Source: Escherichia coli (GTDB taxonomy: Bacteria > Pseudomonadota > Gammaproteobacteria > Enterobacterales > Enterobacteriaceae). From it: a stretch of 64,000 bases of DNA. The stretch lies in NCBI RefSeq assembly GCF_003019035.1, contig NZ_CP027447.1, one strand, 5' to 3'. Below the pieces are notes generated by a model. The model saw nothing but the letters and a program-made list of their open reading frames with translations, was not told the origin of the DNA and did no database searches. The position numbers and the translations under genes were made by a program. Shown piece after piece: positions 1-64,000 of the stretch. Numbering within the stretch: position 1 is the first letter of the stretch; each line of letters starts with the position of its first letter.

Positions 1-1
1 C

Positions 2-523
2 GTGTTTGAAACCGGCTACAACTGGTCGCTAACCGCCGACCGGCGGGCTTACCGCGTGGGCGATATCCTGACGGTGATCCTCGAAGAATCCACCCAGTCG
101 AGCAAACAGGCGAAAACCAACTTCGGCAAAAGCAACACCGTTGATATCGGCGCGCCGACCATTTTTGGGCACACCAAAGATAAGCTTTCCGGCTCTATCG
201 ACGCCAACCGCGACTTTGACGGCAGCGCCACTTCCCAGCAGCAGAACAGCCTGCGTGGGGAGATCACTGTTTCCGTCCATGCGGTGCAGCCTAACGGTAT
301 TCTCGAAATTCGCGGCGAGAAATGGCTCACCCTCAACCAGGGCGATGAGTACATCCGCTTAAGCGGCCTGGTACGCGCCGACGACATCCAGAACGACAAC
401 TCGGTTTCCTCTCAGCGGATCGCCGATGCCCGCATCTCCTATGCCGGACGCGGCGCGTTAAGCGACGCCAACGCCGCAGGCTGGTTGACGCGGCTGTTTT
501 ACCATCCTCTGTTCCCGATTTAA
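2..523 (+). CDS. lfgH: Flagellar L-ring protein FlgH, lateral (Flag-2) paralogue; 5' end likely outside window
   Basis: ORF begins at window edge; FlgH-like C-terminal region; followed by flgI/J/K/L-like genes in canonical order. Confidence 0.75.
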
Positions 524-537
524 TGCCGGAGAGTGCA

Positions 538-1638
538 ATGCAAAACTGGATAAAGGCCGCAGCGATCGCTGTAAGTCTGACGCTGCCCGGCGTGGCGCTG
601 GCGCAATCGCTGGAGTCGCTGGTCAACGTACAAGGTGTGCGTGAAAACCAACTGGTCGGCTACAGCCTGGTGGTCGGCCTTGACGGCACGGGTGATAAAA
701 ACCAGGTCAAATTTACCAACCAGACCATCACCAATATGTTGCGCCAGTTTGGCGTGCAACTGCCGAATAAAATCGACCCGAAAGTGAAAAACGTCGCCGC
801 GGTAGCGGTGAGCGCCACGCTGCCGCCGATGTACTCGCGCGGGCAGACCATCGATGTCACTGTTTCGTCGATTGGCGATGCTAAAAGTATTCGTGGCGGC
901 ACTTTGTTGCTGACCCAGTTGCACGGCGCGGATGGCGAAGTTTATGCGCTGGCGCAGGGCAGCGTGGTGGTGGGCGGGATGAATGCCACCGGGGCCAGCG
1001 GTTCGAGCGTAACGGTTAATACGCCAACCGCCGGGTTAATTCCTAACGGCGCAACGGTAGAGCGCGAGATCCCCAGCGATTTTCAGATGGGCGACACTAT
1101 CACCCTCAACCTGAAACGTCCGTCGTTTAAAGATGCCAACAATATTGCGGCGGCGATTAACGCCTCGTTTGGCGGCATTGCTACTGCGCAGAGCTCTACC
1201 AACGTCAGCGTGCGCGCGCCCACCAGCCCCGGCGCGCGGGTGGCATTTATGTCGCAACTGGATGATGTACAGGTGCAGGCAGAGAAAATCCGCGCCCGTG
1301 TGGTGTTTAACTCGCGTACCGGCACGGTGGTGATGGGCGATGGCGTTGCGCTGCACGCGGCGGCGGTGTCGCACGGCAGTTTGACCGTCTCGATTAACGA
1401 AACCAGCAACGTCAGCCAGCCGAATGCCTTTGCGAGTGGGCGCACGACGGTAACGCCGCAGAGCAATATCGCGGTGAATCATGCCCGTCCGGGCGTGGTG
1501 AGTTTGCCGGAGTCGAGCAGCCTGAAAACGCTGGTCAATGCGTTGAACAGTTTGGGCGCGACGCCGGACGACATTATGTCGATTTTACAGGCGCTGCATG
1601 AGGCGGGCGCGCTGGATGCCGACCTGGAGGTGATCTGA
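538..1638 (+). CDS. lfgI: Flagellar P-ring protein FlgI (lateral)
   Basis: ORF-track 523..1638; signal-peptide-like N-terminus ([16 protein letters not shown]); GGAGAG RBS 5 nt before ATG at 538, whereas ATG at 523 overlaps lfgH stop without RBS. Confidence 0.85.
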
Positions 1639-1937
1639 TGAAAGTGAACGCCAGCGGCGGGATTGATGGCAGCGATGCGTTAATGGGGCCGAAGGTTCAG
1701 GCCAATGATATTAAGCAGGCCGCGGAGCAGTTTGAGGCGATTTTTTTACGCAACATGCTGAAAGAGATGCGTAAAACCAACGAGTTGTTCGATTCGAAAG
1801 ATAACCCATTTAACAGCGATTCGGTGCGCATGATGCAGGGGTTTTATGACGATGAGTTGTGTAACACCCTGGCGCAGCAGCACGGGATTGGGATTGCGGC
1901 GATGATTGTGAAGCAGTTGTCGCCGAAGGGGAAATGA
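1638..1937 (+). CDS. lfgJ: FlgJ-like rod-binding protein, short form without muramidase domain
   Basis: 99-aa ORF, GGAGGTGA RBS, start overlaps lfgI stop; FlgJ N-domain-like sequence. Confidence 0.7.
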   Translation: MKVNASGGIDGSDALMGPKVQANDIKQAAEQFEAIFLRNMLKEMRKTNELFDSKDNPFNSDSVRMMQGFYDDELCNTLAQQHGIGIAAMIVKQLSPKGK

Positions 1938-1948
1938 GGGGCGCGCTT

Positions 1949-2060
1949 TGCCCCTCACCCTAACCCTCTCCCCAAAGGGGCGAGGGGACCGATTGAGCGC
2001 GGAGGTGAATATGGCGCAGGTTTTCGCCCTCTCCCTGTGGGAGAGGGCCGGGGTGAGGGC
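1949..2060. repeat. GC-rich nested palindromic intergenic element
   Basis: cccctcaccctaaccctctcccc (1951-1973) is mirrored by ccctctccctgtgggagagggccggggtgaggg (2027-2059); perfect hairpin ccctctccc-tgt-gggagaggg; lies between lfgJ stop and lfgK start. Confidence 0.45.
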
Positions 2061-2142
2061 ATCAGCGCGCACCATTATCCACTTAAGAATCCCCATCTTC
2101 ACGCCGCTTTTAACCGGCACGATTTACCGGTAAGGATCCAAC

Positions 2143-3519
2143 ATGGACATGATTAACATCGGCTACAGCGGCGCATCAACCGCGCAGGTAGAGCTGAACG
2201 TCACGGCGCAAAACACCGCCAACGCCATGACCACGGGCTACACCCGTCAGGTGGCGGAGATCAGCACCATCGGCGCCAGCGGTGGTTCGCCGAACAGCGC
2301 CGGTAACGGCGTGCAGGTCGACAGCATTCGCCGCGTCTCTAACCAGTATCAGGTGAATCAGGTGTGGTATGCCGCCAGCGATTACGGCTATTACAGCACC
2401 CAGCAGGGGTATCTCACGCAACTGGAAGCGGTACTGAGCGACGATAACAGCAGCCTGAGCGGCGGCTTCGATAACTTCTTCGCCGCCCTTAACGAAGCGA
2501 CCACCAGCCCCGATGATTCCGCCCTGCGCGAACAGGTGATCAGCGAAGCCGGGGCGCTGTCGTTGCGTATCGACAACACGCTGGATTACATCGACTCGCA
2601 AAGCACGGAAATCATCAGCCAGCAGCAGGCGATGGTGTCGCAAATCAACACGCTCACCAGCGGTATCGCCAGCTATAACCAGCAAATCGCCCAGGCTGAA
2701 GCCAACGGTGATAATGCCTCCGCGCTGTATGACGCCCGTGACCAGATGGTGGAAGAGCTTAGCGGGATGATGGATGTGCAGGTCAATATCGACGACCAGG
2801 GCAACTACAACGTCACCCTGAAAAACGGTCAGCCGCTGGTGAGCGGGCAACAAAGCTCGACCATCGCGCTGGAAACCAACGCCGACGGTACGCCGACCAT
2901 GTCGCTGACGTTCGCTGGCACCACCTCGACGATGACTACCGACACCGGCGGTTCATTAGGCGCACTGTTTGATTATCAAAACGACGTGCTGACGCCGCTG
3001 ACCGACACCATCAACAGCATGGCGTCGCAGTTTGCCGATGCGGTCAACAATCAACTGGTGCAGGGCTACGATCTCAACGGTAACCCCGGCGAGCCGCTGT
3101 TTATTTACGATGCCAGCAATGCCGATGGCCCGCTGACCGTTAACCCGGATATCACCGCCGATGAACTGGCGTTCTCCAGTTCGCCGGATGAAAGCGGCAA
3201 CAGCGACAACCTCCAGGCGCTGATCAATATCTCCACCGAACCGCTGGAGATAGCCAACCTTGGCAGCGTGACGGTCGGGCAGGCGTGCTCGTCAATCATC
3301 AGCAATATCGGCATTTACAGTCAGCAAAATCAGACGGAAGTCGATGCCGCGTCCAATGTCTATTCCGCAGCGCAAAACCAGCAGAGTAGCGTCAGCGGCG
3401 TCAGCATGGACGAAGAAGCGGTGAACCTGATCACCTATCAACAAATTTATGAAGCTAATCTGAAAGTCATTTCCGCCGGGGCCGAGATTTTCGATTCGGT
3501 GCTGGAAATGTGCAGCTAA
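2143..3519 (+). CDS. lfgK: Flagellar hook-associated protein 1 FlgK (lateral)
   Basis: 458-aa ORF; FlgK-like conserved N- and C-terminal helical ends (C-terminus ...EEAVNLITYQQIYEANLKVISAGAEIFDSVL). Confidence 0.85.
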   Translation: MDMINIGYSGASTAQVELNVTAQNTANAMTTGYTRQVAEISTIGASGGSPNSAGNGVQVDSIRRVSNQYQVNQVWYAASDYGYYSTQQGYLTQLEAVLSDDNSSLSGGFDNFFAALNEATTSPDDSALREQVISEAGALSLRIDNTLDYIDSQSTEIISQQQAMVSQINTLTSGIASYNQQIAQAEANGDNASALYDARDQMVEELSGMMDVQVNIDDQGNYNVTLKNGQPLVSGQQSSTIALETNADGTPTMSLTFAGTTSTMTTDTGGSLGALFDYQNDVLTPLTDTINSMASQFADAVNNQLVQGYDLNGNPGEPLFIYDASNADGPLTVNPDITADELAFSSSPDESGNSDNLQALINISTEPLEIANLGSVTVGQACSSIISNIGIYSQQNQTEVDAASNVYSAAQNQQSSVSGVSMDEEAVNLITYQQIYEANLKVISAGAEIFDSVLEMCS

Positions 3520-3533
3520 GCGGGAGCGCGAAA

Positions 3534-4463
3534 ATGCGAGTAACCACCCAACAAACCTACGTCTCGATGACGCAAAGTTTTAATAATCTCTCCGGCTCTC
3601 TGGCGCATGTGGTCGAGCAGATGGCAACCGGCAAGGAAATTTTGCAGCCGTCGGATGACCCGATCGCCGCCACGCGTATCACCCAGTTGAACCGCCAGCA
3701 GTCGGCGATTGAGCAGTATCAAAGCAATATTGACTCTGCGTCGGCGGGGTTAAGCCAGCAGGAGTCGATTCTCGATGGCGTCAACAACAGCCTGCTGGCG
3801 GTGCGCGACGACCTGCTGGAAGCGGCGAACGGCACCAATACCGCTGATTCGCTCGCAAGCCTCGGGCAGGATATTCAGTCGCTCACCGAATCGATGGTGG
3901 CGGCGCTCAATTATCAGGACGAAGACGGGCATTACGTGTTTGGCGGTACCATCAACGATCAGCCGCCGATTGTGGCGGTGGACGATGATGGCGATGGCGT
4001 GACCGACAGCTATAGCTATCAGGGCAACAGCGACCACCGCCAGACCACGGTGTCGAACGGCGTGGAAGTGGATACCAACGTGGCGGCGAGCGATTTCTTC
4101 GGCAGCAATTTAGATGTGCTCAACACGCTCAATTCGCTCTCTCAGGAGTTGCAAGACCCAAACGTTGACCCGGCCGATCCGCAGGTGCAGAGCGATATTC
4201 AGAACGCCGTTGATGTGGTGGACACCGCTTCGGACGATCTCAACGCCTCGATTGCGTCGCTTGGCGAGACGCAGAACACCATGTCGATGCTGAGCGATGC
4301 GCAGACCGATATTTCTACCTCTAATGATGAGTTGATTGGTTCTTTACAGGATCTCGATTACGGCCCGGCGTCGATCACCTTTACCGGACTGGAAGTGGCA
4401 ATGGAAGCTACCCTCAAGACTTACTCGAAAGTGAGTGAGTTGAATTTATTCAGCGTTCTCTAA
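3534..4463 (+). CDS. lfgL: Flagellar hook-associated protein 3 FlgL (lateral)
   Basis: ORF-track 3510..4463; ATG at 3534 (MRVTTQQ...) is the likely start; flagellin-like N-terminus typical of FlgL. Confidence 0.8.
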   Translation: MRVTTQQTYVSMTQSFNNLSGSLAHVVEQMATGKEILQPSDDPIAATRITQLNRQQSAIEQYQSNIDSASAGLSQQESILDGVNNSLLAVRDDLLEAANGTNTADSLASLGQDIQSLTESMVAALNYQDEDGHYVFGGTINDQPPIVAVDDDGDGVTDSYSYQGNSDHRQTTVSNGVEVDTNVAASDFFGSNLDVLNTLNSLSQELQDPNVDPADPQVQSDIQNAVDVVDTASDDLNASIASLGETQNTMSMLSDAQTDISTSNDELIGSLQDLDYGPASITFTGLEVAMEATLKTYSKVSELNLFSVL

Positions 4464-4479
4464 CTCTTTCAGGAACCGT

Positions 4480-5457
4480 ATGCAGGTCGGACTTACTTCT
4501 TCGTCACTCACCACCGGCGGCGCGCATAGCGCTGCGGTATCGTCGTCAACCGTTGCGCCCACTCAGGCGGTGCGGCAAAAACTCCCGGCGACGGCGAGTG
4601 AATATCCGGCCTCGCCGCTGATTACCACTCGCCCGCAGCGTTACAGTGTGCAGCTTAACGATCAGCTCACCACGTTGCAGCAGGCGGATCACTATCTCGG
4701 GCAACTGGAACAGCAGTTGCTCGATTACCGTCACAGCCAGCGTAAGGGCGGGCAGGCGCAGAGTTCAGCGCTGATGCAGATGCTGGACAAACGCACCGCG
4801 CTTTCCGGCGGCGCGGTGGACCGCCAGTTGCAGCCAGTGTTGCAGGGGGAAGCGCGGGTGACTTTTCACTCGCCGGATCTGACGAATCTGGTACACAATC
4901 CCACGCCGGGAACGCGCATGTTCAGTGTCACTGGCGGGCGGCAGACCCAGCTTTCGGCGGTGATGCTGTCTGAGGATGACAGCGCCGCGCAGTATCAGAC
5001 GCGGCTGACCAACGCTCTGCGCCGCGTGGGTGTGCAACTGCATCAGCAAGCGGACGGCATCAGCTTCTCCACCACTGAAAAACAGTGGCCCCATATCGAG
5101 CGCACCTTAAGCGTGCGCACCGATGGCGATAAGTCGGCGTTTATGCCGCTGAAAACCTTTGCCGAACCGTCACAGGCGGACCGCTTAGCGCAAAGCCTGC
5201 AACAAGGCGGGGCGGGAATTTCTCAAATGCTGGAAAACATTAATCAGCAGCGCGCGCAAATGGCGGTGCAGCAGGAAAAAGCGCGGCAGTTGATCGACGG
5301 CATGTCCCGCTTCCCGCAAACGGAAAGCGCCGTGCAGGCGTCGGAAAATCTCGGCGGCGTGCTGGATAGCGCCAATCATAACTATCAAGTTTTATTGCAG
5401 GCGGTGAACGGTCAGGCACGGATTTCCAGCCAGACGGTGAGGAGTTTATTGGGGTAG
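4480..5457 (+). CDS. lafW: Hypothetical lateral-flagellar protein (LafW position)
   Basis: 325-aa ORF with AGGAA RBS; position between lfgL and lafZ; no recognisable domain. Confidence 0.5.
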   Translation: MQVGLTSSSLTTGGAHSAAVSSSTVAPTQAVRQKLPATASEYPASPLITTRPQRYSVQLNDQLTTLQQADHYLGQLEQQLLDYRHSQRKGGQAQSSALMQMLDKRTALSGGAVDRQLQPVLQGEARVTFHSPDLTNLVHNPTPGTRMFSVTGGRQTQLSAVMLSEDDSAAQYQTRLTNALRRVGVQLHQQADGISFSTTEKQWPHIERTLSVRTDGDKSAFMPLKTFAEPSQADRLAQSLQQGGAGISQMLENINQQRAQMAVQQEKARQLIDGMSRFPQTESAVQASENLGGVLDSANHNYQVLLQAVNGQARISSQTVRSLLG

Positions 5458-5547
5458 TGTTATTGAAAATCAATCAAATGAGGCTGTTGTAAAAAATCAT
5501 TTCAGTGCAGAATATGCTATAACTCTACGGGTTAAAAAAGGAATGAA

Positions 5548-5691
5548 ATGACCACTCTCAAGCAACTGATGGATAAGCAAAGCCCTGAAAGTCGTAGGCG
5601 AATAATAAAAAAAGCAGAACGAATCCGGCAAACTATCATTAATAAAAAGCTAGAGTTACCAATAACTAAAACTATCAGCAATTCCGATTGA
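5548..5691 (+). CDS. Possible small ORF (47 aa), hypothetical
   Basis: ATG at 5548 preceded by AAGGAA; reads MTTLKQLMDKQSPESRRRIIKKAERIRQTIINKKLELPITKTISNSD; below ORF-track size cutoff; AT-rich intergenic context. Confidence 0.2.
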   Translation: MTTLKQLMDKQSPESRRRIIKKAERIRQTIINKKLELPITKTISNSD

Positions 5692-5760
5692 TTTCATTCG
5701 GGATTTTCGTTGGCCGGATAAGACGCGTTTAGCGTCGCATCCGGCATATATTGGCACTCG

Positions 5761-6654
5761 TCAGCATTTCTGCACAGTATTTAACAACTTCTCTAAATTC
5801 TGATACATCGCGCGATTAATATCGCTGTTCTGCCAGCCTTCCACATTAAAAGTTAATTGCCAGCTACCATTGCACTGGTTGCGCAGAACAATATCACTTT
5901 CCAGTCGGTTACGAACATATTTATAATAAGTTGTCATTGTCATATTATGCGCTGACAATAAATTATCGAGTTTGTCTTTTCCTGGTTCGAGGGTTTGTGA
6001 CAGTAACGGTACGGAATTATTTTCCTTTCCAGAACTAAGATGAAATATTTTTATTCTTGGACTGTTAATTGACTCTTTTACCAGTTGCGGGGCGTCAGGT
6101 GTACTTTTCAAGTGTGAATACCCCACGGTCGAGCCAATAAATATAACAGCCGCGGTCAACGCTAACCCCATCAGTCCTTTATGTTTTTTTCTAACTGGTA
6201 CAGGCGGTGTTGTCGAAGATATCTCTTCTGACACAGTTTCCTGTACCTGGTCGGTAATCATCAGCTTTTCCGCAGGCGATAACTCCGGCAAAGACACATA
6301 CTCTTTATTGCACAAGTAACCTTTCTTCGGAATTGTTTTAATAATGTTCTGTTGTTTGCCATCATCGTCGATAGCAACGCGTAACGCATGGATCGCCGTC
6401 GGCAGGCTGTTACCGCCGACTATGCGGTTCTTCCATACTTCGGCACATAAATAAGATCGCGATAAAACCACATCGGCATTTTTTGCTAATGTTTCCAGCA
6501 AAATAAAATGGTATTCGCCGAGACGACGTGTTTCACCCGTTTCGCAATGTATTAAGGCATTAAGCGACGGGTCCATCCGCCAGTTGTTGATAATAATACT
6601 CATAGTTGAGTTTACCTTAGCAAGGGATAAATGTTTCCTGATAGTGCTTTGCAT
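5761..6654 (-). CDS. lafZ: Transmembrane transcriptional regulator (ToxR/CadC-like winged-helix N-domain plus one TM helix), LafZ position
   Basis: 297-aa ORF; OmpR/PhoB-type winged-helix-like N-terminus; hydrophobic segment LMGLALTAAVIFIGSTVGY mid-protein; AT-rich gene. Confidence 0.55.
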   Translation of the reverse strand: MQSTIRKHLSLAKVNSTMSIIINNWRMDPSLNALIHCETGETRRLGEYHFILLETLAKNADVVLSRSYLCAEVWKNRIVGGNSLPTAIHALRVAIDDDGKQQNIIKTIPKKGYLCNKEYVSLPELSPAEKLMITDQVQETVSEEISSTTPPVPVRKKHKGLMGLALTAAVIFIGSTVGYSHLKSTPDAPQLVKESINSPRIKIFHLSSGKENNSVPLLSQTLEPGKDKLDNLLSAHNMTMTTYYKYVRNRLESDIVLRNQCNGSWQLTFNVEGWQNSDINRAMYQNLEKLLNTVQKC

Positions 6655-7089
6655 AAAGCACAGTCTTATACGTCCCTGAGAAGATGATTTTTCTGCGTGA
6701 TAATTAATATTTTATGGTAATAGGATTATTCTTAATCACTATATGGCGTGGAAATGTAACGAAATGACAGGACAGGTACAATAGCCAAATGTGTACTATT
6801 TGCAACGCAATGTAAATTTTGGCATCAGTACATTGAGAACAAAACGCGATAATTGATGACAATCTTAACTATATCAAGCATTTGATAAAGACATATTTTG
6901 ATACCTGGCCATGTGGCAGATATTGCTAATAATCTTTTTATCTGAATTTAAACTCTGCTTTTTTTTAGCTAAAAGTGGCATCGGATAATACGTGGCGAAA
7001 AAATTTTAACGGCGATTTTAAGTTTGCTCCTGAGGTGTCGTTTTTACAGGGTATCGAAACGAAAACGATTAATCCCAAGGAGCAGTATC

Positions 7090-8004
7090 ATGTTATCTAT
7101 TAACACCAATAACGCCTCAATGGCCGCCGTTAATGCAATCAGCAAAAGCAGCTCTTCTCTGTCTACATCTATGGAACGCCTGGCAACGGGTAACCGGATT
7201 AACTCTTCTGCCGATGACGCAGCGGGCAAACAAATTGCTAACCGTCTGACAGCACAGTCCAGCGGTATGGGTGTGGCGCTGAGCAACATCAATGATGCCA
7301 CCGCGATGCTGCAAACCGCCGACAGCATGTTCGACGAAATGTCTGATGTGCTGGGTCGTATGAAAGACCTGTCAACTCAGGCAGCGAACGGCACCTACAG
7401 CGACGACGATCTACAGGCGATGCAGGACGAATACGACGAACTGGGTCAGCAGATGTCTGACATGCTGCAAAACACCACTTACGGCGGCACCAACCTGTTC
7501 GGTGTTTCCGGTACCAGCAACACCGGTACTGACGGTCTGTTCCAGAGCGCAGTAACTTTCCAGGTGGGCGCGGAATCTTCCGACACCATGACCGTGAATA
7601 TTTCAAGCCAGCTGAATACCCTGGTGACGGATCTTTCTGCTATCAGCAACTCCTTCAGTGCGGATCAGGCTGACACCACTGGCACCGCAGGCGTTTCTGG
7701 CGGTACTGAGCTGACTGCGTCTGGCTCGGCTAACCAGATGATTACCAGCATTTCGACCGCGATGGATGATGTTTCGCAGATCCAATCCAAGCTGGGTGCG
7801 TCTATTAACCGTCTGAACGACACTGCCAACAACCTGACCAGCATGCAGGACAACACCGAAGTCGCTATCGGTAACATTATGGATACCGACTACGCGACGG
7901 AAGCGTCCAACATGACTAAACAGCAGGTGCTGATGCAGACCGGCATCACCATGCTGAAACAGTCCAACAGCATGTCCAGCATGGTTTCCAGCCTGCTGCA
8001 GTAA
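7090..8004 (+). CDS. lafA: Lateral flagellin
   Basis: ORF-track 7024..8004; ATG at 7090 preceded by AAGGAG RBS; flagellin N-terminus MLSINTNNASMAAVNAI and C-terminus ...MSSMVSSLLQ. Confidence 0.85.
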   Translation: MLSINTNNASMAAVNAISKSSSSLSTSMERLATGNRINSSADDAAGKQIANRLTAQSSGMGVALSNINDATAMLQTADSMFDEMSDVLGRMKDLSTQAANGTYSDDDLQAMQDEYDELGQQMSDMLQNTTYGGTNLFGVSGTSNTGTDGLFQSAVTFQVGAESSDTMTVNISSQLNTLVTDLSAISNSFSADQADTTGTAGVSGGTELTASGSANQMITSISTAMDDVSQIQSKLGASINRLNDTANNLTSMQDNTEVAIGNIMDTDYATEASNMTKQQVLMQTGITMLKQSNSMSSMVSSLLQ

Positions 8005-8014
8005 TGGCGGACTT

Positions 8015-8045
<31 letters not shown>

Positions 8046-8052
8046 ACGAACA

Positions 8053-8080
8053 ACACCGCCTGCGGGCGGTGTTGTGCTTT
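8053..8080 (+). terminator. Rho-independent terminator after lafA
   Basis: acaccgcc-tgcg-ggcggtgt hairpin followed by T-rich tract (tgctttct). Confidence 0.5.
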
Positions 8081-8152
8081 CTGCGGCAGGCGTATTTCCG
8101 CCAGACCGGAAATGGCTTTTCCGCCTGTTTTTCAATCTATTGATTCTTCACA

Positions 8153-8183
8153 TAAAAAATATTGGCACGCCTTTTGCCAATAA
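8153..8183 (+). promoter_or_regulatory. Candidate sigma-28-type promoter upstream of lafB
   Basis: GCCAATAA (8176-8183) is one mismatch from the sigma-28 -10 consensus GCCGATAA; upstream TAAA at 8153 but spacing is longer than consensus. Confidence 0.25.
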
Positions 8184-8209
8184 CCTGACATCGTTATCCG
8201 GAGTCATCA

Positions 8210-9526
8210 ATGATCAACCCAAGAACCATTGCGCAAGAAATCGCCTATGCGGATGTTGCCACTCAGGCGGCAAACTTGCAGGAGAAGCAGAGCGAGCTGG
8301 ATGCTGAAAGCAGCGGCCTGGACTCGCTCAGCTCAGCGTTGAGCGATTTTCAGAGCGCCGTTGACGCGCTGAACAGCGATACTGACGGCCCGGTGACGTT
8401 TGCCGCCACCAGCAATAATGACTCGGCGACCGTTTCCGCTAACTCGCAGGCACAGGCGGGAAGCTACTCGTTTTTCGTTGAGCAACTGGCGCAGGGGCAG
8501 CAAACCACGTTCAGTATGGGCGACGACGCCTTTTCCGCCACCGGCACTTTTGAACTGACGATGGGCGACAGCACCATGGATATTGATCTGTCGGCGGCGG
8601 ATCAAAACGGTGACGGCGACGGTTTTATCGACGCCAGTGAACTGGTGAATGCGATTAACGACTCTGATGACAATCCGGGCGTGTCGGCGGCACTGGTAAA
8701 AACCGACGGCACCACCACCATTATGCTCACCTCCGATAGCACCGGGGCGCAGAGCGCATTTTCGGTGAGCGTAACGGGGCATGACACCAGCAACGATAGC
8801 GCCAGCGCGCCCGTTGCCACGGATGTTTCCTCCGCTCAGGACGCGATTATTCATCTCGGCAGTGCCACAGGGCCTGAGATCACCAACAGCAGCAATACGT
8901 TTGATGATGTGATCCCCGGTGTCACCATGACTTTCACCGAAGTCAGCGATTCTGACAGCGACCTCACTACCTTTAACATTAGCGAAGATTCCAGCGCCAG
9001 CCAGGAGAAAGTGCAGACCTTTGTCGATGCCTATAACACCCTGATCGATACGGTTGATTCGCTAACCACCCACGGTGATGACAGTACCAGCGCCGGGGTA
9101 TTTGCAGGCGACGCAGGACTCAGTTCACTGGCGAACCAGCTCGATGATATCGCCCATGCCAGCTACAACGGGGTATCGATTGTTGACTATGGCATCACGC
9201 TTGATTCTCACGGCCACTTACAGATTGACTCCGACCAGTTCAACGACGAAATGGCGAAAAATCCTGACGGTCTGACCTCTATTTTCGTTGGCGACAACAG
9301 CATGGTGGCACAGATGGACGACCTGATTAACACCTACACGGACTCCAGCAACGGCATCATCACCCTGCGCCAGCAGAACATTGACGATCAGATGAGCAAA
9401 ATTCAGGACGAAGGCGATCAGCTTACTGATACCTATAACGCCAACTACGACCGTTATCTCGAGGAGTACACCAACACGCTGGTCGAGGTGTACACCATGA
9501 AAGCCAGCATGGCGGCATTCGCGTAA
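8210..9526 (+). CDS. lafB: Flagellar filament cap protein FliD-like (lateral HAP2)
   Basis: 438-aa ORF; FliD-like N- and C-terminal regions; follows the flagellin gene. Confidence 0.8.
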   Translation: MINPRTIAQEIAYADVATQAANLQEKQSELDAESSGLDSLSSALSDFQSAVDALNSDTDGPVTFAATSNNDSATVSANSQAQAGSYSFFVEQLAQGQQTTFSMGDDAFSATGTFELTMGDSTMDIDLSAADQNGDGDGFIDASELVNAINDSDDNPGVSAALVKTDGTTTIMLTSDSTGAQSAFSVSVTGHDTSNDSASAPVATDVSSAQDAIIHLGSATGPEITNSSNTFDDVIPGVTMTFTEVSDSDSDLTTFNISEDSSASQEKVQTFVDAYNTLIDTVDSLTTHGDDSTSAGVFAGDAGLSSLANQLDDIAHASYNGVSIVDYGITLDSHGHLQIDSDQFNDEMAKNPDGLTSIFVGDNSMVAQMDDLINTYTDSSNGIITLRQQNIDDQMSKIQDEGDQLTDTYNANYDRYLEEYTNTLVEVYTMKASMAAFA

Positions 9527-9548
9527 CTCAGAAGGAATATCCCTAAAG

Positions 9549-9941
9549 ATGTACCAAGTACAGGACGGCTATTCGCAATATAAAGAGATCGATCTCGCGG
9601 CGCGTACTGCGGCGGCATCGCCTCTGGAACTGGTGCTGGTGCTGTTTTCTGGTCTGATGGACGAGCTGGAACGCGCCAAAAGCCATATTGAAGGGCGGCG
9701 TTTCGAGAAGAAAGCCCAGAGCATCAATAAATGCATCGACATTCTCAATGCGCTCACCAGTTCGCTGGAGTTTGAAACTGGCGGCGAGCTGGTGGTCAAC
9801 CTTTCGCGCCTCTATGACCACTGTGTGTATCGCTTGTATGAGGCTAGCGGCGAACTGTCGGCAGAGAAAATCGATGAAGTGATGCTGATCTTAAGCAACC
9901 TGCGTGAAGGCTGGGAAGGGCTTTCGGGCAAGCTGGGTTAA
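9549..9941 (+). CDS. lafC: Flagellar export chaperone FliS-like
   Basis: 130-aa ORF; FliS-like sequence; canonical position after fliD-like gene. Confidence 0.75.
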   Translation: MYQVQDGYSQYKEIDLAARTAAASPLELVLVLFSGLMDELERAKSHIEGRRFEKKAQSINKCIDILNALTSSLEFETGGELVVNLSRLYDHCVYRLYEASGELSAEKIDEVMLILSNLREGWEGLSGKLG

Positions 9942-9945
9942 GACG

Positions 9946-10257
9946 ATGGAAAAACAACGCAGGCAACTTTTCGCGCTGGTTGAAGCGATGAACGAAGCCC
10001 TCGACAAGCAACGCTGGCGACGCCTTCCGGCACTGCATCAGCAGTTGATGCGCCAGTTTCACGATTACGTGGCGGCGGAAACCGACGCGGCGCAGTTGTG
10101 TGCGGTGAAGGCGCAGCTGTACGGCGCGTTTAATGCCCTGATTAAACGGCGCGAGCAGCGTGCAGAAGTGTTGACGGCGCGTATGGAACAGCATCAGCGG
10201 CATCAGGAAGGCGTACTGGCCTACTCAATTGTTAATTTACTTTCGGAGAAGTCATGA
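9946..10257 (+). CDS. lafD: FliT-like chaperone / LafD
   Basis: ORF-track 9904..10257; ATG at 9946 follows lafC stop; small helical protein at FliT position. Confidence 0.45.
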   Translation: MEKQRRQLFALVEAMNEALDKQRWRRLPALHQQLMRQFHDYVAAETDAAQLCAVKAQLYGAFNALIKRREQRAEVLTARMEQHQRHQEGVLAYSIVNLLSEKS

Positions 10258-11312
10258 ATCCGGCATTGCTTGCCACGCTCGGAACACTTGCGGAAACGGC
10301 GTCGCTGAAAGCGGATATTTTACCGCCGGTGAGTAGTGAAAACGCGCCCGCGTTTACCCTGCCGAAAATGGCGGTCGCGGCGGTGGCGGAGCGCGTTCAT
10401 AGCGCAAAAACCAGTCAGCAACAGGCGACGCGCCCGCAGGAGAACGATCCGGTGGCGATGCAGGCGCTAATGGCGCTGTTACTTCCGCAACCTGCCGCGC
10501 CGCATCAGGTCACGCCGCAGCCGCGAAACGTCGCAACATCGCCGGTTATCCAGCAATTGACGAAAGCGGTGGTGCAAAACGCGCCGCAACGCCCGACGCA
10601 GCAGCAGGAATTCACGCCGTTGCCGCCGCAGTTGCAGGAGCTGATCAGTCAGTTGCCGCAGGCGAAACCCGAACAGCAGGCCAGACTGGCAATTTACGCC
10701 AGTGAAGATTTACATGCCATTGCGCCGACGCAGCCGCGCGTCTCAACACAGCCAGCTCGCCCGAAACCTGAACTAACCCGTGTGAACGCGCGCCCGCAGG
10801 TCGAGCGTAAAACGGAAAAAGTGCCGGACAGCGAACCGGTTATTGCGCGTGCGGTGTTGCAGGTTAAGACGCCGGATCTGGTCAGCGAACATCAGGAGAT
10901 TGTCGCCAAACCAGCCACGCTTTCGATGGACGAACTGGGCGAAAAACTGACGACGCTGTTGAAAGATCAGATCCACTTTCAGCTCAACAAACAACAGCAG
11001 ATCTCCACCATCCGTCTCGATCCACCGTCGCTTGGCAAGCTCGAGATCGCCGTACAACTCGACAACGGCAAACTGATGGTGCACATCGGCGCGAACCAAA
11101 GTGAAGTTTGCCGCGCGTTACAGCAGTTTAGCGACGATCTCCGCCAGCATCTGACGGCGCAAAATTTTATGGAGGTGAACGTACAGGTTTCCTCCGAAGG
11201 GCAGTCGCAGCAACAACAGTCGGGCCATCAGCAGGAAGAGGTGAGTGCCGCCTTACAGCTTGATGATGCGCCTCAATTTCAACAGAACGAATCCGTTTTG
11301 ATCAAAGTGTAA
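10254..11312 (+). CDS. lafE: Hook-length control protein FliK-like
   Basis: 352-aa ORF; Pro/Gln-rich low-complexity central region and conserved C-terminal domain typical of FliK. Confidence 0.6.
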   Translation: MNPALLATLGTLAETASLKADILPPVSSENAPAFTLPKMAVAAVAERVHSAKTSQQQATRPQENDPVAMQALMALLLPQPAAPHQVTPQPRNVATSPVIQQLTKAVVQNAPQRPTQQQEFTPLPPQLQELISQLPQAKPEQQARLAIYASEDLHAIAPTQPRVSTQPARPKPELTRVNARPQVERKTEKVPDSEPVIARAVLQVKTPDLVSEHQEIVAKPATLSMDELGEKLTTLLKDQIHFQLNKQQQISTIRLDPPSLGKLEIAVQLDNGKLMVHIGANQSEVCRALQQFSDDLRQHLTAQNFMEVNVQVSSEGQSQQQQSGHQQEEVSAALQLDDAPQFQQNESVLIKV

Positions 11313-11319
11313 AGGCAAT

Positions 11320-11787
11320 ATGAAGAAAATCGTGGTGGCGGGCGTGGTCAGCGCCGTTCTGGCGTTGGTGGTCGGCGCTGGAGCTGGATGGGGTGTCTGG
11401 CATCATTATGCCGGAAAAGGAAAACCGACTGCCGTTGCGCGGACGGAAGCGGTAGAAACCCTGGATGAAAGCAAAAGCGTGTTTGTGACGCTGCCGGAAA
11501 CCATTGTCACGCTGCATGACAACAACGGCGCGGACCATTATTTGTCGGCGGAATTAGTGATGGTGGTTGCCAGTGACAAAGAAGCGGAAAAAATAAAGCA
11601 TCAGGAGCCGTTGTATCAAAGTATTGCGGTTGAATGCCTGACGGAAATGAAATTTGAAGATTTGCGGGGCATGAAAATATCTGCCATCCGCAAACTGATT
11701 TCGGATGCGTTAAAGAAAGATCTTCAGCGTCGCAAAATGAGCGCACCGTATAAGGATTTGCTGGTGAAAAAAGTGGTCTTCCAGTAA
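11320..11787 (+). CDS. lafF: Flagellar basal-body-associated protein FliL-like
   Basis: 155-aa ORF with one N-terminal TM helix (IVVAGVVSAVLALVVGAGAGW); FliL-like topology. Confidence 0.6.
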   Translation: MKKIVVAGVVSAVLALVVGAGAGWGVWHHYAGKGKPTAVARTEAVETLDESKSVFVTLPETIVTLHDNNGADHYLSAELVMVVASDKEAEKIKHQEPLYQSIAVECLTEMKFEDLRGMKISAIRKLISDALKKDLQRRKMSAPYKDLLVKKVVFQ

Positions 11788-11806
11788 TCACCAGGCGGAT
11801 ATAAAC

Positions 11807-12526
11807 ATGCTACAGGACGTATTATTCGAGTCAGAAGAATTTGCTGCCGCGCCGGTATTAACCCCGCAGCAGGAGAGCCACTACTTGCAGGCCTATTTAC
11901 CACTGGTGCGTAAAGTGGTGCGGCAACTTGCCCCGCAGTGTAATTGCATTATTGATCGTCAGGATATGGAACAAACGGCGTTAATGGGGCTGCTTAATGC
12001 CATTCGCCGCTACGGGCTGCCGGACGAAGGTTTTGCGGGCTATGCCGTGCACCGTATTCGCGGCGCGATCCTGGATGAGCTGCGCGCTCTCGACTGGCGA
12101 CCGCGCCAGCTGCGACAGAAATATCATCAGATGAAAGACCTGATTCGCGAAACGCGTAAAAAACTGGGGCACGAACCGGAGTGGCAGGAGCTGGCTGAGG
12201 AAGGGATCTCGCATGAAGATTATCTCGAATATCAGCAACTGGAAGGGGCGGAAACGCTCGCCAGCCTGGACGAACTGCTGAACGGCGAAGGGCCAGGCAT
12301 TCCGCTTGCTGGCAGAGACCTGGAAGATCAGTTTGTCACGCAGAAAATGCTGCAACACGCGCTTTCACAATTAAGCGAAAAAGAGCAACTGATCCTCTCC
12401 ATGTATTACCAGCATGAGATGAATCTCAAAGAGATTGCGCTGGTATTAGGGCTAACCGAGGCCCGAATTTGTCAACTGAATAAACAGATCGCGCAGAAAA
12501 TTCGTGATTTTGTCTATCCGAATTAA
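11807..12526 (+). CDS. lafS: Flagellar sigma factor, sigma-28 (FliA-like)
   Basis: 239-aa ORF; sigma-70 family regions 2 and 4 recognisable; C-terminal HTH ...LKEIALVLGLTEARICQLNKQ. Confidence 0.85.
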   Translation: MLQDVLFESEEFAAAPVLTPQQESHYLQAYLPLVRKVVRQLAPQCNCIIDRQDMEQTALMGLLNAIRRYGLPDEGFAGYAVHRIRGAILDELRALDWRPRQLRQKYHQMKDLIRETRKKLGHEPEWQELAEEGISHEDYLEYQQLEGAETLASLDELLNGEGPGIPLAGRDLEDQFVTQKMLQHALSQLSEKEQLILSMYYQHEMNLKEIALVLGLTEARICQLNKQIAQKIRDFVYPN

Positions 12527-12538
12527 AGTGAAGAAATC

Positions 12539-13402
12539 ATGCAAAAAATATTAGGTTTACTGGTGGTGCTCGGCTGCGTATTTGGCGGTTATTTTGAAGC
12601 GGGCGGCCAATTAGTGGCTATCTGGCAGCCTGCAGAGATAGTTATTATTTTAGGTGCTGGTTTCGGGGCGATGATTATTGGGAACCCGAAACATGTGCTG
12701 AAAGAGATTGCCCATCAAATTAAAGGCGTGATCAGTAAAAAACAGCTCGGGCCGGAGTTTCAGCGCCAGCTATTAATGTGCCTGTATGAGTTGCTTGAAA
12801 TGGTACAAAACGGCGGTCTGCGGATGTTGGATCAGCATATTGAGCAGCCGGAAGAGAGTACCGTTTTCCAGAAATACCCGCTGGTGTTAACCCAGAAGCG
12901 GCTGGTGACTTTTATTGCCGATAACTTTCGCCTGATGGCGATGGGTAAAATCGACGCCCATGAACTGGAAGGCATTCTCGATCAGGAGCTGGACACCGCT
13001 GAAGAGTCGCTGTTAACGCCGTCACGCTCGCTGCAACGGACCGCCGAAGCGATGCCGGGATTTGGTATTTGCGCGGCAGTGCTGGGCATCATCATCACCA
13101 TGCAGTCAATTGACGGTTCTATCGCCCTGATTGGCCTGAAAGTGGCGGCAGCGCTGGTGGGGACATTTTTAGGCGTGTTTATTTGCTACTGCCTGATGGA
13201 CCCGCTCGCCAACGCCATGGAACAGCAGGCGCGGGCGGAACATTCGCTGCTGGAGTGTGTGCGTACCGTGCTGGTGGCCCAGGCGGGCGGCAAACCGACG
13301 CTGCTGGCGGTGGACGCCGGGCGTAAGCTGCTGCATCTGGCGTCCAAACCGACCTTCGCCAACCTCGATGCATGGGTGAATGCGATGCTGGAGCAAGAAT
13401 AA
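12539..13402 (+). CDS. lafT: Flagellar stator protein MotA-like
   Basis: 287-aa ORF; four TM segments and cytoplasmic loop typical of MotA/PomA. Confidence 0.85.
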   Translation: MQKILGLLVVLGCVFGGYFEAGGQLVAIWQPAEIVIILGAGFGAMIIGNPKHVLKEIAHQIKGVISKKQLGPEFQRQLLMCLYELLEMVQNGGLRMLDQHIEQPEESTVFQKYPLVLTQKRLVTFIADNFRLMAMGKIDAHELEGILDQELDTAEESLLTPSRSLQRTAEAMPGFGICAAVLGIIITMQSIDGSIALIGLKVAAALVGTFLGVFICYCLMDPLANAMEQQARAEHSLLECVRTVLVAQAGGKPTLLAVDAGRKLLHLASKPTFANLDAWVNAMLEQE

Positions 13403-13404
13403 GC

Positions 13405-14328
13405 ATGAGAAAGACGGGCAACCGCCGCGAGCGTGGGGCAAAAACCACCATCGTCCGGCGGCAGATCAAAAAGAATCATGCCGGGCACCACGGCGGGGCG
13501 TGGAAGGTAGCGTTCGCCGACTTTACCCTGGCGATGATGGCGCTATTTATGACGCTGTGGATTGTCAATAGCGTCAGTAAATCCGAGCGTGAAAGCATTA
13601 TCGCCGCGCTGCACGGGCAGTCGATTTTTAACGGTGGTGGGCTGTCGCCGTTAAATAAAATCAGCCCGTCTCATCCGTCAAAACCTGCCACCGTGGCGGT
13701 GCCGGAAGAGACGGAGAAAAAAGCGCGCGACGTCAACGAGAAAACGGCGCTGCTGAAGAAGAAATCCGCCACCGAGCTTGGTGAGCTGGCAACCAGCATC
13801 AACACCATTGCCCGTGATGCGCATATGGAAGCGAATCTGGAGATGGAGATTGTCCCGCAGGGATTACGCGTGCTGATTAAAGACGACCAGAATCGCAATA
13901 TGTTCGAACGCGGCAGCGCGCAGATTATGCCGTTCTTTAAAACGCTGCTGGTGGAGCTCGCGCCAGTGTTCGACTCGCTCGATAACAAAATTATTATTAC
14001 CGGGCATACCGATGCGATGGCCTACAAAAACAATATCTACAACAACTGGAACCTTTCGGGTGACCGCGCGCTTTCGGCTCGTCGGGTGCTGGAAGAGGCA
14101 GGAATGCCGGAAGATAAAGTGATGCAGGTGAGCGCAATGGCGGACCAGATGCTGCTGGACGCGAAAAATCCGCAAAGCGCGGGCAACCGGCGCATTGAGA
14201 TTATGGTGCTGACTAAAAGCGCGTCCGATACGCTGTATCAATACTTTGGTCAGCATGGGGATAAAGTGGTGCAGCCGCTGGTGCAAAAGCTGGATAAGCA
14301 GCAGGTGCTTTCGCAGCGAACGCGTTAA
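13405..14328 (+). CDS. lafU: Flagellar stator protein MotB-like (OmpA-family peptidoglycan-binding C-domain)
   Basis: ORF-track 13372..14328; ATG at 13405; single TM (FADFTLAMMALFMTLWIV); C-terminal OmpA-like motif (TGHTDAMAY...NWNLSGDRALSARRVL). Confidence 0.85.
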   Translation: MRKTGNRRERGAKTTIVRRQIKKNHAGHHGGAWKVAFADFTLAMMALFMTLWIVNSVSKSERESIIAALHGQSIFNGGGLSPLNKISPSHPSKPATVAVPEETEKKARDVNEKTALLKKKSATELGELATSINTIARDAHMEANLEMEIVPQGLRVLIKDDQNRNMFERGSAQIMPFFKTLLVELAPVFDSLDNKIIITGHTDAMAYKNNIYNNWNLSGDRALSARRVLEEAGMPEDKVMQVSAMADQMLLDAKNPQSAGNRRIEIMVLTKSASDTLYQYFGQHGDKVVQPLVQKLDKQQVLSQRTR

Positions 14329-14398
14329 ATGCTGAATCTTTACGCATTTCTCAAACCCTGAAATCACTGTATACTTTACCAGTGTTGAGAGGTGAGCA

Positions 14399-15454
14399 AT
14401 GCGTAAAATCATTCATGTGGATATGGACTGCTTTTTCGCAGCGGTGGAGATGCGCGACAATCCTGCCCTGCGCGATATCCCTATTGCTATTGGCGGCAGC
14501 CGCGAACGTCGGGGGGTGATCAGCACCGCCAATTATCCCGCGCGTAAATTTGGCGTACGTAGCGCTATGCCGACAGGGATGGCACTCAAATTATGCCCAC
14601 ATCTCACGCTGCTTCCAGGGCGCTTTGACGCCTACAAAGAAGCCTCAAATCATATCCGCGAAATTTTCTCGCGCTATACCTCGCGCATTGAACCGTTATC
14701 ACTGGATGAAGCCTATCTCGACGTCACCGATAGTGTGCATTGCCACGGTTCTGCGACCCTCATCGCCAAGGAAATCCGTCAGACGATCTTTAACGAGCTG
14801 CAACTGACGGCATCTGCGGGCGTTGCGCCGGTAAAGTTTCTCGCCAAAATTGCTTCCGACATGAATAAACCCAACGGTCAGTTTGTGATTACGCCGGCAG
14901 AAGTTCCGGCATTTCTGCAAACCTTACCGCTGGCAAAAATTCCCGGCGTCGGCAAAGTCTCGGCGGCAAAACTGGAAGCGATGGGGCTGCGGACCTGCGG
15001 TGATGTGCAAAAGTGTGATCTGGTGACTCTGCTCAAACGTTTTGGCAAATTTGGCCGCATTTTGTGGGAGCGTAGTCAGGGGATTGACGAGCGCGACGTT
15101 AACAGTGAACGGTTGCGAAAATCCGTCGGCGTGGAACGCACGATGGCGGAAGATATTCATCACTGGTCTGAATGTGAAGCGATTATCGAGCGGCTGTATC
15201 CTGAACTTGAACGCCGTCTGGCAAAGGTAAAACCTGATTTACTGATTGCTCGCCAGGGGGTGAAATTAAAGTTTGATGATTTTCAGCAAACCACTCAGGA
15301 GCACGTCTGGCCGCGGCTGAATAAAGCTGATCTAATCGCCACCGCGCGTAAAACCTGGGATGAACGTCGCGGCGGGCGCGGTGTGCGTCTGGTGGGGCTG
15401 CATGTGACGTTACTTGACCCTCAAATGGAAAGACAACTGGTGCTGGGATTATGA
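14399..15454 (+). CDS. dinB: DNA polymerase IV
   Basis: 351-aa ORF matching E. coli DinB essentially along its length ([20 protein letters not shown]...). Confidence 0.95.
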
Positions 15455-15903
15455 ATAACATACAAATAAGAAACTATCAGCCTTGCGATTTTCAGCAACT
15501 ATGCGCTATTTTCATTAGAGCAGTTACGATGACCGCCAGTCAGCACTATTCTCCACAGCAAATTGCCGCCTGGGCGCAGATTGACGAATCTCGCTGGAAA
15601 GATAAACTCGCGAAATCACAAGTGCGGGTTGCAGTCATTAATGCACAACCGGTTGGTTTTATTTCCCGCATTGAACATTATATCGATATGTTATTTGTTG
15701 ACCCGGAATACACCCGCCGTGGGGTTGCCAGCGCTTTGTTAAAACCTTTGATTAAGTCTGAATCCGAACTTACGGTGGACGCCAGCATAACCGCAAAGCC
15801 CTTTTTTGAACGTTATGGTTTTCAGACAGTTAAGCAGCAGCGCGTTGAATGCCGGGGAGCGTGGTTTATTAATTTTTATATGCGTTATAAACCGCAACAT
15901 TAA
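15451..15903 (+). CDS. yafP: GNAT-family N-acetyltransferase YafP
   Basis: 150-aa ORF; start overlaps dinB stop (ATGA); GNAT-like sequence. Confidence 0.8.
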
Positions 15904-16081
15904 ATCCAGCTTGCAATGAAAATAACGCCCGCCTAGTATGTGTGCGTTTTCTTATTCCACAAACTGCAAGGAGGTAAATCATGACAAATCCTTTATCAAT
16001 GACTCTTTGCAGACCTTTCCAGGATTAATTCTTTTTTTCTTGCCCTGGATTCGTCTGCCATTTCCTGATTTTTATTCATAA

Positions 16082-17233
16082 ATGGAATGGTACATGGGCA
16101 AATATATTCGTCCCTTATCCGATGCGGTATTTACCATCGCATCTGATGACCTGTGGATCGAGAGTTTAGCGATCCAACAATTACACACCACGGCAAATTT
16201 ACCCAACATGCAACGCGTAGTAGGGATGCCAGATTTACATCCCGGACGCGGCTATCCGATTGGCGCAGCGTTCTTCTCCGTAGGCCGTTTTTACCCGGCA
16301 CTGGTCGGCAATGATATCGGCTGCGGTATGGCGCTATGGCAAACAGATATTTTCGCGCGCAAATACAACGCCGATAAGTTTGAAAAGCGATTATCTGCGC
16401 TGGATGACGTTGCTGAAGAAAGCTGGCTGGAGGAAAACCTGCCGTCAGCGTTAGCACAGCATCCGTGGCGCAGCTCGCTGGGTTCCATCGGTGGCGGAAA
16501 CCACTTCGCAGAACTGCAACAAGTTGATCAAATTATCGACGCTGAACTGTTTGCACTGACAGGTCTGGATGCGCAGCATCTGCAACTGCTGGTTCATAGC
16601 GGCTCGAGGGGGCTGGGGCAGTCTATTTTACAGCGGCATATTGCCTCGTTTTCGCATCATGGTTTGCCTGAAGGCAGTGACGACGCGCTACGGTATATTG
16701 CGGAACATGACGATGCGCTGGCGTTTGCGCGTATTAATCGCCAGATGATCGCTTTGCGCATAATGCAACAGGTTAAGGCCACCGGAAGTCCTGTTCTGGA
16801 TGTGGCGCATAACTTTGTTAGCGCCTGTCAAATCGGCGATCAACAGGGCTGGTTGCATCGTAAAGGTGCCACGCCGGATGACAACGGTCTGGTGATTATT
16901 CCCGGTTCACGCGGTGATTACTCCTGGCTGGTTAAACCTGTTGCGAACGAAAAAACACTCCACTCGCTGGCGCATGGGGCAGGGCGTAAATGGGGGCGCA
17001 CCGAGTGTAAAGGGCGTCTGGCAGCGAAATACACGGCGACGCAACTCTCGCGTACTGAACTTGGCAGTCGGGTAATTTGTCGCGATAAACAACTCATCTT
17101 TGAAGAAGCGCCACAAGCCTATAAATCGGCTGAAAGCGTGGTGCAATGTCTGGTGCAGGCCGGTTTAATTATTCCTGTCGCGCGGCTGCGTCCGGTGCTA
17201 ACGCTCAAAAACAATGGAGGGAAAAAAGGATGA
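16082..17233 (+). CDS. RtcB-family RNA ligase (PrfH-associated paralogue)
   Basis: 383-aa ORF; RtcB-like metal-binding motifs (GNDIGCG, GGGNHF); stop overlaps prfH start (ATGA). Confidence 0.8.
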
Positions 17234-17844
17234 TCTTGCTACAACTCTCCTCAGCTCAGGGGCCGGAAGAATGTTGCCTGGCAGTGAAAAAGGCGCTGGA
17301 CAGGTTGATTAAAGAAGCTACCCGACAAGACGTCGCGGTAACGGTGCTGGAAACAGAAACGGGTCGCTACTCTGACACACTGCGTTCGGCGCTGATTTCT
17401 CTGGATGGCGATAACGCATGGGCTCTAAGCGAAAGCTGGTGTGGCACTATCCAGTGGATTTGTCCGAGTCCGTATCGGCCTCATCATGGGCGCAAAAACT
17501 GGTTTCTGGGCATTGGGCGTTTTACCGCTGATGAGCAGGAACAATCCGACGCGATCCGTTATGAGACGCTGCGTTCGTCGGGGCCGGGCGGTCAACATGT
17601 CAATAAAACCGACTCGGCGGTACGCGCCACGCATCTGGCATCCGGTATTAGCGTGAAGGTTCAGTCAGAGCGCAGTCAGCATGCTAACAAACGGCTGGCG
17701 CGATTACTGATTGCCTGGAAGCTGGAACAACAGCAACAGGAAAATAGCGCGGCGCTGAAATCGCAGCGGCGAATGTTCCATCATCAAATTGAACGTGGCA
17801 ATCCGCGACGGATATTTACCGGGATGGCTTTTGTTGCTGTGTAA
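17230..17844 (+). CDS. prfH: Peptide chain release factor homologue PrfH
   Basis: ORF-track 17146..17844; in-frame ATG at 17230; contains GGQ motif ([17 protein letters not shown]) of class-I release factors. Confidence 0.85.
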
Positions 17845-17905
17845 TTGAGGAATGTCTCCCGCCGTTTTCTATATGAAAGCGGCGGGCAAAACGAAAGGAA
17901 TCGTC

Positions 17906-18415
17906 ATGTTTATCGGTCATCTTCCGGCTGGTTATTTAATAACTTGTACTTTAGTGAAACGCTTGCCACTGATTGCTCGTCATGCGCGCTGGGCGATGGT
18001 TATTGGCTTAGTTGGGGCCATTGCGCCCGATTTTGATCTTTTCTGGTGCTATCTGGTTGATAACGGGCAACGCCATCATCATCTTTACCCGTCTCATTGG
18101 CCATTATTATGGTTTGCTCTGCTGGCGGCGACATTAGTTTGGGCCGCAATTGCGAAGAATAAACTTCCGGCGTGGTTGGGCGTGGTGTTTTGCCTGAATG
18201 GTATCGTGCATTTATTACTCGATACGCTGGTCGGTGATATCTGGTGGTTGATGCCTTTCGTTAACCAACCCTTTGCACTCTTTCATATTACGGCGGTACA
18301 TCATCCGTGGTGGCTCAATTTTTTATTACACTGGTCGTTTTTACTTGAACTGGCATTAGTGGTTGCCGCCATTGCCATGTGGTACAGGCGTAATGCCAAA
18401 ATGGTAAATGCATGA
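17906..18415 (+). CDS. Membrane-bound metal-dependent hydrolase-like inner-membrane protein
   Basis: ORF-track 17852..18415; ATG at 17906 with AAAGGAA RBS; multiple TM helices, His-rich (HLPAGY, HHHLYPSHW). Confidence 0.5.
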   Translation: MFIGHLPAGYLITCTLVKRLPLIARHARWAMVIGLVGAIAPDFDLFWCYLVDNGQRHHHLYPSHWPLLWFALLAATLVWAAIAKNKLPAWLGVVFCLNGIVHLLLDTLVGDIWWLMPFVNQPFALFHITAVHHPWWLNFLLHWSFLLELALVVAAIAMWYRRNAKMVNA

Positions 18416-18689
18416 AAAAATAATTCTGACTTTAAGCGGCGTAACATGTTTCCTGGGGAAATTCTCCCGTGGCTAAGTATGTTTTCCTGACTTTGCCCCA
18501 GGCTCTGAACATATAAAAATTCTGCTTTTCACCCTTAAGTTCTTTCACGGATTCCAGCGCAAAACTTTCTTTGGTGATCAGAAACTCCCCCCATGAAATA
18601 TGGTCGCAGCTATATAAATATGCGACCTTTTCATGAGTTTCATAATGTTTTGTTATTTCGATATAGATAGCCATTGGCTTCAAACAGAA

Positions 18690-18711
18690 GTCCACGCCCG
18701 CAGGCGTGGAC
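18690..18711 (-). terminator. Terminator hairpin downstream of pepD
   Basis: Perfect 9-bp inverted repeat gtccacgcc-cgca-ggcgtggac, 10 nt past pepD stop; T-rich on the minus strand afterwards. Confidence 0.45.
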
Positions 18712-18721
18712 ATTATCGTAA

Positions 18722-20179
18722 TTACTTCGCCGGAATTTCTTTCAGCAGTTCAGTCAGCAGTGTCCAGTAATGGCCTACGCTTTCGATGTGAACTTGCTCA
18801 TCCGGAGAGTGTGGACCGGTGATGGTTGGCCCGATTGAAACCATGTCCATTTCCGGATACGGTTTTTTAAACAGACCACATTCCAGGCCCGCGTGGATAA
18901 TCTGGATGTTCGGCGTCTTGTTGAACAGACGCTGATAGGTTTCACGTACCAGATGCATCACCGGAGAATTAGCGTCCGGCTGCCAGCCAGGATATGCGCC
19001 TTTCGCTTCGGTTTTCGCGCCAGCCAGTTTACCCAGAGAATCCAGCATGCTCACCACGTAGTCTTTACCGCTGTCGATCAGAGAACGGATCAGGCAGTGA
19101 ATTTCTACGTTATTGTCAGTCATGGTCACCACACCCACGTTCAGGGAGGTTTCGACCACGCCTTTTGCCACGTCGGAGTTGCGGATCACACCGTTCGGGG
19201 TGGCGTTCAGCAGACGAATAAAGGTATCGCGAGATTTCGCAATCAGGGCAGCTTTATCGTTCGCAACAGAGTCCAGCAGCAATGCCAGATTTTTCTCTTT
19301 CTCTGCCAGCTCGTTTTTCAGGATCTCCTGATAGGTATTCACCAGAGATTTCAGTGCGTCGACTTTATCAGCTGCGACAGCAATCGTCGCAAAGGCTTCA
19401 CGCGGGATGGCGTTACGCAGTGTACCACCGTTGAAATCGATAAGGCGCAGGTCCAGCTCTTCCGCATGACCCGCCAGGAAGCGCACCAGCAGTTTGTTGG
19501 CATTACCCAGGCCAACGTGGATTTCACCGCCGGAGTGACCGCCTTTCAGACCTTTTAAGGTTAACTTGAAGGTTTCAAAACCAGCTGGAACCGCTTCACG
19601 ATCTAAATGCAGGTTGGAGGTGAAGTCGATACCCCCCGCACAACCCATGTAGATTTCACCTTCTTCTTCGGAGTCGGTGTTAATCAGAATATCAGCCTGC
19701 AACCAGTTGCTCTGTAAGCCAAAAGCACCGTCCATACCGGCTTCTTCGGTCATGGTCAGCAGCACTTCCAGCGGGCCGTGAACCACGTTTTCGTCAGCCA
19801 GAACCGCCAGTGCAGAGGCCATACCAATGCCGTTATCCGCACCCAGCGTGGTGCCGCGCGCTTTAACCCATTCGCCATCAATATAAGGCTGGATAGGATC
19901 TTTAGTGAAGTCATGCACGGTGTCGTTATTTTTCTGCGGCACCATATCGAGGTGGGCCTGCAAGACGACCGGTTTACGATTTTCCATACCTGCGGTAGCA
20001 GGTTTACGAATCAGGATATTACCTACCTGATCGCGTTCGACATGGAAACCTTTCTCTTTTGCCCAACCAACAATGTATTCAGCGAGTTGCTCTTCATGAT
20101 AGGACGGGTGAGGAATAGAACAGATTTTGGCAAAAATATCCCACAGCGGCTGTGGAGATAATTGAGACAGTTCAGACAC
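18722..20179 (-). CDS. pepD: Cytosol non-specific dipeptidase (aminoacyl-histidine dipeptidase)
   Basis: 485-aa ORF matching E. coli PepD (MSELSQLSPQPLWDIFAKICSIPHPSYHEE...). Confidence 0.95.
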   Translation of the reverse strand: MSELSQLSPQPLWDIFAKICSIPHPSYHEEQLAEYIVGWAKEKGFHVERDQVGNILIRKPATAGMENRKPVVLQAHLDMVPQKNNDTVHDFTKDPIQPYIDGEWVKARGTTLGADNGIGMASALAVLADENVVHGPLEVLLTMTEEAGMDGAFGLQSNWLQADILINTDSEEEGEIYMGCAGGIDFTSNLHLDREAVPAGFETFKLTLKGLKGGHSGGEIHVGLGNANKLLVRFLAGHAEELDLRLIDFNGGTLRNAIPREAFATIAVAADKVDALKSLVNTYQEILKNELAEKEKNLALLLDSVANDKAALIAKSRDTFIRLLNATPNGVIRNSDVAKGVVETSLNVGVVTMTDNNVEIHCLIRSLIDSGKDYVVSMLDSLGKLAGAKTEAKGAYPGWQPDANSPVMHLVRETYQRLFNKTPNIQIIHAGLECGLFKKPYPEMDMVSIGPTITGPHSPDEQVHIESVGHYWTLLTELLKEIPAK

Positions 20180-20439
20180 GTTAAGTCTCCTTGTCGATCA
20201 CCCGCAAAACAGTATTGCAGGTCACAGGGTTAGCAGAAAATGTTGTCAACACAAGACAGGCTTGCGAGATATGTTTGAGAATACCACTTTATCCCGCGTC
20301 AGGGAGAGGCAGTGCGTAAAAAGACGCGGACTCATGTGAAATACTGGTTTTTAGTGCGCCAGATCTCTATAATCTCGCGCAACCTATTTTCCCCTCGAAC
20401 ACTTTTTAAGCCGTAGATAAACAGGCTGGGACACTTCAC

Positions 20440-20898
20440 ATGAGCGAAAAATACATCGTCACCTGGGACATGTTGCAGATCCATGCACGTAAACTCGCAA
20501 GCCGACTGATGCCTTCTGAACAATGGAAAGGCATTATTGCCGTAAGCCGTGGCGGTCTGGTACCGGGTGCGTTACTGGCGCGTGAACTGGGTATTCGTCA
20601 TGTCGATACCGTTTGTATTTCCAGCTACGATCACGACAACCAGCGCGAGCTTAAAGTGCTGAAACGCGCAGAAGGCGATGGCGAAGGCTTCATCGTTATT
20701 GATGACCTGGTGGATACCGGTGGTACTGCGGTTGCGATTCGTGAAATGTATCCAAAAGCGCACTTTGTCACCATCTTCGCTAAACCGGCTGGTCGTCCGC
20801 TGGTTGATGACTATGTTGTTGATATCCCGCAAGATACCTGGATTGAACAACCGTGGGATATGGGCGTCGTATTCGTCCCGCCAATCTCCGGTCGCTAA
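20440..20898 (+). CDS. gpt: Xanthine-guanine phosphoribosyltransferase
   Basis: 152-aa ORF matching E. coli Gpt ([20 protein letters not shown]...). Confidence 0.95.
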
Positions 20899-20905
20899 TC
20901 TTTTC

Positions 20906-20937
20906 AACGCCTGGCACTGCCGGGCGTTGTTCTTTTT
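20906..20937 (+). terminator. Rho-independent terminator after gpt
   Basis: aacgcctggca...tgccgggcgtt hairpin followed by T-rich tract. Confidence 0.5.
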
Positions 20938-20989
20938 AACTTCAGGCGGGTTACAATAGTTTCCAGTAAGTATTCTGGAGGCTGCATCC

Positions 20990-22234
20990 ATGACACAGGC
21001 AAACCTGAGCGAAACCCTGTTCAAACCCCGCTTTAAACATCCTGAAACCTCGACGCTAGTCCGCCGCTTTAATCACGGCGCACAACCGCCTGTGCAGTCG
21101 GCCCTTGATGGTAAAACCATCCCTCACTGGTATCGCATGATTAACCGTCTGATGTGGATCTGGCGCGGCATTGACCCACGTGAAATCCTCGACGTCCAGG
21201 CACGTATTGTGATGAGCGATGCCGAACGTACCGACGATGATTTATACGATACGGTGATTGGCTACCGCGGCGGCAACTGGATTTATGAGTGGGCTACCCA
21301 GGCGATGGTGTGGCAACAAAAAGCCTGTGCGGAAGAAGATCCGCAACTCAGTGGTCGTCACTGGTTGCATGCGGCTACGTTGTACAACATTGCCGCCTAT
21401 CCTCATCTGAAAGGAGATGATCTGGCCGAGCAAGCGCAGGCTTTGTCAAACCGTGCCTATGAAGAGGCCGCCCAACGTCTGCCGGGCACGATGCGGCAGA
21501 TGGAGTTTACCGTACCCGGCGGTGCGCCCATCACCGGCTTTTTGCATATGCCGAAAGGTGATGGCCCGTTCCCGACAGTATTAATGTGTGGTGGTCTGGA
21601 TGCGATGCAGACGGACTATTACAGCCTGTATGAACGTTATTTTGCGCCGCGCGGCATTGCGATGCTGACTATTGATATGCCGTCGGTGGGCTTTTCTTCA
21701 AAATGGAGGCTCACCCAGGACTCCAGCCTGTTGCATCAGCACGTCTTAAAGGCGCTGCCTAACGTACCGTGGGTAGATCACACTCGCGTCGCGGCCTTTG
21801 GTTTCCGTTTCGGCGCTAACGTTGCCGTGCGTCTGGCATACCTTGAATCGCCGCGTCTGAAAGCGGTTGCCTGTCTTGGTCCGGTAGTTCATACCCTGTT
21901 GAGTGATTTTAAGTGCCAGCAACAGGTGCCGGAAATGTATCTTGACGTTCTGGCGAGCCGTTTGGGGATGCATGATGCTTCCGACGAAGCGTTGCGCGTG
22001 GAGCTGAATCGCTATTCATTAAAAGTGCAAGGATTGCTGGGACGTCGCTGCCCAACGCCAATGTTATCAGGCTACTGGAAGAACGATCCGTTCAGCCCGG
22101 AAGAGGACTCACGCTTAATCACCTCATCATCTGCTGACGGTAAATTGTTAGAGATCCCATTTAACCCGGTGTATCGGAATTTTGACAAAGGTCTTCAGGA
22201 AATCACCGACTGGATCGAAAAACGATTGTGTTAA
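20990..22234 (+). CDS. frsA: Fermentation/respiration switch protein (esterase)
   Basis: 414-aa ORF matching E. coli FrsA. Confidence 0.9.
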
Positions 22235-22693
<459 letters not shown>

Positions 22694-22731
22694 GTGAAAT
22701 GTGCCGGATGCATCACATCCGGCAATATCCA

Positions 22732-23793
22732 TTAAAACTGATAGGTCATGCCAACCGCGACAATATCATCATTATTGATGTTCAGCTTATTATCGCTATC
22801 CAGTTGGTTTATTTTATAATCAACAAATGCCGACATATTTTTGTTGAAATAATACGTAGCACCGACGTCGATATAATTAACCAGATCTTCATCACCGATG
22901 CCCTCAATATCTTTCCCTTTCGATAAGACATAACCCAGCGACGGACGCAGACCAAAGTCAAACTGGTATTGAGCGACCGCTTCAAAGTTCTGTGTCTTAT
23001 TGGCAAAGCCGCCAGAGATTGGCGTCATTTTACGCGTTTCAGAATAAAAAGTTGCCAGATAAATATTATTGGCATCGTATTTCAGACCTGTTGCCCATGC
23101 TTCTGCACGCTTGCCTGTACCACGGCTTTGCAGGTTCTGCTCGTTGGTGCGATCAGAGTTGGTATAGGCTCCACTGATGGCGAAATCGCTGCCACCAAAG
23201 TCATATGTCAATGACGTGCCGAAGCCATCGCCGTTTTGCTTTTTAACGTCGCGGTTTTCGTTTTTCCCTTGATATTGCAGGGTTAAGTTCAGACCATCGA
23301 TAACGCCGAAGAAGTCGGTGTTCCTATACGTCGCCAGACCGCTGGCACGTTTGGTCATAAAGTTGTCGGTCTGTGCGGAGGAGTCGCCACCAAACTCCGG
23401 GAACATATCGGTCCAGGCTTCCACGTCATACAGCGCGCCCAGGTTACGACCATAATCGAAAGAACCCAAATCTTTATATTTCAACCCGGCAAAAGCGAGA
23501 CGCGTTTTTTGCTGTGCAGTATCACTCTCCGCTTTATTACCGGCAAACTCTGCTTCCCACCGACCATAACCCGTCAGTTGATCGTTAATTTGTGTTTCGC
23601 CTTTAAAACCAAAACGGATATAACTTTGGTCGCCATCTTTACTGTCATTATCGCTCATATAATGCATGGCTTTAACTTTGCCATAGACATCCAGTTTATT
23701 ACCGTCTTTGTTATATATTTCTGCGGCCTGTACGGATGCCGATGCCACAATGCCCATCACCACTAATGCCAGAGTGCTCTTTTTCATTTTCAT
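22732..23793 (-). CDS. phoE: Outer-membrane phosphoporin PhoE
   Basis: 353-aa ORF with signal peptide and porin C-terminus ...VAVGMTYQF; convergent with crl. Confidence 0.9.
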
Positions 23794-23862
23794 TCCTGAT
23801 TTTAATTAACGCGCGAATATTCAGCGGGAGAGCCCCGTTGAAAACAGGAAAGTTTTTAACCT

Positions 23863-23886
23863 GAGATTGTTAAAGATATATTACAG
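23863..23886 (-). promoter_or_regulatory. Candidate Pho box in phoE promoter
   Basis: Minus strand reads CTGTAATATATCTTTAACAATCTC about 70 nt upstream of phoE start; resembles PhoB box (CTGTCAT-A/T-rich direct repeats); second similar motif at 23915-23934. Confidence 0.4.
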
Positions 23887-24074
23887 ATTAATGATATTCT
23901 TAAAATGTGGTAATTTATTAAATCTGTAATAAAAGCGTAAACAACTGCCGCTACGCTTGCTGATCCCGCGCAACAAAACGCCATGCTTTGCTTGCAGATG
24001 GTTGGCAACCGACGACAGTCCTGCTAAAACGTTCGTTTGATATCATTTTTCCTAAAATTGAATGGCAGAGAATC

Positions 24075-25178
24075 ATGAGTGACAGCCAGACGCTGGTGGT
24101 AAAACTCGGCACCAGTGTGCTAACAGGCGGATCGCGCCGCCTGAACCGTGCCCATATCGTTGAACTTGTTCGCCAGTGCGCGCAGTTACATGCCGCCGGG
24201 CATCGGATTGTTATTGTGACGTCGGGCGCGATCGCCGCCGGACGTGAGCACCTGGGTTACCCGGAACTGCCAGCGACTATCGCCTCGAAACAACTGCTGG
24301 CGGCGGTAGGGCAGAGTCGACTGATTCAACTGTGGGAACAGCTGTTTTCGATTTATGGCATTCACGTCGGGCAAATGCTGCTGACCCGTGCTGATATGGA
24401 AGATCGTGAACGCTTCCTGAACGCCCGCGACACCCTGCGTGCGTTGCTCGATAACAATATCGTTCCGGTAATCAATGAGAACGATGCTGTTGCTACGGCA
24501 GAGATTAAGGTCGGCGATAACGACAATCTTTCTGCGCTGGCGGCGATTCTGGCGGGTGCCGATAAACTGTTGCTGCTGACCGATCAAAAAGGTTTGTATA
24601 CCGCTGACCCGCGCAGCAATCCGCAGGCAGAACTGATTAAAGATGTTTACGGCATTGATGACGCACTGCGCGCGATTGCCGGTGACAGCGTTTCAGGCCT
24701 CGGAACTGGCGGCATGAGTACCAAATTGCAGGCCGCAGACGTGGCTTGCCGTGCGGGTATCGACACCATTATTGCCGCGGGCAGCAAGCCGGGCGTTATT
24801 GGTGATGTGATGGAAGGCATCTCCGTCGGTACGTTGTTCCATGCCCAGGCGACTCCGCTTGAAAACCGCAAACGCTGGATTTTCGGTGCGCCGCCGGCGG
24901 GTGAAATCACGGTAGATGAAGGGGCAACCGCCGCCATTCTCGAACGCGGCAGCTCCCTGTTGCCGAAAGGCATTAAAAGCGTGACTGGCAACTTCTCGCG
25001 TGGTGAAGTCATCCGCATTTGCAACCTCGAAGGTCGCGATATCGCTCACGGCGTCAGTCGTTACAACAGCGATGCATTACGCCGTATTGCCGGACACCAC
25101 TCGCAAGAAATTGATGCAATACTGGGATATGAATACGGCCCGGTTGCCGTTCACCGTGATGACATGATTACCCGTTAA
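24075..25178 (+). CDS. proB: Glutamate 5-kinase
   Basis: ORF-track 23988..25178; ATG at 24075 gives [16 protein letters not shown]..., the ProB N-terminus. Confidence 0.9.
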
Positions 25179-25189
25179 GGAGCTGGCCG

Positions 25190-26443
25190 ATGCTGGAACA
25201 AATGGGCATTGCCGCGAAGCAAGCCTCTTATAAATTAGCGCAACTCTCCAGCCGCGAAAAAAATCGTGTGCTGGAAAAAATCGCCGATGAACTGGAAGCA
25301 CAAAGCGAAATCATCCTCAACGCTAACGCCCAGGATGTTGCTGACGCGCGTGCCAATGGCCTTAGCGAAGCGATGCTTGACCGTCTGGCACTGACGCCCG
25401 CACGGCTGAAAGGCATTGCCGACGATGTGCGCCAGGTGTGCAATCTCGCCGATCCGGTGGGGCGGGTAATCGATGGCGGCGTACTGGACAGTGGCCTGCG
25501 TCTGGAGCGTCGTCGCGTACCGCTGGGGGTTATTGGCGTGATTTATGAAGCGCGCCCGAACGTGACGGTTGATGTCGCTTCGCTGTGCCTGAAAACAGGT
25601 AACGCAGTGATCCTGCGCGGCGGCAAAGAAACGTGTCGCACTAACGCGGCAACGGTGGCAGTGATTCAGGACGCCCTGAAATCCTGTGGCTTACCGGCGG
25701 GTGCCGTGCAGGCGATTGATAATCCTGACCGTGCGCTGGTCAGTGAAATGCTGCGTATGGATAAATACATCGACATGCTGATCCCGCGCGGCGGGGCTGG
25801 TTTGCATAAACTGTGCCGCGAACAGTCGACAATTCCGGTGATCACTGGTGGTATAGGCGTATGCCATATTTACGTTGATGAAAGCGCAGAGATCGCTGAA
25901 GCATTAAAAGTGATCGTCAACGCGAAAACTCAGCGACCGAGCACATGTAATACGGTAGAAACGTTGCTGGTAAATAAAAACATCGCAGATAGCTTCCTGC
26001 CCGCATTAAGCAAGCAAATGGCGGAAAGTGGCGTGACGTTACACGCAGATGCTGCTGCGCTGGCGCAGTTGCAGGCAGGCCCCGCGAAGGTGGTGGCTGT
26101 TAAAGCCGAAGAGTATGACGATGAGTTCCTGTCATTAGACTTGAACGTCAAAATTGTCAGCGATCTTGACGATGCTATCGCCCATATTCGTGAACACGGC
26201 ACGCAACACTCCGATGCGATCCTGACCCGCGATATGCGCAACGCCCAGCGTTTTGTTAATGAAGTAGATTCATCCGCTGTTTACGTTAACGCCTCTACGC
26301 GTTTTACCGACGGCGGCCAGTTTGGACTGGGCGCGGAAGTGGCGGTAAGCACACAAAAACTCCACGCGCGTGGCCCGATGGGCCTGGAAGCACTGACCAC
26401 TTACAAGTGGATCGGCATCGGTGATTACACCATTCGTGCGTAA
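25190..26443 (+). CDS. proA: Gamma-glutamyl phosphate reductase
   Basis: 417-aa ORF matching E. coli ProA. Confidence 0.95.
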
Positions 26444-26557
26444 ATAAAACCGGGTGATGCAAAAGTAGCCATTTGATTCACAAGGCCATTGACGCATCGC
26501 CCGGTTAGTTTTAACCTTGTCCACCGTGATTCACGTTCGTGAACATGTCCTTTCAGG

Positions 26558-26633
26558 GCCGATATAGCTCAGTTGGTAGAGCAGCGCATTCGTAATGCGA
26601 AGGTCGTAGGTTCGACTCCTATTATCGGCACCA
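26558..26633 (+). tRNA. thrW: tRNA-Thr (CGT anticodon)
   Basis: 76-nt sequence GCCGATATAGCTCAGTTGGTAGAGCAGCGCATTCGTAATGCGAAGGTCGTAGGTTCGACTCCTATTATCGGCACCA with cloverleaf pairing and CCA end; downstream of proA. Confidence 0.9.
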
Positions 26634-26647
26634 TTAAAATCAATAAG

Positions 26648-27811
26648 TTACACATCATTAGTACCTTCCTTATTTTTTGACTGGGACAAATTTGGGACCG
26701 ATGGGTTCAGGATCGAGTCTATTTGCCGTGCGTGTTCGGTAAGGTGATTAGGTGCAAGGTGAGCATATCGACGAACCATTTCGATAGACTCCCAGCCTCC
26801 CATTTCCTGTAACACTGACAACGGGACTCCGGCTTGAACCAGCCAACTTGCCCAGGTGTGTCTCAAGTCGTGAAATCTGAAATCATCAATACCAGCCCGT
26901 CTCAGCGCCGCTTTCCAGGCTGTGTTTGCGTCATACCGCATCTTCCTTACTGTTGGCGCTTTCGTTCCGTCTGGTTTGGTACAGCTTTCCTTGTACACAA
27001 ATACCCAACGGTGATGATTCCCGATTTGTTTTTTCAATACGCGACATGCAGTATCATTCAGCGCAACGCCAATTGCGCGGTTTGATTTACTCTCTTCCGG
27101 GTTTATCCATGCCACCCGGCGCTGCATATCTATTTGTTGCCATTCAAGGTTGATGATGTTCGAGCGTCTTAAGCCTGTTGCCAGTGCAAATTCAACAACA
27201 GACTTTAATGGCTCCGGACATTCATCAATCAGCCTTTGTGCTTCATGGGGTTCCAGCCAGCGGATCCGTTTATTCTTTGGTTGAGGCACTTTAATAATTG
27301 GTGCCTTATCCAGCATTTTCCATTCACGCTCTGCGGCTCTTAGTAGGGCCTTTATAAATGAAAGATGCGTAGCCTTCGTTGCAACGGACGCTGGTTTTGG
27401 CGTGTATTCTGGAACAGGTTTCCCTTTTTTTCTGCATGCTTCTGCCCTGAGTTTCCAGTTTTCCTCATGACGCCGGTTCGTCATTTTCTGCATTGCTGAA
27501 TAAATTTTTGATTCAGTAATGTCTCTTAGTTGCATTCCTGCGAAATGTTGAAGCCAGAATCCGATCCGGCTTTTGTCATCGTCCAGTGATTTTTTATGTG
27601 CTTTCTCTTCAAGCCACCTGACACACGCTTCCTCGAACGTTATATCAGGTATTTCACCAAGTTTGCTGACCCGCCATGCTTCGGCCTTTAGCTTGTCATG
27701 GAGTTCTGTCGCCTGCCTTTTGTCCTTTGTTCCAAGAGACTGTTTAAATCTTTTACCGTTCGGCAATGTGAAACTGGCGTACCATATTTCACCTCTGCGG
27801 AAGAGTGACAT
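26648..27811 (-). CDS. int: Tyrosine integrase (P22-like)
   Basis: 387-aa ORF closely resembling P22 Int from memory ([41 protein letters not shown]...); C-terminal catalytic motifs HDLRHTWAS and VRRYAHL. Confidence 0.9.
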
Positions 27812-28038
27812 TTTCTTTCCTCTGTTATGCCATCACCCGCGCTCACCTGGACAGTATGCAGCGGAGACTGAAGAGCCGCAATGCAGGCTTGTCGTGTTGT
27901 GAGGTAAGGAGATTTATTCTTAGTGGGATCTTTGCGTGTTGCCTGAAGACGCCCTGTGCGTATCCAGTTAATAGCAGTCGGTCTGGATATCTTGAGAAAA
28001 TGACAGGCCTCATCGAGTGTGAGGCTGTATGGCTCCAT
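27688..28038 (-). CDS. xis: Excisionase
   Basis: ORF-track 27688..28122; internal ATG at 28038 with GAGGTGA RBS; P22 Xis-like ([30 protein letters not shown]); overlaps int start. Confidence 0.7.
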
Positions 28039-28382
28039 TATTTCACCTCTTGCTGTGACATTGTTGAAAAATGGATACCAGCTCGTTGCTGCCAGACGAT
28101 CCAACCGAGAGTCATATCCCATGCCATGTATTCGTTATCGCCGTTTTTTGCTCTCCGACGATCGACTGTTTTACCGAAACGCTTTTCCATAAATAATTCA
28201 TAGGCTACGCGTTCATCTGGCTCAACTTCCAGAGATGCCAGTGCAATCCGTGCCAGTTCTAAATCATTTTCAAGCTCAGCGCGAATCTCAGCGAATGCAC
28301 TCTGTGTTAAGGCGAACTCAATGCTCTGCACTTTATTCCGTGCGCGCTCAAGCAGTGCATGGTAGTTAATTTCGGTTGTCAT
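28038..28382 (-). CDS. Hypothetical early-left protein (YfdT position)
   Basis: 114-aa ORF, translationally coupled to neighbours. Confidence 0.4.
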   Translation of the reverse strand: MTTEINYHALLERARNKVQSIEFALTQSAFAEIRAELENDLELARIALASLEVEPDERVAYELFMEKRFGKTVDRRRAKNGDNEYMAWDMTLGWIVWQQRAGIHFSTMSQQEVK

Positions 28383-29257
28383 ACCCCTACCTCTTCGAAT
28401 TCCAATTCCAATTGATCACCCCAGATTTCACATGACTCTGAACACGAACCGGTATCGAATCGCCTGGCCTGTACCATCGCCTGATACAAATTTCTGTAGT
28501 CGCTGTTGGCAGACATTCTGGCAATTCCGTCAAGCGTCAGGTGACCACGGTACATAATGTCTTTACCTGTTCTGCGATGACCATCCCTGACGTGTTTGCC
28601 TGTAACCAGCTCATTAAAAACTCGCATCAGACCTGGTTCGTCTTTACATGCAAGCCCCAGCTTTTGCGTTGACTTTTTGATGCAGAAAACACAGTTCCCG
28701 AGATGCTCCGGGATTTGCAAATCAAAAGGTTGTTTTCGCCACCACCGGATAACATCCGACTTATCAAAATCTGACAGCTCGGCAAGATACCGGACGCCCG
28801 ATTTCGGTTTCAGCCTACGGGGTTCGTCTGCACGAATACCCAGCCATGTGATGTAATTACCTCGCCCGAAATGGTTATCGCAGTATTTCGTGAAAGGGAT
28901 GAGTTTTAGCCTGTCAGTACAGAACGCGCCGCCGATGTATGGCGTGCCGTACTTTTTAACCATGTCCATAAACGGTTTAAGCACCGGCATTCGTGTCTGA
29001 ATATCCTTTGGCTCCCATTCTGTATAACCATTTGGCTGCCCAAGCTCAGGATTTATATCGACCTGTAACACAGTTAGTGGTATGTCCCAGAACTTTACAA
29101 CCTCCCGGATAAAGCGGTATGTCAGCGGATGTTCGCAACCGGTATCCATAAAGATGTAGCAGACGTTATTGCCAGCCTTTCTTTGTTCTTCCATCAGGTG
29201 AACAAGATATGCGGATGTTCTCCCGCCAGAAAAACTAACTACATGAGTTATGCACAT
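28379..29257 (-). CDS. PAPS-reductase-like PP-loop ATPase family protein (YfdS position)
   Basis: ORF-track 28379..29374; likely start at ATG 29257 (MCITHVVSFSGGRTSAYLV); SGGxxS PP-loop motif; Cys-rich C-terminus. Confidence 0.6.
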   Translation of the reverse strand: MCITHVVSFSGGRTSAYLVHLMEEQRKAGNNVCYIFMDTGCEHPLTYRFIREVVKFWDIPLTVLQVDINPELGQPNGYTEWEPKDIQTRMPVLKPFMDMVKKYGTPYIGGAFCTDRLKLIPFTKYCDNHFGRGNYITWLGIRADEPRRLKPKSGVRYLAELSDFDKSDVIRWWRKQPFDLQIPEHLGNCVFCIKKSTQKLGLACKDEPGLMRVFNELVTGKHVRDGHRRTGKDIMYRGHLTLDGIARMSANSDYRNLYQAMVQARRFDTGSCSESCEIWGDQLELEFEEVGV

Positions 29258-29784
29258 TTGCGTAATTCCGATAACTCGTTGAAGCGTTCCATAAACATCC
29301 CGTAGGCATGGCCCGGTGCCAGTGGAATAACTTTGAACATCTCTGTTGCCGGGATACCTTCCAGTACAGGCCATAAAGAGCCATCATCAAGCCCGAGATC
29401 ACGGCGTTCGGTTGCCAGCATAATGAGATCGGCATATTTCACTGGCGTGCTCATAACAGGAGGTAACCCGTATTTCTCACGGATTACTGCATCTATTTTT
29501 TCTTCCATCCGTTTATAGTCAGGAAGAAGGCGTTTCAGTGGTGCGGGGATGTCCTGGCAATACGCTTCTGTTGCATCATGCATTAACGCTTCAAAAGCAA
29601 ATTCCTGCGGCACCAGCTGGCTGCAAAGCACCGCATGTTGGGCGACACTGTAGAAGTGAGAAAGATGACCGGCAAAGCGGCAGATATTTGAAAGGGAAAC
29701 CGCGATATCGTTAATCACGATGTCGTCTTTATTTATCTTGTCATAATAAAAATGCTTCCCGGAAAAAGTTTTAATAAATGACAT
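29248..29784 (-). CDS. HD-domain phosphohydrolase (YfdR-like 5'-deoxynucleotidase)
   Basis: ORF-track 29248..29811; ATG at 29784 with GGAGAA RBS gives 178 aa; HD motif region (...LMHDATEAY...). Confidence 0.65.
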   Translation of the reverse strand: MSFIKTFSGKHFYYDKINKDDIVINDIAVSLSNICRFAGHLSHFYSVAQHAVLCSQLVPQEFAFEALMHDATEAYCQDIPAPLKRLLPDYKRMEEKIDAVIREKYGLPPVMSTPVKYADLIMLATERRDLGLDDGSLWPVLEGIPATEMFKVIPLAPGHAYGMFMERFNELSELRKCA

Positions 29785-29911
29785 TTTGTTCTCCACGTAT
29801 ATGCGCTGCACCGCGCTGAATTCTGGTAAAAAGAATCCCTCACCATCCGGCGATTATTGAGTAAATTACGTTTCCATAAATGCCCCCGCAGGGGCATTTG
29901 CAGTAATGAAA

Positions 29912-30736
29912 TCAGGCGGTGAAAGTACCAATAAAGGTTTCTACTTTGCTGTCCTTGAATTTCTCAACAAGCAGATCACGAAATTCGTTAGCCATTTCTT
30001 CCTGCACCGCCTCCAGCTGAATAATGCGCAGAACCAGTACAGGACGATCTCCAGTGATAATACTGAGGCGTAATTTAAACGGACGTTCTTTCAGACCTTC
30101 AAACGGAACGCATTTAAATTCAAATGCCACTGGCATAATGTCTTTGGTCTTCGCTTCGACAGACTCCATCAGGGAGCGTTTGCCGCTGAAGTCATTATCT
30201 TCAAAATCAGCGGTCTGGTTTGCTTCAATCGTGATTTTACGGACAGCCGCAGCCGCTTTTGTTGCCTGAATAGCGTCACCATTAGCATCAAAGCCCACAA
30301 GATAGTCGGCCCAGTCTTCAATCCATTCTGCCAGTGACTTCTGGGAGTTACGCTCGCCGTTAACAGACAACAGAGCAGAGAACGGTGCTGTCTTTTTCAG
30401 TTTGAGTGTGGCGGTGTTATCTGCGTGACCTGGTTCATCAATAGTACCCAGGTTAAGCACACTGACGGCACGCATATTATCAGCATCGATAAAGCAGCGG
30501 GTGCCTTCATCTGCAAGATCTTTAGAATAACGGGTAAAGTCATCGATGCTGGCAGTGGAAAGCGCACCACGGAAACGGAAGCGATTTAAATTAAATTTTT
30601 CCAGATCATGAATGCGGAAATTCTCAGGCAATGCCACAGCATCGGCACCAATCTTACTGATAATTTCATTAACACCCTGAGCAGAAATAAGGGCATGGAT
30701 TTGATTAATTGCGGTTGCGTCTAAGTTCTGAGACAT
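29912..30736 (-). CDS. YfdQ-like prophage protein (DUF2303-like)
   Basis: 274-aa ORF; same size and neighbourhood as CPS-53 yfdQ (recalled). Confidence 0.5.
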
Positions 30737-30801
30737 AATAAGTCCTCACTATATAAAGATATTCAGTGATGAGATAAATAATCAGTTAATTAAAAACGAT
30801 A

Positions 30802-31164
30802 TTAACGACCTGCTGCGCGGAGTTTTCCGTCAGGTTCACCGGCAAGAGTCAGTAACTGTCCCTGGTCTTCCTGCAGAATAGTCAGGCGACCACCGCGATT
30901 GACATACATCGGCGTTTCGGTGGTGTCTTCTTCGGAAATTTTCCCGCGGTTAGTCGGGCGAACATATGAGAGTTTGTGTTTGATTTTCACACGGTTCTCA
31001 TCAAATGGTTCGATTTCCAGGTTGAGTGAGACCTTACCTTTGGTTTTCGTGTTCATCACACCGGAAGCGACTTCACTGAGAACTGCGCCGATTTTGGTTT
31101 CAAATACGCCGCCGTCCAGCTCCCCGATAAATGCCTGCACATCAGTACTGCGTTCGCTAGCCAT
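30802..31164 (-). CDS. Hypothetical prophage protein (YfdP position)
   Basis: ORF-track 30802..31482; ATG at 31164 (MASERSTDV...) preceded by GAGGAG RBS gives 120 aa. Confidence 0.45.
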   Translation of the reverse strand: MASERSTDVQAFIGELDGGVFETKIGAVLSEVASGVMNTKTKGKVSLNLEIEPFDENRVKIKHKLSYVRPTNRGKISEEDTTETPMYVNRGGRLTILQEDQGQLLTLAGEPDGKLRAAGR

Positions 31165-31601
31165 TTTGCTGCTCCTCATCATATCGACCCTGCAAGGCCG
31201 ATTAGTTTCTCCACAAAACAGAGAAGAACACCTGCGGTGGCAGCCGCCCGGATGGATTGGGTTATGAGCCCGTCGTCCGGTGATGCTCTTCTCTGTTTTG
31301 TAAAAAGGACGGTACCAGCCGGAAGCAAGGGTACAAGCTGGTACCGCCAGGACTACACACAGCATAAAGTTGTGGTGCCGGGTGCCTCCCGGTGCCTGGC
31401 GAAGGTTGCACACCAGGCGGGTGGGTATCCACAGAAGGTCGACTGTCAGCCTCAACCTTAACCCGCGTGCGCTGAGCCGCATTCACCACAACGCTAAGGA
31501 TTCTCTCTGGTTGAAAATACTTAGCTGTTATGTGCCTGTCTTTTCACCACTTCAGGCTCGGTGGTATCCTTTTAAGCCCGTATACATAAAAGGAAAATCA
31601 A

Positions 31602-31847
31602 ATGACTTTTGATGAAAAAGAACTTGATAATGCAATTAATAAAATCATCGTAACGTCGCTCTTTTCCTGTCTCAGCGACACTCAGCAGAAACAGTTCTAC
31701 GAATCGGCTTTCAACATGATCGAGCGTTGTTGTTTCTGCGATGCCGACGAGTTACCTGAAAAAATCAGGAAACAGTTGGCTGATGCTCTTCGAGTGCGAC
31801 TTTCTGACCAATTTTCTGAAATGTGCTCTCCGAATTTGGACAAATAG
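31602..31847 (+). CDS. Hypothetical protein
   Basis: 81-aa ORF with AAAGGA RBS; overlaps the 3' end of convergent ORF 31765..32061. Confidence 0.35.
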   Translation: MTFDEKELDNAINKIIVTSLFSCLSDTQQKQFYESAFNMIERCCFCDADELPEKIRKQLADALRVRLSDQFSEMCSPNLDK

Positions 31848-32061
31848 AAAAAGGCCATTTCCATTCAGGGTCTGATGGAAATACTTCAGCCTGTTCCAAA
31901 GCACGGCGTAAAGAGAACACAACTCCAGCCATAATCTGATGTTTCCCATTGGTCCAGCTATCGCCGCTCTGATCTACAGGGGCGGCTATGTCGTATGACC
32001 AAACGACTTCACAATTATTGTTTAAAATCTGGACTTTCATTTCATACACCTGCTTTAACAT
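31765..32061 (-). CDS. Hypothetical protein (first gene in pL direction)
   Basis: 98-aa ORF left of the immunity region on the pL strand; no clear RBS. Confidence 0.35.
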   Translation of the reverse strand: MLKQVYEMKVQILNNNCEVVWSYDIAAPVDQSGDSWTNGKHQIMAGVVFSLRRALEQAEVFPSDPEWKWPFSICPNSESTFQKIGQKVALEEHQPTVS

Positions 32062-32196
32062 GAGTGCCTAGTGGCACAACATGATTCAACGAATCATCCT
32101 GGACTTCATATGCCCCAGGCGGCTACTTCGTGGGCGTCCTGCCTGTTTGTTGTTTCTCTTGGGTACATTATGTATCTCAAAGGTACATTGTCAAGT

Positions 32197-32221
32197 ATAA
32201 AAAAACCTGCCGAAGCAGGTT
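32197..32221 (-). terminator. Rho-independent terminator after cI
   Basis: acctgc-cgaa-gcaggt hairpin with a 7-A run on the plus strand (T-run on the minus strand) just past the cI stop. Confidence 0.5.
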
Positions 32222-32233
32222 CATAAACATTGA

Positions 32234-32908
32234 TTAGGCTTTGATTTTGTATCTTCTTGGTTTTCCTGAGAAAATCACAGTTCCAATTATAGAGCAATTA
32301 CCGTTGATCTTAATGTAAGGCTCAGGCCAGTTTGGGTTTAACGCTTTGAGATAACGCTGTGTCCCATCTTCTATCAACCTTTTGAAGGTGGTTTCACCTG
32401 TATCGTGCATCAATGCAATAACGTCGTCACCGTGGCAGGCAGGTACTTCAGGATCGACAAAAATCATGTCTCCCGGGCGGTACTCATCAATCATTGAATC
32501 ACCTATCACCCGCAAGATATAAGTCATTTCCCCACAGGGTACAGGGCAGGGGTACGTTTCTGCTGTGCTCAAATCAACCTCAGAATATCCAACTTCTTTC
32601 CATGCTCCGGCCTGTACCCATGATATGACAGGGACTAATGTGATTTGTTTATTAGTGATTGAAACATCAGGTTTTTTTGTGATGTTCGTTGTCTGGTGTT
32701 CTTGATCGAGCCATCCGACAGGCAGGTCGAAACATTTTTCGATGTGTCGTGCCATGCTGTCACCGATATTTTTAGTAGCACCATCTCCCATAAACCTGCT
32801 GGTCTGGGTTGGCTCGCGATCAATCATAGTGGCAAAGGAAGAATTCCCGCCAACACCATCTCTCAGTTTTCTGGCGTTAGACCGCCGGATGTCATGGATT
32901 GTTTTCAT
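32234..32908 (-). CDS. cI: CI-like prophage repressor (HTH plus S24 LexA-like peptidase domain)
   Basis: 224-aa ORF; N-terminal HTH; C-terminal S24 signature (VIGDSM ... GDMIFVDP); divergent from cro-like gene. Confidence 0.85.
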   Translation of the reverse strand: MKTIHDIRRSNARKLRDGVGGNSSFATMIDREPTQTSRFMGDGATKNIGDSMARHIEKCFDLPVGWLDQEHQTTNITKKPDVSITNKQITLVPVISWVQAGAWKEVGYSEVDLSTAETYPCPVPCGEMTYILRVIGDSMIDEYRPGDMIFVDPEVPACHGDDVIALMHDTGETTFKRLIEDGTQRYLKALNPNWPEPYIKINGNCSIIGTVIFSGKPRRYKIKA

Positions 32909-32923
32909 AACGAAATTAAAACC

Positions 32924-32995
32924 CTTGTACCGTTAAGGTACAAGTATCTTGAAGGTTCATTTCAATCATGTAATATGTACACCGGAGGTACATAT
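32924..32995. promoter_or_regulatory. Immunity-region operators (OR) with divergent promoters
   Basis: Two palindromes with GTAC half-sites between cI and cro: cttgtaccgttaaggtacaag (32924-32944) and atatgtacaccggaggtacatat (32973-32995). Confidence 0.5.
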
Positions 32996-32998
32996 TGT

Positions 32999-33199
32999 AT
33001 GAAAGCGTATTGGGACTCTTTAACCAAAGAACAGCAGGGCGAGTTGGCCGGAAAAGTTGGCTCAACACCTGGCTACTTACGGCTGGTTTTCAATGGCTAT
33101 AAAAAAGCCAGTTTTGTGCTGGCTAAAAAACTTGAGCAATACACATCAGGTGCAATTACGAAATCTGACTTAAGACCGGATATCTATCCGAAAGATTAG
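32999..33199 (+). CDS. cro: Cro-like repressor
   Basis: 66-aa ORF (MKAYWDSLTKEQQGELAGKVGSTPGYLRLV...) with GGAGG RBS; HTH-like; divergent from cI. Confidence 0.6.
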   Translation: MKAYWDSLTKEQQGELAGKVGSTPGYLRLVFNGYKKASFVLAKKLEQYTSGAITKSDLRPDIYPKD

Positions 33200-33230
33200 C
33201 AGAACACTTTCAATTTTTAACCACAGAACG

Positions 33231-33794
33231 ATGAGGCTAATCGTGGGTAAGCATCACTGGAAAATAGAAAAACAGCCTGAGTGGTACGTGAAAGCTGTCA
33301 GAAAAACTATCGCGGCGTTGCCGGGTGGTTACGCTGAAGCGGCTGACTGGCTCGATGTAACAGAAAACGCTTTATTCAACCGCCTTCGTGCAGATGGCGA
33401 TCAGATTTTCCCGCTGGGATGGGCAATGGTTTTACAGCGTGCTGGTGGCACTCACTTCATTGCTGATGCTGTGGCGCAGTCTGCAAATGGCGTCTTTGTG
33501 TCTCTTCCTGACGTCGAGGATGTAGACAACGCCGATATCAACCAACGCCTGCTGGAGGTCATTGAACAGATCGGCAGTTATTCAAAACAGATTCGTTCAG
33601 CAATTGAAGACGGTGTAGTGGAACCACATGAGAAGACAGCAATTAACGATGAGCTGTACCTCTCAATTTCGAAGCTGCAGGAGCATGCAGCACTGGTCTA
33701 CAAAATCTTTTGCGTTTCAGAAAGTAGTGACGCCCGCGAGTGTGCAGCTCCGGGCGCCGTGGCGTGTCGTGACTGTGGAGAAACTAACGCATGA
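33231..33794 (+). CDS. Hypothetical regulatory protein at the cII position
   Basis: 187-aa ORF immediately after cro; Cys-rich C-terminus. Confidence 0.35.
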
Positions 33795-34149
33795 ACAGTT
33801 TAACAACACACTACCGTCGCTCGCAACTGATTGCGCTTCCGGTTCCGGGTGGAAAAGCGAAGGTGGAGTATTGCTATGCAGTGAATGTACCAGGTGACAG
33901 GGAAATTGTAACCCACAGCTTTGCAGAGTGGGCTGTGGGGGATTTCAACCGGCAGAAGGAGACAGTCCTTTGCGACAAGTTAACCGCTGGTTCAAAGATC
34001 ACTACGGAGTGCCCGTCAGAGTCATTCGTTGGGAGCCGGAAACACAACGGGTTATCTACCTCCGCGAAGGCTATGAGCATGAGTGCTTCAGCCCGCTCGA
34101 ACAGTTTCGTCGTAAATTCAGGGAAATAGAGGTCGGTCATGAGCACTAA
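33791..34149 (+). pseudogene. Hypothetical gene split across two frames (33791..34129 and 33928..34149)
   Basis: First ORF starts coupled to the upstream stop (ATGA); second ORF ends coupled to the O-like gene start; the two overlap in different frames. Confidence 0.3.
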
Positions 34150-35080
34150 ATTAACCGGCTATGTATGGGATGGTTGCGCTGCGTCAGGCATGAAGTTATC
34201 CAGCGTGGCAATTATGGCCCGCCTGGCTGATTTCAGTAATGACGAAGGTGTGTGCTGGCCATCAATTGAAACCATTGCCCGCCAGATTGGCGCGGGGATG
34301 AGCACCGTCAGAACGGCTATCGCACGGCTGGAAGCAGAAGGCTGGTTAACGCGTAAGGCGCGTCGCCAGGGTAACCGCAATGCGTCGAATGTTTATCAGC
34401 TTAACGTTGCGAAGCTTCAGGCAGCGGCATTTTCTCAACTGTCAGATTCTGACCCGTCAAAATCTGACGCATCAAAATCTGACCAGTCAAAATTTGATGC
34501 GTCGAAATCTGGCAAAAAAGCGGGTTTTCACCCGTCAGAATCTGGCGGGGATCCGTCAGTAAAATCAAAACATGATCCGTCAGATAAAAAACCTTCTCGT
34601 CCGGACGCTTCGCAACCGGACACGCAGACGGATGAACAGGATTTTTTAACTCGCCATCCTGATGCGGTTGTATTCAGCCCTAAAAAGCGCCAGTGGGGAA
34701 CGCAGGATGATTTGACCTGCGCACAGTGGCTCTGGAAAAAAATCATCGCCCTGTACGAGCAGGCCGCCGAGTGTGACGGCGAGGTGGTTCGTCCCAAAGA
34801 ACCTAACTGGACAGCCTGGGCAAACGAAATTCGCCTGATGTGTGTGCAGGATGGTCGTACTCACAAACAAATCTGCGAGATGTATAGCCGCGTCAGCCGC
34901 GATCCGTTCTGGTGCCGTAACGTGCTCAGCCCGTCGAAGCTGCGGGAAAAATGGGATGAGCTTTCCCTGCGCTTATCGCCGTCCGTCAGCACGTACACCG
35001 AAAAACGCGAAGACCCGTACTTCAAAGCCAGTTACGACAATGTGGACTACAGCCAGATCCCGGCAGGATTCAGGGGGTGA
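34139..35080 (+). CDS. Replication initiation protein (O-like; N-terminal HTH, central iteron-encoded linker)
   Basis: 313-aa ORF; N-terminal HTH-like region (GMSTVRTAIARLEAEGWLTRK); central SKSD/PSESG repeats encoded by DNA iterons. Confidence 0.65.
   Translation: MSTKLTGYVWDGCAASGMKLSSVAIMARLADFSNDEGVCWPSIETIARQIGAGMSTVRTAIARLEAEGWLTRKARRQGNRNASNVYQLNVAKLQAAAFSQLSDSDPSKSDASKSDQSKFDASKSGKKAGFHPSESGGDPSVKSKHDPSDKKPSRPDASQPDTQTDEQDFLTRHPDAVVFSPKKRQWGTQDDLTCAQWLWKKIIALYEQAAECDGEVVRPKEPNWTAWANEIRLMCVQDGRTHKQICEMYSRVSRDPFWCRNVLSPSKLREKWDELSLRLSPSVSTYTEKREDPYFKASYDNVDYSQIPAGFRG
34441..34590. repeat. Origin-like iterons inside the O-like gene
   Basis: At least five tandem ~15-bp repeats (cGTCAaAATCTGac) from 34441 to 34513, with further degenerate copies at 34531-34590. 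Confidence 0.6.
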
Positions 35081-35571
35081 TCATGAGTCTTTTGAATGAC
35101 GTTCAGAAATTCATTGAAGCCCATCCGGGGTGTACTTCCGGAGACATTGCGGATGCTTTTGCAGGTTACTCACGACAGCGCGTTCTGCAGTCAGCAAGCA
35201 AGTTACGTCAGAGTGGGCGTGTGGCTCACCGTTGTGAAGGGGATACACGCAGACATTTCCCGCGGCTGACTGAGATACCGCAGGAGCCGGAACCGCAACC
35301 AGTTCGTGAATCCAGACCTGTGCGCAATTTCTATGTCGGCACTAACGATCCCCGGGTGATTTTGTGCCTGACCCGCCAGGCGGAAGAACTGGAGTCCAGG
35401 GGCTTATACCGTCGTGCTGCAACGGTGTGGATGGCGGCATTCCGTGAAAGCCACTCCCAGCAAGAGCGAAACAATTTTCTTGCGCGTCGTGAGCGGTGTT
35501 TACGGAAAAGCAGCAAGCGCGCTGTATCGGGTGAAGAGTGGTATCTGTCAGGGAATTACGTGGGGGCTTAA
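35077..35571 (+). CDS. Hypothetical protein (possible PerC/ANR-like regulator)
   Basis: 164-aa ORF; Arg-rich helical C-terminus; family assignment is a weak recollection. Confidence 0.3.
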   Translation: MIMSLLNDVQKFIEAHPGCTSGDIADAFAGYSRQRVLQSASKLRQSGRVAHRCEGDTRRHFPRLTEIPQEPEPQPVRESRPVRNFYVGTNDPRVILCLTRQAEELESRGLYRRAATVWMAAFRESHSQQERNNFLARRERCLRKSSKRAVSGEEWYLSGNYVGA

Positions 35572-35897
35572 TGACGACGTTAACTCAATGCCAGCAGCAG
35601 GTGCTGGATATGCTGATTTCTTATCAGAAAGAGCGTGGCTTTCCGCCAACCAATCAGGAGGTGGCAACCATGCTGGGATACCGTTCGGTGAATGCAGCGG
35701 TGGAGCATCTTCGCGCACTGGAGAAAAAAGGTGTCATCACGATAAAGCGTGGCGTGGCCCGGGGTATCACTCTTCATACCGCGGTGAAGGACGACGACAG
35801 CGAGGCGGTCGGGATTATCCGCTCACTGCTTGCCGGTGAGGAAAACGCAAGGCTGCGTGCAACCCACTGGTTACATGAGAGGGGCCTGAAAGTATGA
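35571..35897 (+). CDS. LexA N-terminal DNA-binding-domain-like protein (no peptidase domain)
   Basis: ORF-track 35538..35897; ATG at 35571 gives MTTLTQCQQQVLDMLISYQKERGFPPTNQEVATMLGYRSVNAAVEHLRALEKKGVITIKRGVARGITL, which parallels the LexA N-domain; ends after about 108 aa. Confidence 0.6.
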   Translation: MTTLTQCQQQVLDMLISYQKERGFPPTNQEVATMLGYRSVNAAVEHLRALEKKGVITIKRGVARGITLHTAVKDDDSEAVGIIRSLLAGEENARLRATHWLHERGLKV

Positions 35898-36283
35898 AGC
35901 TGATCCTGCCTTTCCCGCCCAGCGTGAACACGTACTGGCGACACCCCAACAAAGGGGCGTTTGCTGGTAAGAGCCTGATAAGCGCGGCGGGGCGAAAATT
36001 CCAGAGCGCGGCGTGCGCAGCAATAGTTGAGCAGTTACGTCGTCTGCCAAAACCAACGTCGGCACCTGCTTCAGTGGAGATCGTGTTGTTTCCTCCGGAT
36101 AACCGGATCCGCGATCTGGACAACTATAACAAGGCGCTGTTTGACGCCCTGACCCACGCGGGTGTGTGGGAAGACGACAGTCAGGTGAAAAGAATGCTGG
36201 TGGAGTGGGGACCGGTTATCCCGGAAGGGAAGGTCGAGATCACTATCAGTAAGTACGAGAAACCGGCGGGTGCAGCCGCCTGA
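35894..36283 (+). CDS. rusA: Holliday-junction resolvase RusA
   Basis: 129-aa ORF; RusA-like catalytic region (RDLDNYNKALFDALTHAGVWEDDSQV). Confidence 0.85.
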   Translation: MKLILPFPPSVNTYWRHPNKGAFAGKSLISAAGRKFQSAACAAIVEQLRRLPKPTSAPASVEIVLFPPDNRIRDLDNYNKALFDALTHAGVWEDDSQVKRMLVEWGPVIPEGKVEITISKYEKPAGAAA

Positions 36284-36302
36284 TTAAGAGGAGAAACGAA
36301 GT

Positions 36303-37100
36303 ATGAATAATCTGATGGTCATTGATGGTATTGAAGTTCGTCGTGATGCTTATGGGCGTTACAGCCTGAACGATCTGCACAGGGCTGCCGGTTCTCTGGA
36401 TAAGCATAAGCCTGCATTCTGGCTCCGCAATGAGCAAACTGAACGTTTAATAAGCGAGTTGCAGATTTGCAACTCGGTCAATATAGAGCCAGTTAACGTT
36501 ATTCGTGGTGGAAATAACCAGGGGACGTATGTCTGCAAAGAACTGGTGTATGCCTATGCAATGTGGATCAGCCCGTCATTCCATCTGAAGGTGATCCGTA
36601 CTTTCGACATGGTAACCAGCGCACCTGAAAAATTATCCGGACAGGCTGCTGACAAGATGCAGGCTGGCGTGATTCTGCTGGACTTTATGCGCCGGGAGTT
36701 AAATCTGTCTAACTCTTCAGTGCTTGGAGCCTGTCAGAAACTTCAGGAGGCTGTTGGCTTACCGAATCTGGCACCGCGCTATGCCATTGATGCTCCTGCT
36801 GATGCACACGATGGCTCAAGTCGCCCTACGCTGTCACTGAGTGCACTGCTGAAACAGTATGGTATCCGCCTGACGGCTAATCAGGCATATCACCAGATGG
36901 TGAAGCTGGGGATCGTCGAGCAGCGCGAACGATACAGCCGTACCGCGATTAACAACATCAAAAAATTCTGGTCGCTGACAGCGAAAGGCTGCATGTTCGG
37001 CAAGAACATCACCAGTCCCGCAAATCCGCGCGAGACGCAGCCGCATTTCTTCGAGTCCCGATTCCCTGAGCTGTTAAAGCTGCTCGATACCGTTCATTGA
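36303..37100 (+). CDS. KilA-N domain protein (antirepressor-like)
   Basis: 265-aa ORF; KilA-N-like N-terminus (VIDGIEVRRDAYGRYSLNDLHRAAG...PAFWLRNEQTERLISEL). Confidence 0.65.
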   Translation: MNNLMVIDGIEVRRDAYGRYSLNDLHRAAGSLDKHKPAFWLRNEQTERLISELQICNSVNIEPVNVIRGGNNQGTYVCKELVYAYAMWISPSFHLKVIRTFDMVTSAPEKLSGQAADKMQAGVILLDFMRRELNLSNSSVLGACQKLQEAVGLPNLAPRYAIDAPADAHDGSSRPTLSLSALLKQYGIRLTANQAYHQMVKLGIVEQRERYSRTAINNIKKFWSLTAKGCMFGKNITSPANPRETQPHFFESRFPELLKLLDTVH

Positions 37101-37101
37101 G

Positions 37102-38097
37102 GTGACCGTGAGAGCACTACTGACCCCTGAAATTGCCCCGCGTATGGGGATCGTATTGTTCAGACCAGGTTCAGAGCTGATGCCCCTGTTTATGCAGGGG
37201 CGTGTCCTGCTGGAGCCTGAGCCGGAACGTTATTCATCTTTCGCCAGTGGTGCCGTTCCGGCGGCATCACAACCGCTGGCGGATGATCCTGCCGTTCGGG
37301 CCGTGTTCCGCAATGAGGCAGTGATCCGTCGTGCTGGTGGCGTGGAATGTCTTGAAAGCTGGTTACTTCGTGAAAAAGGCTGCCAGTGGCCTCATTCCGA
37401 CTGGCACAGCGAGAACATGACCACAATGCGACACGCTCCGGGCGCAATCCGTCTGTGCTGGCACTGCGATAACCAGCTGCGCGATCAGTTCACGGAACGG
37501 CTGGAATCAATGGCAACGGATAACTGTGCCCGCTGGGTGTTGTCTGTTGTGCGTCGGGATCTTGGTTTTGATGACAGTCACGTTGTGACAATGCCGGAAC
37601 TGTGCTGGTGGCTGGTTCGTAATGATCTGGCGGATGCCTTACCGGAAAGCGCAGCCCGTAAGGCACTGAGATTACCGAAGCCTGTTGTGCAGGCGGTCAC
37701 CCGGGAAAGTGACCTTGTACCTTCGGTTCCTGCCACCAGCATTATCCAGGATAAAGCGAAAAAGGTGCTGGCGCTGAAAGTGGATCCGGAGTCGCCGGAG
37801 TCTTTTATGTTACGCCCAAAACGCCGCCGCTGGGTTAATGAAAAGTACACGCGCTGGGTTAAGACACAGCCGTGTGCATGTTGTGGAAAGCCTGCTGATG
37901 ATCCCCACCACCTGATAGGTCACGGTCAGGGTGGAATGGGTACAAAAGCGCATGACCTCTTTGTGTTGCCTTTGTGCAGAAAGCATCACGACGAGCTGCA
38001 TGCGGATACCGTGGCATTTGAAGAGAAGTATGGCTCCCAGCTGGAGCTGATATTTCGTTTTATCGATCGTGCACTGGCAATTGGCGTGCTGGCCTGA
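37102..38097 (+). CDS. DUF968-like prophage protein
   Basis: 331-aa ORF with GTG start; Cys/His-rich C-terminus (CACCGKPADDPHHLIGHGQGGMGTKAHD...CRKHHDELH). Confidence 0.5.
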   Translation: MTVRALLTPEIAPRMGIVLFRPGSELMPLFMQGRVLLEPEPERYSSFASGAVPAASQPLADDPAVRAVFRNEAVIRRAGGVECLESWLLREKGCQWPHSDWHSENMTTMRHAPGAIRLCWHCDNQLRDQFTERLESMATDNCARWVLSVVRRDLGFDDSHVVTMPELCWWLVRNDLADALPESAARKALRLPKPVVQAVTRESDLVPSVPATSIIQDKAKKVLALKVDPESPESFMLRPKRRRWVNEKYTRWVKTQPCACCGKPADDPHHLIGHGQGGMGTKAHDLFVLPLCRKHHDELHADTVAFEEKYGSQLELIFRFIDRALAIGVLA

Positions 38098-38114
38098 TTT
38101 TGTGGAGAAAGTTG

Positions 38115-38456
38115 ATGCGTGATATGTATGAAGTATTGGACCGCTGGGGTGCATGGGCTGCAGCAGATAACAGTGGTGTGGACTGGCAGCCTGTTGCTGC
38201 AGGGTTTAAAGGTTTACTACCTCATGGAAAGAAAACACGCCAACAATGCGATGATGATGAAGGAATCATGATTGACAGCTGTGTTGCGCGATTGCGGAAA
38301 TATAAGCCCGAAGAGTATGAGTTGGTTATTGCTCATTTTGTTATCGGCATCTCACTAAGAACTATTGCAAAGAAGCAGAAGTGTTCTGATGGGACAATAA
38401 GAAAAGAGTTGCAAACAGCTCTTGGTTTTCTGGATGGTGTGCTTTCAATGTTGTAA
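38115..38456 (+). CDS. Late-gene antiterminator Q (QuuD-like)
   Basis: ORF-track 38100..38456; ATG at 38115 with GGAGAAAG RBS; MRDMYEVLDRWGAWAA... parallels DLP12 QuuD from memory. Confidence 0.7.
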   Translation: MRDMYEVLDRWGAWAAADNSGVDWQPVAAGFKGLLPHGKKTRQQCDDDEGIMIDSCVARLRKYKPEEYELVIAHFVIGISLRTIAKKQKCSDGTIRKELQTALGFLDGVLSML

Positions 38457-38461
38457 TATTA

Positions 38462-38484
38462 GGGGGAATTACCCCCCTTTTTTT
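38462..38484 (+). terminator. Rho-independent terminator after Q, overlapping the 3' end of the convergent membrane-protein gene
   Basis: ggggg-aatta-cccccc hairpin followed by a 7-T run. Confidence 0.5.
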
Positions 38485-39017
38485 CTCTGTTGCTTTAATA
38501 AAATTTTGATATTTTGTCTGATTATGATGAGGCAATGTAATAAAAGAAATACCGTTAGTATTGCAAGCCATACGCAAAATAAGCATGCATATAAATTAGT
38601 TGAAAGTCCAATAGTGAATTGTGCAATTGCTGTTGTGATAGAACATAATATTGATGTATTAATAAATGAGGATAAATTGTCTAAAGGTTTATAAAGTACA
38701 CTATCATTGATTTTGTCAATAGGTATACCAGTGGCAATGCTATAAATTTCCTTATATTCCTGAGTTGCAAAAACCTTATCGCGTAAATTTATTATGACAA
38801 AGGTATGCAGGCTCAATAAAAATGAGCCCACGGAAATAAAACCGGAGAAGAGATAGCCTCGTAAGTTTTTATGATAAAAATCAAAAAAGTTAACACTTAC
38901 TTTAGGTGTGTTTCTGTACAATAGGTAAAGTGCAAGCAATGCCAGGATCGAGAATGCAAGCAGTGTAAGGTACTGATACCTCAATCTTTTATTTATTAGC
39001 CATTCATATAAAGGCAT
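38469..39017 (-). CDS. Unassigned 182-aa four-helix integral membrane protein (gene B of AT-rich cassette)
   Basis: ORF-track; four hydrophobic segments (approx. residues 17-35, 54-78, 119-143, 144-166); basic C-terminus (RQNIKILLKQQRKKGG); start overlaps gene A stop by 14 nt; very AT-rich codon usage. Confidence 0.6.
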   Translation of the reverse strand: MPLYEWLINKRLRYQYLTLLAFSILALLALYLLYRNTPKVSVNFFDFYHKNLRGYLFSGFISVGSFLLSLHTFVIINLRDKVFATQEYKEIYSIATGIPIDKINDSVLYKPLDNLSSFINTSILCSITTAIAQFTIGLSTNLYACLFCVWLAILTVFLLLHCLIIIRQNIKILLKQQRKKGG

Positions 39018-39930
39018 TTTTATTCGTCCCGTTCAGCATTTCTTCTTTTATCATATCAAAAACAGGGTTTGTTGTATAATTATCGTTTGTCAATCCATTG
39101 ACTTTATCGGCAATTATATCGAAATCGTATGTTTCAAAAAAAACAGGGCAGTTCATAAAATCAATGGTTTTTTCTATTCCTGCATGGTTTACTGCAATAA
39201 CCTGTGCTTTAGTAACTCCACTCATAGAATTATAAATATTTGAAAGATTCTGAGATAGTTGTTGCACTTTTGTTCTGTCGCTAGAATTAAAATTCATATC
39301 TATTGTGGTGGTGTTAACAAATTGTTCAAGCGCAGTCATTGGTCCACCTTTAAAATCTATATAATTAAATTTAAAGCTTGTGCTTTTAATCTCTTTGAAT
39401 TGACATAAAACACTCTGAATGTTGTTTTTATTTGTCATAAGGCTGAAAGTCAGTCTTTCTTTGTATTTTTTATTTATTGCAGTTACTTCTTTTTGTTTTG
39501 GTTTATCACCAAGTTTTTTTATTTCTTCTTTATTTTGATTTCTGATAAATTCATTACTTATTGTTTCTAAATGAGAAAAGAGAGTGTTCAGACTGCATGA
39601 ACCGTGGTGATACATATAGAGACCAGAAAGATTAGATTTTTTAATTAAGAAAAAGTTGAAATTAGCAAGTTTGTCACTTCCTTGAAGATCTTCAATTTTA
39701 AGCTGGAATTTACCATCAACAAATTGCGACTTACAGTTCTTTTTTTGGTTTCTGAATGTGACAACTAATCCATAATAGAAATCATTCACATCCGAAATGA
39801 GAATTTTACGAGTATAGTCTGTGCGACTGTGTTCTCTGTTTGATGCGTTGATAAAAGCATTCATTACGTCAACGGTATTAATATTTTTGTTATTGTTATT
39901 TATTGTAAATCCTATGCTTCTAACTTTCAT
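39004..39930 (-). CDS. Unassigned 308-aa soluble protein (gene A of AT-rich cassette)
   Basis: ORF-track; Asn/Lys-rich; no hydrophobic helices; no Walker A or nucleotidyltransferase motif seen; AT-rich. Confidence 0.6.
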   Translation of the reverse strand: MKVRSIGFTINNNNKNINTVDVMNAFINASNREHSRTDYTRKILISDVNDFYYGLVVTFRNQKKNCKSQFVDGKFQLKIEDLQGSDKLANFNFFLIKKSNLSGLYMYHHGSCSLNTLFSHLETISNEFIRNQNKEEIKKLGDKPKQKEVTAINKKYKERLTFSLMTNKNNIQSVLCQFKEIKSTSFKFNYIDFKGGPMTALEQFVNTTTIDMNFNSSDRTKVQQLSQNLSNIYNSMSGVTKAQVIAVNHAGIEKTIDFMNCPVFFETYDFDIIADKVNGLTNDNYTTNPVFDMIKEEMLNGTNKNAFI

Positions 39931-40048
39931 GTGTATTCCAGGACCGACTAAAGATAGCGAGAATGGGGACGCATAGTTTATAAAAATCCTAACGCGTACG
40001 CAAAAAGTATTATATCGTGTTAAGAGTGGTTACTTCGCCACACAACTT

Positions 40049-40073
40049 AAACCCGCCGCTGAGCGGTTTTTTT
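40049..40073 (+). terminator. Candidate terminator (possible tR'-like element of late promoter region)
   Basis: Short ccgc...gcgg hairpin followed by a 7-T run, in the intergenic region between the cassette and late genes. Confidence 0.3.
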
Positions 40074-40194
40074 GTACCTGTAAACCTTGTGCAGTACAGT
40101 AAACACGCTGGTGGTCGTGAATACTGGCTTTTTATCTTGCTGGCTTTTTAGACAAGAGTTATTGGTATGTCATGTTAACCAGAAGGGAAAAGAC

Positions 40195-40398
40195 ATGCTA
40201 AAACAGCAAGATATGACAGAAACCGCCGCCGCAGTCCTTCATTTCTTACCTGCTGACAAGTGGGTAACGCCACGCATGATGACGAGAACTACCGGAGTAA
40301 GCGAAGCCCGGTGCCAGTTAATACTGACTCAGTTAGTTCTGGCGGGTCTGGCGAAGGATAACGGCGGGTACGGGAATAAATTCAGACGCTGCCAGTAA
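40195..40398 (+). CDS. Small hypothetical protein (67 aa)
   Basis: ORF-track 40087..40398; ATG at 40195 with AGAAGGGAAAAG RBS; MLKQQDMTETAAAVLHFLPADKWVTPRMMTRTTGVSEARCQLILTQLVLAGLAKDNGG. Confidence 0.4.
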   Translation: MLKQQDMTETAAAVLHFLPADKWVTPRMMTRTTGVSEARCQLILTQLVLAGLAKDNGGYGNKFRRCQ

Positions 40399-40548
40399 TG
40401 GCGGTTTCCTGCTGTGAAAATGGGCGGCTGGTGGGTGTTGGTAGCACCTGCCAGCCATTCGCTCATGCTTACTGGTCACAAGCGAACCACGGCCCACTGC
40501 TTTAGCGCAAAAGCAGAGTGAGCCTACCAGAGTTACGCTTACTGATCC

Positions 40549-41601
40549 ATGAAAAATACTGTAAAAATAAACAGTGTTGATTTAATCAACGCTGATTGCC
40601 TGCATTTTATTCAGTCCCTGCCTGATGATTCCATTGACCTGATTGTTACCGATCCGCCTTACTTCAAGGTGAAACCTAACGGTTGGGACAATCAGTGGAA
40701 AGGGGACGAAGATTACCTTAAGTGGCTGGACCACTGTCTGGCCCAGTTCTGGCGGGTGTTAAAACCTGCCGGAAGCCTTTACCTGTTCTGTGGGCATCGC
40801 CTGGCATCTGATATTGAGATCATGATGCGTGAACGTTTCAACGTGCTTAACCATATCATCTGGGCGAAGCCGTCCGGACGTTGGAATGGGTGTAATAAAG
40901 AAAGTCTGCGCGCATATTTTCCTGCCACAGAGCGCGTTCTGTTTGCTGAACATTACCAGGGGCCATATCGCGGCAAAAGTGACGGCTATGCGGCAAAAGA
41001 AAGGGAACTCAAACAGCACATAATGGCACCGCTGATATCGTATTTCAGGGATGCTCGTGCCGAACTGGGTATAACGGCAAAACAAATTGCCGAAGCCACA
41101 GGTAAGAAAAATATGGTTTCCCACTGGTTTGGTGCCAGTCAGTGGCAGTTGCCGAATGAGGCTGACTATCGGAAGTTACAGGCACTGTTTTCCCGTATAG
41201 CGGCAGAGAAGTTTCAGGAACAACAACTGGAACAACCACACCACCAGCTGGTGGCATCTTATGATTCACTGAATCGCAAATATTCTGAATTGCTGGATGA
41301 GTTTAAATCTCTCCGGCGCTATTTCTCCGTATCAGTCTCCGTGCCTTATACCGATGTCTGGACGCATAAGCCCGTTCAGTTCTACCCGGGTAAACATCCG
41401 TGCGAGAAACCGGCGGATATGCTCCGGCAAATAATCAATGCCAGTAGTCGACCTGGTGATCTGGTTGCTGATTTCTTTATGGGATCCGGTTCCACAATAA
41501 AAGCAGCAATGGCGCTGGGGCGTCGGGCGTTAGGTGTTGAACTTGAGTCAGAGCGGTTTAATCAGACGGTGAAAGAGGTAAGTGAACTGGTGGGGAAATA
41601 A
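40549..41601 (+). CDS. DNA methyltransferase (N6-adenine / N4-cytosine class, DPPY motif), orphan
   Basis: 350-aa ORF; catalytic motif IVTDPPYF near N-terminus and AdoMet-binding-like C-terminus (DLVADFFMGSGST); no adjacent restriction gene recognised. Confidence 0.8.
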   Translation: MKNTVKINSVDLINADCLHFIQSLPDDSIDLIVTDPPYFKVKPNGWDNQWKGDEDYLKWLDHCLAQFWRVLKPAGSLYLFCGHRLASDIEIMMRERFNVLNHIIWAKPSGRWNGCNKESLRAYFPATERVLFAEHYQGPYRGKSDGYAAKERELKQHIMAPLISYFRDARAELGITAKQIAEATGKKNMVSHWFGASQWQLPNEADYRKLQALFSRIAAEKFQEQQLEQPHHQLVASYDSLNRKYSELLDEFKSLRRYFSVSVSVPYTDVWTHKPVQFYPGKHPCEKPADMLRQIINASSRPGDLVADFFMGSGSTIKAAMALGRRALGVELESERFNQTVKEVSELVGK

Positions 41602-41677
41602 TTCTGGTGGCCACGTTGCGTGGCCTTTTTATTTCCAACACAGCACCCGCAAATATCGCGAGGTGAGAGATGACGAA

Positions 41678-42004
41678 ATGCCTCATAACCCAAATACCTG
41701 GCTGGACTTGGTCCAGAGCTGGTGGCGTGGAGACACACCGCTGGGTGCAGTGATTATGTCGATCGTTATGGCTGGTTTGCGCATCGCCTATTTTGGCGGT
41801 GGTGGTGGCTGGAAGCGAAAAACGCTCGAGATTTTGCTATGTGGCGCTCTGACGCTGACCTTTGCATCCGCTCTTGAGTATGTCGGATGGCCTAAATCAC
41901 TATCTGTTGCCATTGGTGGTGGGGTGGGGCTGATCGGTGTCGATGCTATTCGTGGGGCTGCAATGCGAGTAATCGGTAACAAGTTTGGTGGCTCTAAGGA
42001 GTAA
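41678..42004 (+). CDS. Holin
   Basis: ORF-track 41582..42004; ATG at 41678 with GAGGTGA RBS; about 108 aa with hydrophobic helices; immediately upstream of endolysin. Confidence 0.55.
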   Translation: MPHNPNTWLDLVQSWWRGDTPLGAVIMSIVMAGLRIAYFGGGGGWKRKTLEILLCGALTLTFASALEYVGWPKSLSVAIGGGVGLIGVDAIRGAAMRVIGNKFGGSKE

Positions 42005-42007
42005 TTT

Positions 42008-42484
42008 ATGCAGGTACTAAATTCCCAGCGTAAAGCTTTCCTTGATATGGTGGCTTGGTCAGAAGGAACGGATAACGGACGACAACCGACACGTAACCAC
42101 GGTTATGACGTTATTGTCGGTGGTGAACTCTTCACTGATTACTCCGATCACCCTCGCAAACTTGTCACGCTAAACCCGAAACTCAAGTCAACAGCCGCCG
42201 GACGTTACCAGCTTCTTTCACGCTGGTGGGATGCTTACCGTAAACAGCTTGGCCTGAAAGATTTTTCTCCAGAAAGCCAGGACGCTGTAGCTTTGCAGCA
42301 GATTAAAGAGCGTGGCGCTTTACCGATGATTGACCGTGGCAATATTCGTCAGGCAATCGACCGTTGCAGCAATATCTGGGCGTCATTACCTGGTGCAGGT
42401 TACGGTCAGTATGAACATAAAATCGGTGACCTGATTGCACGGTTTGAAGAGGCTGGTGGGGTGATAAATGAAGTTGAGCTATAA
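42008..42484 (+). CDS. Endolysin, lambda R-like lytic transglycosylase
   Basis: 158-aa ORF near-identical in pattern to lambda R from memory (NSQRKAFLDMVAWSEGTDNGRQPTRNHGYDVIVGGELFTDYSDHPRKLVTLNPKLKST). Confidence 0.85.
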   Translation: MQVLNSQRKAFLDMVAWSEGTDNGRQPTRNHGYDVIVGGELFTDYSDHPRKLVTLNPKLKSTAAGRYQLLSRWWDAYRKQLGLKDFSPESQDAVALQQIKERGALPMIDRGNIRQAIDRCSNIWASLPGAGYGQYEHKIGDLIARFEEAGGVINEVEL

Positions 42485-42860
42485 GCTGGTTATCGCTGCT
42501 TTCTTCGTTACTGTCATTGGTTCTTTCATCTGGTCAGCCAACCACTACTACAGCAAATATCAGTACGAAAAGAAACGTGCTGATGAGGCTGAACGAAATG
42601 CTGGATCAGCAACAGCCATTACCAATAACGTCCTGCAATCACTGCAAATCGTCAATACAGTACTGGAGGCTAACCAGCGTGCAAAACAGCAGATCGCACT
42701 GGAGTCACAAAGAACCCAGGAAGATATCAAAATGGCCGTTGCGGATGATGATTGTGCTTCACGTCTTGTGCCTGCTGCCGCTGCTGAGCGGTTGCGGAAG
42801 TATGCGGACAGTTTACGTGAACACTCCGACGGTACCACTGCCAGCCAGCCTGACGGCTGA
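42468..42860 (+). CDS. i-spanin Rz
   Basis: 130-aa ORF with N-terminal TM anchor (LVIAAFFVTVIGSFIW) and coiled-coil-like body; start overlaps endolysin 3' end. Confidence 0.65.
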   Translation: MKLSYKLVIAAFFVTVIGSFIWSANHYYSKYQYEKKRADEAERNAGSATAITNNVLQSLQIVNTVLEANQRAKQQIALESQRTQEDIKMAVADDDCASRLVPAAAAERLRKYADSLREHSDGTTASQPDG

Positions 42861-43014
42861 AACCCCTCAGCCTGATTTACCTGATCATTTTACGTGGGGC
42901 TCGAGCTTAGATCTGAATGCCGCCTTGTTGTCTGCATTGGCGCAGTGTAATACCGATAAAGCTGACATCAGAAGGATTGAAGTTGAGCGTGGTCACATCA
43001 TGCAAAAAAAATGA
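42745..43014 (+). CDS. o-spanin Rz1 lipoprotein (overlapping Rz in +1 frame)
   Basis: Tandem ATG at 42745/42748; lipobox LLPLLSGC; Pro-rich; begins inside Rz and extends beyond it. Confidence 0.5.
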   Translation: MMIVLHVLCLLPLLSGCGSMRTVYVNTPTVPLPASLTAETPQPDLPDHFTWGSSLDLNAALLSALAQCNTDKADIRRIEVERGHIMQKK

Positions 43015-43106
43015 TGTTCACTTTATTTTGTTCCTTGATTTGATATGTGATGACCCAATAGATACAAAGCACCTGATTTGGGTGATTTTTTTGAAGGACT
43101 ATACAC

Positions 43107-43427
43107 ATGAAAGACGGCATTTATTTTGTTGTGTTCAGAAGCGGTCATAATGATGTTGGCAATGGCACGGTCGTTGTGAAGGATAATGCGGTTAATGGTG
43201 GTGATTTTGGGTTTACCTATCAGGGGCGTGTACAAGATGGGGTATTGAAACTTCATGTATCCCGCCATAACCCTTCAGCACAAAACGTTATTGCAGGCCT
43301 TAACGATTATGTGATGGATCTCTCTGTGAGAGATATTGGGGATGGTTATTACCTTGAAGGTGGAATTGCTGGTGTTCCTGGTGCGACTCTGTCTGTACAG
43401 GCGAAATTTATCGGCAATTTGATTTAA
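43107..43427 (+). CDS. Hypothetical protein (106 aa)
   Basis: ORF-track; Gly-rich; position after the lysis cassette. Confidence 0.4.
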   Translation: MKDGIYFVVFRSGHNDVGNGTVVVKDNAVNGGDFGFTYQGRVQDGVLKLHVSRHNPSAQNVIAGLNDYVMDLSVRDIGDGYYLEGGIAGVPGATLSVQAKFIGNLI

Positions 43428-43443
43428 ATCGATTCTCTCCTAA

Positions 43444-43471
43444 ACCGCCCACTTTCCACGGGCGGTTTTTT
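43444..43471 (+). terminator. Rho-independent terminator
   Basis: accgccc-(9 nt loop)-gggcggt hairpin followed by a 6-T run. Confidence 0.6.
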
Positions 43472-43522
43472 GTTGCCATTACGATGGGTAGACCAGTAGT
43501 AATGATTGAAGGAGAAATTTAA

Positions 43523-43873
43523 ATGCCCCCACGAACCCCAAAAGCCTGCCGTGTTCGCGGCTGCCGCCATACCACCACTGACCCGTCAGGCTATTGCGAA
43601 AGCCACAAAAGCGAAGGCTGGAAGCAATACAAACCTGGACAATCCCGTCATCAGCGCGGCTACGGTTCGAAGTGGGACAGTATCCGCGCGCGTGTCCTGA
43701 AGCGTGACAAAGGCCTGTGTCAGTTATGTCTGCGTTCTGGTGTGGTGCGTGAGGCGAAAACTGTTGACCACATCATCCCTAAAGCGCATGGCGGCACTGA
43801 TGCTGACAGTAATCTGCAGAGTCTGTGCTGGCCGTGCCATAAGGCGAAGACGACCCGTGAACGGTTAAAGTGA
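43523..43873 (+). CDS. HNH endonuclease (terminase-associated)
   Basis: 116-aa ORF; Cys-rich zinc-finger-like N-terminus; HNH motif (VDHIIPKAHGGTDADSNLQSLCWPCH); directly upstream of terminase genes. Confidence 0.8.
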   Translation: MPPRTPKACRVRGCRHTTTDPSGYCESHKSEGWKQYKPGQSRHQRGYGSKWDSIRARVLKRDKGLCQLCLRSGVVREAKTVDHIIPKAHGGTDADSNLQSLCWPCHKAKTTRERLK

Positions 43874-43998
43874 TAATAATTCTCAACTGTCTGAGGGGAG
43901 GGGCGGGTCAAATCCCTGTGACCTGACGTCTTCCGGACTGCCCGCCCCATCGTTTTTTTATACCCGCGAAAAATGAAATTTAACCAGGAGTGCCGCAT

Positions 43999-44493
43999 AT
44001 GGCTGGAACGACGGGGCGTTCCGGGCGTCGCCCCAAGCCAACGGCGCGCAAGGCGCTGGCCGGAAATCCCGGCAAGCGAGCCCTGAACAAAGATGAACCT
44101 GTTTTTACGCCCATCAAAGGTGTTGAGCCACCGGAGTGGTTCGCTGAAGAAGATCTCCCTCTCGCCACGATCATGTGGCAACTGACAACCAAAGAACTCT
44201 GCGGTCAGGGCCTGCTGTGCGTGACTGACCTCGCGGTGCTTGAGCGGTGGTGCGTGGCCTACGAGTTCTGGCGGCGTGCCGTGAAAAATATTGCCAGACA
44301 GGGCAACACCATCACCGGTGCAATGGGTGGCATGGTCAAAAATCCGGAGCTGACCGCCAAGAAAGAACAGGAGTCCGAGATGAGCAGCACGGGGGCAATG
44401 CTCGGACTCGACCCCAGCATCCGCCAGCGTCTGATTGGCCTGGCGGGGCAGAAGAAAGCCACTAACCCGTTTCTGAAAATCATCGAATCATGA
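43999..44493 (+). CDS. Terminase small subunit
   Basis: ORF-track 43990..44493; ATG at 43999 with AGGAG RBS; basic N-terminus; precedes large terminase with overlapping stop/start. Confidence 0.7.
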
Positions 44494-46223
44494 GCCGGAA
44501 ATCTTACCCCAACGTAAATGCTGCCAATCAGTATGCCCGGGATGTCGTGCGCGGAAAGATTGTGGCCTGCCAGTTTGTGATTCAGGCCTGCCAGCGCCAT
44601 CTTGATGACCTGATGGCGGAAAAAAGTAAGTCGTTTCGTTACCGCTTCGACAAGGACCTGGCTGAACGGGCCGCGAAATTTATTCAGCTGTTGCCACACA
44701 CCAAGGGGGAGTGGGCATTCAAGAGGATGCCCATCACGCTGGAACCGTGGCAGCTCTTTGTGATCTGCTGTGCGTTTGGCTGGGTCAATAAAGGCTCCCG
44801 GCTGCGCCGCTTCAGGGAGGTGTATACCGAAATCCCCCGTAAGAACGGCAAATCGGCAATCTCTGCCGGTGTTGCCCTGTATTGTTTTGCCTGTGATAAC
44901 GAGTTTGGCGCGGAAGTGTATTCCGGTGCCACGACAGAGAAACAGGCGTGGGAAGTCTTTCGCCCGGCGCGACTGATGTGTAAACGCACACCCATGCTGA
45001 CGGAAGCGTTCGGGATTGAGGTTAACGCCTCAAACATGAACCGTCCGGAGGATGGCGCGCGGTTTGAACCGCTGATCGGTAACCCCGGTGATGGTTCATC
45101 ACCCCACTGTGCCGTGGTGGATGAATATCACGAGCACGCCACCGATGCGCTTTATACCACGATGCTTACCGGGATGGGCGCGCGACGTCAGCCACTGATG
45201 TGGGCCATTACTACTGCCGGGTACAACATTGAGGGGCCGTGCTACGACAAGCGGCGGGAAGTTATCGAGATGCTCAACGGGTCGGTACCCAACGATGAAC
45301 TGTTCGGGATCATCTATACCGTTGATGAAGGTGACGACTGGACCGACCCGCAGGTGCTGGAAAAAGCCAATCCAAATATTGGCGTGTCGGTTTATCGCGA
45401 ATTTTTGTTAAGTCAGCAGCAGCGTGCGAAAAATAACGCCCGTCTGGCAAACGTCTTTAAAACAAAACACCTCAATATCTGGGTGTCGGCGCGTTCGGCG
45501 TATTTCAACCTGGTGAGCTGGCAGAGCTGCGAGGATAAATCACTGACCCTTGAGCAGTTCGAGGGGCAGCTGTGCATTCTGGCCTTTGACCTGGCGCGTA
45601 AGCTGGATATGAACAGCATGGCGCGACTTTATACCCGCGAGATTGACGGTAAAACGCATTACTACAGTGTGGCCCCGCGTTTCTGGGTACCGTATGACAC
45701 GGTGTACAGCGTCGAGAAAAATGAAGATCGACGGACAGCCGAACGCTTTCAGAAATGGGTGGAAATGGGCGTTCTGACCGTTACCGATGGTGCGGAGGTG
45801 GATTATCGCTATATCCTCGAGGAGGCCAAAGCGGCGAACAAAATCAGCCCGGTCAGTGAGTCACCCATCGACCCCTTCGGGGCGACCGGGTTGTCACATG
45901 ACCTTGCTGATGAAGACCTGAATCCCGTCACTATCATTCAGAACTACACCAACATGTCCGACCCGATGAAAGAGCTGGAAGCGGCAATTGAATCGGGGCG
46001 CTTTCATCATGATGGCAATCCCATCATGACCTGGTGTATCGGCAACGTGGTCGGCAAAACCATTCCGGGTAACGATGATGTGGTGAAGCCCGTCAAAGAG
46101 CAGGCGGAAAACAAAATCGATGGTGCAGTTGCGCTGATTATGGCGGTTGGCAGAGCCATGCTGTACGAGAAAGGAGACACGTTGTCTGACCACATTGAGT
46201 CCTATGGGATCCGCTCGCTTTAA
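44490..46223 (+). CDS. Terminase large subunit
   Basis: 577-aa ORF; ATPase and nuclease-like regions; typical size and position. Confidence 0.9.
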
Positions 46224-46234
46224 CTGAGGTAATT

Positions 46235-46417
46235 ATGATCATGCTGATTCTCGCGCCTCTGGTGGGCGTGCTGGGGGCGCTTTTGCTGGCGTATGGTGCC
46301 TGGCTGATTTATCCCCCGGCGGGGTTTGTTGTTGCCGGGGCGTTGTGCCTGTTCTGGTCGTGGCTGGTGGCGCGATATCTTGACCGTACACAGTCGTCTG
46401 TCGGCGGAGGTAAATAG
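46235..46417 (+). CDS. Small hydrophobic protein (60 aa)
   Basis: ORF-track; two hydrophobic helices; between terminase and portal. Confidence 0.35.
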
Positions 46418-47658
46418 TGTTCTTTTCGGGATTATTTCAACGAAAAAGTGACGCACCGATGACCACGCCAGCAGAGCTGGCGGAGGCTATCGGGTTGTCC
46501 TACGACACCTATACCGGAAAGCAGATCAGCAGCCAGCGGGCCATGCGACTGACGGCGGTTTTTTCCTGTGTCAGGGTGCTGGCGGAGTCGGTCGGGATGT
46601 TGCCCTGCAACCTGTATCACCTGAACGGCAGCCTGAAGCAGAGAGCCACTGGCGAACGTCTGCATAAGCTGATCTCCACGCATCCCAATGGCTATATGAC
46701 GCCGCAGGAGTTCTGGGAGCTGGTGGTCACCTGTCTGTGCCTGCGGGGAAACTTTTACGCCTACAAAGTGAAAGCATTTGGCGAAGTGGCTGAACTGCTG
46801 CCCGTCGATCCCGGCTGTGTGGTACCGAAGCTTAACAGTAGCTGGGAGCCGATCTATCAGGTCACATTCCCGGATGGCTCCACGGATGTACTGAGCCAGG
46901 AGGATATCTGGCATGTGCGCACGCTGACGCTGGACGGACTGGTGGGGCTGAATCCCATCGCCTATGCCCGCGAGGCAATATCGCTGGCAGCTGCGACCGA
47001 AGAGCACGGGGCCAGACTGTTCAGCAATGGCGCGGTGACGTCGGGTGTGTTGCGTACAGAGCAGACGCTGTCAGATCAGGCTTATGAGCGCCTGAAGAAA
47101 GATTTTGAGGAGCGTCACACCGGGCTTGGCAATGCTCACCGCCCGATGATCCTTGAGATGGGGCTGGACTGGAAGTCGATGGCGCTGAACGCCGAGGACA
47201 GCCAGTTCCTGGAAACCCGCAAGTTTCAGCTTGAAGAAATCTGTCGTCTGTTCCGGGTGCCGTTGCACATGGTGCAGAACACCGATCGCGCCACCTTCAA
47301 CAATATCGAAGAGCTGGGGCTGGGATTTATCAACTATTCACTGGTGCCGTATCTGACCCGCATCGAACAGCGGATCAACACCGGACTGGTACGAAAAAGT
47401 AAGCAGGGCGTTTATTACGCCAAATTTAACGCCGGGGCGTTACTGCGCGGGGATATGAAGTCCCGTTTTGAAGCCTACGCCACCGGGATCAACTGGGGAA
47501 TTTACTCTCCCAATGACTGCCGCGACCTGGAAGATATGAATCCGCGTCCCGGTGGTGATGTCTATCTCACACCGATGAACATGACCACGAAACCCTCCGA
47601 TGGCAGTAAAGCCGGTAAGCAGAAGGATAACGCCAATGCAGACGAAACAACGTCTTGA
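46417..47658 (+). CDS. Portal protein (HK97-family-like)
   Basis: 413-aa ORF; GTG start with GGAGG RBS (alternative ATG at 46459); position and size. Confidence 0.8.
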   Translation: MFFSGLFQRKSDAPMTTPAELAEAIGLSYDTYTGKQISSQRAMRLTAVFSCVRVLAESVGMLPCNLYHLNGSLKQRATGERLHKLISTHPNGYMTPQEFWELVVTCLCLRGNFYAYKVKAFGEVAELLPVDPGCVVPKLNSSWEPIYQVTFPDGSTDVLSQEDIWHVRTLTLDGLVGLNPIAYAREAISLAAATEEHGARLFSNGAVTSGVLRTEQTLSDQAYERLKKDFEERHTGLGNAHRPMILEMGLDWKSMALNAEDSQFLETRKFQLEEICRLFRVPLHMVQNTDRATFNNIEELGLGFINYSLVPYLTRIEQRINTGLVRKSKQGVYYAKFNAGALLRGDMKSRFEAYATGINWGIYSPNDCRDLEDMNPRPGGDVYLTPMNMTTKPSDGSKAGKQKDNANADETTS

Positions 47659-48286
47659 TGTACCGCTGAGTCTGAAATCTGTCAGTGACTCCGGTGAGTT
47701 TGAAGGGTATGGCTCCGTCTTTGGTGTAAAGGACAGCCACGATGATGTGGTGATGTCCGGGGCATTTGCTGCTTCCCTGCGGGCGTGGAGTGACAGAAAA
47801 GCGTTACCTGCGCTGCTCTGGCAGCACCGCATGGATGAACCCATCGGTGTTTACACCGAAATGAAGGAAGACGATGTCGGGCTTTACGTCAGGGGACGGT
47901 TGCTTATTGATGATGATCCCCTCGCAAAACGCGCACATGCACACATGAAGGCCGGTTCGTTAACCGGCCTTTCTATTGGGTACGTCCTGAAAGACTGGGA
48001 ATACGACCGGAGCAAAGAAGCCTTTCTGCTGAAAGAAATCGACCTCTGGGAAGTCAGCCTGGTGACGTTCCCGTCTAACGACGAGGCGCGGATCAGCGAC
48101 GTCAAGAACGCACTGGCCCGCGGGGAAATCCCCGAACAGAAAAAAATCGAAAGAGTCCTGCGTGATGTCGGACTCTCCCGTACCCAGGCCAAAGCATTCA
48201 TGGCCGGGGGCTATGGCGCACTGTCCCTGCGCGACGCTGAGGATGTGGGCTCTGCACTGAATGCACTGAAAAATCTGAACTTCTAA
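47636..48286 (+). CDS. Prohead protease (HK97-family-like)
   Basis: ORF-track 47600..48286; ATG at 47636 with AGAAGGA RBS; between portal and major capsid. Confidence 0.75.
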   Translation: MQTKQRLDVPLSLKSVSDSGEFEGYGSVFGVKDSHDDVVMSGAFAASLRAWSDRKALPALLWQHRMDEPIGVYTEMKEDDVGLYVRGRLLIDDDPLAKRAHAHMKAGSLTGLSIGYVLKDWEYDRSKEAFLLKEIDLWEVSLVTFPSNDEARISDVKNALARGEIPEQKKIERVLRDVGLSRTQAKAFMAGGYGALSLRDAEDVGSALNALKNLNF

Positions 48287-48300
48287 TCAGGAGAAATACG

Positions 48301-49506
48301 ATGGCGGTTGATATTAAAGATGTCGAACAGGTCGCGCAGGAGCTGCAGCAGAAGTTTGACGACTTCAAAGCAAAGAACGACAAGCGCGTGGATGCGATTG
48401 AGCAGGAAAAAGGCAAGCTTGCCGGGCAGGTGGAAACCCTGAACGGGAAACTCAGCGAGCTGGAAAATCTCAAAAGCGACCTTGAAAAAGAGCTGCTTGA
48501 GCTGAAACGTCCGGCTGGTGGAGCGCAAAATAAACTGGCCACCGAGCATAAAGAGGCGTTTGTGGGCTTCCTGCGTAAAGGCCGTGAAGACGGTCTGCGC
48601 GATCTGGAGCGTAAGGCATTGCAGGTGGGTACCGATGAAGACGGTGGCTACGCCGTGCCGGAAGAACTGGATCGCAACATTCTTAACCTGCTGAAAGATG
48701 AAGTGGTGATGCGTCAGGAAGCCACGGTGATCACCGTTGGCGGTTCCGACTACAAAAAACTGGTGAATCTGGGCGGTACGGCTTCCGGATGGGTGGGGGA
48801 AACGGATACGCGATCCCAGACTGCCACCTCCAGACTGGAGCTGATTGAACCTCTCATGGGGGAAATCTACGGCAACCCGCAGGCTACCCAGAAAATGCTG
48901 GACGATGCCTTCTTCAACGTGGAGGCCTGGATCAACAGCGAGCTGGCAACCGAATTTGCCGAACAGGAAGAAATTGCCTTTACCTCAGGCGATGGCACCA
49001 AGAAGCCGAAAGGGTTCCTGGCGTATGAATCCACTGATGAAACCGACAAGGTCCGGGCGTTCGGCAAACTTCAGCATATTGTATCTGGCGAAGCGACCGC
49101 GGTGACCGCAGACGCCATTATCAAACTGATTTACACGCTGCGTAAGGCACACCGCACTGGCGCGAAGTTCATGATGAACAACAACAGCCTGTTTACCATC
49201 CGTCTGCTGAAAGACACCGAGGGTAACTATCTGTGGCGTCCGGGGCTGGAACTGGGGCAGCCGTCCTCTCTGGCGGGTTACGGTATCGCTGAAAACGAAC
49301 AGATGCCGGATATCGCCGCTGATGCGAAAGCCATTGCATTTGGTAACTTCAAACGGGGTTACACCATCGTTGACCGTATCGGTACCCGCATTCTTCGCGA
49401 TCCGTACACCAATAAACCGTTTGTCGGTTTTTATACCACCAAGCGCACCGGCGGCATGCTGGTCGATTCGCAGGCCATCAAACTGCTGAAGATTGCTGCG
49501 GCGTAA
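48301..49506 (+). CDS. Major capsid protein (HK97-fold)
   Basis: 401-aa ORF; N-terminal coiled-coil delta-domain-like region followed by capsid body; position. Confidence 0.85.
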   Translation: MAVDIKDVEQVAQELQQKFDDFKAKNDKRVDAIEQEKGKLAGQVETLNGKLSELENLKSDLEKELLELKRPAGGAQNKLATEHKEAFVGFLRKGREDGLRDLERKALQVGTDEDGGYAVPEELDRNILNLLKDEVVMRQEATVITVGGSDYKKLVNLGGTASGWVGETDTRSQTATSRLELIEPLMGEIYGNPQATQKMLDDAFFNVEAWINSELATEFAEQEEIAFTSGDGTKKPKGFLAYESTDETDKVRAFGKLQHIVSGEATAVTADAIIKLIYTLRKAHRTGAKFMMNNNSLFTIRLLKDTEGNYLWRPGLELGQPSSLAGYGIAENEQMPDIAADAKAIAFGNFKRGYTIVDRIGTRILRDPYTNKPFVGFYTTKRTGGMLVDSQAIKLLKIAAA

Positions 49507-49555
49507 TCACTCAGGGGCGCGGAACCGCGCCCCCTGTTCTGACGGGTGAAGAATC

Positions 49556-49756
49556 ATGATCCTGAAACAAGATCTGAAATGGTCACCGGACGGTATGCGT
49601 GTTGAGGTCATTCGGGCCGGTGAGTATGACGACGGGGCGCTTCCTGCCCGGGTGCAGGAGATTGCACTTCAGGCCGGGTTAGCAGAGCGCGGAACCAGTG
49701 CAAAAAGCAGTAAAGCGACAAAAGAGAAAAAAGCCACGACCAGTAAAGAGGGCTGA
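49556..49756 (+). CDS. Hypothetical head-associated protein (66 aa)
   Basis: ORF-track; Lys-rich C-terminus. Confidence 0.35.
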   Translation: MILKQDLKWSPDGMRVEVIRAGEYDDGALPARVQEIALQAGLAERGTSAKSSKATKEKKATTSKEG

Positions 49757-49758
49757 GT

Positions 49759-50082
49759 ATGCTTCTGACAATGGAAGAGATTAAAGCCCAACTCCGGCTG
49801 GATGAGGATTTCGATGCTGATGACCGTCATCTGCAACTGCTGGCCTGTGCGGCGCAAAAGCGGACGGAAACGTATCTGAACCGGAAGCTCTATGCTCCGG
49901 ATGAAACCATTCCGGACAGCGATCCGGACGGGCTGCACCTGCCGGATGATATTCGTCTGGGGATGCTGATGCTTATCAGCCATTTTTACGAAAATCGCTC
50001 GTCGGTTACGGAAGTGGAGAAACTCGACATGCCGCAGAGTTTTGGCTGGCTTGTCGGCCCGTACAGGTACTTTCCGCAATGA
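49759..50082 (+). CDS. Head-tail connector protein (gp6-like)
   Basis: 107-aa ORF; position after capsid gene; translationally coupled. Confidence 0.55.
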   Translation: MLLTMEEIKAQLRLDEDFDADDRHLQLLACAAQKRTETYLNRKLYAPDETIPDSDPDGLHLPDDIRLGMLMLISHFYENRSSVTEVEKLDMPQSFGWLVGPYRYFPQ

Positions 50083-50489
50083 AAATTCGTCAGGCGCAGA
50101 CCAGCGCAACCTACATTCTGCCGGACCCCGGTGAACTGAATAAACGCGTCCTGATCCGCCTGCGGGTGGATATGCCCGCGGATAACTTTGGCGTGGAGCC
50201 TCAATACCCGGTTACGTTCCGGACATGGGCGAAGGTTATCCAGACCAGTGCCACCACCTGGCAGGAAACCGCGCAGACCGGGGACGCCATCACCCATTAC
50301 ATCACCATTCGTTACCGCCGGGGGATCACCGCTGATTATGAGGTGGTCTGCGGTGACAGTGTGTACCGGGTGAAACGTCAGCGCGATCTGAACGGGGCGC
50401 GGCGCTTTCTGCTGCTGGAGTGTACGGAGCTGGGCGAATGTAGGCAGAGTCACGGAGGCAACAATGACGACTTCCTTTTTGCACGTTGA
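50079..50489 (+). CDS. Head closure / head-tail adaptor protein
   Basis: 136-aa ORF; position and size. Confidence 0.5.
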   Translation: MKIRQAQTSATYILPDPGELNKRVLIRLRVDMPADNFGVEPQYPVTFRTWAKVIQTSATTWQETAQTGDAITHYITIRYRRGITADYEVVCGDSVYRVKRQRDLNGARRFLLLECTELGECRQSHGGNNDDFLFAR

Positions 50490-50970
50490 TTTTCAGCAGC
50501 CCGCGGAGATGCGCTTTAACCGCGCCCGTGTCCGGCGGGCGTTTGTCACGATTGGTCAGCGTCATATGCGTGATGCCCGTCGGCTGGTGATGCGCCGTGC
50601 GCGGTCGGCACCGGGTGAAAACCCCGGTTATCAGACCGGACGCCTGGCTCGTTCGATTGGTTATATGGTGCCGAGAGCCAGTAAAAAGCGAGCCGGTTTT
50701 ATGACACGCATTGCCCCTAACCAGCGCAACGGGAAGGGGAACCGGATGATCTCTGGTGACTTCTATCCGGCGTTTCTGTTTTTTGGTGTCCGGGGAGGAG
50801 CAAAACGTCGTCGTAGTCATCATCGTGGTGCATCCGGTGGCAGCGGCTGGCGACTGGCTCCACGTAATAACTTCATGGTGGAAACGCTTGAAAAGAACCG
50901 CAGCTGGACACGCTATTTTCTGGCGCGGGAATTGCGTAAATCACTGAAGCCGGAGCGACGACACAGATGA
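50464..50970 (+). CDS. Virion morphogenesis protein (neck/tail)
   Basis: 168-aa basic ORF; coupled to neighbours. Confidence 0.45.
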   Translation: MTTSFLHVDFQQPAEMRFNRARVRRAFVTIGQRHMRDARRLVMRRARSAPGENPGYQTGRLARSIGYMVPRASKKRAGFMTRIAPNQRNGKGNRMISGDFYPAFLFFGVRGGAKRRRSHHRGASGGSGWRLAPRNNFMVETLEKNRSWTRYFLARELRKSLKPERRHR

Positions 50971-51527
50971 AACTGACGCCTGTTATTGCTGCGCTGTGTG
51001 CCCGCTGCCCGTATTTTGAAAACCGGGTGGCAGGCGCGGCACAGTTCAAAAATCTGCCGGAGGTCGGAAAGCTGAGACTCCCGGCGGCGTATGTGGTACC
51101 GGGTGATGACTCTCCGGGAGAAAACAAAAGCCAGACCGACTACTGGCAGGAGCTGAAAGAGGGCTTCTCCGTGGTTGTCATACTGAGTAACGGGCGTGAT
51201 GAGCGCGGTCAGTTTGCCTCGTATGATGTGGTGGACGATGTCCGGCAGATGCTCTTTAAGGCCCTGCTGGGCTGGAACCCGGAAGCGTGCGGTAACCCGA
51301 TTACCTATGACGGCGGCACGCTGCTGGATCTGAATCGTCATGAGCTGATTTATCAGTTCGATTTTTCGGTCATCAGCGAGCTGACTGAAGACGATACCCG
51401 CCAGCAGGATGATCTGAACAGTCTGGATGAACTGCAAACGCTGGCGATTGATGTTGATTATCTCGAGCCCGGTAACGGGCCTGACGGCGATATCGAACAT
51501 CACACCGAAATAACCCTTCCTTCCTGA
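50967..51527 (+). CDS. Tail completion/terminator-like protein
   Basis: 186-aa ORF preceding the sheath gene. Confidence 0.45.
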   Translation: MKLTPVIAALCARCPYFENRVAGAAQFKNLPEVGKLRLPAAYVVPGDDSPGENKSQTDYWQELKEGFSVVVILSNGRDERGQFASYDVVDDVRQMLFKALLGWNPEACGNPITYDGGTLLDLNRHELIYQFDFSVISELTEDDTRQQDDLNSLDELQTLAIDVDYLEPGNGPDGDIEHHTEITLPS

Positions 51528-51535
51528 GGATCCTC

Positions 51536-51706
51536 ATGTTTGTCAAACCTGTTAAAGGGCGGTCAGTTCCTGACCCTGCCCGCGGCGACCTTTTGCCCGC
51601 CGAAGGGCGAAATGTTGACGAGAACAACTACTGGCTGCGCCGTGAAGTAGCGGGTGATATCCGGCGCGTGAATAAAAAGGTGAACACCGATGACGATAAG
51701 CTTTAA
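51536..51706 (+). CDS. Small protein (56 aa) upstream of sheath gene
   Basis: ATG at 51536 with TGAGGA RBS; MFVKPVKGRSVPDPARGDLLPAEGRNVDENNYWLRREVAGDIRRVNKK...; below ORF-track cutoff; overlaps sheath start by 17 nt. Confidence 0.3.
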   Translation: MFVKPVKGRSVPDPARGDLLPAEGRNVDENNYWLRREVAGDIRRVNKKVNTDDDKL

Positions 51707-62722: not shown

Positions 62723-63010
62723 TTAATAATGCTCGCCACTATCCACCCCGCACCCATCATCCCAGATACGAATGAAATCACCCCGTGCGTCAGGTAATAC
62801 CAGCGACGGAAACACTTTCGCCAGCACAGGGTAATCAGTGGCAGAAAATTTCGCTCCGTTGAACTTCAAAAACACCATACCGGACCAGCTGTTGATTACG
62901 GTATTTGGCATTGCAGCGGAGGGCCAGAAGAACGGAACTCCAATAGCCGGAGCACCTTCTCCCAAACCAACGTTTATGAAAATGCAGAAATAACGAGCAA
63001 ATGGCATCAT
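62723..63010 (-). CDS. Alternative tail-fibre C-terminal segment (tail-collar-domain fragment)
   Basis: 95-aa ORF containing crossover-encoded GLGE and tail-collar-like motif (PDARGDFIRIWDDGCGVD); would fuse to the constant part after inversion; likely truncated. Confidence 0.45.
   Translation of the reverse strand: MMPFARYFCIFINVGLGEGAPAIGVPFFWPSAAMPNTVINSWSGMVFLKFNGAKFSATDYPVLAKVFPSLVLPDARGDFIRIWDDGCGVDSGEHY
62955..62981. repeat. Right recombination site of invertible segment
   Basis: cttctcccaaaccaacgtttatgaaaa; reverse complement shares the ggtttgggagaag core with the left site. Confidence 0.5.
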
Positions 63011-63036
63011 TCCTGCTTTTGTCAGGGAGATCTACC

Positions 63037-63591
63037 ATGCTTATTGGCTATGTACGTGTGTCAACAAATGACCAGAACACAGATCTACAACGTAATGCGC
63101 TGAACTGTGCAGGATGCGAGCTGATTTTTGAAGACAAGATAAGCGGTACAAAGTCCGAAAGGCCGGGACTGAAAAAACTGCTCAGGACATTATCGGCAGG
63201 TGACACTCTGGTTGTCTGGAAGCTGGATCGGCTAGGGCGTAGTATGCGGCATCTGGTCATTCTGGTTGAGGAGTTGCGCGAACGTGGCGTTAATTTTCGC
63301 AGCCTGACGGATGCTATTGATACCAGCACACCGATGGGGCGTTTTTTCTTTCATGTGATGGGTGCCCTGGCTGAAATGGAACGAGAACTGATTGTTGAAC
63401 GAACAAAAGCTGGACTGGAAGCTGCTCGCGCACAGGGACGAATTGGTGGACGTCGTCCCAAACTTACACCAGAACAATGGGCGCAGGCCGGGCGATTAAT
63501 TGCATCAGGCGTTCCTCGCCAGAAGGTGGCGATCATCTATGATGTTGGTATATCGACACTGTATAAGAAGTTTCCGGTCGGAGATAAATGA
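63037..63591 (+). CDS. pin: DNA invertase, serine recombinase (Hin/Gin/Pin family)
   Basis: ORF-track 63001..63591; ATG at 63037 with GGGAGA RBS; MLIGYVRVSTNDQNTDLQRNAL... resolvase N-domain with catalytic Ser and C-terminal HTH; symbol assumes the e14-type Pin orthologue. Confidence 0.85.
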   Translation: MLIGYVRVSTNDQNTDLQRNALNCAGCELIFEDKISGTKSERPGLKKLLRTLSAGDTLVVWKLDRLGRSMRHLVILVEELRERGVNFRSLTDAIDTSTPMGRFFFHVMGALAEMERELIVERTKAGLEAARAQGRIGGRRPKLTPEQWAQAGRLIASGVPRQKVAIIYDVGISTLYKKFPVGDK

Positions 63592-63593
63592 AA

Positions 63594-63630
63594 CCGTAGC
63601 ACGTCGTATGCAAGATCGTGCTGCGGTTTA
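63594..63630. terminator. Hairpin between convergent invertase and downstream ORF
   Basis: ccgtagcacg-(13 nt)-cgtgctgcgg (one mismatch) followed by ttta. Confidence 0.4.
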
Positions 63631-63648
63631 TGCTTATCACTTAAAGAC

Positions 63649-64000
<352 letters not shown>

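Follow-up and report, generated by a model that had tools for sequence, protein, structure and literature searches.

Flag-2, a chromosomal lateral-type second flagellar system sited between yafL and dinB, was described in enteroaggregative E. coli 042 (Ren et al. 2005, J Bacteriol 187:1430, as presented in PMC6993521, PMC3032704 and PMC4578781); the locus was surveyed in 2020, and its description and cluster nomenclature follow PMC6993521. Like Flag-2, the lateral flagellar (laf) systems known from Vibrio parahaemolyticus and Aeromonas hydrophila have a short flagellin (LafA) and a sigma-28 of their own (LafS), are headed by LafK with sigma-54, and use LafT/LafU as a stator of the MotA/MotB type (PMC3032704, PMC6993521). 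Those systems have been shown to work, driving swarming in hosts that also have a polar flagellum. E. coli Flag-2 is without homologues of motY and maf-5, both required by the lateral systems of Vibrio and Aeromonas (PMC3032704), carries the extra genes lafW and lafZ, and coexists with Flag-1. A preliminary description of the present DNA proposed a polar-flagellum mutant as test background, which is a slip, since the Flag-1 flagella of E. coli are peritrichous.

Here we analyze the window, a 64,000-nucleotide stretch of an E. coli contig (NZ_CP027447.1), whose positions 1-14328 are very probably the distal ~14 kb of a canonical E. coli Flag-2 locus in an uninterrupted, selection-maintained state. 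The identity of these genes as Flag-2 is essentially settled: the region covers cluster 3 and the last part of cluster 2, in the canonical order lfgH-L, lafW, lafZ (minus strand), lafA-F, lafS, lafT and lafU, followed by dinB as in EC476 and K-12. Strain 042 has the same site by dinB, the same gene order from lfgH to lafU, and the same three-cluster organization, but its lfgC is frameshifted, while the gene is intact (143 aa) in contigs identical to the window, and the 042 lafW-lafZ interval contains a toxin/antitoxin pair (PMC3032704) where the window has only a 47-codon reading frame and a REP element. Strains EC476, EC974, W, Crooks, PCN033, and ST131 EC958 are reported or annotated with an uninterrupted lfgC; they agree with the window in gene content, order, strand, and position, are gene-for-gene colinear with it at 95-97.6% nucleotide identity, and have the same LafA protein and lafB sigma-54 promoter. 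The window nevertheless belongs to a different allelic lineage from this group, in which W has a Mu prophage within the locus and EC958 is listed as lacking lafWZ (PMC4637896). The lfgJ-lfgK and lafA-lafB spacers also hold different numbers of REP or repeat units, measuring 205 nt each in the window versus 480 and 289 nt in EC974. An uninterrupted copy of the locus is a correct but ordinary finding.

Genes and elements of the distal region

Reading frames were checked for internal stops, and their products were compared with NCBIfam equivalog models using curated cut-offs, with additional Pfam and PDB searches. The features are as follows.

2-523, plus: lfgH, L-ring protein, truncated at the window edge to the last 173 of 221 codons
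538-1638, plus: lfgI, P-ring protein, 366 aa (NF003676 FlgI, 451 bits)
1638-1937, plus: lfgJ, rod-binding protein, 99 aa (Pfam Rod-binding PF10135, 53.7 bits)
1938-2070, unstranded: dispersed GC-rich repeat in the lfgJ-lfgK intergenic spacer
2084-2110, plus: candidate sigma-28-like promoter of lfgK-lfgL-lafW, TAAG-N15-GCCGCTTT
2143-3519, plus: lfgK, hook-filament junction protein 1, 458 aa (TIGR02492, 350 bits)
3534-4463, plus: lfgL, hook-filament junction protein 3, 309 aa (TIGR02550, 196 bits)
4480-5457, plus: lafW, Flag-2-specific axial-type protein, 325 aa (homologues, AF2 model)
5548-5691, plus: 47-codon reading frame, called as a 47-aa gene in contig L004
5713-5745, minus: REP element, a palindrome between the converging lafW and lafZ
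5761-6654, minus: lafZ, 297-codon reading frame (RefSeq start at 6603 gives 280 codons)
7019-7044, plus: candidate sigma-28-like promoter of lafA, TAAGTTT...-N-GTCGTTTT
7090-8004, plus: lafA, lateral flagellin, 304 aa (NF033376, 667 bits, cut-off 440, positions 1-304 of 304)
8015-8044, plus: REP element directly after lafA, GCCGGATGCGGCGTAAACGCCTTATCCGGC
8050-8075, plus: terminator-like hairpin 1, 11-bp GC-rich stem, then GCTTTCT
8107-8133, plus: terminator-like hairpin 2, hairpin 8107-8123, then T-run CCTGTTTTTC
8163-8177, plus: sigma-54 promoter TGGCACGCCTTTTGC, exact consensus, 33 nt before the lafB ATG
8210-9526, plus: lafB, FliD-like filament cap, 438 aa (NF005955, 153 bits, below cut-off 387)
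9549-9941, plus: lafC, FliS-type flagellin chaperone, 130 aa (TIGR00208, 79 bits)
9946-10257, plus: lafD, FliT counterpart by position, 103 aa (length equal to EC476)
10254-11312, plus: lafE, FliK-like hook-length control protein, 352 aa (Pfam Flg_hook, 62 bits)
11320-11787, plus: lafF, FliL-like protein, 155 aa (NF005435, 37 bits, below cut-off 131)
11807-12526, plus: lafS, FliA/WhiG-family sigma-28, 239 aa (NF009091, 446 bits, cut-off 339)
12539-13402, plus: lafT, MotA-type stator subunit, 287 aa (TIGR03818, 374 bits, cut-off 304)
13405-14328, plus: lafU, MotB-type stator subunit, 307 aa (NF005273, 580 bits, cut-off 383)
14366-14385, plus: LexA box before dinB, read from the sequence
14399-15454, plus: dinB, right flank (NF002677, 547 bits)

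None of the 15 complete genes contains an internal stop, and their lengths equal the EC476 annotation save for lafE and lafS (one codon each, in frame) and the choice of start for lafZ. The majority of the products match curated family models full-length and above cut-off; the FlgH, FlgI, FlgK, FlgL, and FliS models are matched above cut-off, and those for LafA, LafS, LafT, and LafU end to end. The earlier reading of the region as distal Flag-2 with uninterrupted genes, including a flagellin, sigma-28, and stator set, is borne out by these results. Its statement that all reading frames are of the expected size holds for the 15 complete genes, but not for lfgH, whose size cannot be judged from the cut copy; this fragment matches NF009072 FlgH with 360 bits over profile positions 48-220 of 220, and the gene is complete (221 aa) in contigs L003 and L004, which are identical to the window.

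The upstream half of the locus was read from near-identical relatives rather than from the window's own genome. Over this region no complete RefSeq genome exceeds 97.6% identity, while draft assemblies are 100% identical; contigs L003, L004, and L007 match the window at 100% and L010 at 99.976%. In all four, the cluster 1 and cluster 2 genes are uninterrupted, with lfhA, lfhB, lfiR-Q-P-N-M, lafK, lfiE-J, lfgN, lfgM, and lfgA-G at full size and a 328-aa LafK that has a Sigma54_activat domain. The lesions in the upstream half that the preliminary description had proposed to look for are therefore absent from these relatives, and all ~40 Flag-2 genes are intact in this lineage, taking the window and its near-identical relatives together.

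Compared with EC476, LfgI is of equal length with 361 of 366 residues identical (its reading frame opens at 523 too), LfgK is identical at 455 of 458 positions, LfgL at 308 of 309, and LafB, annotated there as FliD, at 437 of 438; LfgJ, which is without a muramidase domain, is identical. The one-codon difference in lafE comes with one synonymous versus nine non-synonymous differences. LafF, whose EC476 counterpart is assigned to the FliL family, has one N-terminal hydrophobic segment, and since both it and LafB fall below their model cut-offs, these two names rest on weak homology, position, and the EC476 RefSeq annotation. LafD has no family match in Pfam or NCBIfam, its orthology with FliT being as stated in PMC6993521. 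LafT has four hydrophobic segments and is 36% identical to K-12 MotA, conserving P173 and P222 with E98 replaced by D; it has Gln in place of MotA Arg90, which speaks against the reading favored here. In LafU, the proton-channel residue Asp32 of MotB is conserved as D39.

The LafW sequence has no match in Pfam, NCBIfam, or the PDB, and homologues were found in E. coli, Citrobacter, Leminorella, Atlantibacter, Siccibacter, Pseudescherichia, and Ewingella. Judged by its best matches, LafW may be a flagellin-fold protein: flagellins are the best Foldseek matches of its AF2 model (pLDDT 72), with E values of 9e-7 to 3e-4 and a TM score of only ~0.3, and matches to FlgL are weaker. Of the noncoding elements, the repeat at 1938-2070 was located by megablast in 4704 of 5426 E. 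coli genomes, with a median count of 6 per genome.

Promoters, LafZ, and a proposed wiring

The lafB sigma-54 site is the only exact consensus match in the 64-kb window; it is present in EC974 as well, an equivalent site precedes lfgB, and a sigma-54 promoter before lafB has been reported for PCN033 (PMC4578781). It appears to be the only readable regulatory signal in the window and would point to LafK, encoded upstream. A second motif, TAAG/AAAG-N14-15-RYCGYTTT, precedes lafA and lfgK, and a third copy was found independently before lfgM in relatives, against a chance expectation of 0.04 matches in 21 kb. EC476 and EC974 keep the lfgK copy, altered in the spacer only, in a comparison of sequences just 2-5% diverged. 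No site fitting the E. coli FliA consensus precedes lafA, even with up to 3 mismatches, so this sigma-28-like motif was defined post hoc; we infer that the sites at 2084-2110 and 7019-7044 are sigma-28-like promoters.

The REP element and terminator placed after the flagellin gene by the earlier reading were recovered: the hairpins also came out of a terminator scan, and the RNA of 8002-8140 folds at -68.1 kcal/mol (z = -6.0, 0 of 200 shuffles as stable). The REP element between lafW and lafZ contains an exact GCCKGATGCGRCG match on the minus strand (5733-5745). The 47-codon reading frame beside it is probably the remnant of a helix-turn-helix antitoxin gene, its equivalent in EC476 and EC974 being annotated as a truncated helix-turn-helix pseudogene.

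LafZ, divergent from lafA, lies in a low-GC island, with 38-43% GC over 5601-7200 versus 52-62% in the flagellar genes on either side. The protein contains an OmpR/ToxR-type winged helix (Pfam PF00486, 51.1 bits); among solved structures, the DNA-binding domains of ToxR (E 3e-8) and CadC (E 2e-6) match it best, and a single hydrophobic 19-mer spans residues 143-161. With the ToxR/CadC membrane-bound one-component regulators it shares the N-terminal winged helix, one membrane-spanning segment, and ~120 extracytoplasmic residues at the C terminus, while similarity to that family is undetectable outside the DNA-binding domain. This is the layout of a ToxR/CadC-like membrane-anchored regulator, in keeping with the earlier description, and would make LafZ a candidate regulator; the statement there that LafZ regulates the system goes further than this.

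In the wiring that we propose, LafK would fire the sigma-54 promoter before lafB, which would drive the tightly packed lafB-C-D-E-F-S-T-U operon. LafS would then read the sigma-28-like promoters before lafA, lfgK-lfgL-lafW, and lfgM. The lafA gene would be monocistronic, insulated from the lafB operon by the REP element and hairpins, and LafZ might provide the input for an envelope or environmental signal.

Selective maintenance and possible function

An intact Flag-2 is not rare: 1264 of 5426 complete E. coli genomes (~23%) hold at least 80% of the 14.3-kb region. Among the remaining ~77%, only one genome matches no part of it, in line with lfhA'/lafU' stubs as in K-12 and SCU-301. As the preliminary description stated, K-12 keeps only a deletion scar by dinB: MG1655 has lfhA' and lafU' pseudogenes directly before it, and homology to the window resumes at 13557, inside lafU, where the deletion ends (approximately). 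This widespread loss, with its stubs, would suit a locus that looks intact while being functionally dead or permanently silent, heading for the same lfhA'-lafU' deletion, its reading frames open merely because lesions have not yet had time to accumulate. Decay elsewhere fits as well, contig L012 having an IS1 in lfiM and a split lafK, and L013 broken lfiP, lfiH, and lfiI, as do the missing motY and maf-5 and the low-GC lafZ-lafA control region, a natural H-NS target if that presumed link holds. In the literature we found no demonstration of E. coli Flag-2 working and one direct test: in ST131 EC958, with an intact lfgC, western blots of cells at 28 or 37 C did not reveal LafA, and no motility, Flag-2 motility included, was seen in a fliC mutant (PMC4637896). 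We still regard a dead or silent locus as unlikely, because the region differs from EC476 by 258 synonymous and 55 non-synonymous differences, and a dN/dS of 0.06 over these 313 substitutions, with per-gene dS up to 0.24, indicates long-term purifying selection and not neutral drift. Lineages that diverge at ~10% of synonymous sites have one and the same LafA protein (21 synonymous and 0 non-synonymous differences in lafA versus EC476), and the full set of ~40 genes is intact in this lineage.

Such constraint does not say which function was selected, and De Maayer et al. 2020, noting cargo genes that some taxa carry in the variable regions, raised a non-locomotory role for Flag-2 in Enterobacterales. 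That Flag-2 is kept here as, for example, a flagellar type III export or secretion device or an adhesin seems to us quite improbable: the constraint on lafT and lafU is among the strongest (dN/dS 0.019 each), which is difficult to account for if rotation does not matter, the window's part of the locus has no effector-like cargo gene, only the 47-codon remnant, and Plesiomonas swarming is driven by Flag-2, as cited in De Maayer et al. 2020. For the favored reading of an uninterrupted, selection-maintained Flag-2, it is possible that this strain is able to express a second flagellar system; silent in published tests under laboratory conditions, the Flag-2 organelle could, judging by its genes, be built.

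Gene content, identity and integrity of the locus

From base 1 to 14328 the six-frame list of open reading frames (ORFs) gives an uninterrupted series of plus-strand genes, lafZ being the only one on the minus strand.

Genes from the start of the window to dinB
2-523, plus, lfgH: ORF, the last 173 of 221 codons; the window edge falls inside the gene
538-1638, plus, lfgI: ORF
1638-1937, plus, lfgJ: ORF; Pfam rod-binding domain
2143-3519, plus, lfgK: ORF
3534-4463, plus, lfgL: ORF
4480-5457, plus, lafW: ORF
5761-6654, minus, lafZ: ORF; Pfam Trans_reg_C
7090-8004, plus, lafA: NF033376 (lateral flagellin) 667 bits, cut-off 440
8210-9526, plus, lafB: FliD model 153 bits, below the cut-off of 387
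9549-9941, plus, lafC: ORF; FliS model above cut-off
9946-10257, plus, lafD: ORF
10254-11312, plus, lafE: Pfam FliK hook domain
11320-11787, plus, lafF: FliL model 37 bits, below the cut-off of 131
11807-12526, plus, lafS: NF009091 (FliA/WhiG sigma factor) 446 bits, cut-off 339
12539-13402, plus, lafT: TIGR03818 (MotA) 374 bits, cut-off 304
13405-14328, plus, lafU: NF005273 (LafU) 580 bits, cut-off 383
starting at 14399, plus, dinB: LexA box in front at 14366-14385

This map is colinear with the annotated Flag-2 loci of the E. coli strains EC476 and EC974, and it reproduces the gene order lfgH-I-J-K-L, lafW, lafZ on the opposite strand, lafA-F, lafS, lafT and lafU. The chromosomal site agrees as well: lafU adjoins dinB, which is also the next gene after the EC476 locus, and the junction between lfhA and an NlpC-P60 gene (yafL) is seen in a near-identical relative. 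NCBIfam equivalog models for FlgH, FlgI, FlgK, FlgL and FliS match from end to end above their curated cut-offs, and the models for the lateral flagellin, the sigma-28 factor and the stator likewise match over their full length with scores above theirs, giving the locus a dedicated set distinct from the FliC, FliA and MotAB of Flag-1, the main flagellar system. The preliminary description had named the region as Flag-2, and gene content, order, curated models and the dinB neighbour all agree with it. Because the FliD and FliL models score below cut-off, LafB and LafF owe their names to weak homology, to gene position and to the way EC476 is annotated.

The stator proteins are 36% (LafT) and 33% (LafU) identical to K-12 MotA and MotB. 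LafU D39 is the retained counterpart of MotB Asp32, and LafT keeps MotA Pro173 and Pro222, with Asp at the position of MotA Glu98 and Gln at that of Arg90. LfgJ is just 99 amino acids (aa) long; whereas the FlgJ of Flag-1 has two domains, LfgJ has a rod-binding domain and no muramidase domain. A separate enzyme would be required to clear peptidoglycan for this rod. Sequence searches of Pfam, NCBIfam and the PDB gave no match for LafW, and its homologues were found in E. coli, Citrobacter, Leminorella, Atlantibacter, Siccibacter, Pseudescherichia and Ewingella. An AlphaFold model built from 41 of these homologues (pLDDT 72) places an alpha/beta insert between long terminal helices, and its best Foldseek matches are flagellins (E 9e-7 to 3e-4, with a TM of only about 0.3), matches to FlgL being weaker; the predicted fold is thus weakly flagellin-like, in line with the name "hook-associated protein" that databases give it.

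In a megablast search against 5,426 complete E. coli genomes, the entire 14.3 kb is colinear in many strains at identities of up to 97.6%. An apparent 8 kb insertion, suggested by 22 kb spans in EC974-type genomes, proved to be an artefact of joined paralogous pieces. Compared with EC476, the window proteins have no internal stops and identities of 94-100%; their lengths are equal too, save that LafE and LafS each differ by one codon in frame and that another start is chosen for LafZ. The earlier claim that all ORFs are of expected size is therefore borne out for 15 genes; the size of lfgH cannot be judged inside the window, and the gene is complete in contigs identical to it.

Differences from EC476 in the Flag-2 genes of the window amount to 258 synonymous and 55 non-synonymous changes, a dN/dS of 0.06, which argues for strong purifying selection on the Flag-2 of this lineage. 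The flagellin gene lafA has 21 synonymous changes and not one non-synonymous change, and lafT and lafU each have a dN/dS of 0.019. The exception is lafE (10254-11312), with 9 non-synonymous changes against 1 synonymous and a one-codon indel, small counts in a locus whose other genes are all dominated by synonymous change; this pattern could come from a relaxation of constraint, from a patch of recombination or from diversifying change. Adjacent genes differ in dS, with values anywhere from 0 to 0.24, which suggests that the region is a recombination mosaic.

The upstream half and the surrounding chromosome

Relatives carrying the upstream half were found by an exact-sequence look-up of the window's LafW, followed by stepwise extension upstream over contigs. 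Two contigs (L003 and L004) are 100% identical to the window across 15,457 nt, a third (L007) is 100% identical over the 5,385 nt it shares with the window and the 10,906 nt it shares with L004, and a fourth (L010) differs from L007 by 3 mismatches in 12,469 nt. In these relatives, whose identity to the sequence they overlap is 100% or 99.976%, the remaining Flag-2 genes are intact, and in the combined contigs every gene of clusters 1 and 2 (nomenclature of De Maayer et al. 2020, PMC6993521) is full-size.

Upstream Flag-2 genes in the relatives' contigs, with protein sizes in aa
lfhA 697, lfhB 379, lfiR 260, lfiQ 90, lfiP 250, lfiN 123, lfiM 283
lafK 328, with a Sigma54_activat domain
lfiE 113, lfiF 548, lfiG 336, lfiH 236, lfiI 445, lfiJ 144
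lfgN 142, lfgM 92, lfgA 245, lfgB 111, lfgC 143
lfgD 237, lfgE 400, lfgF 245, lfgG 261
variable region: a FliB-like lysine methylase, an 823-aa glycosyltransferase and a cytidylyltransferase-like protein

For comparison, the conserved Flag-2 core comprises 39 genes (PMC6993521). The check for inactivating lesions in the upstream half, which the preliminary description had proposed, thus comes out clean in near-identical relatives, as distinct from the genome of the window itself. Lesions are visible to this method, because the same look-up returned two decayed loci in other E. coli strains. One of them (L012) has an IS1 inside lfiM and a split lafK, the other (L013) has broken lfiP, lfiH and lfiI, and their decay sets them apart from the window's lineage, which is intact.

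Across the 15.4 kb of window 1-15457, an identity of 100% is reached by several draft assemblies and by one metagenome scaffold; no complete RefSeq E. coli genome exceeds 97.6% identity to that stretch, and over large stretches of the window none exceeds 97.6-98.2%. Among complete genomes, SCU-301 comes nearest at the dinB-yafP junction (100% over 301 nt), and it has a Flag-2 deletion scar. The K-12 scar beside dinB, mentioned in the preliminary description, is real: before dinB, MG1655 has only the pseudogenes lfhA' and lafU', and it is homologous to the window from 13557 onward, a point within lafU.

In the window the dinB stop overlaps the yafP start as ATGA (15451-15454), and the toxin-antitoxin pair yafN-yafO, which lies between the two genes in K-12 and EC476, is absent. 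Its absence was suspected to be unusual, a suspicion rejected on finding the direct dinB-yafP junction in 2569 of 5426 complete E. coli genomes, IAI39, CE10 and Nissle 1917 among them. Further along, the RNA ligase/release factor H pair rtcB and prfH is intact at 16082-17844, where K-12 has the pseudogenes ykfJ and prfH. A tRNA-Thr(CGU) gene at 26558-26633 is followed directly by a tyrosine integrase (26648-27811, minus strand) and by phage genes, including an HK97-type major capsid gene (48301-49506) and a tape measure protein gene (53953-55788); the stretch 26558-61500 resembles a prophage that has inserted at thrW, a tRNA gene.

Promoters, repeats and the lafZ region

The sigma-54 consensus TGGCAC-N5-TTGC has a single exact match in the 64 kb window, at 8163-8177, 33 nt upstream of lafB. 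EC974 has this site as well, and its equivalent lies before lfgB in the relatives L010 and L018, which also have a 328-aa LafK with a Sigma54_activat domain; the same promoter arrangement has been reported for strain PCN033 (PMC4578781). The genes lafB to lafU overlap or are separated by gaps of at most 22 nt, and they would form a single operon dependent on sigma-54 and LafK, with the sigma-28 gene lafS included.

Sigma-28 sites were harder to place. The E. coli FliA consensus TAAAG-N14-GCCGATAA, allowing up to three mismatches, is absent before lafA, lfgK and lafT, and for this reason a motif was defined post hoc, TAAG-N14/15-RYCGYTTT, which is common to the regions upstream of lafA (7019-7044) and lfgK (2084-2110). 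After the motif had been defined from these two, a near-identical relative turned out to have a third copy between lfgA and lfgM, AAAG-N15-ACCGCTTT after an exact TAAAGTTT, against a chance expectation of 0.04 in 21 kb. All three sites are kept in every E. coli lineage compared, with changes confined to the spacers, and they precede the counterparts of fliC, flgKL and flgMN, which in Flag-1 are sigma-28 (class 3) operons. Even as a post hoc definition, the shared motif is a reasonable candidate for the LafS promoter.

LafZ has an N-terminal winged helix of the OmpR/PhoB type (PF00486, 51.1 bits against a cut-off of 26.2), and among solved structures in the PDB it comes closest to the ToxR (E 3e-8) and CadC (E 2e-6) DNA-binding domains. 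A hydrophobic 19-mer at residues 143-161 of 280 (mean Kyte-Doolittle 1.85) is followed by 119 further residues, so that LafZ resembles the membrane-bound regulators ToxR and CadC in having a winged helix, a single predicted transmembrane helix and a predicted periplasmic domain. This architecture supports the earlier wording "membrane-anchored". The literature search found no study of LafZ; the sole hint of its role is that Rouxiella lacking lafZ is non-motile (De Maayer et al. 2020). That LafZ regulates Flag-2 is conjecture, and the regulatory signal that can be read in the DNA points to LafK and sigma-54. Over lafZ and both of its intergenic flanks (5601-7200) the GC content is 38-43%, against 52-62% in the flanking flagellar genes, and this stretch is a compositionally foreign island containing the divergent lafZ/lafA control region. 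Its low GC makes it a plausible H-NS target, and H-NS acting there could be the reason for the silence of Flag-2 in the laboratory.

By the criterion of an extragenic imperfect palindrome of about 30-35 nt, GCCKGATGCGRCG...CGYCTTATCMGGC, a REP element (GCCGGATGCGGCGTAAACGCCTTATCCGGC, core exact) lies at 8015-8044, eleven bases past the lafA stop, and a second one at 5713-5745, between the converging lafW and lafZ. Exact core matches are at 8015-8027 (plus) and 5733-5745 (minus), and with up to one mismatch there are 4 against 0.62 expected. Beyond the lafA REP come an 11-bp GC-rich hairpin whose U tract is weak (8050-8075) and another hairpin, this one with a T-run (8107-8133); the predicted folding energy of the stretch is -68.1 kcal/mol (z = -6.0 relative to shuffled sequence), with the REP hairpin present in the fold, in keeping with the REP and terminator first described after the flagellin gene.

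The lfgJ-lfgK spacer, 205 nt in the window against 480 nt in EC974, holds a GC-rich element with internal palindromes of the CCCTCTCCC...GGGAGAGGG type (1938-2070). This is a dispersed element: 4704 of 5426 E. coli genomes have it, strains without Flag-2 included, and the median number of places in a genome is 6. Between lafW and lafZ lies a 47-codon ORF (5548-5691), annotated elsewhere as a truncated helix-turn-helix pseudogene and apparently the remnant of a toxin/antitoxin pair found at the same spot in strain 042. An Rfam scan of window 1-16000 at gathering thresholds gave no matches.

Distribution and the prospect of a working second flagellum

At least 80% of the 14.3 kb region is held by 1264 of the 5426 complete E. 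coli genomes (about 23%), in agreement with the survey of De Maayer et al. 2020 (PMC6993521), who counted flag-2 in 24 of 100 E. coli and lfhA/lafU stubs in the remaining 76; across the Enterobacterales they found the gene set to be complete in 78% of loci. As later papers recount it (PMC6993521, PMC3032704, PMC4578781), Flag-2 was first described by Ren et al. 2005 in E. coli 042, a strain in which lfgC is reported to be frameshifted. As a sequence finding, the locus is already known, described in 2005 and surveyed across the order in 2020, and the present one adds almost nothing to that.

In W and Crooks lfgC is intact, and the swarming assay used there is not specific to Flag-2 (PMC3032704); the Flag-2 of PCN033 was argued to be functional on sequence alone (PMC4578781). 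In work on the ST131 strain EC958, a fliC mutant showed no motility and LafA could not be detected at either 28 or 37 C (PMC4637896), and our literature search found no direct test of E. coli Flag-2 function besides this one. Elsewhere, Yersinia enterocolitica expresses Flag-2 at low temperature, and swarming of Plesiomonas is driven by Flag-2, as cited by De Maayer et al. 2020. Functional lateral flagella, as in Vibrio, Aeromonas and Plesiomonas, are defined by assembled filaments that power movement on surfaces or in viscous media; the published E. coli data on this are negative or ambiguous (PMC4637896, PMC3032704).

Every sequence test applied leaves room for the suggestion that a second flagellar system could be expressed by this strain, and the signal of purifying selection strengthens it, as does the intact state of the upstream half in identical relatives; the one published experiment, that on EC958, speaks against it. 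The polar-flagellum mutant proposed earlier for microscopy was a mistake, E. coli Flag-1 being peritrichous (fliC). It is possible, if on balance doubtful, that a fully intact and selected Flag-2 of about 40 genes, with lfgC, lafK, lafW and lafZ included, builds a proton-driven flagellum of the lateral type under a natural cue absent from laboratory media, LafZ being a possible switch in a low-GC region possibly silenced by H-NS. If shown, it would be the first demonstrated case of a working second flagellar system in E. coli, and LafZ would gain a function. Since it has no visible lesion, carries both lafW and lafZ and has a low dN/dS across the locus, this lineage is a reasonable one in which to ask whether E. 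coli uses Flag-2 and what LafZ senses.

What the first reader, a model, noticed from the sequence alone, without database searches (positions are those of the whole stretch)
1949..2060. GC-rich nested palindrome between lfgJ and lfgK
A roughly 110-bp element with terminal inverted arms and an internal perfect hairpin (ccctctccc-tgt-gggagaggg) separates the short lfgJ from lfgK. It could be a REP-like intergenic repeat, a terminator or attenuator inside the operon, or a small inserted element. The track ORF 1948..2133 within it is probably an artefact.
Basis: seen in the sequence. Interest (0 to 1): 0.3.

Follow-up and report, generated by a model that had tools for sequence, protein, structure and literature searches.

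The report
BoxC triplex-repeat pair between lfgJ and lfgK
The GC-rich palindrome between the two flagellar genes is an ordinary copy of BoxC, a known short repeat scattered through E. coli genomes; it sits in a small gap that other strains leave empty or fill with a different repeat.

Summary
Window 1940-2072 (about 130 bp, 68% G+C) lies between the lfgJ stop (1937) and lfgK (2143). It has inverted arms (1938-1972 / 2039-2073) and a perfect hairpin (2026-2035 / 2039-2048).

It is not specific to this locus. It is one "palindromic pair" of the E. coli BoxC repeat, also called PIT element or TMECO intrastrand-triplex motif. A type-A unit lies on the minus strand (1951-1986) and a type-B unit on the plus strand (2027-2060). 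Both are base-for-base identical to published MG1655 copies.

- **Spread:** similar sequence occurs in 5408 of 5426 complete E. coli genomes, at a median of 17 places each.
- **This junction in E. coli:** about 1275 genomes carry it. Only 27 hold the BoxC pair, about 1181 hold a REP pair (BIME), and a few hold an empty 76-bp gap or deletion scars. One has IS621 inserted in the REP.
- **Other genera:** Citrobacter, Phytobacter, Leminorella and Enterobacter Flag-2 loci have no repeat there. Pseudocitrobacter has the pair in either orientation.
- **Position:** the element ends 11 nt before a conserved sigma-28-like motif, TTAAG-N15-GCCG.
- **Excluded:** there is no terminator-like site, no Rfam match, and ORF 1948-2133 is an artefact.

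Verdict: a known repeat family of low interest.

The parts
1638..1937 (+). lfgJ (99 aa rod-binding protein). Context only: its stop codon TGA (1935-1937) lies 2-3 nt before the element.
   Evidence: ORF; Pfam PF10135 Rod-binding, E = 3e-14; annotated 'rod-binding protein' in the identical strain AR_0077.
1940..2072 (.). Composite BoxC / TMECO 'palindromic pair' of about 130 bp. Order: outer arm, type-A unit, 40-bp spacer, type-B unit, outer arm. The ends are uncertain by about 3 nt because GC-rich flanks overlap them.
   Evidence: Inverted arms. The whole composite is about 90% identical to copies at phnL-phnK and at a second Flag-2 intergenic site. The segment lies between the flanks of the 76-bp empty-site allele TGAGG|GCACC. 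G+C is 67.9%.
1941..1946 (.). Left outer arm core, GCGCGC. It pairs with 2065-2070.
   Evidence: Conserved at the ends of paralogous copies.
1951..1986 (-). BoxC/TMECO unit of type A with one mismatched triplet ('A mm'). On the minus strand it reads CCCTCGCCCC-TTT-GGGGAGAGGG-TTA-GGGTGAGGGG.
   Evidence: Matches the published consensus. Identical to MG1655 TMECO nos 7, 11 and 15 in Table 1 of PMC4666352.
1987..2026 (.). 40-bp spacer between the two units. It is conserved among composites at unrelated loci, so the pair is one repeat unit.
   Evidence: Alignment of paralogous copies; coordinates.
2027..2060 (+). BoxC/TMECO unit of type B: CCCTCTCCC-TGT-GGGAGAGGG-CCG-GGGTGAGGGC.
   Evidence: Identical to MG1655 TMECO nos 1 and 4.
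2065..2070 (.). Right outer arm core, GCGCGC.
2083..2110 (+). Sigma-28-like promoter candidate for lfgK, not part of the repeat: TTAAG (2083-2087), 15 nt, then GCCGCTTT (2103-2110). It starts 11 nt after the element ends.
   Evidence: TTAAG-N15-G[CT]CG is present upstream of lfgK in 27 of 29 Flag-2-type loci across genera, with a variable spacer. It is invariant in all E. coli alleles apart from spacer positions. A single match in the window is not significant on its own. The promoter function is inferred.
1948..2133 (+). Mechanical ORF (61 aa, TTG start) that reads through the repeat and the promoter region. It is an artefact.
   Evidence: No Pfam family. Not annotated in RefSeq genomes that carry the identical sequence. 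Most Flag-2 loci lack the DNA.
2143..3519 (+). lfgK (hook-associated protein 1 of the Flag-2 system); context only.

Best explanation
The segment at about 1940-2072 is one copy of the composite ('palindromic') form of BoxC, a known dispersed intergenic repeat of E. coli. BoxC is also called PIT element or TMECO intrastrand-triplex motif.

**Anatomy.** A type-A unit lies on the minus strand and a type-B unit on the plus strand. A conserved 40-bp spacer separates them and GCGCGC arms bracket them.

**Structures.** Each unit has three blocks: one C-rich block followed by two G-rich blocks. When single-stranded, the G-rich strand can fold back twice into an intrastrand triplex. The pair as a whole can form a long hairpin or cruciform.

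**Role here (inferred).** It is not a Flag-2 regulatory site. It is a repeat that entered, or was recombined into, the only permissive gap at this junction. That gap is the roughly 16 nt between the lfgJ stop codon and a conserved sigma-28-like lfgK promoter. It persists there as a neutral or mildly destabilising passenger.

**Shown.** Family identity, dispersal, presence/absence and orientation polymorphism at this site, and deletion scars.

**Inferred.** That it has no dedicated function here. That structure-prone DNA explains the turnover. That the downstream motif is the lfgK promoter.
For: **Family identity.**
- Both units match the published consensus CCCTCNCCC-N3-6-GGGNGAGGG-N3-GGGNGAGGG (consensus quoted).
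- They are identical to MG1655 Table 1 entries 7/11/15 (type A mm) and 1/4 (type B) of PMC4666352.
- That paper reports inverted pairs that always combine type A with type B, as seen here.

**Dispersal.**
- blastn finds matches in 5408 of 5426 E. coli genomes, with a median of 17 and a maximum of 33 places.
- The whole 135-bp composite, spacer included, is about 90% identical at phnL-phnK and at a second Flag-2 intergenic site.

**Not locus-specific.**
- Of about 1275 E. coli genomes with this junction, 27 carry the pair and about 1181 carry a BIME.
- XJ6.1 and PCN033 have a 76-bp repeat-free gap, TGAGG|GCACC.
- Flag-2 loci of Citrobacter, Phytobacter, Leminorella and Enterobacter have repeat-free gaps of 66-100 bp.

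**Turnover at this site.**
- E. whittamii keeps only a 23-nt left-end scar, with ACCC at both junctions of the deletion.
- Pseudocitrobacter vendiensis has the pair flipped relative to P. faecalis: 91.6% identity in reverse complement against 71.9% direct.
- This fits the reported association of TMECO sites with intergenic rearrangement.

**Against a signal role.** No terminator-like or sigma-70-like site and no Rfam family.
Against: - No experiment bears on this copy. A side effect on lfgJ mRNA 3'-end stability, on read-through into lfgK, or on the adjacent promoter cannot be excluded, given the very stable predicted RNA hairpin.
- The five BoxC-bearing Flag-2 alleles compared are nearly invariant within the element (4 variable columns in about 135), while the flanking genes differ by 3-5%. 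This could reflect constraint rather than recent spread.
- How the composite moves is unknown. No target-site duplication could be defined and no transposase is associated with it.
- A BIME and a BoxC pair sit between identical flanks at two loci. Passive drift does not obviously predict that.
Confidence: 0.85

Rival explanations
1. The pair acts as an RNA element inside the operon. As a long, stable 3' hairpin it would either attenuate read-through from lfgB-J into lfgK, or protect the lfgJ-proximal transcript from 3' exonucleases. REP and BIME elements do the latter.
For: - Very stable predicted RNA fold: -94.8 kcal/mol, z = -3.8.
- It starts 2-3 nt after the lfgJ stop and ends 11 nt before the putative lfgK promoter, so it sits at an operon joint.
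- The usual occupant of the same gap is a BIME. BIMEs are known from established work (Newbury et al. 1987; own knowledge) to stabilise upstream mRNA.
Against: - No T-run follows the stem and no terminator-like site was found.
- The element is absent from 98% of E. coli Flag-2 loci and from all Flag-2 loci outside Escherichia and Pseudocitrobacter.
- Empty-gap alleles exist.
- PIT elements showed no terminator or promoter activity and no effect on RNA polymerase, as summarised in PMC4666352.
Confidence: 0.12
2. The 130-bp composite is a non-autonomous mobile element, like a MITE or a REPIN. An unidentified enzyme would move it as a unit to hairpin-containing intergenic sites, including sites occupied by BIMEs.
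For: - The whole composite, spacer included, is conserved at unrelated loci.
- Filled and empty alleles exist at lfgJ-lfgK and at hrpB-mrcB.
- Both orientations occur at one site.
- A BIME is the alternative occupant between identical flanks at 2 of 4 loci examined.
- The K-12 hrpB-mrcB pair is a circular permutation of the composite, 98 of 112 identical across a dimer junction. That is compatible with tandem or circular intermediates.
Against: - No target-site duplication can be defined.
- No associated transposase is known.
- PMC4666352 found no association with transposons, phages or plasmids.
- Copy number per genome is low.
- The gap between the lfgJ stop and the promoter is only about 16 nt, so coincident boundaries can arise from selection alone.
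- Only four loci were examined.
Confidence: 0.2
3. ORF 1948-2133 encodes a real 61-aa protein.
For: An ORF with a TTG start exists, and a GAGG lies 8 nt upstream of it.
Against: - No Pfam match.
- No CDS is annotated there in the genomes listed with the identical sequence.
- The reading frame consists of repeat DNA plus the lfgK promoter region.
- Most Flag-2 loci lack the DNA.
Confidence: 0.01

Closest known systems
BoxC repeat = PIT (potential intrastrand triplex) element = TMECO triplex motif of E. coli (Bergler 1992; Bachellier 1999; Hoyne and Maher 2000/2002; Holder et al. 2015, PMC4666352)
   Same: - Both units match the three-block consensus.
- Loop types are TTA (A) and CCG (B).
- Both are identical in sequence to MG1655 copies.
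- The location is intergenic.
- The copy is an inverted A + B pair.
- Many copies occur per genome.
- The site varies between strains.

   Different: Nothing in kind. This copy sits at a locus (Flag-2 lfgJ-lfgK) that K-12 lacks. It has the antisense-left / sense-right arrangement, which by the Table 1 coordinates only 1 of the 5 MG1655 pairs shows (17+18).
REP / BIME (bacterial interspersed mosaic elements)
   Same: - A short, GC-rich, palindromic, dispersed intergenic repeat.
- Two unit types in alternating orientation, separated by two kinds of linker.
- A BIME occupies the very same gap in most strains, here and at phnL-phnK.
   Different: - No sequence similarity to REP consensus sequences.
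- The unit has three blocks (triplex-type) rather than a simple hairpin with GTAG.
- Roughly 17 matching places per genome rather than hundreds of copies.
- No RAYT-type transposase is linked to it.
- It is not a target for IS621, which inserted in the REP allele of strain GF47.
MITEs
   Same: Under 200 bp, terminal inverted repeats, non-coding, and filled versus empty sites.
   Different: No definable target-site duplication and no parent IS with matching ends. Circularly permuted copies exist.
Rho-independent terminators
   Same: A GC-rich stem located directly after a stop codon.
   Different: No U-tract, and the stem is far longer than in terminators. The scan found none.

Membership tests
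BoxC / PIT / TMECO | Three-block motif CCCTCNCCC-N3-6-GGGNGAGGG-N3-GGGNGAGGG | tested here: met
   Two exact matches, 1952-1986 (minus) and 2027-2059 (plus); 0 of 100 shuffles had any. The consensus is quoted from PMC4666352.
BoxC / PIT / TMECO | Second loop TTA (type A) or CCG (type B); sequence close to the K-12 copies | tested here: met
   Unit A equals Table 1 nos 7/11/15 (A mm) and unit B equals nos 1/4 (B), base for base.
BoxC / PIT / TMECO | Dispersed in many copies, always intergenic | tested here: met
   5408 of 5426 genomes, median 17 places. This copy lies between the lfgJ stop and the lfgK start.
BoxC / PIT / TMECO | Paired copies are inverted and combine type A with type B | tested here: met
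   A on the minus strand and B on the plus strand, 40 bp apart. The rule is stated.
BoxC / PIT / TMECO | The G-rich strand folds into an intrastrand triplex (CD, NMR, melting) | not testable with these tools
   PMC4666352 reports melting temperatures of 74 C (A mm) and 78 C (B) for oligonucleotides of these two types. It was not measured for this copy.
REP / BIME | Similarity to the y / z1 / z2 REP consensus with the GTAG/CTAC tetranucleotide | tested here: not met
   Three REP query sequences give no hit in 1938-2073, but do find a REP at 8014-8045. The BIME allele does not align with the element.
Intrinsic terminator | GC-rich stem-loop followed by a run of T | tested here: not met
   0 terminator-like sites in 1500-2400. 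The sequence after the stem is CATTATCCACTTAAG.
MITE | Terminal inverted repeats | tested here: met
   35-nt arms, 77% complementary.
MITE | Target-site duplication flanking the element | tested here: inconclusive
   Comparison with empty alleles gives no clear duplication. The ends overlap GC/GCGC in the flank.
MITE | A cognate transposase or parent IS with the same ends | not tested
   None is known. PMC4666352 found no link to mobile elements.
Any Rfam RNA family | Score at or above the family's gathering threshold | tested here: not met
   The best match scored 21 bits against a threshold of 94 (mir-2545), which is chance.

The most novel reading that the evidence does not exclude
BoxC pairs may not be passive debris. 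They may be a BIME-like mosaic system with its own, still unidentified, mobilisation or recombination mechanism, one that acts on the same intergenic gaps as BIMEs.

Four observations point that way:
- There are two unit types in alternating orientation, joined by two linker types.
- Circularly permuted copies exist.
- In-place flips occur.
- A BIME occupies identical flanks at lfgJ-lfgK and at phnL-phnK in other strains.
Probability: 0.15. Interest if true: 0.5.

Novelty: already known. Interest (0 to 1): 0.18.

Why it matters
It matters little for Flag-2 biology. The element is a passenger, and ORF 1948-2133 should not be annotated.

It is a clean worked example of how a tiny permissive gap, between a stop codon and a promoter, collects and exchanges different repeat families. 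Seven states of one junction were found:
- empty
- a BoxC pair in either orientation
- a BoxC deletion scar
- a BIME
- an expanded BIME array
- a BIME deletion scar
- a BIME carrying IS621

This supports the published link between triplex repeats and intergenic instability. The junction could serve as a strain-typing marker within Flag-2-positive E. coli.

If BoxC pairs and BIMEs truly share insertion sites, that would be a lead on the unknown mechanism by which BoxC spreads.

Tried and rejected
- **Rfam, permissive E-value:** only chance microRNA-like hits. Rejected.
- **Promoter and terminator scan:** nothing found, so the terminator and attenuator reading was dropped.
- **Pfam on the 61-aa ORF:** no match, so coding was rejected.
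- **REP identity:** rejected.
- **Other BoxC copies in the window:** none, whole or partial. The copy number therefore had to come from complete E. coli genomes.
- **Single-origin haplotype:** I asked whether BoxC-bearing Flag-2 alleles form one haplotype. They do not. Their flanks differ from each other as much as from BIME alleles, so origin by one event followed by vertical descent could not be shown.
- **Target-site duplication:** sought by comparing filled and empty alleles at two loci. Inconclusive.
- **Sigma-28-like motif elsewhere in the window:** only the lfgK site matched, and one match is not significant. Support for the promoter rests on cross-genus conservation alone. Upstream of the putative flagellin gene I saw no such motif by eye.
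- **Bachellier et al. 1997 (Genetics 145:551):** I recall that it mentions boxC insertions in BIME-containing regions. The paper is not held, so this remains an unverified recollection.
- **GGGGAGCG shared at phnL-phnK:** the left flank of the BoxC allele shares this 8-mer with the K-12 BIME linker at that site. I did not pursue it.

Full report
**1. The observation**

The window starts inside the E. coli Flag-2 (lateral flagella) cluster. lfgI ends at 1638, lfgJ is 1638-1937 (99 aa, Pfam Rod-binding) and lfgK is 2143-3519. The stretch 1600-2500 is 100% identical to E. coli AR_0077, where RefSeq annotates FlgI, 'rod-binding protein' and FlgK, with nothing between the last two.

- inverted arms 1938-1972 / 2039-2073 (35 nt, 77% complementary)
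- a perfect hairpin 2026-2035 / 2039-2048

It is far beyond chance:
- The hairpin pattern occurs in 0 of 100 shuffles.
- The RNA fold of 1935-2145 is -94.8 kcal/mol, z = -3.8.
- The DNA fold of 1938-2073 is -43.2 kcal/mol, z = -5.4.
- G+C is 68%, against 52% for the window.

**2. What it is**

A megablast of 1600-2500 against 5426 complete E. coli genomes gave matches in 5167 genomes, not only the roughly 1250 that carry Flag-2. The extra matches fell on the two halves of the palindrome, at unrelated loci such as deoB.

With blastn, the 176-bp region matches 5408 of 5426 genomes, at a median of 17 and up to 33 places each. It is therefore a dispersed repeat.

The literature search led to Holder et al. 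2015 (PMC4666352). That paper treats the E. coli repeat first named BoxC and later PIT element, and calls it TMECO. Its consensus is CCCTCNCCC-N3-6-GGGNGAGGG-N3-GGGNGAGGG. The consensus matches the window exactly twice, at 1952-1986 on the minus strand and 2027-2059 on the plus strand, and in no shuffle.

Comparison with the paper's Table 1 of 23 MG1655 copies:
- The minus-strand unit has second loop TTA and one mismatched triplet. It is identical to entries 7, 11 and 15 ('A mm').
- The plus-strand unit has loop CCG. It is identical to entries 1 and 4 ('B').

The paper also states that MG1655 has five closely spaced inverted pairs, and that each combines a type A with a type B. The window copy is such a pair.

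The 'internal perfect hairpin' is blocks one and two of unit B.

The pair is one repeat unit, not two independent insertions. The whole 135 bp, including the 40-bp spacer and the GCGCGC ends, is about 90% identical to copies between phnL and phnK. It is equally close to copies between a lysine-N-methylase-like gene and a glycosyltransferase elsewhere in Flag-2.

No Rfam family matches. Three REP query sequences find nothing in the element, though they do find a REP at 8014-8045.

**3. The junction in other Flag-2 loci**

About 1275 E. coli genomes carry this junction.

| State of the lfgJ-lfgK gap | Where found |
|---|---|
| BoxC pair, 96-100% identical | 27 E. coli genomes |
| Two inverted REPs (a BIME) between the same flanks | about 1181 genomes |
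| Expanded BIME array, 794-bp gap | Escherichia sp. MOD1-EC7003 |
| 76-bp repeat-free gap, TGAGG\|GCACCACCTCCCACTTAAG (empty site or precise loss) | XJ6.1, PCN033 and a few others |
| BIME deleted between two GGCGTTCGG direct repeats | E14 |
| IS621 inserted in the REP at ATCAGGCCT^AC | GF47 |
| Left 23 nt of the BoxC composite joined to the right flank, with ACCC at both junctions | E. whittamii |
| BoxC pair, same orientation as the window | Pseudocitrobacter faecalis |
| BoxC pair, flipped | P. vendiensis |
| Repeat-free gap of 66-100 bp | Citrobacter (several species), Phytobacter, Leminorella, Enterobacter |

Further details:
- The IS621 insertion point in GF47 is the natural IS621 target reported in PMC11208160.
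- The P. vendiensis copy is 91.6% identical to the P. faecalis copy in reverse complement, against 71.9% direct.
- The flanking genes of BoxC-bearing alleles differ from one another as much as from BIME alleles, so they are not one haplotype.
- Within the element, the five alleles compared differ at only four columns.

**4. Setting**

A motif TTAAG-N15-G[CT]CG lies at 2083-2106, 11 nt after the element's right end. It is present upstream of lfgK in 27 of 29 Flag-2-type loci across genera. The boxes are conserved and the spacer varies. In the E. coli alleles all variation falls in the spacer.

It resembles the FliA consensus TAAA-N15-GCCGATAA (own knowledge). Flag-2 encodes its own sigma-28, LafS, and anti-sigma, LfgM (PMC6993521). 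I infer that this is the lfgK promoter. One match in the window is not significant by itself, and no transcript data were available.

In the empty allele only about 16 nt separate the lfgJ stop from TTAAG. Any insertion that spares both the gene and the promoter must land there.

**5. How it most likely works**

*Shown in the literature for this family:*
- Oligonucleotides of types A mm and B form very stable triplex-type structures, with melting temperatures of 74 and 78 C.
- PIT elements block DNA polymerase in vitro.
- PIT elements show no promoter or terminator activity.
- TMECO loci are much more rearranged between strains than control intergenic regions.

*Shown here:* this junction displays that turnover, namely presence/absence, flipping, and a deletion scar with ACCC at both junctions.

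*Inferred:* the pair is a neutral or slightly destabilising passenger in a permissive gap, with no dedicated role in Flag-2. There is no T-run after the stem and no terminator-like site, so the terminator or attenuator reading is not supported. A side effect as a 3' RNA hairpin cannot be excluded.

ORF 1948-2133 is an artefact.

**6. Unexplained residue**

At lfgJ-lfgK and at phnL-phnK, a BIME and a BoxC pair sit between identical flanks in different strains. At hrpB-mrcB and at the second Flag-2 site, the alternative allele is simply empty.

The K-12 hrpB-mrcB pair (TMECO 1+2) is a circular permutation of the window's composite. It aligns across the junction of a head-to-tail dimer with 98 of 112 identical. 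BoxC therefore looks organised like a BIME, with two unit types in alternating orientation and two linker types.

With four loci this is only a lead. Selection on small permissive gaps may be enough to explain it.

**7. Verdict**

The 'terminator' reading is not supported, and the family is BoxC/PIT/TMECO rather than REP.

The kind of element, its pair architecture and its instability are all already published. Interest is low (0.18). The comparative series at this junction is a tidy illustration rather than a discovery.

Noticed in passing
window 2083-2110: A sigma-28-like motif, TTAAG-N15-GCCGCTTT, lies 34 nt upstream of the lfgK start. The same TTAAG-N15-G[CT]CG, with a variable spacer, is found in 27 of 29 Flag-2-type loci from Escherichia, Citrobacter, Phytobacter, Leminorella, Enterobacter and Mangrovibacter. 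It is probably the LafS-dependent lfgK promoter.
   Followed up: partly
L002-L004 (about 636-827); L019:707-1500: Most E. coli Flag-2 loci carry a BIME (two inverted REPs) in the lfgJ-lfgK gap in place of the BoxC pair. Escherichia sp. MOD1-EC7003 has a 794-bp array of REPs there.
   Followed up: partly
L005:150-1430: In E. coli GF47 an IS621 (IS110 family, bridge-RNA recombinase) sits in the REP of the lfgJ-lfgK BIME, at ATCAGGCCT^AC. That is the natural target reported for IS621.
   Followed up: yes
L027:1291-1500 and L028:1297-1500: Pseudocitrobacter faecalis and P. vendiensis carry the BoxC pair at the same junction but in opposite orientations (91.6% identical in reverse complement). This is either an in-place flip or two independent insertions.
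   Followed up: partly
L018:1416-1500; L066:141-216; L068:141-231: Short alleles of the junction. E. whittamii keeps a 23-nt BoxC left-end scar. E. coli XJ6.1 and PCN033 have a 76-bp repeat-free gap. E. coli E14 has a BIME-deletion scar between GGCGTTCGG direct repeats.
   Followed up: partly
L009:1501-1639 (E. coli 042), upstream of the window start: A second BoxC A+B composite lies inside Flag-2, between a lysine-N-methylase-like gene and a glycosyltransferase, in 737 genomes. Strain 884 has a 46-bp repeat-free gap there, with diverged flanks.
   Followed up: partly
L007:601-735 vs L069:201-310: At phnL-phnK, 546 E. coli genomes carry the BoxC pair, while K-12 and most others carry a BIME between identical flanks. 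The left flank of the BoxC allele shares GGGGAGCG with the K-12 BIME linker.
   Followed up: partly
L006:597-712 vs window 1941-2072: The K-12 hrpB-mrcB BoxC pair (TMECO 1+2) is a circular permutation of the window's composite, 98 of 112 identical across a dimer junction. LF82 has an empty site there.
   Followed up: partly
L027, L028 vs window 638-3519: The Flag-2 genes of Pseudocitrobacter are 91-94% identical in nucleotides to the window's. Those of Citrobacter are 82-84% identical. This suggests lateral transfer of Flag-2 between the Escherichia and Pseudocitrobacter lineages. PMC6993521 notes G+C deviations in both.
   Followed up: no
window 8014-8045; also 5745 (-) and 56822 (-): A canonical REP (32 of 32 match to a published REP query) lies just after the ORF 7024-8004, the putative lateral flagellin gene. 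REP-like cores occur at two further sites.
   Followed up: no
window 1638-1928 and 2093-2750 vs L002-L014: lfgJ and lfgK differ by 3-5% between E. coli strains, which is high for the species. The BoxC and BIME alleles are scattered across these haplotypes.
   Followed up: no

Follow-up and report, generated by a model that had tools for sequence, protein, structure and literature searches.

In Escherichia coli K-12, the gene for DNA polymerase IV (Pol IV) heads the operon dinB-yafN-yafO-yafP, according to the citations of McKenzie 2003 and Singletary 2009 in PMC3105422 and PMC7167474, and both LexA binding and damage-inducible dinB transcription have been shown there (PMC3105422). A shorter form of the operon has also been described. 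Gutierrez et al., 2011 found dinB and yafP fused through an ATGA overlap in 40% of sequenced strains and in 50% of ECOR strains and, working in the two-gene strain CFT073, showed by experiment that YafP synthesis from the two-gene operon is SOS-inducible (PMC3105422). Mitomycin C induced a YafP-YFP fusion in that strain, as did stationary phase, and YafP activity was deleterious without Pol IV (PMC3105422). The published accounts differ on how the two forms are related. Gutierrez et al., 2011 took the four-gene state as ancestral, since E. fergusonii has it, with yafNO deleted at least three times (PMC3105422), whereas Fraikin et al., 2020 regard yafNO as an insertion and the two-gene form as the undisturbed bicistronic operon (PMC7167474). 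From the description in the latter paper, relA-mazE-mazF-mazG and relA-mazG form a comparable pair, in which a type II toxin-antitoxin cassette is likewise present or absent between two cistrons; like dinB-yafP, relA-mazG is a housekeeping or stress bicistron that is functional when uninterrupted, although the locus and the genes are different (PMC7167474).

The operon analyzed here is of the two-gene form. It lies in a window of E. coli chromosome, by which we mean the whole 64-kb stretch of DNA that was examined. The dinB gene (14399-15454, plus strand) is intact and encodes a Y-family DNA polymerase IV of 351 amino acids, which scored 547 bits against the NCBIfam DNA polymerase IV equivalog NF002677 (cutoff 256) over residues 1-345 of 351. 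The yafP gene (15451-15903, plus strand) is also intact and encodes a GNAT-family N-acetyltransferase of 150 amino acids, scoring 325 bits against the YafP-type GNAT equivalog NF007338 (cutoff 146) over residues 1-150 of 150; the YafP homologues that we found carry Pfam Acetyltransf_10, Acetyltransf_7 and Acetyltransf_1 domains. The original prediction, made from the letters of this DNA, had stated that the dinB stop overlaps the yafP start and that no gene intervenes. Both points were borne out by the open reading frame list and the raw sequence, which place the yafP ATG at 15451-15453 and the dinB TGA at 15452-15454, sharing the ATGA at 15451-15454 with zero genes between them. The absence of the toxin-antitoxin module, which had been claimed as well, holds for the entire window: searches for yafN and yafO returned no blastn matches and only chance-level tblastn matches (best E = 0.035 over 18 residues), and the two coding sequences that make up the YafN-YafO type II module were thus not found in the 64 kb.

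The annotation of MG1655 gives dinB (b0231), yafN, yafO and yafP (b0234), in that order, in agreement with the K-12 arrangement given in the original prediction. Aligned with K-12, the window shows a single gap of exactly 759 bp and is 96.2% identical elsewhere. What the window does not have is the yafN-yafO cassette including its 51-bp upstream spacer, and the indel is cleanly bounded by the sequence ATTATGA. In K-12 this heptamer flanks the cassette as a 7-bp direct repeat, with one copy at the end of dinB (GGG-ATTATGA-TGTATAC) and the other at the start of yafP (TTTAT-ATTATGA-ATAAC). Only one copy occurs in the window, at 15448-15454 on the plus strand, and it contains both the dinB TGA and the yafP ATG. 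In K-12, yafP starts 9 nt past yafO; in the window it would be coupled to dinB. The operons are otherwise very similar: there are 2 substitutions in DinB and 6 in YafP (including G12C), neither protein changes in length, and both operons occupy the same chromosomal site, between lafU and the rtcB/prfH-pepD region.

The upstream region supports the description of the locus as an SOS operon, which was likewise part of the original prediction. CTGTAT-N7-CAG is matched once in the 64 kb, by CTGTATACTTTACCAG at 14367-14382 on the plus strand. This CTG-N10-CAG box, of the kind expected in the LexA regulon, overlaps the -10-like hexamer TATACT of a putative sigma-70-like dinB promoter (TTCTCA-16 nt-TATACT, 14348-14375, plus strand) that was picked out by a consensus scan. 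The lafU-dinB spacer, LexA box and putative promoter included, is identical to that of K-12 at 70 of 70 bp. A simple terminator scan detected no plus-strand terminator between or downstream of dinB and yafP. Taken together with the intact reading frames, we are highly confident that the window holds an ordinary dinB-yafP bicistron, intact and under LexA repression, which is the yafNO-less allele of about half of E. coli.

In such an operon, transcription would start from the dinB promoter, where the LexA box covers the -10 element, and DNA damage would derepress dinB and yafP on one mRNA, judging by the sequence identity with K-12. YafP would most likely be translated by termination-reinitiation at the AUGA overlap and so be coupled to DinB synthesis, because its AUG overlaps the dinB UGA and is preceded by a weak Shine-Dalgarno-like match. 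In the window, the anti-Shine-Dalgarno pairing predicted ahead of yafP amounts to -4.0 kcal/mol, as against +0.4 kcal/mol in K-12 and -7.1 kcal/mol for dinB, and, as sequence features, the 4-nt overlap and this weak pairing fit a translationally coupled pair. Coupling of this kind would tie YafP output to Pol IV output, and Pol IV bypasses the lesions that YafP activity makes more cytotoxic (Gutierrez et al., 2011, PMC3105422). That study invoked 'translational frameshifting' for YafP synthesis (PMC3105422). Both mechanisms are hypothetical; an ATGA overlap is more conventionally read as coupling.

The arrangement itself is already known, as both Gutierrez et al., 2011 and Fraikin et al., 2020 describe the two-gene operon; it is a published, high-frequency and ordinary allele. 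Using a 120-bp junction probe, with contiguous matches counted at 80% or higher coverage of the 120 bp, we detected the fused junction in 2,569 of 5,426 complete E. coli genomes (47%). The K-12 yafNO cassette was present in 2,847 of the same genomes (52%), and the fused and yafNO classes together make up the 5,416 complete genomes in which the dinB-yafP locus is present. While every fact in the original prediction holds, the allele is therefore less noteworthy than that prediction had rated it, given its frequency and prior publication, and it carries little weight as a discovery. The two-gene operons of CFT073, UTI89 and Nissle 1917 (PMC3105422, PMC7167474) share with the window the genes, their order, the ATGA overlap and the lengths of dinB and yafP. 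The differences are in allelic sequence only, the 1.7-kb allele of the window being 95-98% identical to most others, and in the surroundings, since Nissle has a deletion of the Flag-2 (lateral-flagellar) cluster and the window operon adjoins an intact one.

We also considered whether a misassembly or sequencing error might have removed the cassette from this assembly. There is practically no chance of this, as an identical junction occurs in the 2,569 complete RefSeq genomes, Nissle 1917 among them, the strain SCU-301 matches the window at 100% identity over 1,701 bp, and both reading frames are intact. SCU-301, which has a Flag-2 deletion, is the only one of 5,424 matching records to reach 99% or higher identity with window positions 14300-16000. 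For positions 1-25000, the best match among complete genomes is EC476, a four-gene strain, at 98.2% identity. Since the best 25-kb match is four-gene and the 1.7-kb identity is found only with SCU-301, the region is mosaic and the dinB-yafP allele of the window is rare, with no effect on the identity of the allele. Several SNPs occur only in the window and SCU-301, and one of them gives the G12C substitution in YafP.

Our next question was which layout is the older one. Outgroups were gathered by a YafP protein search followed by an exact-protein look-up of the encoding contigs; one homologue, P0008, gave no upstream context, as it sits at a contig end. E. marmotae has the same dinB-yafP ATGA overlap as the window, and there the two genes are, also as in the window, preceded by intact lateral-flagellar genes and followed by rtcB-prfH. 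Outside Escherichia, dinB ends in TAA and is followed closely by the yafP ATG, with a gap of 5 nt in Citrobacter amalonaticus and in one further enteric contig (L027), and of 2 nt in Kluyvera sichuanensis and in two others (L028 and L029). Because these outgroup genera place dinB directly against yafP, the two-gene layout is the ancestral one at the level of the family, and yafNO of K-12 a derived, inserted cassette. This qualifies one part of the original prediction. In describing the module as absent, 'leaving a two-gene SOS operon', it had the layout right, but the implied loss sits less well with a two-gene arrangement that is older in the family and into which yafNO was inserted.

Within the genus, the cassette is not confined to typical E. 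coli. A strict degenerate DNA pattern for a YafP peptide, run on genome contigs, returned two Escherichia loci only. One of them (L004) belongs to a divergent 'E. coli' lineage and has the complete set of dinB, yafN, yafO and yafP. The other, from Escherichia sp. E1V33 (L005), represents a third form of the operon, dinB-yafN-yafP, on the minus strand (dinB 3135-2080, yafN 2028-1735, yafP 1703-1251), in which ~379 bp are gone, and with them nearly all of yafO, so that the antitoxin gene is orphaned. E. fergusonii has been reported as four-gene (PMC3105422). As these two loci and E. fergusonii carry the cassette, its insertion is old, with the cassette present early in Escherichia, and a later precise loss within E. 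coli is possible. The family-level ancestry is thus compatible with the window allele having once held yafNO and then possibly lost it precisely.

The history of the allele within E. coli was examined in 19 loci, ten two-gene and nine four-gene, a small sample in which recombination confounds simple trees. We found no SNP that consistently distinguishes the two classes in these 19 loci, not even at sites up to 40 bp from the junction, so a single-origin haplotype is not demonstrable. The two-gene strains fall into at least five haplotypes inside 40 bp of the junction, and for several of their alleles the nearest relative on one side is four-gene, not two-gene. For instance, the dinB of 90-3040 (two-gene) and that of 126 (four-gene) have 5 differences, and the yafP of Nissle is 2 differences from that of the four-gene strain N1, while its dinB is at least 21 from every sampled four-gene strain. 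The window itself has a dinB nearest to that of EC476 (13 differences) and a yafP nearest to those of DG351-2 and 042, and across the 19 loci the similarity of the flanks often switches at the junction.

In the nine four-gene strains, synonymous divergence averages 0.156 in dinB, 0.089 in yafN, 0.027 in yafO and 0.082 in yafP. Because the values for the cassette genes are lower than that for dinB, the cassette, and yafO especially, coalesces more recently than dinB. The dinB value in these nine strains (L002, L003 and L014-L020) is itself high, with a maximum of 0.246, and the flanks show 3-4.5% nucleotide diversity, near the distance to the Escherichia lineages L004 and L005, which are classified separately; this suggests old or introgressed alleles at the dinB locus. 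Some four-gene strains have a damaged toxin gene: in 042 (L020, 5634-6032) and in DG351-2 (L014, 4003-4401), yafO has an internal stop and bears a pseudogene annotation, and in MINF_8D (H41) it is interrupted by IS1. In all three, yafN is intact, so the cassette decays toxin-first in some four-gene strains.

For the strain studied here, the data fit 'never occupied' and 'secondarily lost' at roughly even odds. If the site was never occupied, the operon is the ancestral two-gene form, both alleles have coexisted in Escherichia, and homologous recombination has moved them among strains. We give this account an even chance. All of the non-E. coli outgroups examined (E. marmotae, Citrobacter, Kluyvera and the enteric contigs) are two-gene, the cassette genes yafO and yafN are less divergent at synonymous sites than dinB, and the flanks of the window and of Nissle are mosaics whose breakpoints fall close to the junction, all of which speaks for this account; Fraikin et al., 2020 also hold the insertion view (PMC7167474). 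However, the cassette of the divergent Escherichia lineage L004 and the yafN of L005 show divergence roughly in proportion to their flanks, and the E. fergusonii cassette (PMC3105422) argues that it was present early in the genus. The complete lack of fixed SNPs is also unexpected for long-separated classes, unless gene conversion has been heavy, and these patterns come from a sample of 19 E. coli loci only.

The other account, which follows the model of Gutierrez et al., 2011, is that the 759-bp cassette was lost by recombination or slippage between the short repeats, restoring the ATGA, on several independent occasions. We place its probability a little under one half. A deletion between the two ATTATGA copies of K-12 yields the window junction exactly, and repeated events would explain why two-gene alleles stand on at least five haplotypes near the junction, some of them, as with 90-3040 and 126, closer to four-gene relatives. 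The cassette is visibly decaying by other routes, through the yafO stops in 042 and DG351-2, the IS1 in MINF_8D and the yafO deletion in E1V33, and at least three losses had been inferred by Gutierrez et al., 2011 (PMC3105422). On the other hand, that model was originally based on a single four-gene outgroup, E. fergusonii, whereas the deeper outgroups are two-gene; exchange of the indel through homologous recombination accounts equally well for the polyphyly; and precise excision is so far a proposed event.

A more specific form of the never-occupied account is that the window operon is a never-interrupted descendant of the enterobacterial bicistron, and that the K-12 form arose when a promoter-bearing yafNO cassette inserted once and duplicated its 7-bp target, ATTATGA. 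This falls somewhat short of an even chance. If true, it would reverse the published polarity for E. coli, with its ancestral four-gene state and three or more deletions, and the locus would be a clean case of a toxin-antitoxin cassette acting as a mini-insertion with target-site duplication. The insertion view is already that of Fraikin et al., 2020, and what we add to it is limited to the outgroup evidence for a two-gene layout older than the insertion, a flanking repeat of 7 bp rather than the 4 nt reported, and the synonymous diversity of the cassette, lower than that of dinB; the count over 5,426 genomes is a further addition. The outgroups favor an inserted yafNO cassette over degeneration of the operon to two genes, and K-12 should not be taken as the reference state for the dinB operon. 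Strains such as this one would express yafP coupled directly to dinB, without the toxin-antitoxin module or its internal promoter, and for that reason conclusions drawn in K-12 on yafNO and the SOS response do not transfer to them.

Upstream of the operon, the Flag-2 cluster is intact at window positions 1-14328, with flgH-L, lafA and fliD/S/K/L, and its last genes encode a FliA-like sigma factor (11807-12526), a motA-like product (12539-13402) and a full-length lafU (about 13404-14328). In K-12 and in most sampled strains, Flag-2 is reduced to lfhA and lafU remnants, and the first 25 kb of the window are covered at 80% or more in one place by 1,268 of the 5,426 genomes. Downstream of yafP, the order is rtcB, prfH, pepD, gpt, frsA, crl, phoE and proBA. 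The rtcB-family RNA ligase gene (16094-17233; NF007153, 642 bits) is intact, as is the gene for the release-factor homologue prfH (17230-17844; TIGR03072, 330 bits), and these two also share a 4-nt overlap. Their K-12 counterparts are the pseudogenes ykfJ and prfH, and in several sampled strains rtcB and prfH are truncated or interrupted by insertion sequences (ISEc20, IS2). Farther on, a tRNA-Thr(CGT) gene (26558-26633) is immediately followed by a minus-strand ORF of 387 amino acids (26648-27811), placed as an integrase gene would be. Beyond this ORF lies a prophage, for which matching genomes name terminase, portal, capsid, tail sheath, tape measure and baseplate genes, and only 21 genomes cover positions 25001-50000 at 80% or more in one place.

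Follow-up and report, generated by a model that had tools for sequence, protein, structure and literature searches.

An intact rtcB2–prfH operon in Escherichia coli and a candidate stall-responsive leader upstream of it

Does this Escherichia coli chromosome retain a working copy of the RNA ligase and release factor H gene pair that is disrupted in strain K-12, and what might control its expression? Both genes were identified on the + strand of the window (the whole 64,000-nt stretch of DNA that was analysed), the frames being examined together with the residues on which function would depend, the state of the operon in other E. coli genomes, and the leader that precedes it.

Identity and surroundings of the gene pair

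The longest ligase ORF (16082..17233, +) comprises 383 codons and the prfH ORF (17230..17844, +) 204 codons counted from the ATG at 17230; neither is interrupted. The prfH ATG (17230–17232) overlaps the ligase TGA (17231–17233) in an ATGA tetranucleotide (17230..17233, +) indicative of translational coupling, with GGAGG situated 9 nt 5' of the prfH ATG. The same 4-nt overlap occurs in E. coli ATCC 25922, Salmonella, Phytobacter, Kosakonia, Cronobacter, Limnobaculum, and P. aeruginosa. The original prediction had described two complete, ATGA-coupled frames, and both ORFs are present on the + strand as it placed them. The ligase matches Pfam RtcB (PF01139; E = 1.2e-74) and the NCBIfam models NF007153 (641.8 bits; cut-off 407) and TIGR03073 ‘release_rtcB’ (622.5 bits; cut-off 271.8), and the prfH product matches Pfam RF-1 (E = 1.2e-24) and TIGR03072 ‘release_prfH’ (330.5 bits; cut-off 166.65). 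Because these Pfam and NCBIfam scores lie well over the cut-offs, the ORFs are not chance occurrences.

The true ligase start is probably the ATG at 16094 rather than that at 16082, since the RefSeq start for identical DNA is 16094, the NCBIfam model alignment begins at residue 5, and ATGGGCA is kept as the ligase start in 19/19 leaders compared; in Citrobacter, Pseudomonas sp. YH-1, Providencia, and the leader L032, the upstream ATG is missing or does not share the frame. With this start, rtcB2 (16094..17233, +) encodes a 379-aa RNA 3'-phosphate/5'-OH ligase of the release-factor-H-coupled subfamily, and prfH encodes a 204-aa release factor H (TIGR03072), a GGQ peptidyl-tRNA hydrolase predicted to recognise the cleaved decoding centre.

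A YdjM-family hydrolase gene lies 62 nt 3' of prfH without an intervening hairpin. It was rejected as a third component of the system: the K. aerogenes orthologue is located between yafP and pepD without rtcB2–prfH, a Halopseudomonas homologue likewise lacks such neighbours, and the gene is present in 325 of 5426 E. coli genomes vs. 2709 for the operon. A 93-aa ORF (18432–18713) gave no family match. SOS control was also rejected, as a LexA-box-like site occurs nearby only at the known position upstream of dinB (14367) and not in the rtcB2 leader; a perfect CTGT-N8-ACAG at 16547 lies in coding sequence and is within chance expectation. PADLOC defence models gave no match, and the one Rfam match, to STnc350 on the opposite strand, was below threshold.

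The closest known system is RtcB2–PrfH of E. coli ATCC 25922 (Tian et al., 2022, PMC9304027; Maviza et al., 2022, PMC9223846; Maviza et al., 2026, PMC13166195; PDB 7SA4). The two strains share the chromosomal site (dinB-yafP-rtcB2-prfH-pepD), the ATGA overlap, and the absence of yafN-yafO, but differ downstream of prfH, where the YdjM-family hydrolase gene stands here and a hairpin followed by pepD stands in ATCC 25922. The ATCC 25922 record is rearranged relative to K-12.

Residue conservation, function, and loss of the operon

The RtcB metal-binding motifs and the PrfH GGQ motif on which the original prediction relied are confirmed. The ligase contains NDIGCG, GGGNHF, VHSGSRG, VAHNF, and AHGAGR, and its residues D74, C77, N136, H137, H168, H239, and H294 (numbered from 16094) align with D95, C98, N202, H203, H234, H329, and H404 of P. 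horikoshii RtcB, so that every metal-binding and GMP-histidine residue is retained. Mutation of H294 disables EcRtcB2 (PMC9304027). The GGQ motif of PrfH is G120-G121-Q122. PrfH is without RF domain 1, aligning over its 204 aa only to RF2 residues about 115–300, and it retains A9, Q10–P12, R52, S53, R83, H85, H86, R88, K89, N90, Q122, R181, H184, and R189, to which roles in contacting the cleaved A1493 phosphate, h18/S12, C1914, and C1054 have been assigned (PMC9304027).

All of these catalytic and contact residues are identical in ATCC 25922. Overall, RtcB2 is identical to its ATCC 25922 counterpart at 369/379 positions (97%); one of the 10 substitutions, A139 for V, sits two residues from the metal ligand H137. 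PrfH is identical to PDB 7SA4 chain 8 (ATCC 25922) at 199/202 positions (99%), the differences (K20R, I195T, and V202I) falling outside the residues named in PMC9304027. Five PrfH substitutions are counted overall when the last two residues are included, the C-terminus being FVAV here vs. FIEG in ATCC 25922 because of a downstream 886-bp indel. The alignment revealed no inactivating substitution at any catalytic or rRNA-contact residue of either protein, the kind of change that the original prediction had named as speaking against it. Codon differences from ATCC 25922 are mostly synonymous (32 synonymous vs. 10 non-synonymous in rtcB2; 18 vs. 5 in prfH), and the upstream intergenic region is identical at 187/190 positions.

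The proposed link of the gene pair to rescue and repair of nuclease-damaged ribosomes has been demonstrated experimentally for the 97% and 99% identical proteins (PMC9304027, PMC9223846, PMC13166195): RtcB2 and PrfH of ATCC 25922 rescue and re-ligate ribosomes cut at 16S A1493/G1494 (PMC9304027), the system has been characterised by biochemistry and cryo-EM (PMC9304027, PMC13166195), and the chromosomal operon protects against colicin E3, so the colicin E3 challenge proposed in the original prediction has already been done in ATCC 25922 (PMC9223846). For the present proteins, we infer the mechanism from this 97–99% identity. A colicin E3-type or CdiA-CT ribotoxin would cut 16S rRNA between A1493 and G1494, stalling the 70S ribosome; PrfH would enter the A site, read the cleaved 3'-terminal A1493 phosphate via its N-terminal rRNA-recognition domain, and hydrolyse peptidyl-tRNA with its GGQ motif, allowing the subunits to separate; and RtcB2, using GTP and Mn2+ and a histidine-GMP intermediate, would then join the 2',3'-cyclic-phosphate/3'-phosphate end to the 5'-OH in the 30S subunit. 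PrfH would be expected to release peptide on damaged rather than intact 70S ribosomes, as the 99% identical E. coli-type PrfH is active only on damaged ribosomes (PMC9304027). The more distant CgPrfH of Capnocytophaga gingivalis (PDB 9MOR/9MQ4; E = 1.2e-39) also belongs to the PrfH family and has GGQ and rRNA-recognition domains, but is longer (231 aa vs. 204 aa for the E. coli type found here) and also rescues intact non-stop ribosomes (PMC12829566).

The substrate of RtcB2 is likewise expected to be the 16S cut at A1493/G1494 in the 30S subunit, not cleaved tRNAs. E. coli also encodes RtcB1, with the RNA cyclase RtcA, in rtcBA; RtcB1 has the same ligase fold and chemistry (PF01139, with metal and GMP-histidine motifs) but is only about 28% identical to RtcB2, its partner is RtcA and not PrfH, and it repairs tRNAs but not the E3-type 16S cut (PMC9304027). 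That RtcB1 acts on tRNAs, and that ArmZ, the orthologue in P. aeruginosa, uses its C-terminal helix to bind the repressor MexZ, could suggest that the present ligase is mainly an ArmZ-like anti-repressor or acts on some RNA other than 16S. We consider this very improbable: the 97% identical EcRtcB2 repaired damaged 30S subunits but not colicin E5- or D-cleaved tRNAs, with no protection against those toxins (PMC9304027, PMC9223846), the C-terminal tail of the P. aeruginosa protein is different, and the operon here has no linked mexZ-mexXY system. The anti-repressor role that ArmZ has acquired towards MexZ has no counterpart in the window.

In K-12, ykfJ and prfH are annotated as pseudogenes, and comparison with NC_000913.3 (blastn and junction sequences) shows that 1027 bp (16301..17327) are missing, in agreement with the statement in the original prediction that the K-12 pair is disrupted. 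The deleted stretch is bounded by the repeats TACCCGGCA and TACCCGACA, of the form TACCCG(G/A)CA, and takes RtcB codons 74–383 and the first ~33 codons of PrfH. The same deletion of ~1 kb has already been described (PMC1586002, PMC9304027). An intact operon is present in 2709/5426 complete E. coli genomes; carried by about half of them, it is not peculiar to the present strain. As the RtcB2–PrfH system is already known, one more intact copy is an ordinary finding. The role of the module in defence against the ribosome-cutting toxins of competitors has been established since 2022.

Deletions in the operon, of at least three size classes (46%, 37%, and 19% coverage), are found in about half of the complete E. 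coli genomes, and prfH is split in Intestinirhabdus, which suggests that selection is often relaxed; moreover, a consensus scan detected no strong promoter before the operon. The present genes might therefore be intact but silent or non-protective, en route to the same decay. This is improbable, given that both frames are complete, that the differences from ATCC 25922 are mostly synonymous, and that the leader and promoter region matches the ATCC 25922 sequence at 187/190 positions, the chromosomal copy in that strain being protective. The family scores, the 97–99% identity to tested proteins, the predominance of synonymous differences, and the near-identical leader instead indicate that the locus is very probably a functional copy of the RtcB2–PrfH ribosome rescue-and-repair operon. 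The suggestion that a functional module may persist here is thus upheld, on complete frames, unchanged catalytic and contact residues, and identity to tested proteins.

A conserved leader peptide upstream of rtcB2

The leader of rtcB2 spans 190 nt (15904–16093). Near its 5' end lies a promoter-like site, TTGCAA-N17-TAGTAT (15911..15939, +); the -35 block (CTTGCAAT) and the -10 block (TA(N)TAT) recur at constant spacing in Escherichia, Klebsiella, Phytobacter, and Citrobacter. The site emerged only from this cross-genus comparison, lying below the threshold (9/12) of the consensus promoter scan, which returned no site in the leader. The leader also contains a small upstream ORF (uORF; 15981..16028, +) of 15 codons and a TAA stop, encoding the peptide MTNPLSMTLCRPFQD, 113 nt from the gene; the uORF is without annotation in four RefSeq records.

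Conservation of the uORF was assessed in the Enterobacterales and Pseudomonas genomes sampled and in metagenome contigs. It is 13–15 codons long; the N-terminal half varies and the LCR/CUUUGCAG core is conserved, the codons CUU UGC AGR being the most conserved and invariant at synonymous positions too. In all enterobacterial, Providencia, Limnobaculum, and Pseudomonas leaders, GCAA(A)GGAGG stands 6 nt 5' of the uORF ATG. The uORF, its Shine–Dalgarno (SD) sequence, and the downstream segments 2–4 (see below) are conserved from Escherichia to Pseudomonas, with intermediate forms in other genera, and move with the operon into other genomic contexts. Among metagenome matches to the leader pattern, an RtcB2 gene follows in 12/120.

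By sequence, the E. coli uORF and the P. aeruginosa leader peptide PA5471.1 are homologous. The P. aeruginosa operon, PA5471.1–armZ (PA5471)–PA5470 (prfH), contains orthologues of both genes, again overlapping by ATGA, and the two leaders share the SD context GCAAAGGAGG, the LCR/CUUUGCAGG core, and GGUCUGCC; the P. aeruginosa GGAUUGG before AUGGGCA is also common to both. The leader peptide identified in P. aeruginosa (L149; MIQFSTLCRLRLA), 254 nt upstream of armZ, agrees in sequence and position with the published description of PA5471.1 (13 aa, Q3, F4, about 250 bp upstream). The leaders differ in dimensions (13 codons and 254 nt from the gene in P. aeruginosa vs. 15 codons and 113 nt here) and in the intervening terminator region: roughly 140 nt carrying the P. 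aeruginosa terminators are missing from the enterobacterial leader, and with them the published segment 3:4 terminator feature. The mode of control (translational vs. transcriptional) may therefore differ. The original papers (Morita et al., 2006, J Bacteriol 188:1847; Morita et al., 2009, J Bacteriol 191:4966) aside, no description of the leader in E. coli was found in the literature.

Alternative pairings in the leader and a model for control

Ribosome stalling on the PA5471.1 leader induces armZ-PA5470 in P. aeruginosa, and by analogy the expression of the present operon would be under a stall-sensing leader of the PA5471.1 type. Four segments with alternative pairing potential, all on the + strand, are consistent with such control. 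Segment 1 (CUGCAAGGAG; 15964..15974) contains the uORF SD AAGGAGG (15968–74); segment 2 (CUCUUUGCAGAC...CCAGG; 16003..16023) lies in uORF codons 8–15 and can pair with segment 1 or 3; segment 3 (CCUGG..GUCUGC), together with 3' (CCAUUUCC), occupies 16044..16065, segment 3 being able to pair with segment 2, and 3' with segment 4; and segment 4 (GGAAUGG; 16084..16090) is the weak ribosome-binding region immediately before the ligase start.

Complementarity and covariation were counted on an alignment of 13 leaders (A1). For segments 1:2, 87.5% of cells are paired. For GCAGAC:GUCUGC the figure is 100%, with A-U replaced by G-C in Limnobaculum and the leader L046, G-U intermediates in Klebsiella, and GCGGGC:GCCCGC as the Providencia counterpart. 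Segments 3':4 are paired in 92% of cells, and U-A is exchanged for A-U when the Escherichia type is compared with the Klebsiella/Cronobacter type. Across the helices, 90–94% of cells are paired vs. 17–49% when slid, but each helix has only one compensatory pair and shuffle controls on the 13 leaders are not significant; the whole-leader fold gives z = -1.65 only. In the predicted minimum-energy fold of the free leader, the 3':4 hairpin covers the rtcB2 ribosome-binding site and also the AUG at 16094. Masking the uORF start flips the predicted fold between the 1:2 and 2:3 pairings and raises the predicted accessibility of the rtcB2 start here by a modest amount, roughly doubling it (0.23 to 0.44), with a change in the same direction in 16/19 leaders.

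These features suggest a model in which damage induces its own repair operon. In the resting mRNA, segment 1 would pair with segment 2 and 3' with segment 4, so that the ribosome-binding site of rtcB2 is hidden; once a ribosome stalls at the uORF start or close to it, segment 1 would be occupied, segment 2 would pair with segment 3 instead, and the rtcB2 start would become free. E3-cleaved ribosomes pile up at start codons in toeprints (PMC13166195), and such ribosomes, stalled at the uORF start, could thus unmask the rtcB2 ribosome-binding site in what would be a translational variant of the PA5471.1 attenuator. We put this model forward tentatively, as a plausible reading to which we give somewhat less than even weight.

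Alternatively, the uORF region could be a structured RNA or small protein gene unrelated to rtcB2 control, or could work by P. aeruginosa-style transcription termination. The fixation of CUU UGC AGR at synonymous positions points to RNA-level constraint, the P. aeruginosa model is one of transcriptional attenuation, and a U-rich tract lies 3' of segment 3; nevertheless, this U-tract begins 8–10 nt past the stem, no U-run follows the 3':4 hairpin, and a scan of 15904–16093 detected no terminator-like site. Moreover, the uORF is always directly 5' of rtcB2 across differing genomic contexts, its frame and length are kept even though its N-terminal half varies freely, and segment 4 overlaps the rtcB2 ribosome-binding region. 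On balance, we regard an unrelated or terminating element as unlikely, while allowing it appreciable weight.

Stall-responsive unmasking of rtcB2 would have a functional analogue in translational attenuation of the ermC type, to which the present leader has no sequence relationship. Leaders of that type combine a short leader ORF with four segments that adopt 1:2/3:4 or 2:3 pairings; the regulated gene has its ribosome-binding site in segment 4, and a stalled ribosome is the trigger. Unlike in the ermC type, segment 1 here is the SD region of the leader ORF itself, and the trigger, a drug-dependent arrest peptide in the former, is presumed here to be any early stall, ribosome damage included.

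If the uORF acts like its Pseudomonas homologue, it would explain the regulation of the E. coli repair operon, a subject not addressed in the literature examined, and both colicin E3 and ribosome-stalling drugs would be predicted to induce the operon. It would also point to a ribosome-damage response as the evolutionary origin of the antibiotic-inducible ArmZ pathway in P. aeruginosa. The damage-induction model, if correct, would mean that ribosome-targeting antibiotics induce the operon in Enterobacteriaceae; it would also link the literatures on ArmZ/MexXY induction and on RtcB2–PrfH repair, which do not cross-cite under those names. According to a second-hand report, ykfJ of E. coli K-12 is inducible by 4-azaleucine.

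An intact rtcB2–prfH pair and its characterised counterpart

Downstream of dinB (14399–15454) and yafP (15451–15903), the window encodes an RtcB-family RNA ligase (rtcB2; ORF 16082–17233) and release factor H (prfH; ATG at 17230, end at 17844); within 15.4–20.2 kb these are followed by a YdjM-family hydrolase gene, a 93-codon ORF on the opposite strand, and pepD. Neither reading frame is interrupted, and the prfH ATG (17230–17232), with GGAGG 9 nt 5' of it, overlaps the ligase TGA (17231–17233). Both proteins score far above the cut-offs of specific Pfam and NCBIfam families (ligase: 622.5 bits against TIGR03073 "release_rtcB," cut-off 271.8, and 641.8 bits against NF007153, cut-off 407; PrfH: 330.5 bits against TIGR03072 "release_prfH," cut-off 166.65). 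With uninterrupted frames, an ATGA overlap, and such scores, the translationally coupled pair of complete genes proposed in the original prediction is borne out. Its coordinates (16082–17844) hold for the ORFs but probably not for the ligase start, which is more likely the ATG at 16094, 190 nt from the end of yafP. RefSeq starts the ligase at 16094 on identical DNA, the family model alignment begins at residue 5, and ATGGGCA is conserved as the start in 19 of 19 compared leaders, and several genera lack the upstream ATG or have it in another frame. The GC content of the operon genes (52.5% and 54%) is ordinary for the window (51.7%). Two database proteins, P0123 (522 residues) and P0161 (583 residues), carry both RtcB and RF-1 Pfam domains; these apparent RtcB2–PrfH fusions could be genuine, or could reflect a frameshift or assembly error at the ATGA overlap.

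Identity was assessed against the CHARACTERISED system of E. coli ATCC 25922 (PDB 7SA4), the locus of which was reached by following its RefSeq record. RtcB2 is identical at 369 of 379 residues and PrfH at 199 of 202, with substitutions at positions 20, 195, and 202 (n = 3); synonymous vs. non-synonymous codon differences number 32 vs. 10 in rtcB2 and 18 vs. 5 in prfH. PrfH likewise matches chain 8 of PDB 7SA4, the cryo-EM structure of the near-identical ATCC 25922 PrfH on a damaged ribosome, at 199 of 202 residues. RtcB2 residues D74, C77, N136, H137, H168, H239, and H294 (numbered from 16094) correspond in a HMMER alignment to D95, C98, N202, H203, H234, H329, and H404 of Pyrococcus horikoshii RtcB, and mutation of the histidine matching H294 disables the ATCC 25922 enzyme (PMC9304027). 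All PrfH contacts to the cleaved A1493 phosphate, h18/S12, C1914, and C1054, as named in PMC9304027, are present, as is Q122 of GGQ; the metal-binding and GGQ motifs originally noticed are both found.

ColE3-type toxins and CdiA-CT(ECL) cut 16S rRNA between A1493 and G1494; PrfH releases peptides only from damaged 70S ribosomes with this cut, and RtcB2 re-ligates the cut in 30S subunits but not cleaved tRNAs, the opposite of RtcB1 (PMC9304027). The RtcB2–PrfH pair reverses toxin growth arrest, an effect lost in GGQ or catalytic-histidine mutants (PMC9304027). Loss of chromosomal rtcB2–prfH sensitises ATCC 25922 to colicin E3, and BW25113, derived from K-12, lacks protection in either case (PMC9223846). 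Repair of 30S subunits and of 70S ribosomes is possible with RtcB2 by itself, and PrfH speeds it up for translating ribosomes (PMC13166195). The predicted link to rescue and repair of nuclease-damaged ribosomes is already published (PMC9304027; PMC9223846; PMC13166195). Because of their identity to the characterised proteins, the window genes should act like the ATCC 25922 pair; the earlier interpretation as a whole is supported, and no change was found at aligned catalytic and rRNA-contact residues.

K-12 disruption, distribution, and surroundings

In K-12, ykfJ and prfH are annotated as pseudogenes, and disruption of the pair there was described earlier (Baranov et al., 2006). Alignment with K-12 agrees with the disruption stated in the original prediction: K-12 lacks 1027 bp (window 16301–17327), a length not divisible by three, flanked by TACCCGGCA and TACCCGACA repeats, and the window copy is intact. 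The deletion removes RtcB codons 74–383, including all active-site motifs, and the first ~33 PrfH codons. At least 80% of a 2-kb operon-spanning query is present in 2709 of 5426 complete E. coli genomes, which makes an intact operon common; the others fall into deletion classes with ~46%, ~37%, or ~19% query coverage. The operon DNA is identical in strain FDAARGOS_497, and EC476 has the same protein accessions. Earlier publications cover the two genes, what they do, how they are disrupted in K-12, and their occurrence in other E. coli strains, and the window system is an ordinary, well-characterised one that is common in the species.

The order dinB–(yafP)–rtcB2–prfH–pepD is kept in Salmonella, Phytobacter, Kosakonia, Cronobacter, and Intestinirhabdus, and the pair lies at other sites in Limnobaculum, Providencia, and Pseudomonas. 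Searches for a LexA box, an Rfam family, or a PADLOC model bearing on the operon found none. An 886-bp segment (17833–18718) that K-12 and ATCC 25922 lack, and that only 325 of the 5426 complete E. coli genomes carry, holds the YdjM-family membrane hydrolase gene (17906–18415) and the unassignable 93-codon ORF (18432–18713, minus strand); it changes the PrfH end from FIEG to FVAV and replaces a hairpin found 3' of prfH in other strains. The hydrolase was rejected as a third component, given that its Klebsiella aerogenes orthologue occupies the same site without rtcB2–prfH and that it occurs in only 6% of E. coli genomes.

The yafN–yafO toxin–antitoxin pair is absent from the window, in which dinB runs directly into yafP through an ATGA stop–start overlap (15448–15454); this junction is identical in ATCC 25922, and yafNO (~752 bp) occupies it in K-12, FDAARGOS_497, and EC476. 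The lateral-flagella (Flag-2) cluster (1–14328) is apparently intact, with full-length motA-like (12539–13402) and lafU (13372–14328) genes; K-12, FDAARGOS_497, and ATCC 25922 have only lfhA/lafU remnants. A prophage (within 26558–64000; integrase ORF 26648–27811, minus strand) is integrated beside tRNA-Thr(CGT) (26558–26633), where EC476 has a different element; at 44–60 kb it is 97–98% identical to the Shigella serotype-converting myoviruses SfII, SfI, and SfIV and E. coli phage vB_EcoM-689R6. The deposited ATCC 25922 chromosome (NZ_CP009072.1) is not collinear with K-12, being inverted from tRNA-Asp (aspV, next to dnaQ) to the cobUST/pks-island region, which places dinB–prfH at 4.93 Mb in reverse orientation; the inversion is either real or an assembly artefact.

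A leader ORF related to PA5471.1

The yafP–rtcB2 gap (15904–16093), identical to that of ATCC 25922 at 187 of 190 positions, contains a 15-codon uORF (15981–16028, MTNPLSMTLCRPFQD) preceded by AAGGAGG. Among the compared loci (from a genome scan, contigs with diverse RtcB2 proteins, and a metagenome pattern scan), a uORF of 13–15 codons with a freely variable N-terminal half always lies directly 5' of rtcB2. Its Shine–Dalgarno (SD) context GCAA(A)GGAGG and CUUUGCAG(R)C core (coding L-C-R) are kept, as are blocks 3' of the uORF: CCUGG, GUCUGCC, and GGA(A/U)UGG immediately before AUGGGCA. A predicted promoter-like site, TTGCAA-N17-TA(N)TAT, is conserved in Enterobacteriaceae. A loose leader pattern matched 120 metagenome sites, of which 12 precede an RtcB2 gene; some of these genes are only 52–64% identical to that of the window.

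In Pseudomonas aeruginosa, the orthologous operon comprises PA5471 (armZ, "RtcB-like RNA ligase," ykfJ homologue) and PA5470 (prfH) behind a 13-residue leader peptide, PA5471.1; according to the P. aeruginosa literature, the operon is induced when ribosomes stall on PA5471.1, be it because of drugs that target the ribosome, mutations in suhB or cca, or an early amber codon. The P. aeruginosa locus examined has MIQFSTLCRLRLA 254 nt 5' of armZ, with Q3 and F4 matching the published peptide, and shares with the window the SD context, the CUUUGCAGG core, GGUCUGCC, and AUGGAUUGG before AUGGGCA. The shared context, core, and downstream blocks identify the uORF as the enterobacterial homologue of PA5471.1. 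A search of the accessible literature returned no paper that joins RtcB2 with a leader peptide or ArmZ, or gives the uORF peptide, with an earlier Pseudomonas mention possible; the E. coli RtcB2–PrfH literature examined does not cover regulation of the operon. The uORF is unannotated in the RefSeq records examined and unmentioned in that E. coli literature. The leader is at most a new instance of the PA5471.1 type.

Predicted pairing switch in the leader

The complement of segment 1 (15964–15973, with the uORF SD) lies in segment 2 (16003–16012), whose GCAGAC and CCAGG can alternatively pair with segment 3 (CCUGG, GUCUGC; 16044–16058); segment 3' (16058–16065) is complementary to segment 4 (16084–16090), immediately 5' of the rtcB2 start. 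Across 13 leaders, cells are paired at 94% for 2:3 and 90% for 1:2 and 3':4, against 17–49% with slid partners, the helices consisting mostly of invariant positions with one compensatory pair each and non-significant shuffle controls. The Providencia leader pairs GCGGGC:GCCCGC. ViennaRNA folds the free leader with 1:2 and 3':4 formed, and forms 2:3 instead when positions -15 to +15 around the uORF AUG are masked as a stalled-ribosome mimic; the rtcB2 start region then has a mean unpaired probability of 0.44 in the window, up from 0.23, and 16 of 19 leaders likewise show a rise. No such rise was obtained in folds with the ribosome at the uORF stop.

In free mRNA, 1:2 and 3':4 pairing would thus mask the rtcB2 ribosome-binding site; a ribosome stalled at the uORF start would let 2:3 pair and make the rtcB2 start region more accessible. 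Control could instead act through transcription termination, for which the P. aeruginosa leader carries terminators in ~140 nt. Since this region is absent from the enterobacterial leader and no terminator-like site was detected in that of the window, we tentatively favour ribosome-binding-site masking. E3-cleaved ribosomes pile up at start codons (Maviza et al., 2026, PMC13166195), the stall position that masking control requires. We hold tentatively, and with somewhat more doubt than belief, the testable idea that in E. coli the repair operon is induced, through a PA5471.1-type leader, by the very ribosomes that are damaged or stalled.

An Intestinirhabdus alba-like contig has a decaying operon (prfH split into 144- and 61-residue ORFs, yafP a fragment) and ~190 nt inserted between the uORF and segment 3. 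K-12 keeps the uORF. The loop between segments 3' and 4 is an insertion spot in several genera: ERIC-like insertions of 50–130 bp occur there in K-12, two cryptic Escherichia lineages, and K. spallanzanii (loci L002, L014, L016, and L019), that of K-12 being a 129-bp element (L002, 5335–5463) which we take to be ERIC.

Follow-up and report, generated by a model that had tools for sequence, protein, structure and literature searches.

Does a PP-loop enzyme encoded next to an HD phosphohydrolase in a prophage share a pathway with it, or are the two genes neighbours through mosaic exchange? The question is raised by a 64,000-nucleotide stretch of Escherichia coli DNA (NZ_CP027447.1; hereafter the window). 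At its positions 28038-31164 an earlier note had described five translationally coupled minus-strand genes resembling a block of the K-12 prophage CPS-53, and had proposed that the PP-loop and HD proteins are paired for nucleotide or DNA modification or for anti-defence.

Layout of the early-left operon

The window holds a lambdoid prophage of the SfV/CPS-53 type inserted at tRNA-Thr (thrW), adjoining proBA, and the segment forms that end of its leftward early operon which is distal to the promoter. All five open reading frames are present on the minus strand as described, in the ORF list and in the sequence, and their early-left position downstream of the repressor was given correctly; xis and int lie directly downstream of them (Table 1). 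Overlaps are confined to yfdR, the PP-loop gene, the yfdT-like gene and xis. They measure 10 nt between yfdR and the PP-loop gene (ATGTGCATAA), 4 nt between the PP-loop and yfdT-like genes (ATGA) and 1 nt between the yfdT-like stop and the xis start (TAATG). Coupling of all five genes therefore fits yfdR, the PP-loop gene and the yfdT-like gene but not the upstream ones, as spacers of 65 nt and 127 nt part yfdP from yfdQ and yfdQ from yfdR. The yfdQ-yfdR spacer RNA folds strongly (MFE -39.2 kcal/mol, z = -2.5). An intrinsic terminator at this site was ruled out, as its strong hairpin lacks a U-tract and is absent from the terminator scan calls. Further upstream, the promoter and terminator scans also place a terminator-like hairpin of the cI-like repressor gene ahead of the candidate leftward promoter.

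Table 1 Features of the prophage early-left region, in window coordinates
Feature	Position	Strand	Evidence or remark
tRNA-Thr, attachment site	26558-26633	+	tRNA call
Tyrosine integrase, 387 aa	26648..27811	-	ORF; adjoins attachment-site tRNA-Thr
Excisionase xis, 116 aa	27688..28038	-	phrog_2907 excisionase 1.1e-50, HTH_17
yfdT-like, 114 aa, chimeric	28038..28382	-	phrog_660
Lambda NinC orthologue (by sequence), 292 aa, PP-loop / PAPS-reductase family	28379..29257	-	occupies K-12 yfdS slot
yfdR orthologue, 178 aa, HD-domain 5'-deoxynucleotidase / DnaA-binding	29248..29784	-	phrog_318 2.6e-109
9-bp GC-rich stem-loop (AAAUGCCCC-UGCG-GGGGCAUUU), yfdQ-yfdR spacer	29878..29899	-	sequence; without U-tract
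yfdQ orthologue, 274 aa, DUF2303	29912..30736	-	PF10065 2e-92
yfdP orthologue, 120 aa	30802..31164	-	ORF, GAGGAG ribosome-binding site, phrog_204 (PHROG 204) 1.2e-49
Candidate leftward early promoter TTGACA-16-CATAAT, 11/12	32167..32194	-	promoter scan; consensus match only
cI-like repressor gene	32234-32908	-	candidate early promoter just downstream

The components of the block are already known. Gene order and strand are shared with the yfdP-yfdQ-yfdR-yfdS-yfdT block of K-12 CPS-53 (KpLE1), and the excisionase gene comes next in both (torI in K-12). CPS-53 is a remnant adjoining dsdC, whereas the prophage examined here lies at thrW with an intact int. Nucleotide identity to CPS-53 reaches 97.9% over window positions 29250-31183, with a yfdQ-yfdR spacer that is 98-99% identical, and the encoded proteins are 98.3% (YfdP), 99.3% (YfdQ) and 98.3% (YfdR) identical to those of K-12. 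DNA homology is then interrupted exactly over 28248-29249 and resumes at 28247, inside the yfdT-like gene. In this interval K-12 has yfdS (DUF551, 120 aa) and the 5' part of yfdT, and the prophage here has instead a gene for a NinC-type PF01507 protein and another yfdT N-terminus. The yfdT-like product is accordingly 82.7% identical to K-12 YfdT over about 81 C-terminal residues (36-114), that is, the C-terminal two-thirds, and unrelated to it in the N-terminal 35. The K-12 match proposed earlier thus stands for yfdP, yfdQ, yfdR and the C-terminus of yfdT and fails for the PP-loop gene. The position after yfdR is a variable cargo slot, filled by a NinC orthologue here and by yfdS in K-12.

The yfdP-yfdQ-yfdR trio

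The three genes upstream of the slot recur together, behind the repressor/PL region, in many enterobacterial prophages. Directly after an S24 repressor gene, the order YfdP-DUF2303-YfdR homologue was found in Klebsiella (YfdR, 65%) and Yersinia (60%), and a Xenorhabdus prophage carries YfdP-DUF2303 with a truncated yfdR remnant in the same place. Pfam YfdP (PF27127) matches the YfdP homologues of all three, and the genes downstream of the trio vary among them.

The domain calls made earlier were upheld. DUF2303 (PF10065) matches YfdQ over its full length (its residues 7-272 align with positions 2-269 of a 269-position profile), and the HD/YfbR-like match of YfdR, at 2.8e-5, falls just under the cut-off (24.3 against 25.9). 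YfdR has H50 and H69-D70 of the HD motif and matches the HD protein of PDB 2gz4 at 5.5e-13. Sequence searches of the PDB gave nothing meaningful for YfdP or the YfdT-like protein, and none of YfdP, YfdQ, YfdR and the YfdT-like protein matched a PADLOC HMM for known or candidate anti-phage defence at E <= 0.01.

The function of the HD protein had been called unknown, but for K-12 YfdR a weak 5'-deoxynucleotidase activity has been published, along with binding to DnaA domain I in competition with DiaA and DnaB (PMC4776307). Initiation at oriC was blocked by multicopy yfdQ and yfdR together with yfdS or yfdT; deletion of yfdQRST gave no replication phenotype, and the YfdR/DnaA effects are those of multicopy expression (PMC4776307). 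The likeliest role of the trio would be an early takeover of host replication. Stx2 phages carry YfdP and YfdQ homologues without YfdR, which speaks against this reading.

It is also conceivable, though unlikely, that yfdP-yfdQ(-yfdR) form a recombination or repair module with a novel single-strand annealing or DNA-end-binding activity, and no host-replication inhibitor. The genes lie where lambdoid phages carry red, erf or recT, and in the ORF list the stretch from int to cI has no recognised recombinase. PMC4776307 cites work in which deleting yfdQ made cells weakly sensitive to MMS. A solved YfdQ homologue (PDB 9o7m, 'YfdQ Protein') has 36 chains, the first of which are another entity, and such an assembly fits a large oligomer on nucleic acid.

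The PP-loop protein as an orthologue of lambda NinC

Sequence comparison identifies the PP-loop protein as orthologous to NinC (orf290) of phage lambda, with 79.3% identity over 285 of its 292 amino acids; it matches phrog_424 (PHROG 424) at 1.1e-90. The two are similar in length and share an identical PP-loop and the motifs GAFCTDRLK, GIRADEP, GNCxFC and GSCSESCE. Homologues and RefSeq use MCITHVVSFSGG as the start, with the ATG at 29257. A 331-aa reading from 29374, which adds 39 residues that run over yfdR in a different frame, was rejected because all homologues and RefSeq begin at the PP-loop.

In lambda, ninC is flanked by ninB and ninD in the rightward nin region, which itself lies between the replication genes and Q; the gene follows ninB in lambda, Oslo and SE16. 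The copy examined here belongs instead to the leftward early operon, in the interval from yfdR to xis. The leftward position is common to Stx2a phages, whose 93% identical copy is found in the early-left region beside YfdP and YfdQ homologues and without YfdR. Some part of the block occurs in 3058 of 5426 complete E. coli genomes and its NinC version in 271. The NinC family as a whole comprises more than 5000 90%-identity clusters and appears in 588 GenBank phage records.

Lambda ninC is dispensable, and interaction partners were not found for it. Neither a function for NinC nor an experiment on the family came out of literature searches that covered NinC, PAPS reductases of phages, anti-defence and evasion of Dnd. 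A 2026 preprint states that a PAPS reductase of a phage aids in evading Dnd; two JSS1_004 papers, taken up as candidate sources for this statement, proved to be about a kinase.

Recurrent association of NinC relatives with DNA methyltransferases

In some proteins a NinC domain is joined to a PF05869 Dam or PF02086 D12 methyltransferase, on its N-terminal or its C-terminal side. Long proteins of the fusion type account for 7 of the 107 full-length 50%-cluster representatives of the family. Both catalytic signatures are retained in the six Pfam-confirmed fusions; CSESC is missing from P0158, and of P0137 just an NPPF motif is seen. The NinC domain of NinC-Dam fusions from Vibrio and other phages, for example the 'Dam methyltransferase with PAPS reductase domain' of Vibrio phage 44E38.1, is 50-55% identical to the protein described here and keeps all motifs. 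Unlike these, the protein here stands alone with no methyltransferase adjoining; the only methylase detected in the prophage is of the PF01555 type (40549-41601), 11 kb from the NinC-like gene.

We surveyed the context of 80 viral loci with NinC relatives. A Dam gene lies immediately upstream of the NinC gene in some (L018, L022, L027, L028, L038) and Dam is fused to NinC in others (L030-L032, L034, L060, L066). Distant members have PF01555 methylase, PolA, ERF, YqaJ, AAA_24, PDDEXK, dUTPase and helicases as recurrent neighbours, and genes of the family reside in replication/recombination modules. The link to DNA modification suggested earlier thus survives through the DNA adenine methyltransferases that the family is recurrently fused to or adjoins, but not by way of the HD gene. 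The same observations bear on the idea that the NinC-like protein modifies RNA, by tRNA thiolation like that of TtcA, TtuA or NcsA, so as to tune translation or defeat anticodon-nuclease defences. We regard this as distinctly improbable, since the methyltransferases that the family is repeatedly fused to or adjoins belong to three Pfam families and act on DNA, not on RNA, the family sits in DNA replication/recombination modules, and the domain search found no THUMP or PUA RNA-binding domain.

Still less credit can be given to a single nucleotide/DNA-modification or anti-defence pathway of the PP-loop enzyme and the HD phosphohydrolase. Their genes overlap and are co-transcribed, both families handle nucleotides, and the arrangement recurs in each of the 271 genomes mentioned above. 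Among the 80 loci, however, YfdR is a neighbour only in an E. coli group that is 94-100% identical, and the lambda, Stx2, Salmonella, Vibrio and metagenomic relatives have none. YfdR for its part follows YfdQ in K-12, Klebsiella and Yersinia alike, where it has no adjoining NinC gene, and the yfdR/NinC junction is a homology breakpoint. Because the adjacency is restricted to near-identical E. coli prophages, it represents a mosaic joint. The survey argues against a conserved PP-loop/HD pair, and a functional partnership of the NinC-like and HD proteins is not supported. For NinC, action on DNA in company with DNA methylases is more likely than joint action with the adjoining HD hydrolase.

Predicted chemistry of NinC

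Pfam PAPS_reduct (PF01507) matches the NinC-like protein at 1.5e-8 over residues 5-71, scoring 35.3 against a cut-off of 22.5 bits. The SGGRTS PP-loop occupies residues 10-15, the cysteines include C113, C189/C192 and C272/C276, and the C-terminal tail reads GSCSESCEIWG. In a conservation set of 61 family sequences, down to 28% identity, the PP-loop residues S10-G11-G12-S15 and also C192 are kept in at least 90%, while C113, K118, G140xRxDE, G187-N-C189, C272 and C276 are invariant. The structure model is confident, with a disordered tail. Its nearest structures are [4Fe-4S] APS reductase, CysH, NcsA, TtuA and [4Fe-4S]-LarE, and three conserved cysteines have positions resembling those of the [4Fe-4S] ligands in APS reductase. 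The fold also matches TilS and GMP synthetase, and the SGGxD/T-S motif of the PP-loop ATP pyrophosphatase superfamily is present, which predicts this activity.

The best defence-family HMM for the NinC-like protein is SspD (1.3e-14). SspD, DndC and BrxP, which belong to DNA phosphorothioation systems, share with it the PP-loop ATP-pyrophosphatase fold and Fe-S-type cysteines, and the SspD model has a similar length (277). The SspD match is nevertheless limited to the N-terminal half (its residues 5-152 align with positions 2-125 of the 277 in the profile), and those to DndC (5e-3) and BrxP are marginal. In contrast to Ssp and Dnd, the NinC gene is phage-borne and stand-alone or methyltransferase-fused; SspA/B/C, DndA/D/E and cysteine desulfurase partners were found neither in the window operon nor among the recurrent neighbour clusters of the 80 loci. 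PDB 21fy, 'PptA', matched the NinC profile at 1.6e-6. A homology search with the 21fy sequence returned only metagenomic proteins of about 200 aa, one of them encoded between an Enc34-type ssDNA-binding gene and PolA on a phage contig, and literature searches on PptA led to unrelated proteins.

From these motifs and contexts we infer that NinC would be a DNA-directed, ATP-dependent sulfur-transfer enzyme. It would adenylate a site in DNA and then transfer sulfur in the manner of SspD/DndC, the persulfide presumably coming from host IscS, and would work beside phage DNA adenine methyltransferases in DNA modification or anti-restriction.

CysH and the APS/PAPS reductases (PDB 2goy, 6vpu, 1sur) are 19-23% identical to the NinC-like protein, with about 163 of its 292 residues alignable. 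The C-terminal ECG[LI]H is the catalytic motif of sulfonucleotide reductases, and CSESCE stands in its place here. That the gene is an auxiliary metabolic gene for a genuine APS/PAPS reductase making sulfite is scarcely believable: the Pfam score above cut-off, the type of the closest solved structures and the conserved GxRxDE Arg-loop and C-x-x-L-K motifs agree with it, but, beyond the altered tail, the CysH equivalog NF002537 of NCBIfam reaches 20.5 bits against a 154-bit cut-off, the canonical SGGRTS ATP-pyrophosphatase PP-loop is absent from the CysH and APS-reductase sequences aligned with it, E. coli has a cysH of its own, and sulfate assimilation leaves the DNA-enzyme fusions and contexts unaccounted for.

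Discussion

On balance we consider it probable that the locus is a mosaic operon, in which a conserved yfdPQR trio, whose likeliest role would be replication takeover, is joined to a swappable cargo slot that holds NinC, a putative DNA sulfur-transfer enzyme. The annotation is corrected in that the gene to which the earlier note drew most attention is a displaced lambda ninC, which is no CPS-53 gene and is not tied to the HD hydrolase. For yfdPQR, the published DnaA-binding activity and the conserved place at the head of the early-left operon suggest a way in which the phage may shut off host initiation.

A more specific proposal, which we put forward as doubtful, is that the lambda NinC family are stand-alone sulfur inserters acting by the sites of phage N6-adenine methyltransferases and defeating restriction and modification-sensing defences. 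Insertion would be ATP-dependent and Fe-S/persulfide-mediated and would lead to backbone phosphorothioation or base thiolation, so that sulfur and N6-adenine methylation would form a combined mark. Few DNAs have been handled as much as that of lambda, and neither a NinC-dependent modification nor a Tris-dependent degradation of it is known to have been described, which speaks against a dense modification.

The biological value of the locus lies in the NinC family, which is widespread and includes lambda itself. That NinC domains are joined, in either order, to DNA adenine methyltransferases of two unrelated families yields a concrete hypothesis, testable in lambda genetics. The more specific proposal, if true, would account for a lambda gene that has gone without explanation ever since the genome sequence appeared, and would bring to light a modification in the model lambdoid phages.

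Organization of the early-left block

The window carries proB-proA and a tRNA-Thr(CGU) gene, and the prophage starts directly after the tRNA. Read on the minus strand from the repressor side to the attachment site, the gene order is yfdP, yfdQ, yfdR, a PP-loop gene, a yfdT-like gene, xis and int. The earlier note described five coupled genes. This description holds from yfdR onward, where the yfdR and PP-loop genes overlap by 10 nt (ATGTGCATAA), the PP-loop and yfdT-like genes by ATGA, and the yfdT-like gene and xis by TAATG, but not around yfdQ, which is flanked by spacers of 65 nt (yfdP side) and 127 nt (yfdR side). The latter spacer includes a 9-bp GC-rich stem-loop without a U-tract, where the terminator scan made no call. 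Given the near-consensus leftward promoter candidate that follows the repressor gene, the five genes would belong to an early-left (PL-type) operon and make up its distal part.

Features of the early-left region and attachment side
Feature	Position	Strand	Remarks
tRNA-Thr(CGU)	26558-26633		
int	26648-27811	minus	
xis	27688-28038	minus	
yfdT-like	28038-28382	minus	114 aa
PP-loop gene	28379-29257	minus	292 aa
yfdR-like	29248-29784	minus	178 aa
Stem-loop	29878-29899		yfdQ-yfdR spacer
yfdQ-like	29912-30736	minus	274 aa
yfdP-like	30802-31164	minus	120 aa; GAGGAG ribosome-binding site
Candidate leftward promoter	32194-32167	minus	TTGACA-16-CATAAT; consensus match (scan)
cI-like S24 repressor gene	32234-32908	minus	followed by terminator-like hairpin

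Between the candidate promoter and yfdP, the leader matches the Rfam sRNA family STnc100 over its full length (31299-31522, minus strand; 42.4 bits, E 1e-6), just missing the gathering score of 47. The match overlaps the upstream part of a mechanical 226-aa ORF that extends yfdP, suggesting that this upstream stretch is structured RNA and not coding. At 31565-32087, a variable insert separates the repressor/PL region from the yfdP leader. It breaks the homology to the prophage of strain 300033, which is 98-99% identical elsewhere and in which an 'ECs1072 family' gene occupies the position; the insert has ORFs of 81 aa (31602-31847, plus strand) and 98 aa (31765-32061, minus strand). The late-regulatory region contains an insert of two genes on the opposite strand (38469-39930, minus) that is very rich in AT (30.6% GC). 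Its products are a protein of 308 aa and one of 182 aa with hydrophobic segments, and neither matched the PADLOC anti-phage defence HMM set. The insert resembles a moron and might be a defence or exclusion cassette that has gone unrecognised.

A mosaic of K-12 and lambda genes

RefSeq already has annotations for all components of the block, and hundreds of sequenced E. coli share the exact arrangement. Of 5426 complete E. coli genomes, 3058 contain some part of the block, and coverage of at least 80% is reached in just 271. K-12-type strains cover 68% of the query, since the place of the PP-loop gene is taken there by yfdS, which encodes a 120-aa 'phage protein' (DUF551 according to PMC4776307). 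The earlier note had likened the set to K-12 yfdP-QRST; the likeness stands for YfdP, YfdQ and YfdR (98.3, 99.3 and 98.3% amino acid identity) and for the last 81 residues of YfdT, to which its 82.7% identity is confined, but not for the PP-loop gene. In BLAST, homology to K-12 covers 27982-28247 (93%) and 29250-31183 (98%), so the replaced segment is 28248-29249, that is, the 5' part of the yfdT-like gene and the entire PP-loop gene. Three of the block genes are shared with K-12, where some of their biology has been published, and one is shared with lambda; the locus is a new mosaic of known kinds.

The whole arrangement is present at 99.1% in strain 300033, a human isolate, at a different integration site adjoining ybhC, which shows that the block moves together with differing integration modules. 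A natural hybrid protein from the public collection (P0021; 20 contigs) joins about 230 N-terminal residues, 86% identical to the window's PP-loop protein, to a yfdS-type DUF551 C-terminus in place of the CSESC tail. It is direct evidence that the two genes which alternate in the slot behind yfdR have recombined with each other.

The yfdP-yfdQ-yfdR trio

YfdQ homologues (58-60% identity) occupy a constant position in Klebsiella and Yersinia prophages: an S24 repressor gene, a gap, YfdP (PF27127), DUF2303, a YfdR homologue (65% and 60%) and then variable genes. Xenorhabdus shows this arrangement too, with yfdR reduced at its end to a truncated remnant (53% over 96 aa). In the region 5687-7732 of one Klebsiella prophage (L088), downstream of the trio, lies a 249-aa PAPS-reductase gene of another subfamily (PP-loop SGGKDS, CVFC motif), which is absent from an otherwise similar sister prophage (L087). 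A ParB-like gene, common to both prophages, precedes it in L088, and this pairing may be reminiscent of the ParB/PAPS-reductase pair IbrB/IbrA.

The window's YfdQ-like protein matches DUF2303 at 2e-92. In PDB entry 9o7m ('YfdQ Protein'), a DUF2303 protein with ~40% identity is present in 36 copies, with chains A and B being another entity; this copy number implies a large assembly, possibly on nucleic acid. The YfdR-like protein carries the HD residues H50 and H69-D70, matches the HD structure 2gz4 at 5.5e-13 and is YfbR-like at 2.8e-5, slightly below the Pfam cut-off. The five block proteins fall into phrog_204, 210, 318, 424 and 660, among which phrog_318 is labelled 'deoxyribonucleoside 5' monophosphate phosphatase' and phrog_424 'PAPS reductase'.

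In K-12, multicopy yfdQ and yfdR together with yfdS or yfdT suppress over-initiation and inhibit initiation at oriC, YfdR binds DnaA through domain I Phe46 and competes with DiaA and DnaB, and deletion of the genes gives no phenotype (Noguchi and Katayama, PMC4776307). The trio may serve to take over host replication early on. That YfdPQ act in recombination is a less likely rival reading. Noguchi and Katayama further cite yfdQ mutants as weakly MMS-sensitive and YfdR as a weak nucleotidase.

The PP-loop gene is a displaced lambda ninC

A tblastn search of GenBank phages returned 588 records matching the PP-loop protein. Stx2a-converting phages and Shigella phage Ss-VASD reach 93% identity, and lambda 79% (79.3% over 285 aa), the lambda match being the annotated NinC gene flanked by NinB and NinD. 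The window's gene is accordingly a displaced lambda ninC, which corrects its identity. Salmonella phages Oslo and SE16 keep the gene after ninB, as in lambda, with a small DNA methyltransferase between ninB and ninC in Oslo. In the Stx2-type phage Lys12581Vzw the NinC-like gene belongs to the early-left region, where it is preceded by RecT, exo, SSB, a YfdP homologue (58%), a DUF2303 protein and an unrelated protein of 147 aa; YfdR is absent from this region. A 91% identical copy (match H54) lies on NZ_CP039843.1, a 95.6-kb E. coli O55:H7 plasmid and possibly a phage-plasmid, so the gene is not confined to integrated lambdoid prophages.

NinC has been called 'poorly understood', with no interaction partners (PMC3224144), and can be dispensed with when polarity on Q is removed (PMC10695390). 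Phage PAPS-reductase homologues, including that of lambda, were said in 2024 to 'deserve further investigation' (PMC11437467), and a preprint states that a phage PAPS reductase evades Dnd (bioRxiv 10.64898/2026.07.27.740549).

NinC is linked to DNA methylases and not to HD hydrolases

NinC domains occur fused, in both orders, to DNA N6-adenine methyltransferases from two unrelated Pfam families. Dam (PF05869) is N-terminal in P0122 and P0125 and C-terminal in P0123, P0128, P0158, P0076 and P0090, and P0130 carries a D12 class domain (PF02086). Except for P0158, which has no CSESC tail, the fusions retain the PP-loop, this tail and the (N/D)PP(Y/F) methyltransferase motif. Among the 107 full-length proteins that represent 50%-identity clusters, seven are long ones of this type; Pfam confirmed the methyltransferase domain in six, and P0137 shows an NPPF motif alone. 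Among 80 IMG/VR loci, a Dam gene is directly upstream of the NinC gene in five, fused to it in six and nearby in one. Distant members (28-36% identity) neighbour PolA, ERF, YqaJ exonuclease, AAA_24, a PDDEXK nuclease, dUTPase, helicases and PF01555 methylases. From these fusions and contexts, members of the family reside consistently in modules of DNA metabolism and have a link to DNA methylases.

The same IMG/VR loci and distant-member neighbourhoods showed no link to HD hydrolases, cysteine desulfurases or Dnd/Ssp partners. YfdR is a neighbour in just 10 of the 80 loci, all with a NinC 94-100% identical to the window's. The functional pair of PP-loop ATPase and HD hydrolase proposed by the earlier note is thus not conserved, and a joint pathway is very unlikely.

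Elsewhere in the window, just upstream of the lysis genes, lies a 350-aa DPPY-motif DNA methyltransferase (40549-41601, plus strand; PADLOC MTase_II, 1.6e-152). A methylase 83% identical to it lies 2.3 kb downstream of a NinC-D12 methyltransferase fusion in a viral locus (L030).

Motifs and putative chemistry of NinC

The NinC family comprises about 5000 clusters. In an alignment of 61 family members reaching down to 28% identity, the PP-loop residues S10, G11, G12 and S15 and also C192 are at least 90% conserved, and G40/E42 (TGxE), C113, K118, G140-x-R-x-D-E, R148, G187-N-C189, K195, C272 and C276 are invariant. The best PADLOC match is SspD (1.3e-14), covering the N-terminal half, with marginal matches to BrxP and DndC.

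NinC may adenylate a position in DNA using ATP and then transfer sulfur as in SspD, DndC or TtuA. The sulfur would come from a persulfide on the C-terminal cysteines, from sulfide on a three-cysteine [4Fe-4S] cluster, or from both, and the product would be a protective DNA mark complementing adenine methylation. That NinC is a 'DNA-directed modification enzyme' is a real possibility, somewhat short of an even chance; that it inserts sulfur into DNA specifically appears unlikely. The main counter-arguments are that no unusual modification is known to have been reported in the heavily studied lambda DNA, that the known phosphorothioation partners are absent, that the SspD match is partial, and that the methyltransferase fusions might stem from co-selection rather than a common substrate.

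tRNA thiolation is an unlikely rival function, against which the DNA-metabolism contexts of the family speak. A genuine sulfonucleotide reductase would fit the PF01507 match (1.5e-8, limited to residues 5-71), but the CysH-like NCBIfam matches are all sub-threshold, the aligned CysH and APS-reductase sequences lack the canonical ATP-pyrophosphatase PP-loop of NinC, and reductases have ECG[LI]H where NinC has CSESCE. Judged from its conserved motifs and fold, NinC is better described as a putative adenylating enzyme of the PP-loop type, handling sulfur through an Fe-S or persulfide apparatus, than as a reductase.

A relative whose structure has been solved, as part of a complex, is 'PptA' (PDB 21fy chain C, 270 aa). 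It matches the NinC profile at E 1.6e-6 and has the GAxCTxxLK and NCxxCxK motifs in common with NinC, with a degenerate PP-loop (FSCGAPS). In a phage contig (L091), the gene of a metagenomic relative with 66% identity has an Enc34-type ssDNA-binding gene on one side and a family A DNA polymerase gene on the other.

The useful outcomes are that the PP-loop gene is re-identified as a displaced NinC, that its pairing with the HD protein is rejected, and that the fusion evidence makes NinC function testable.
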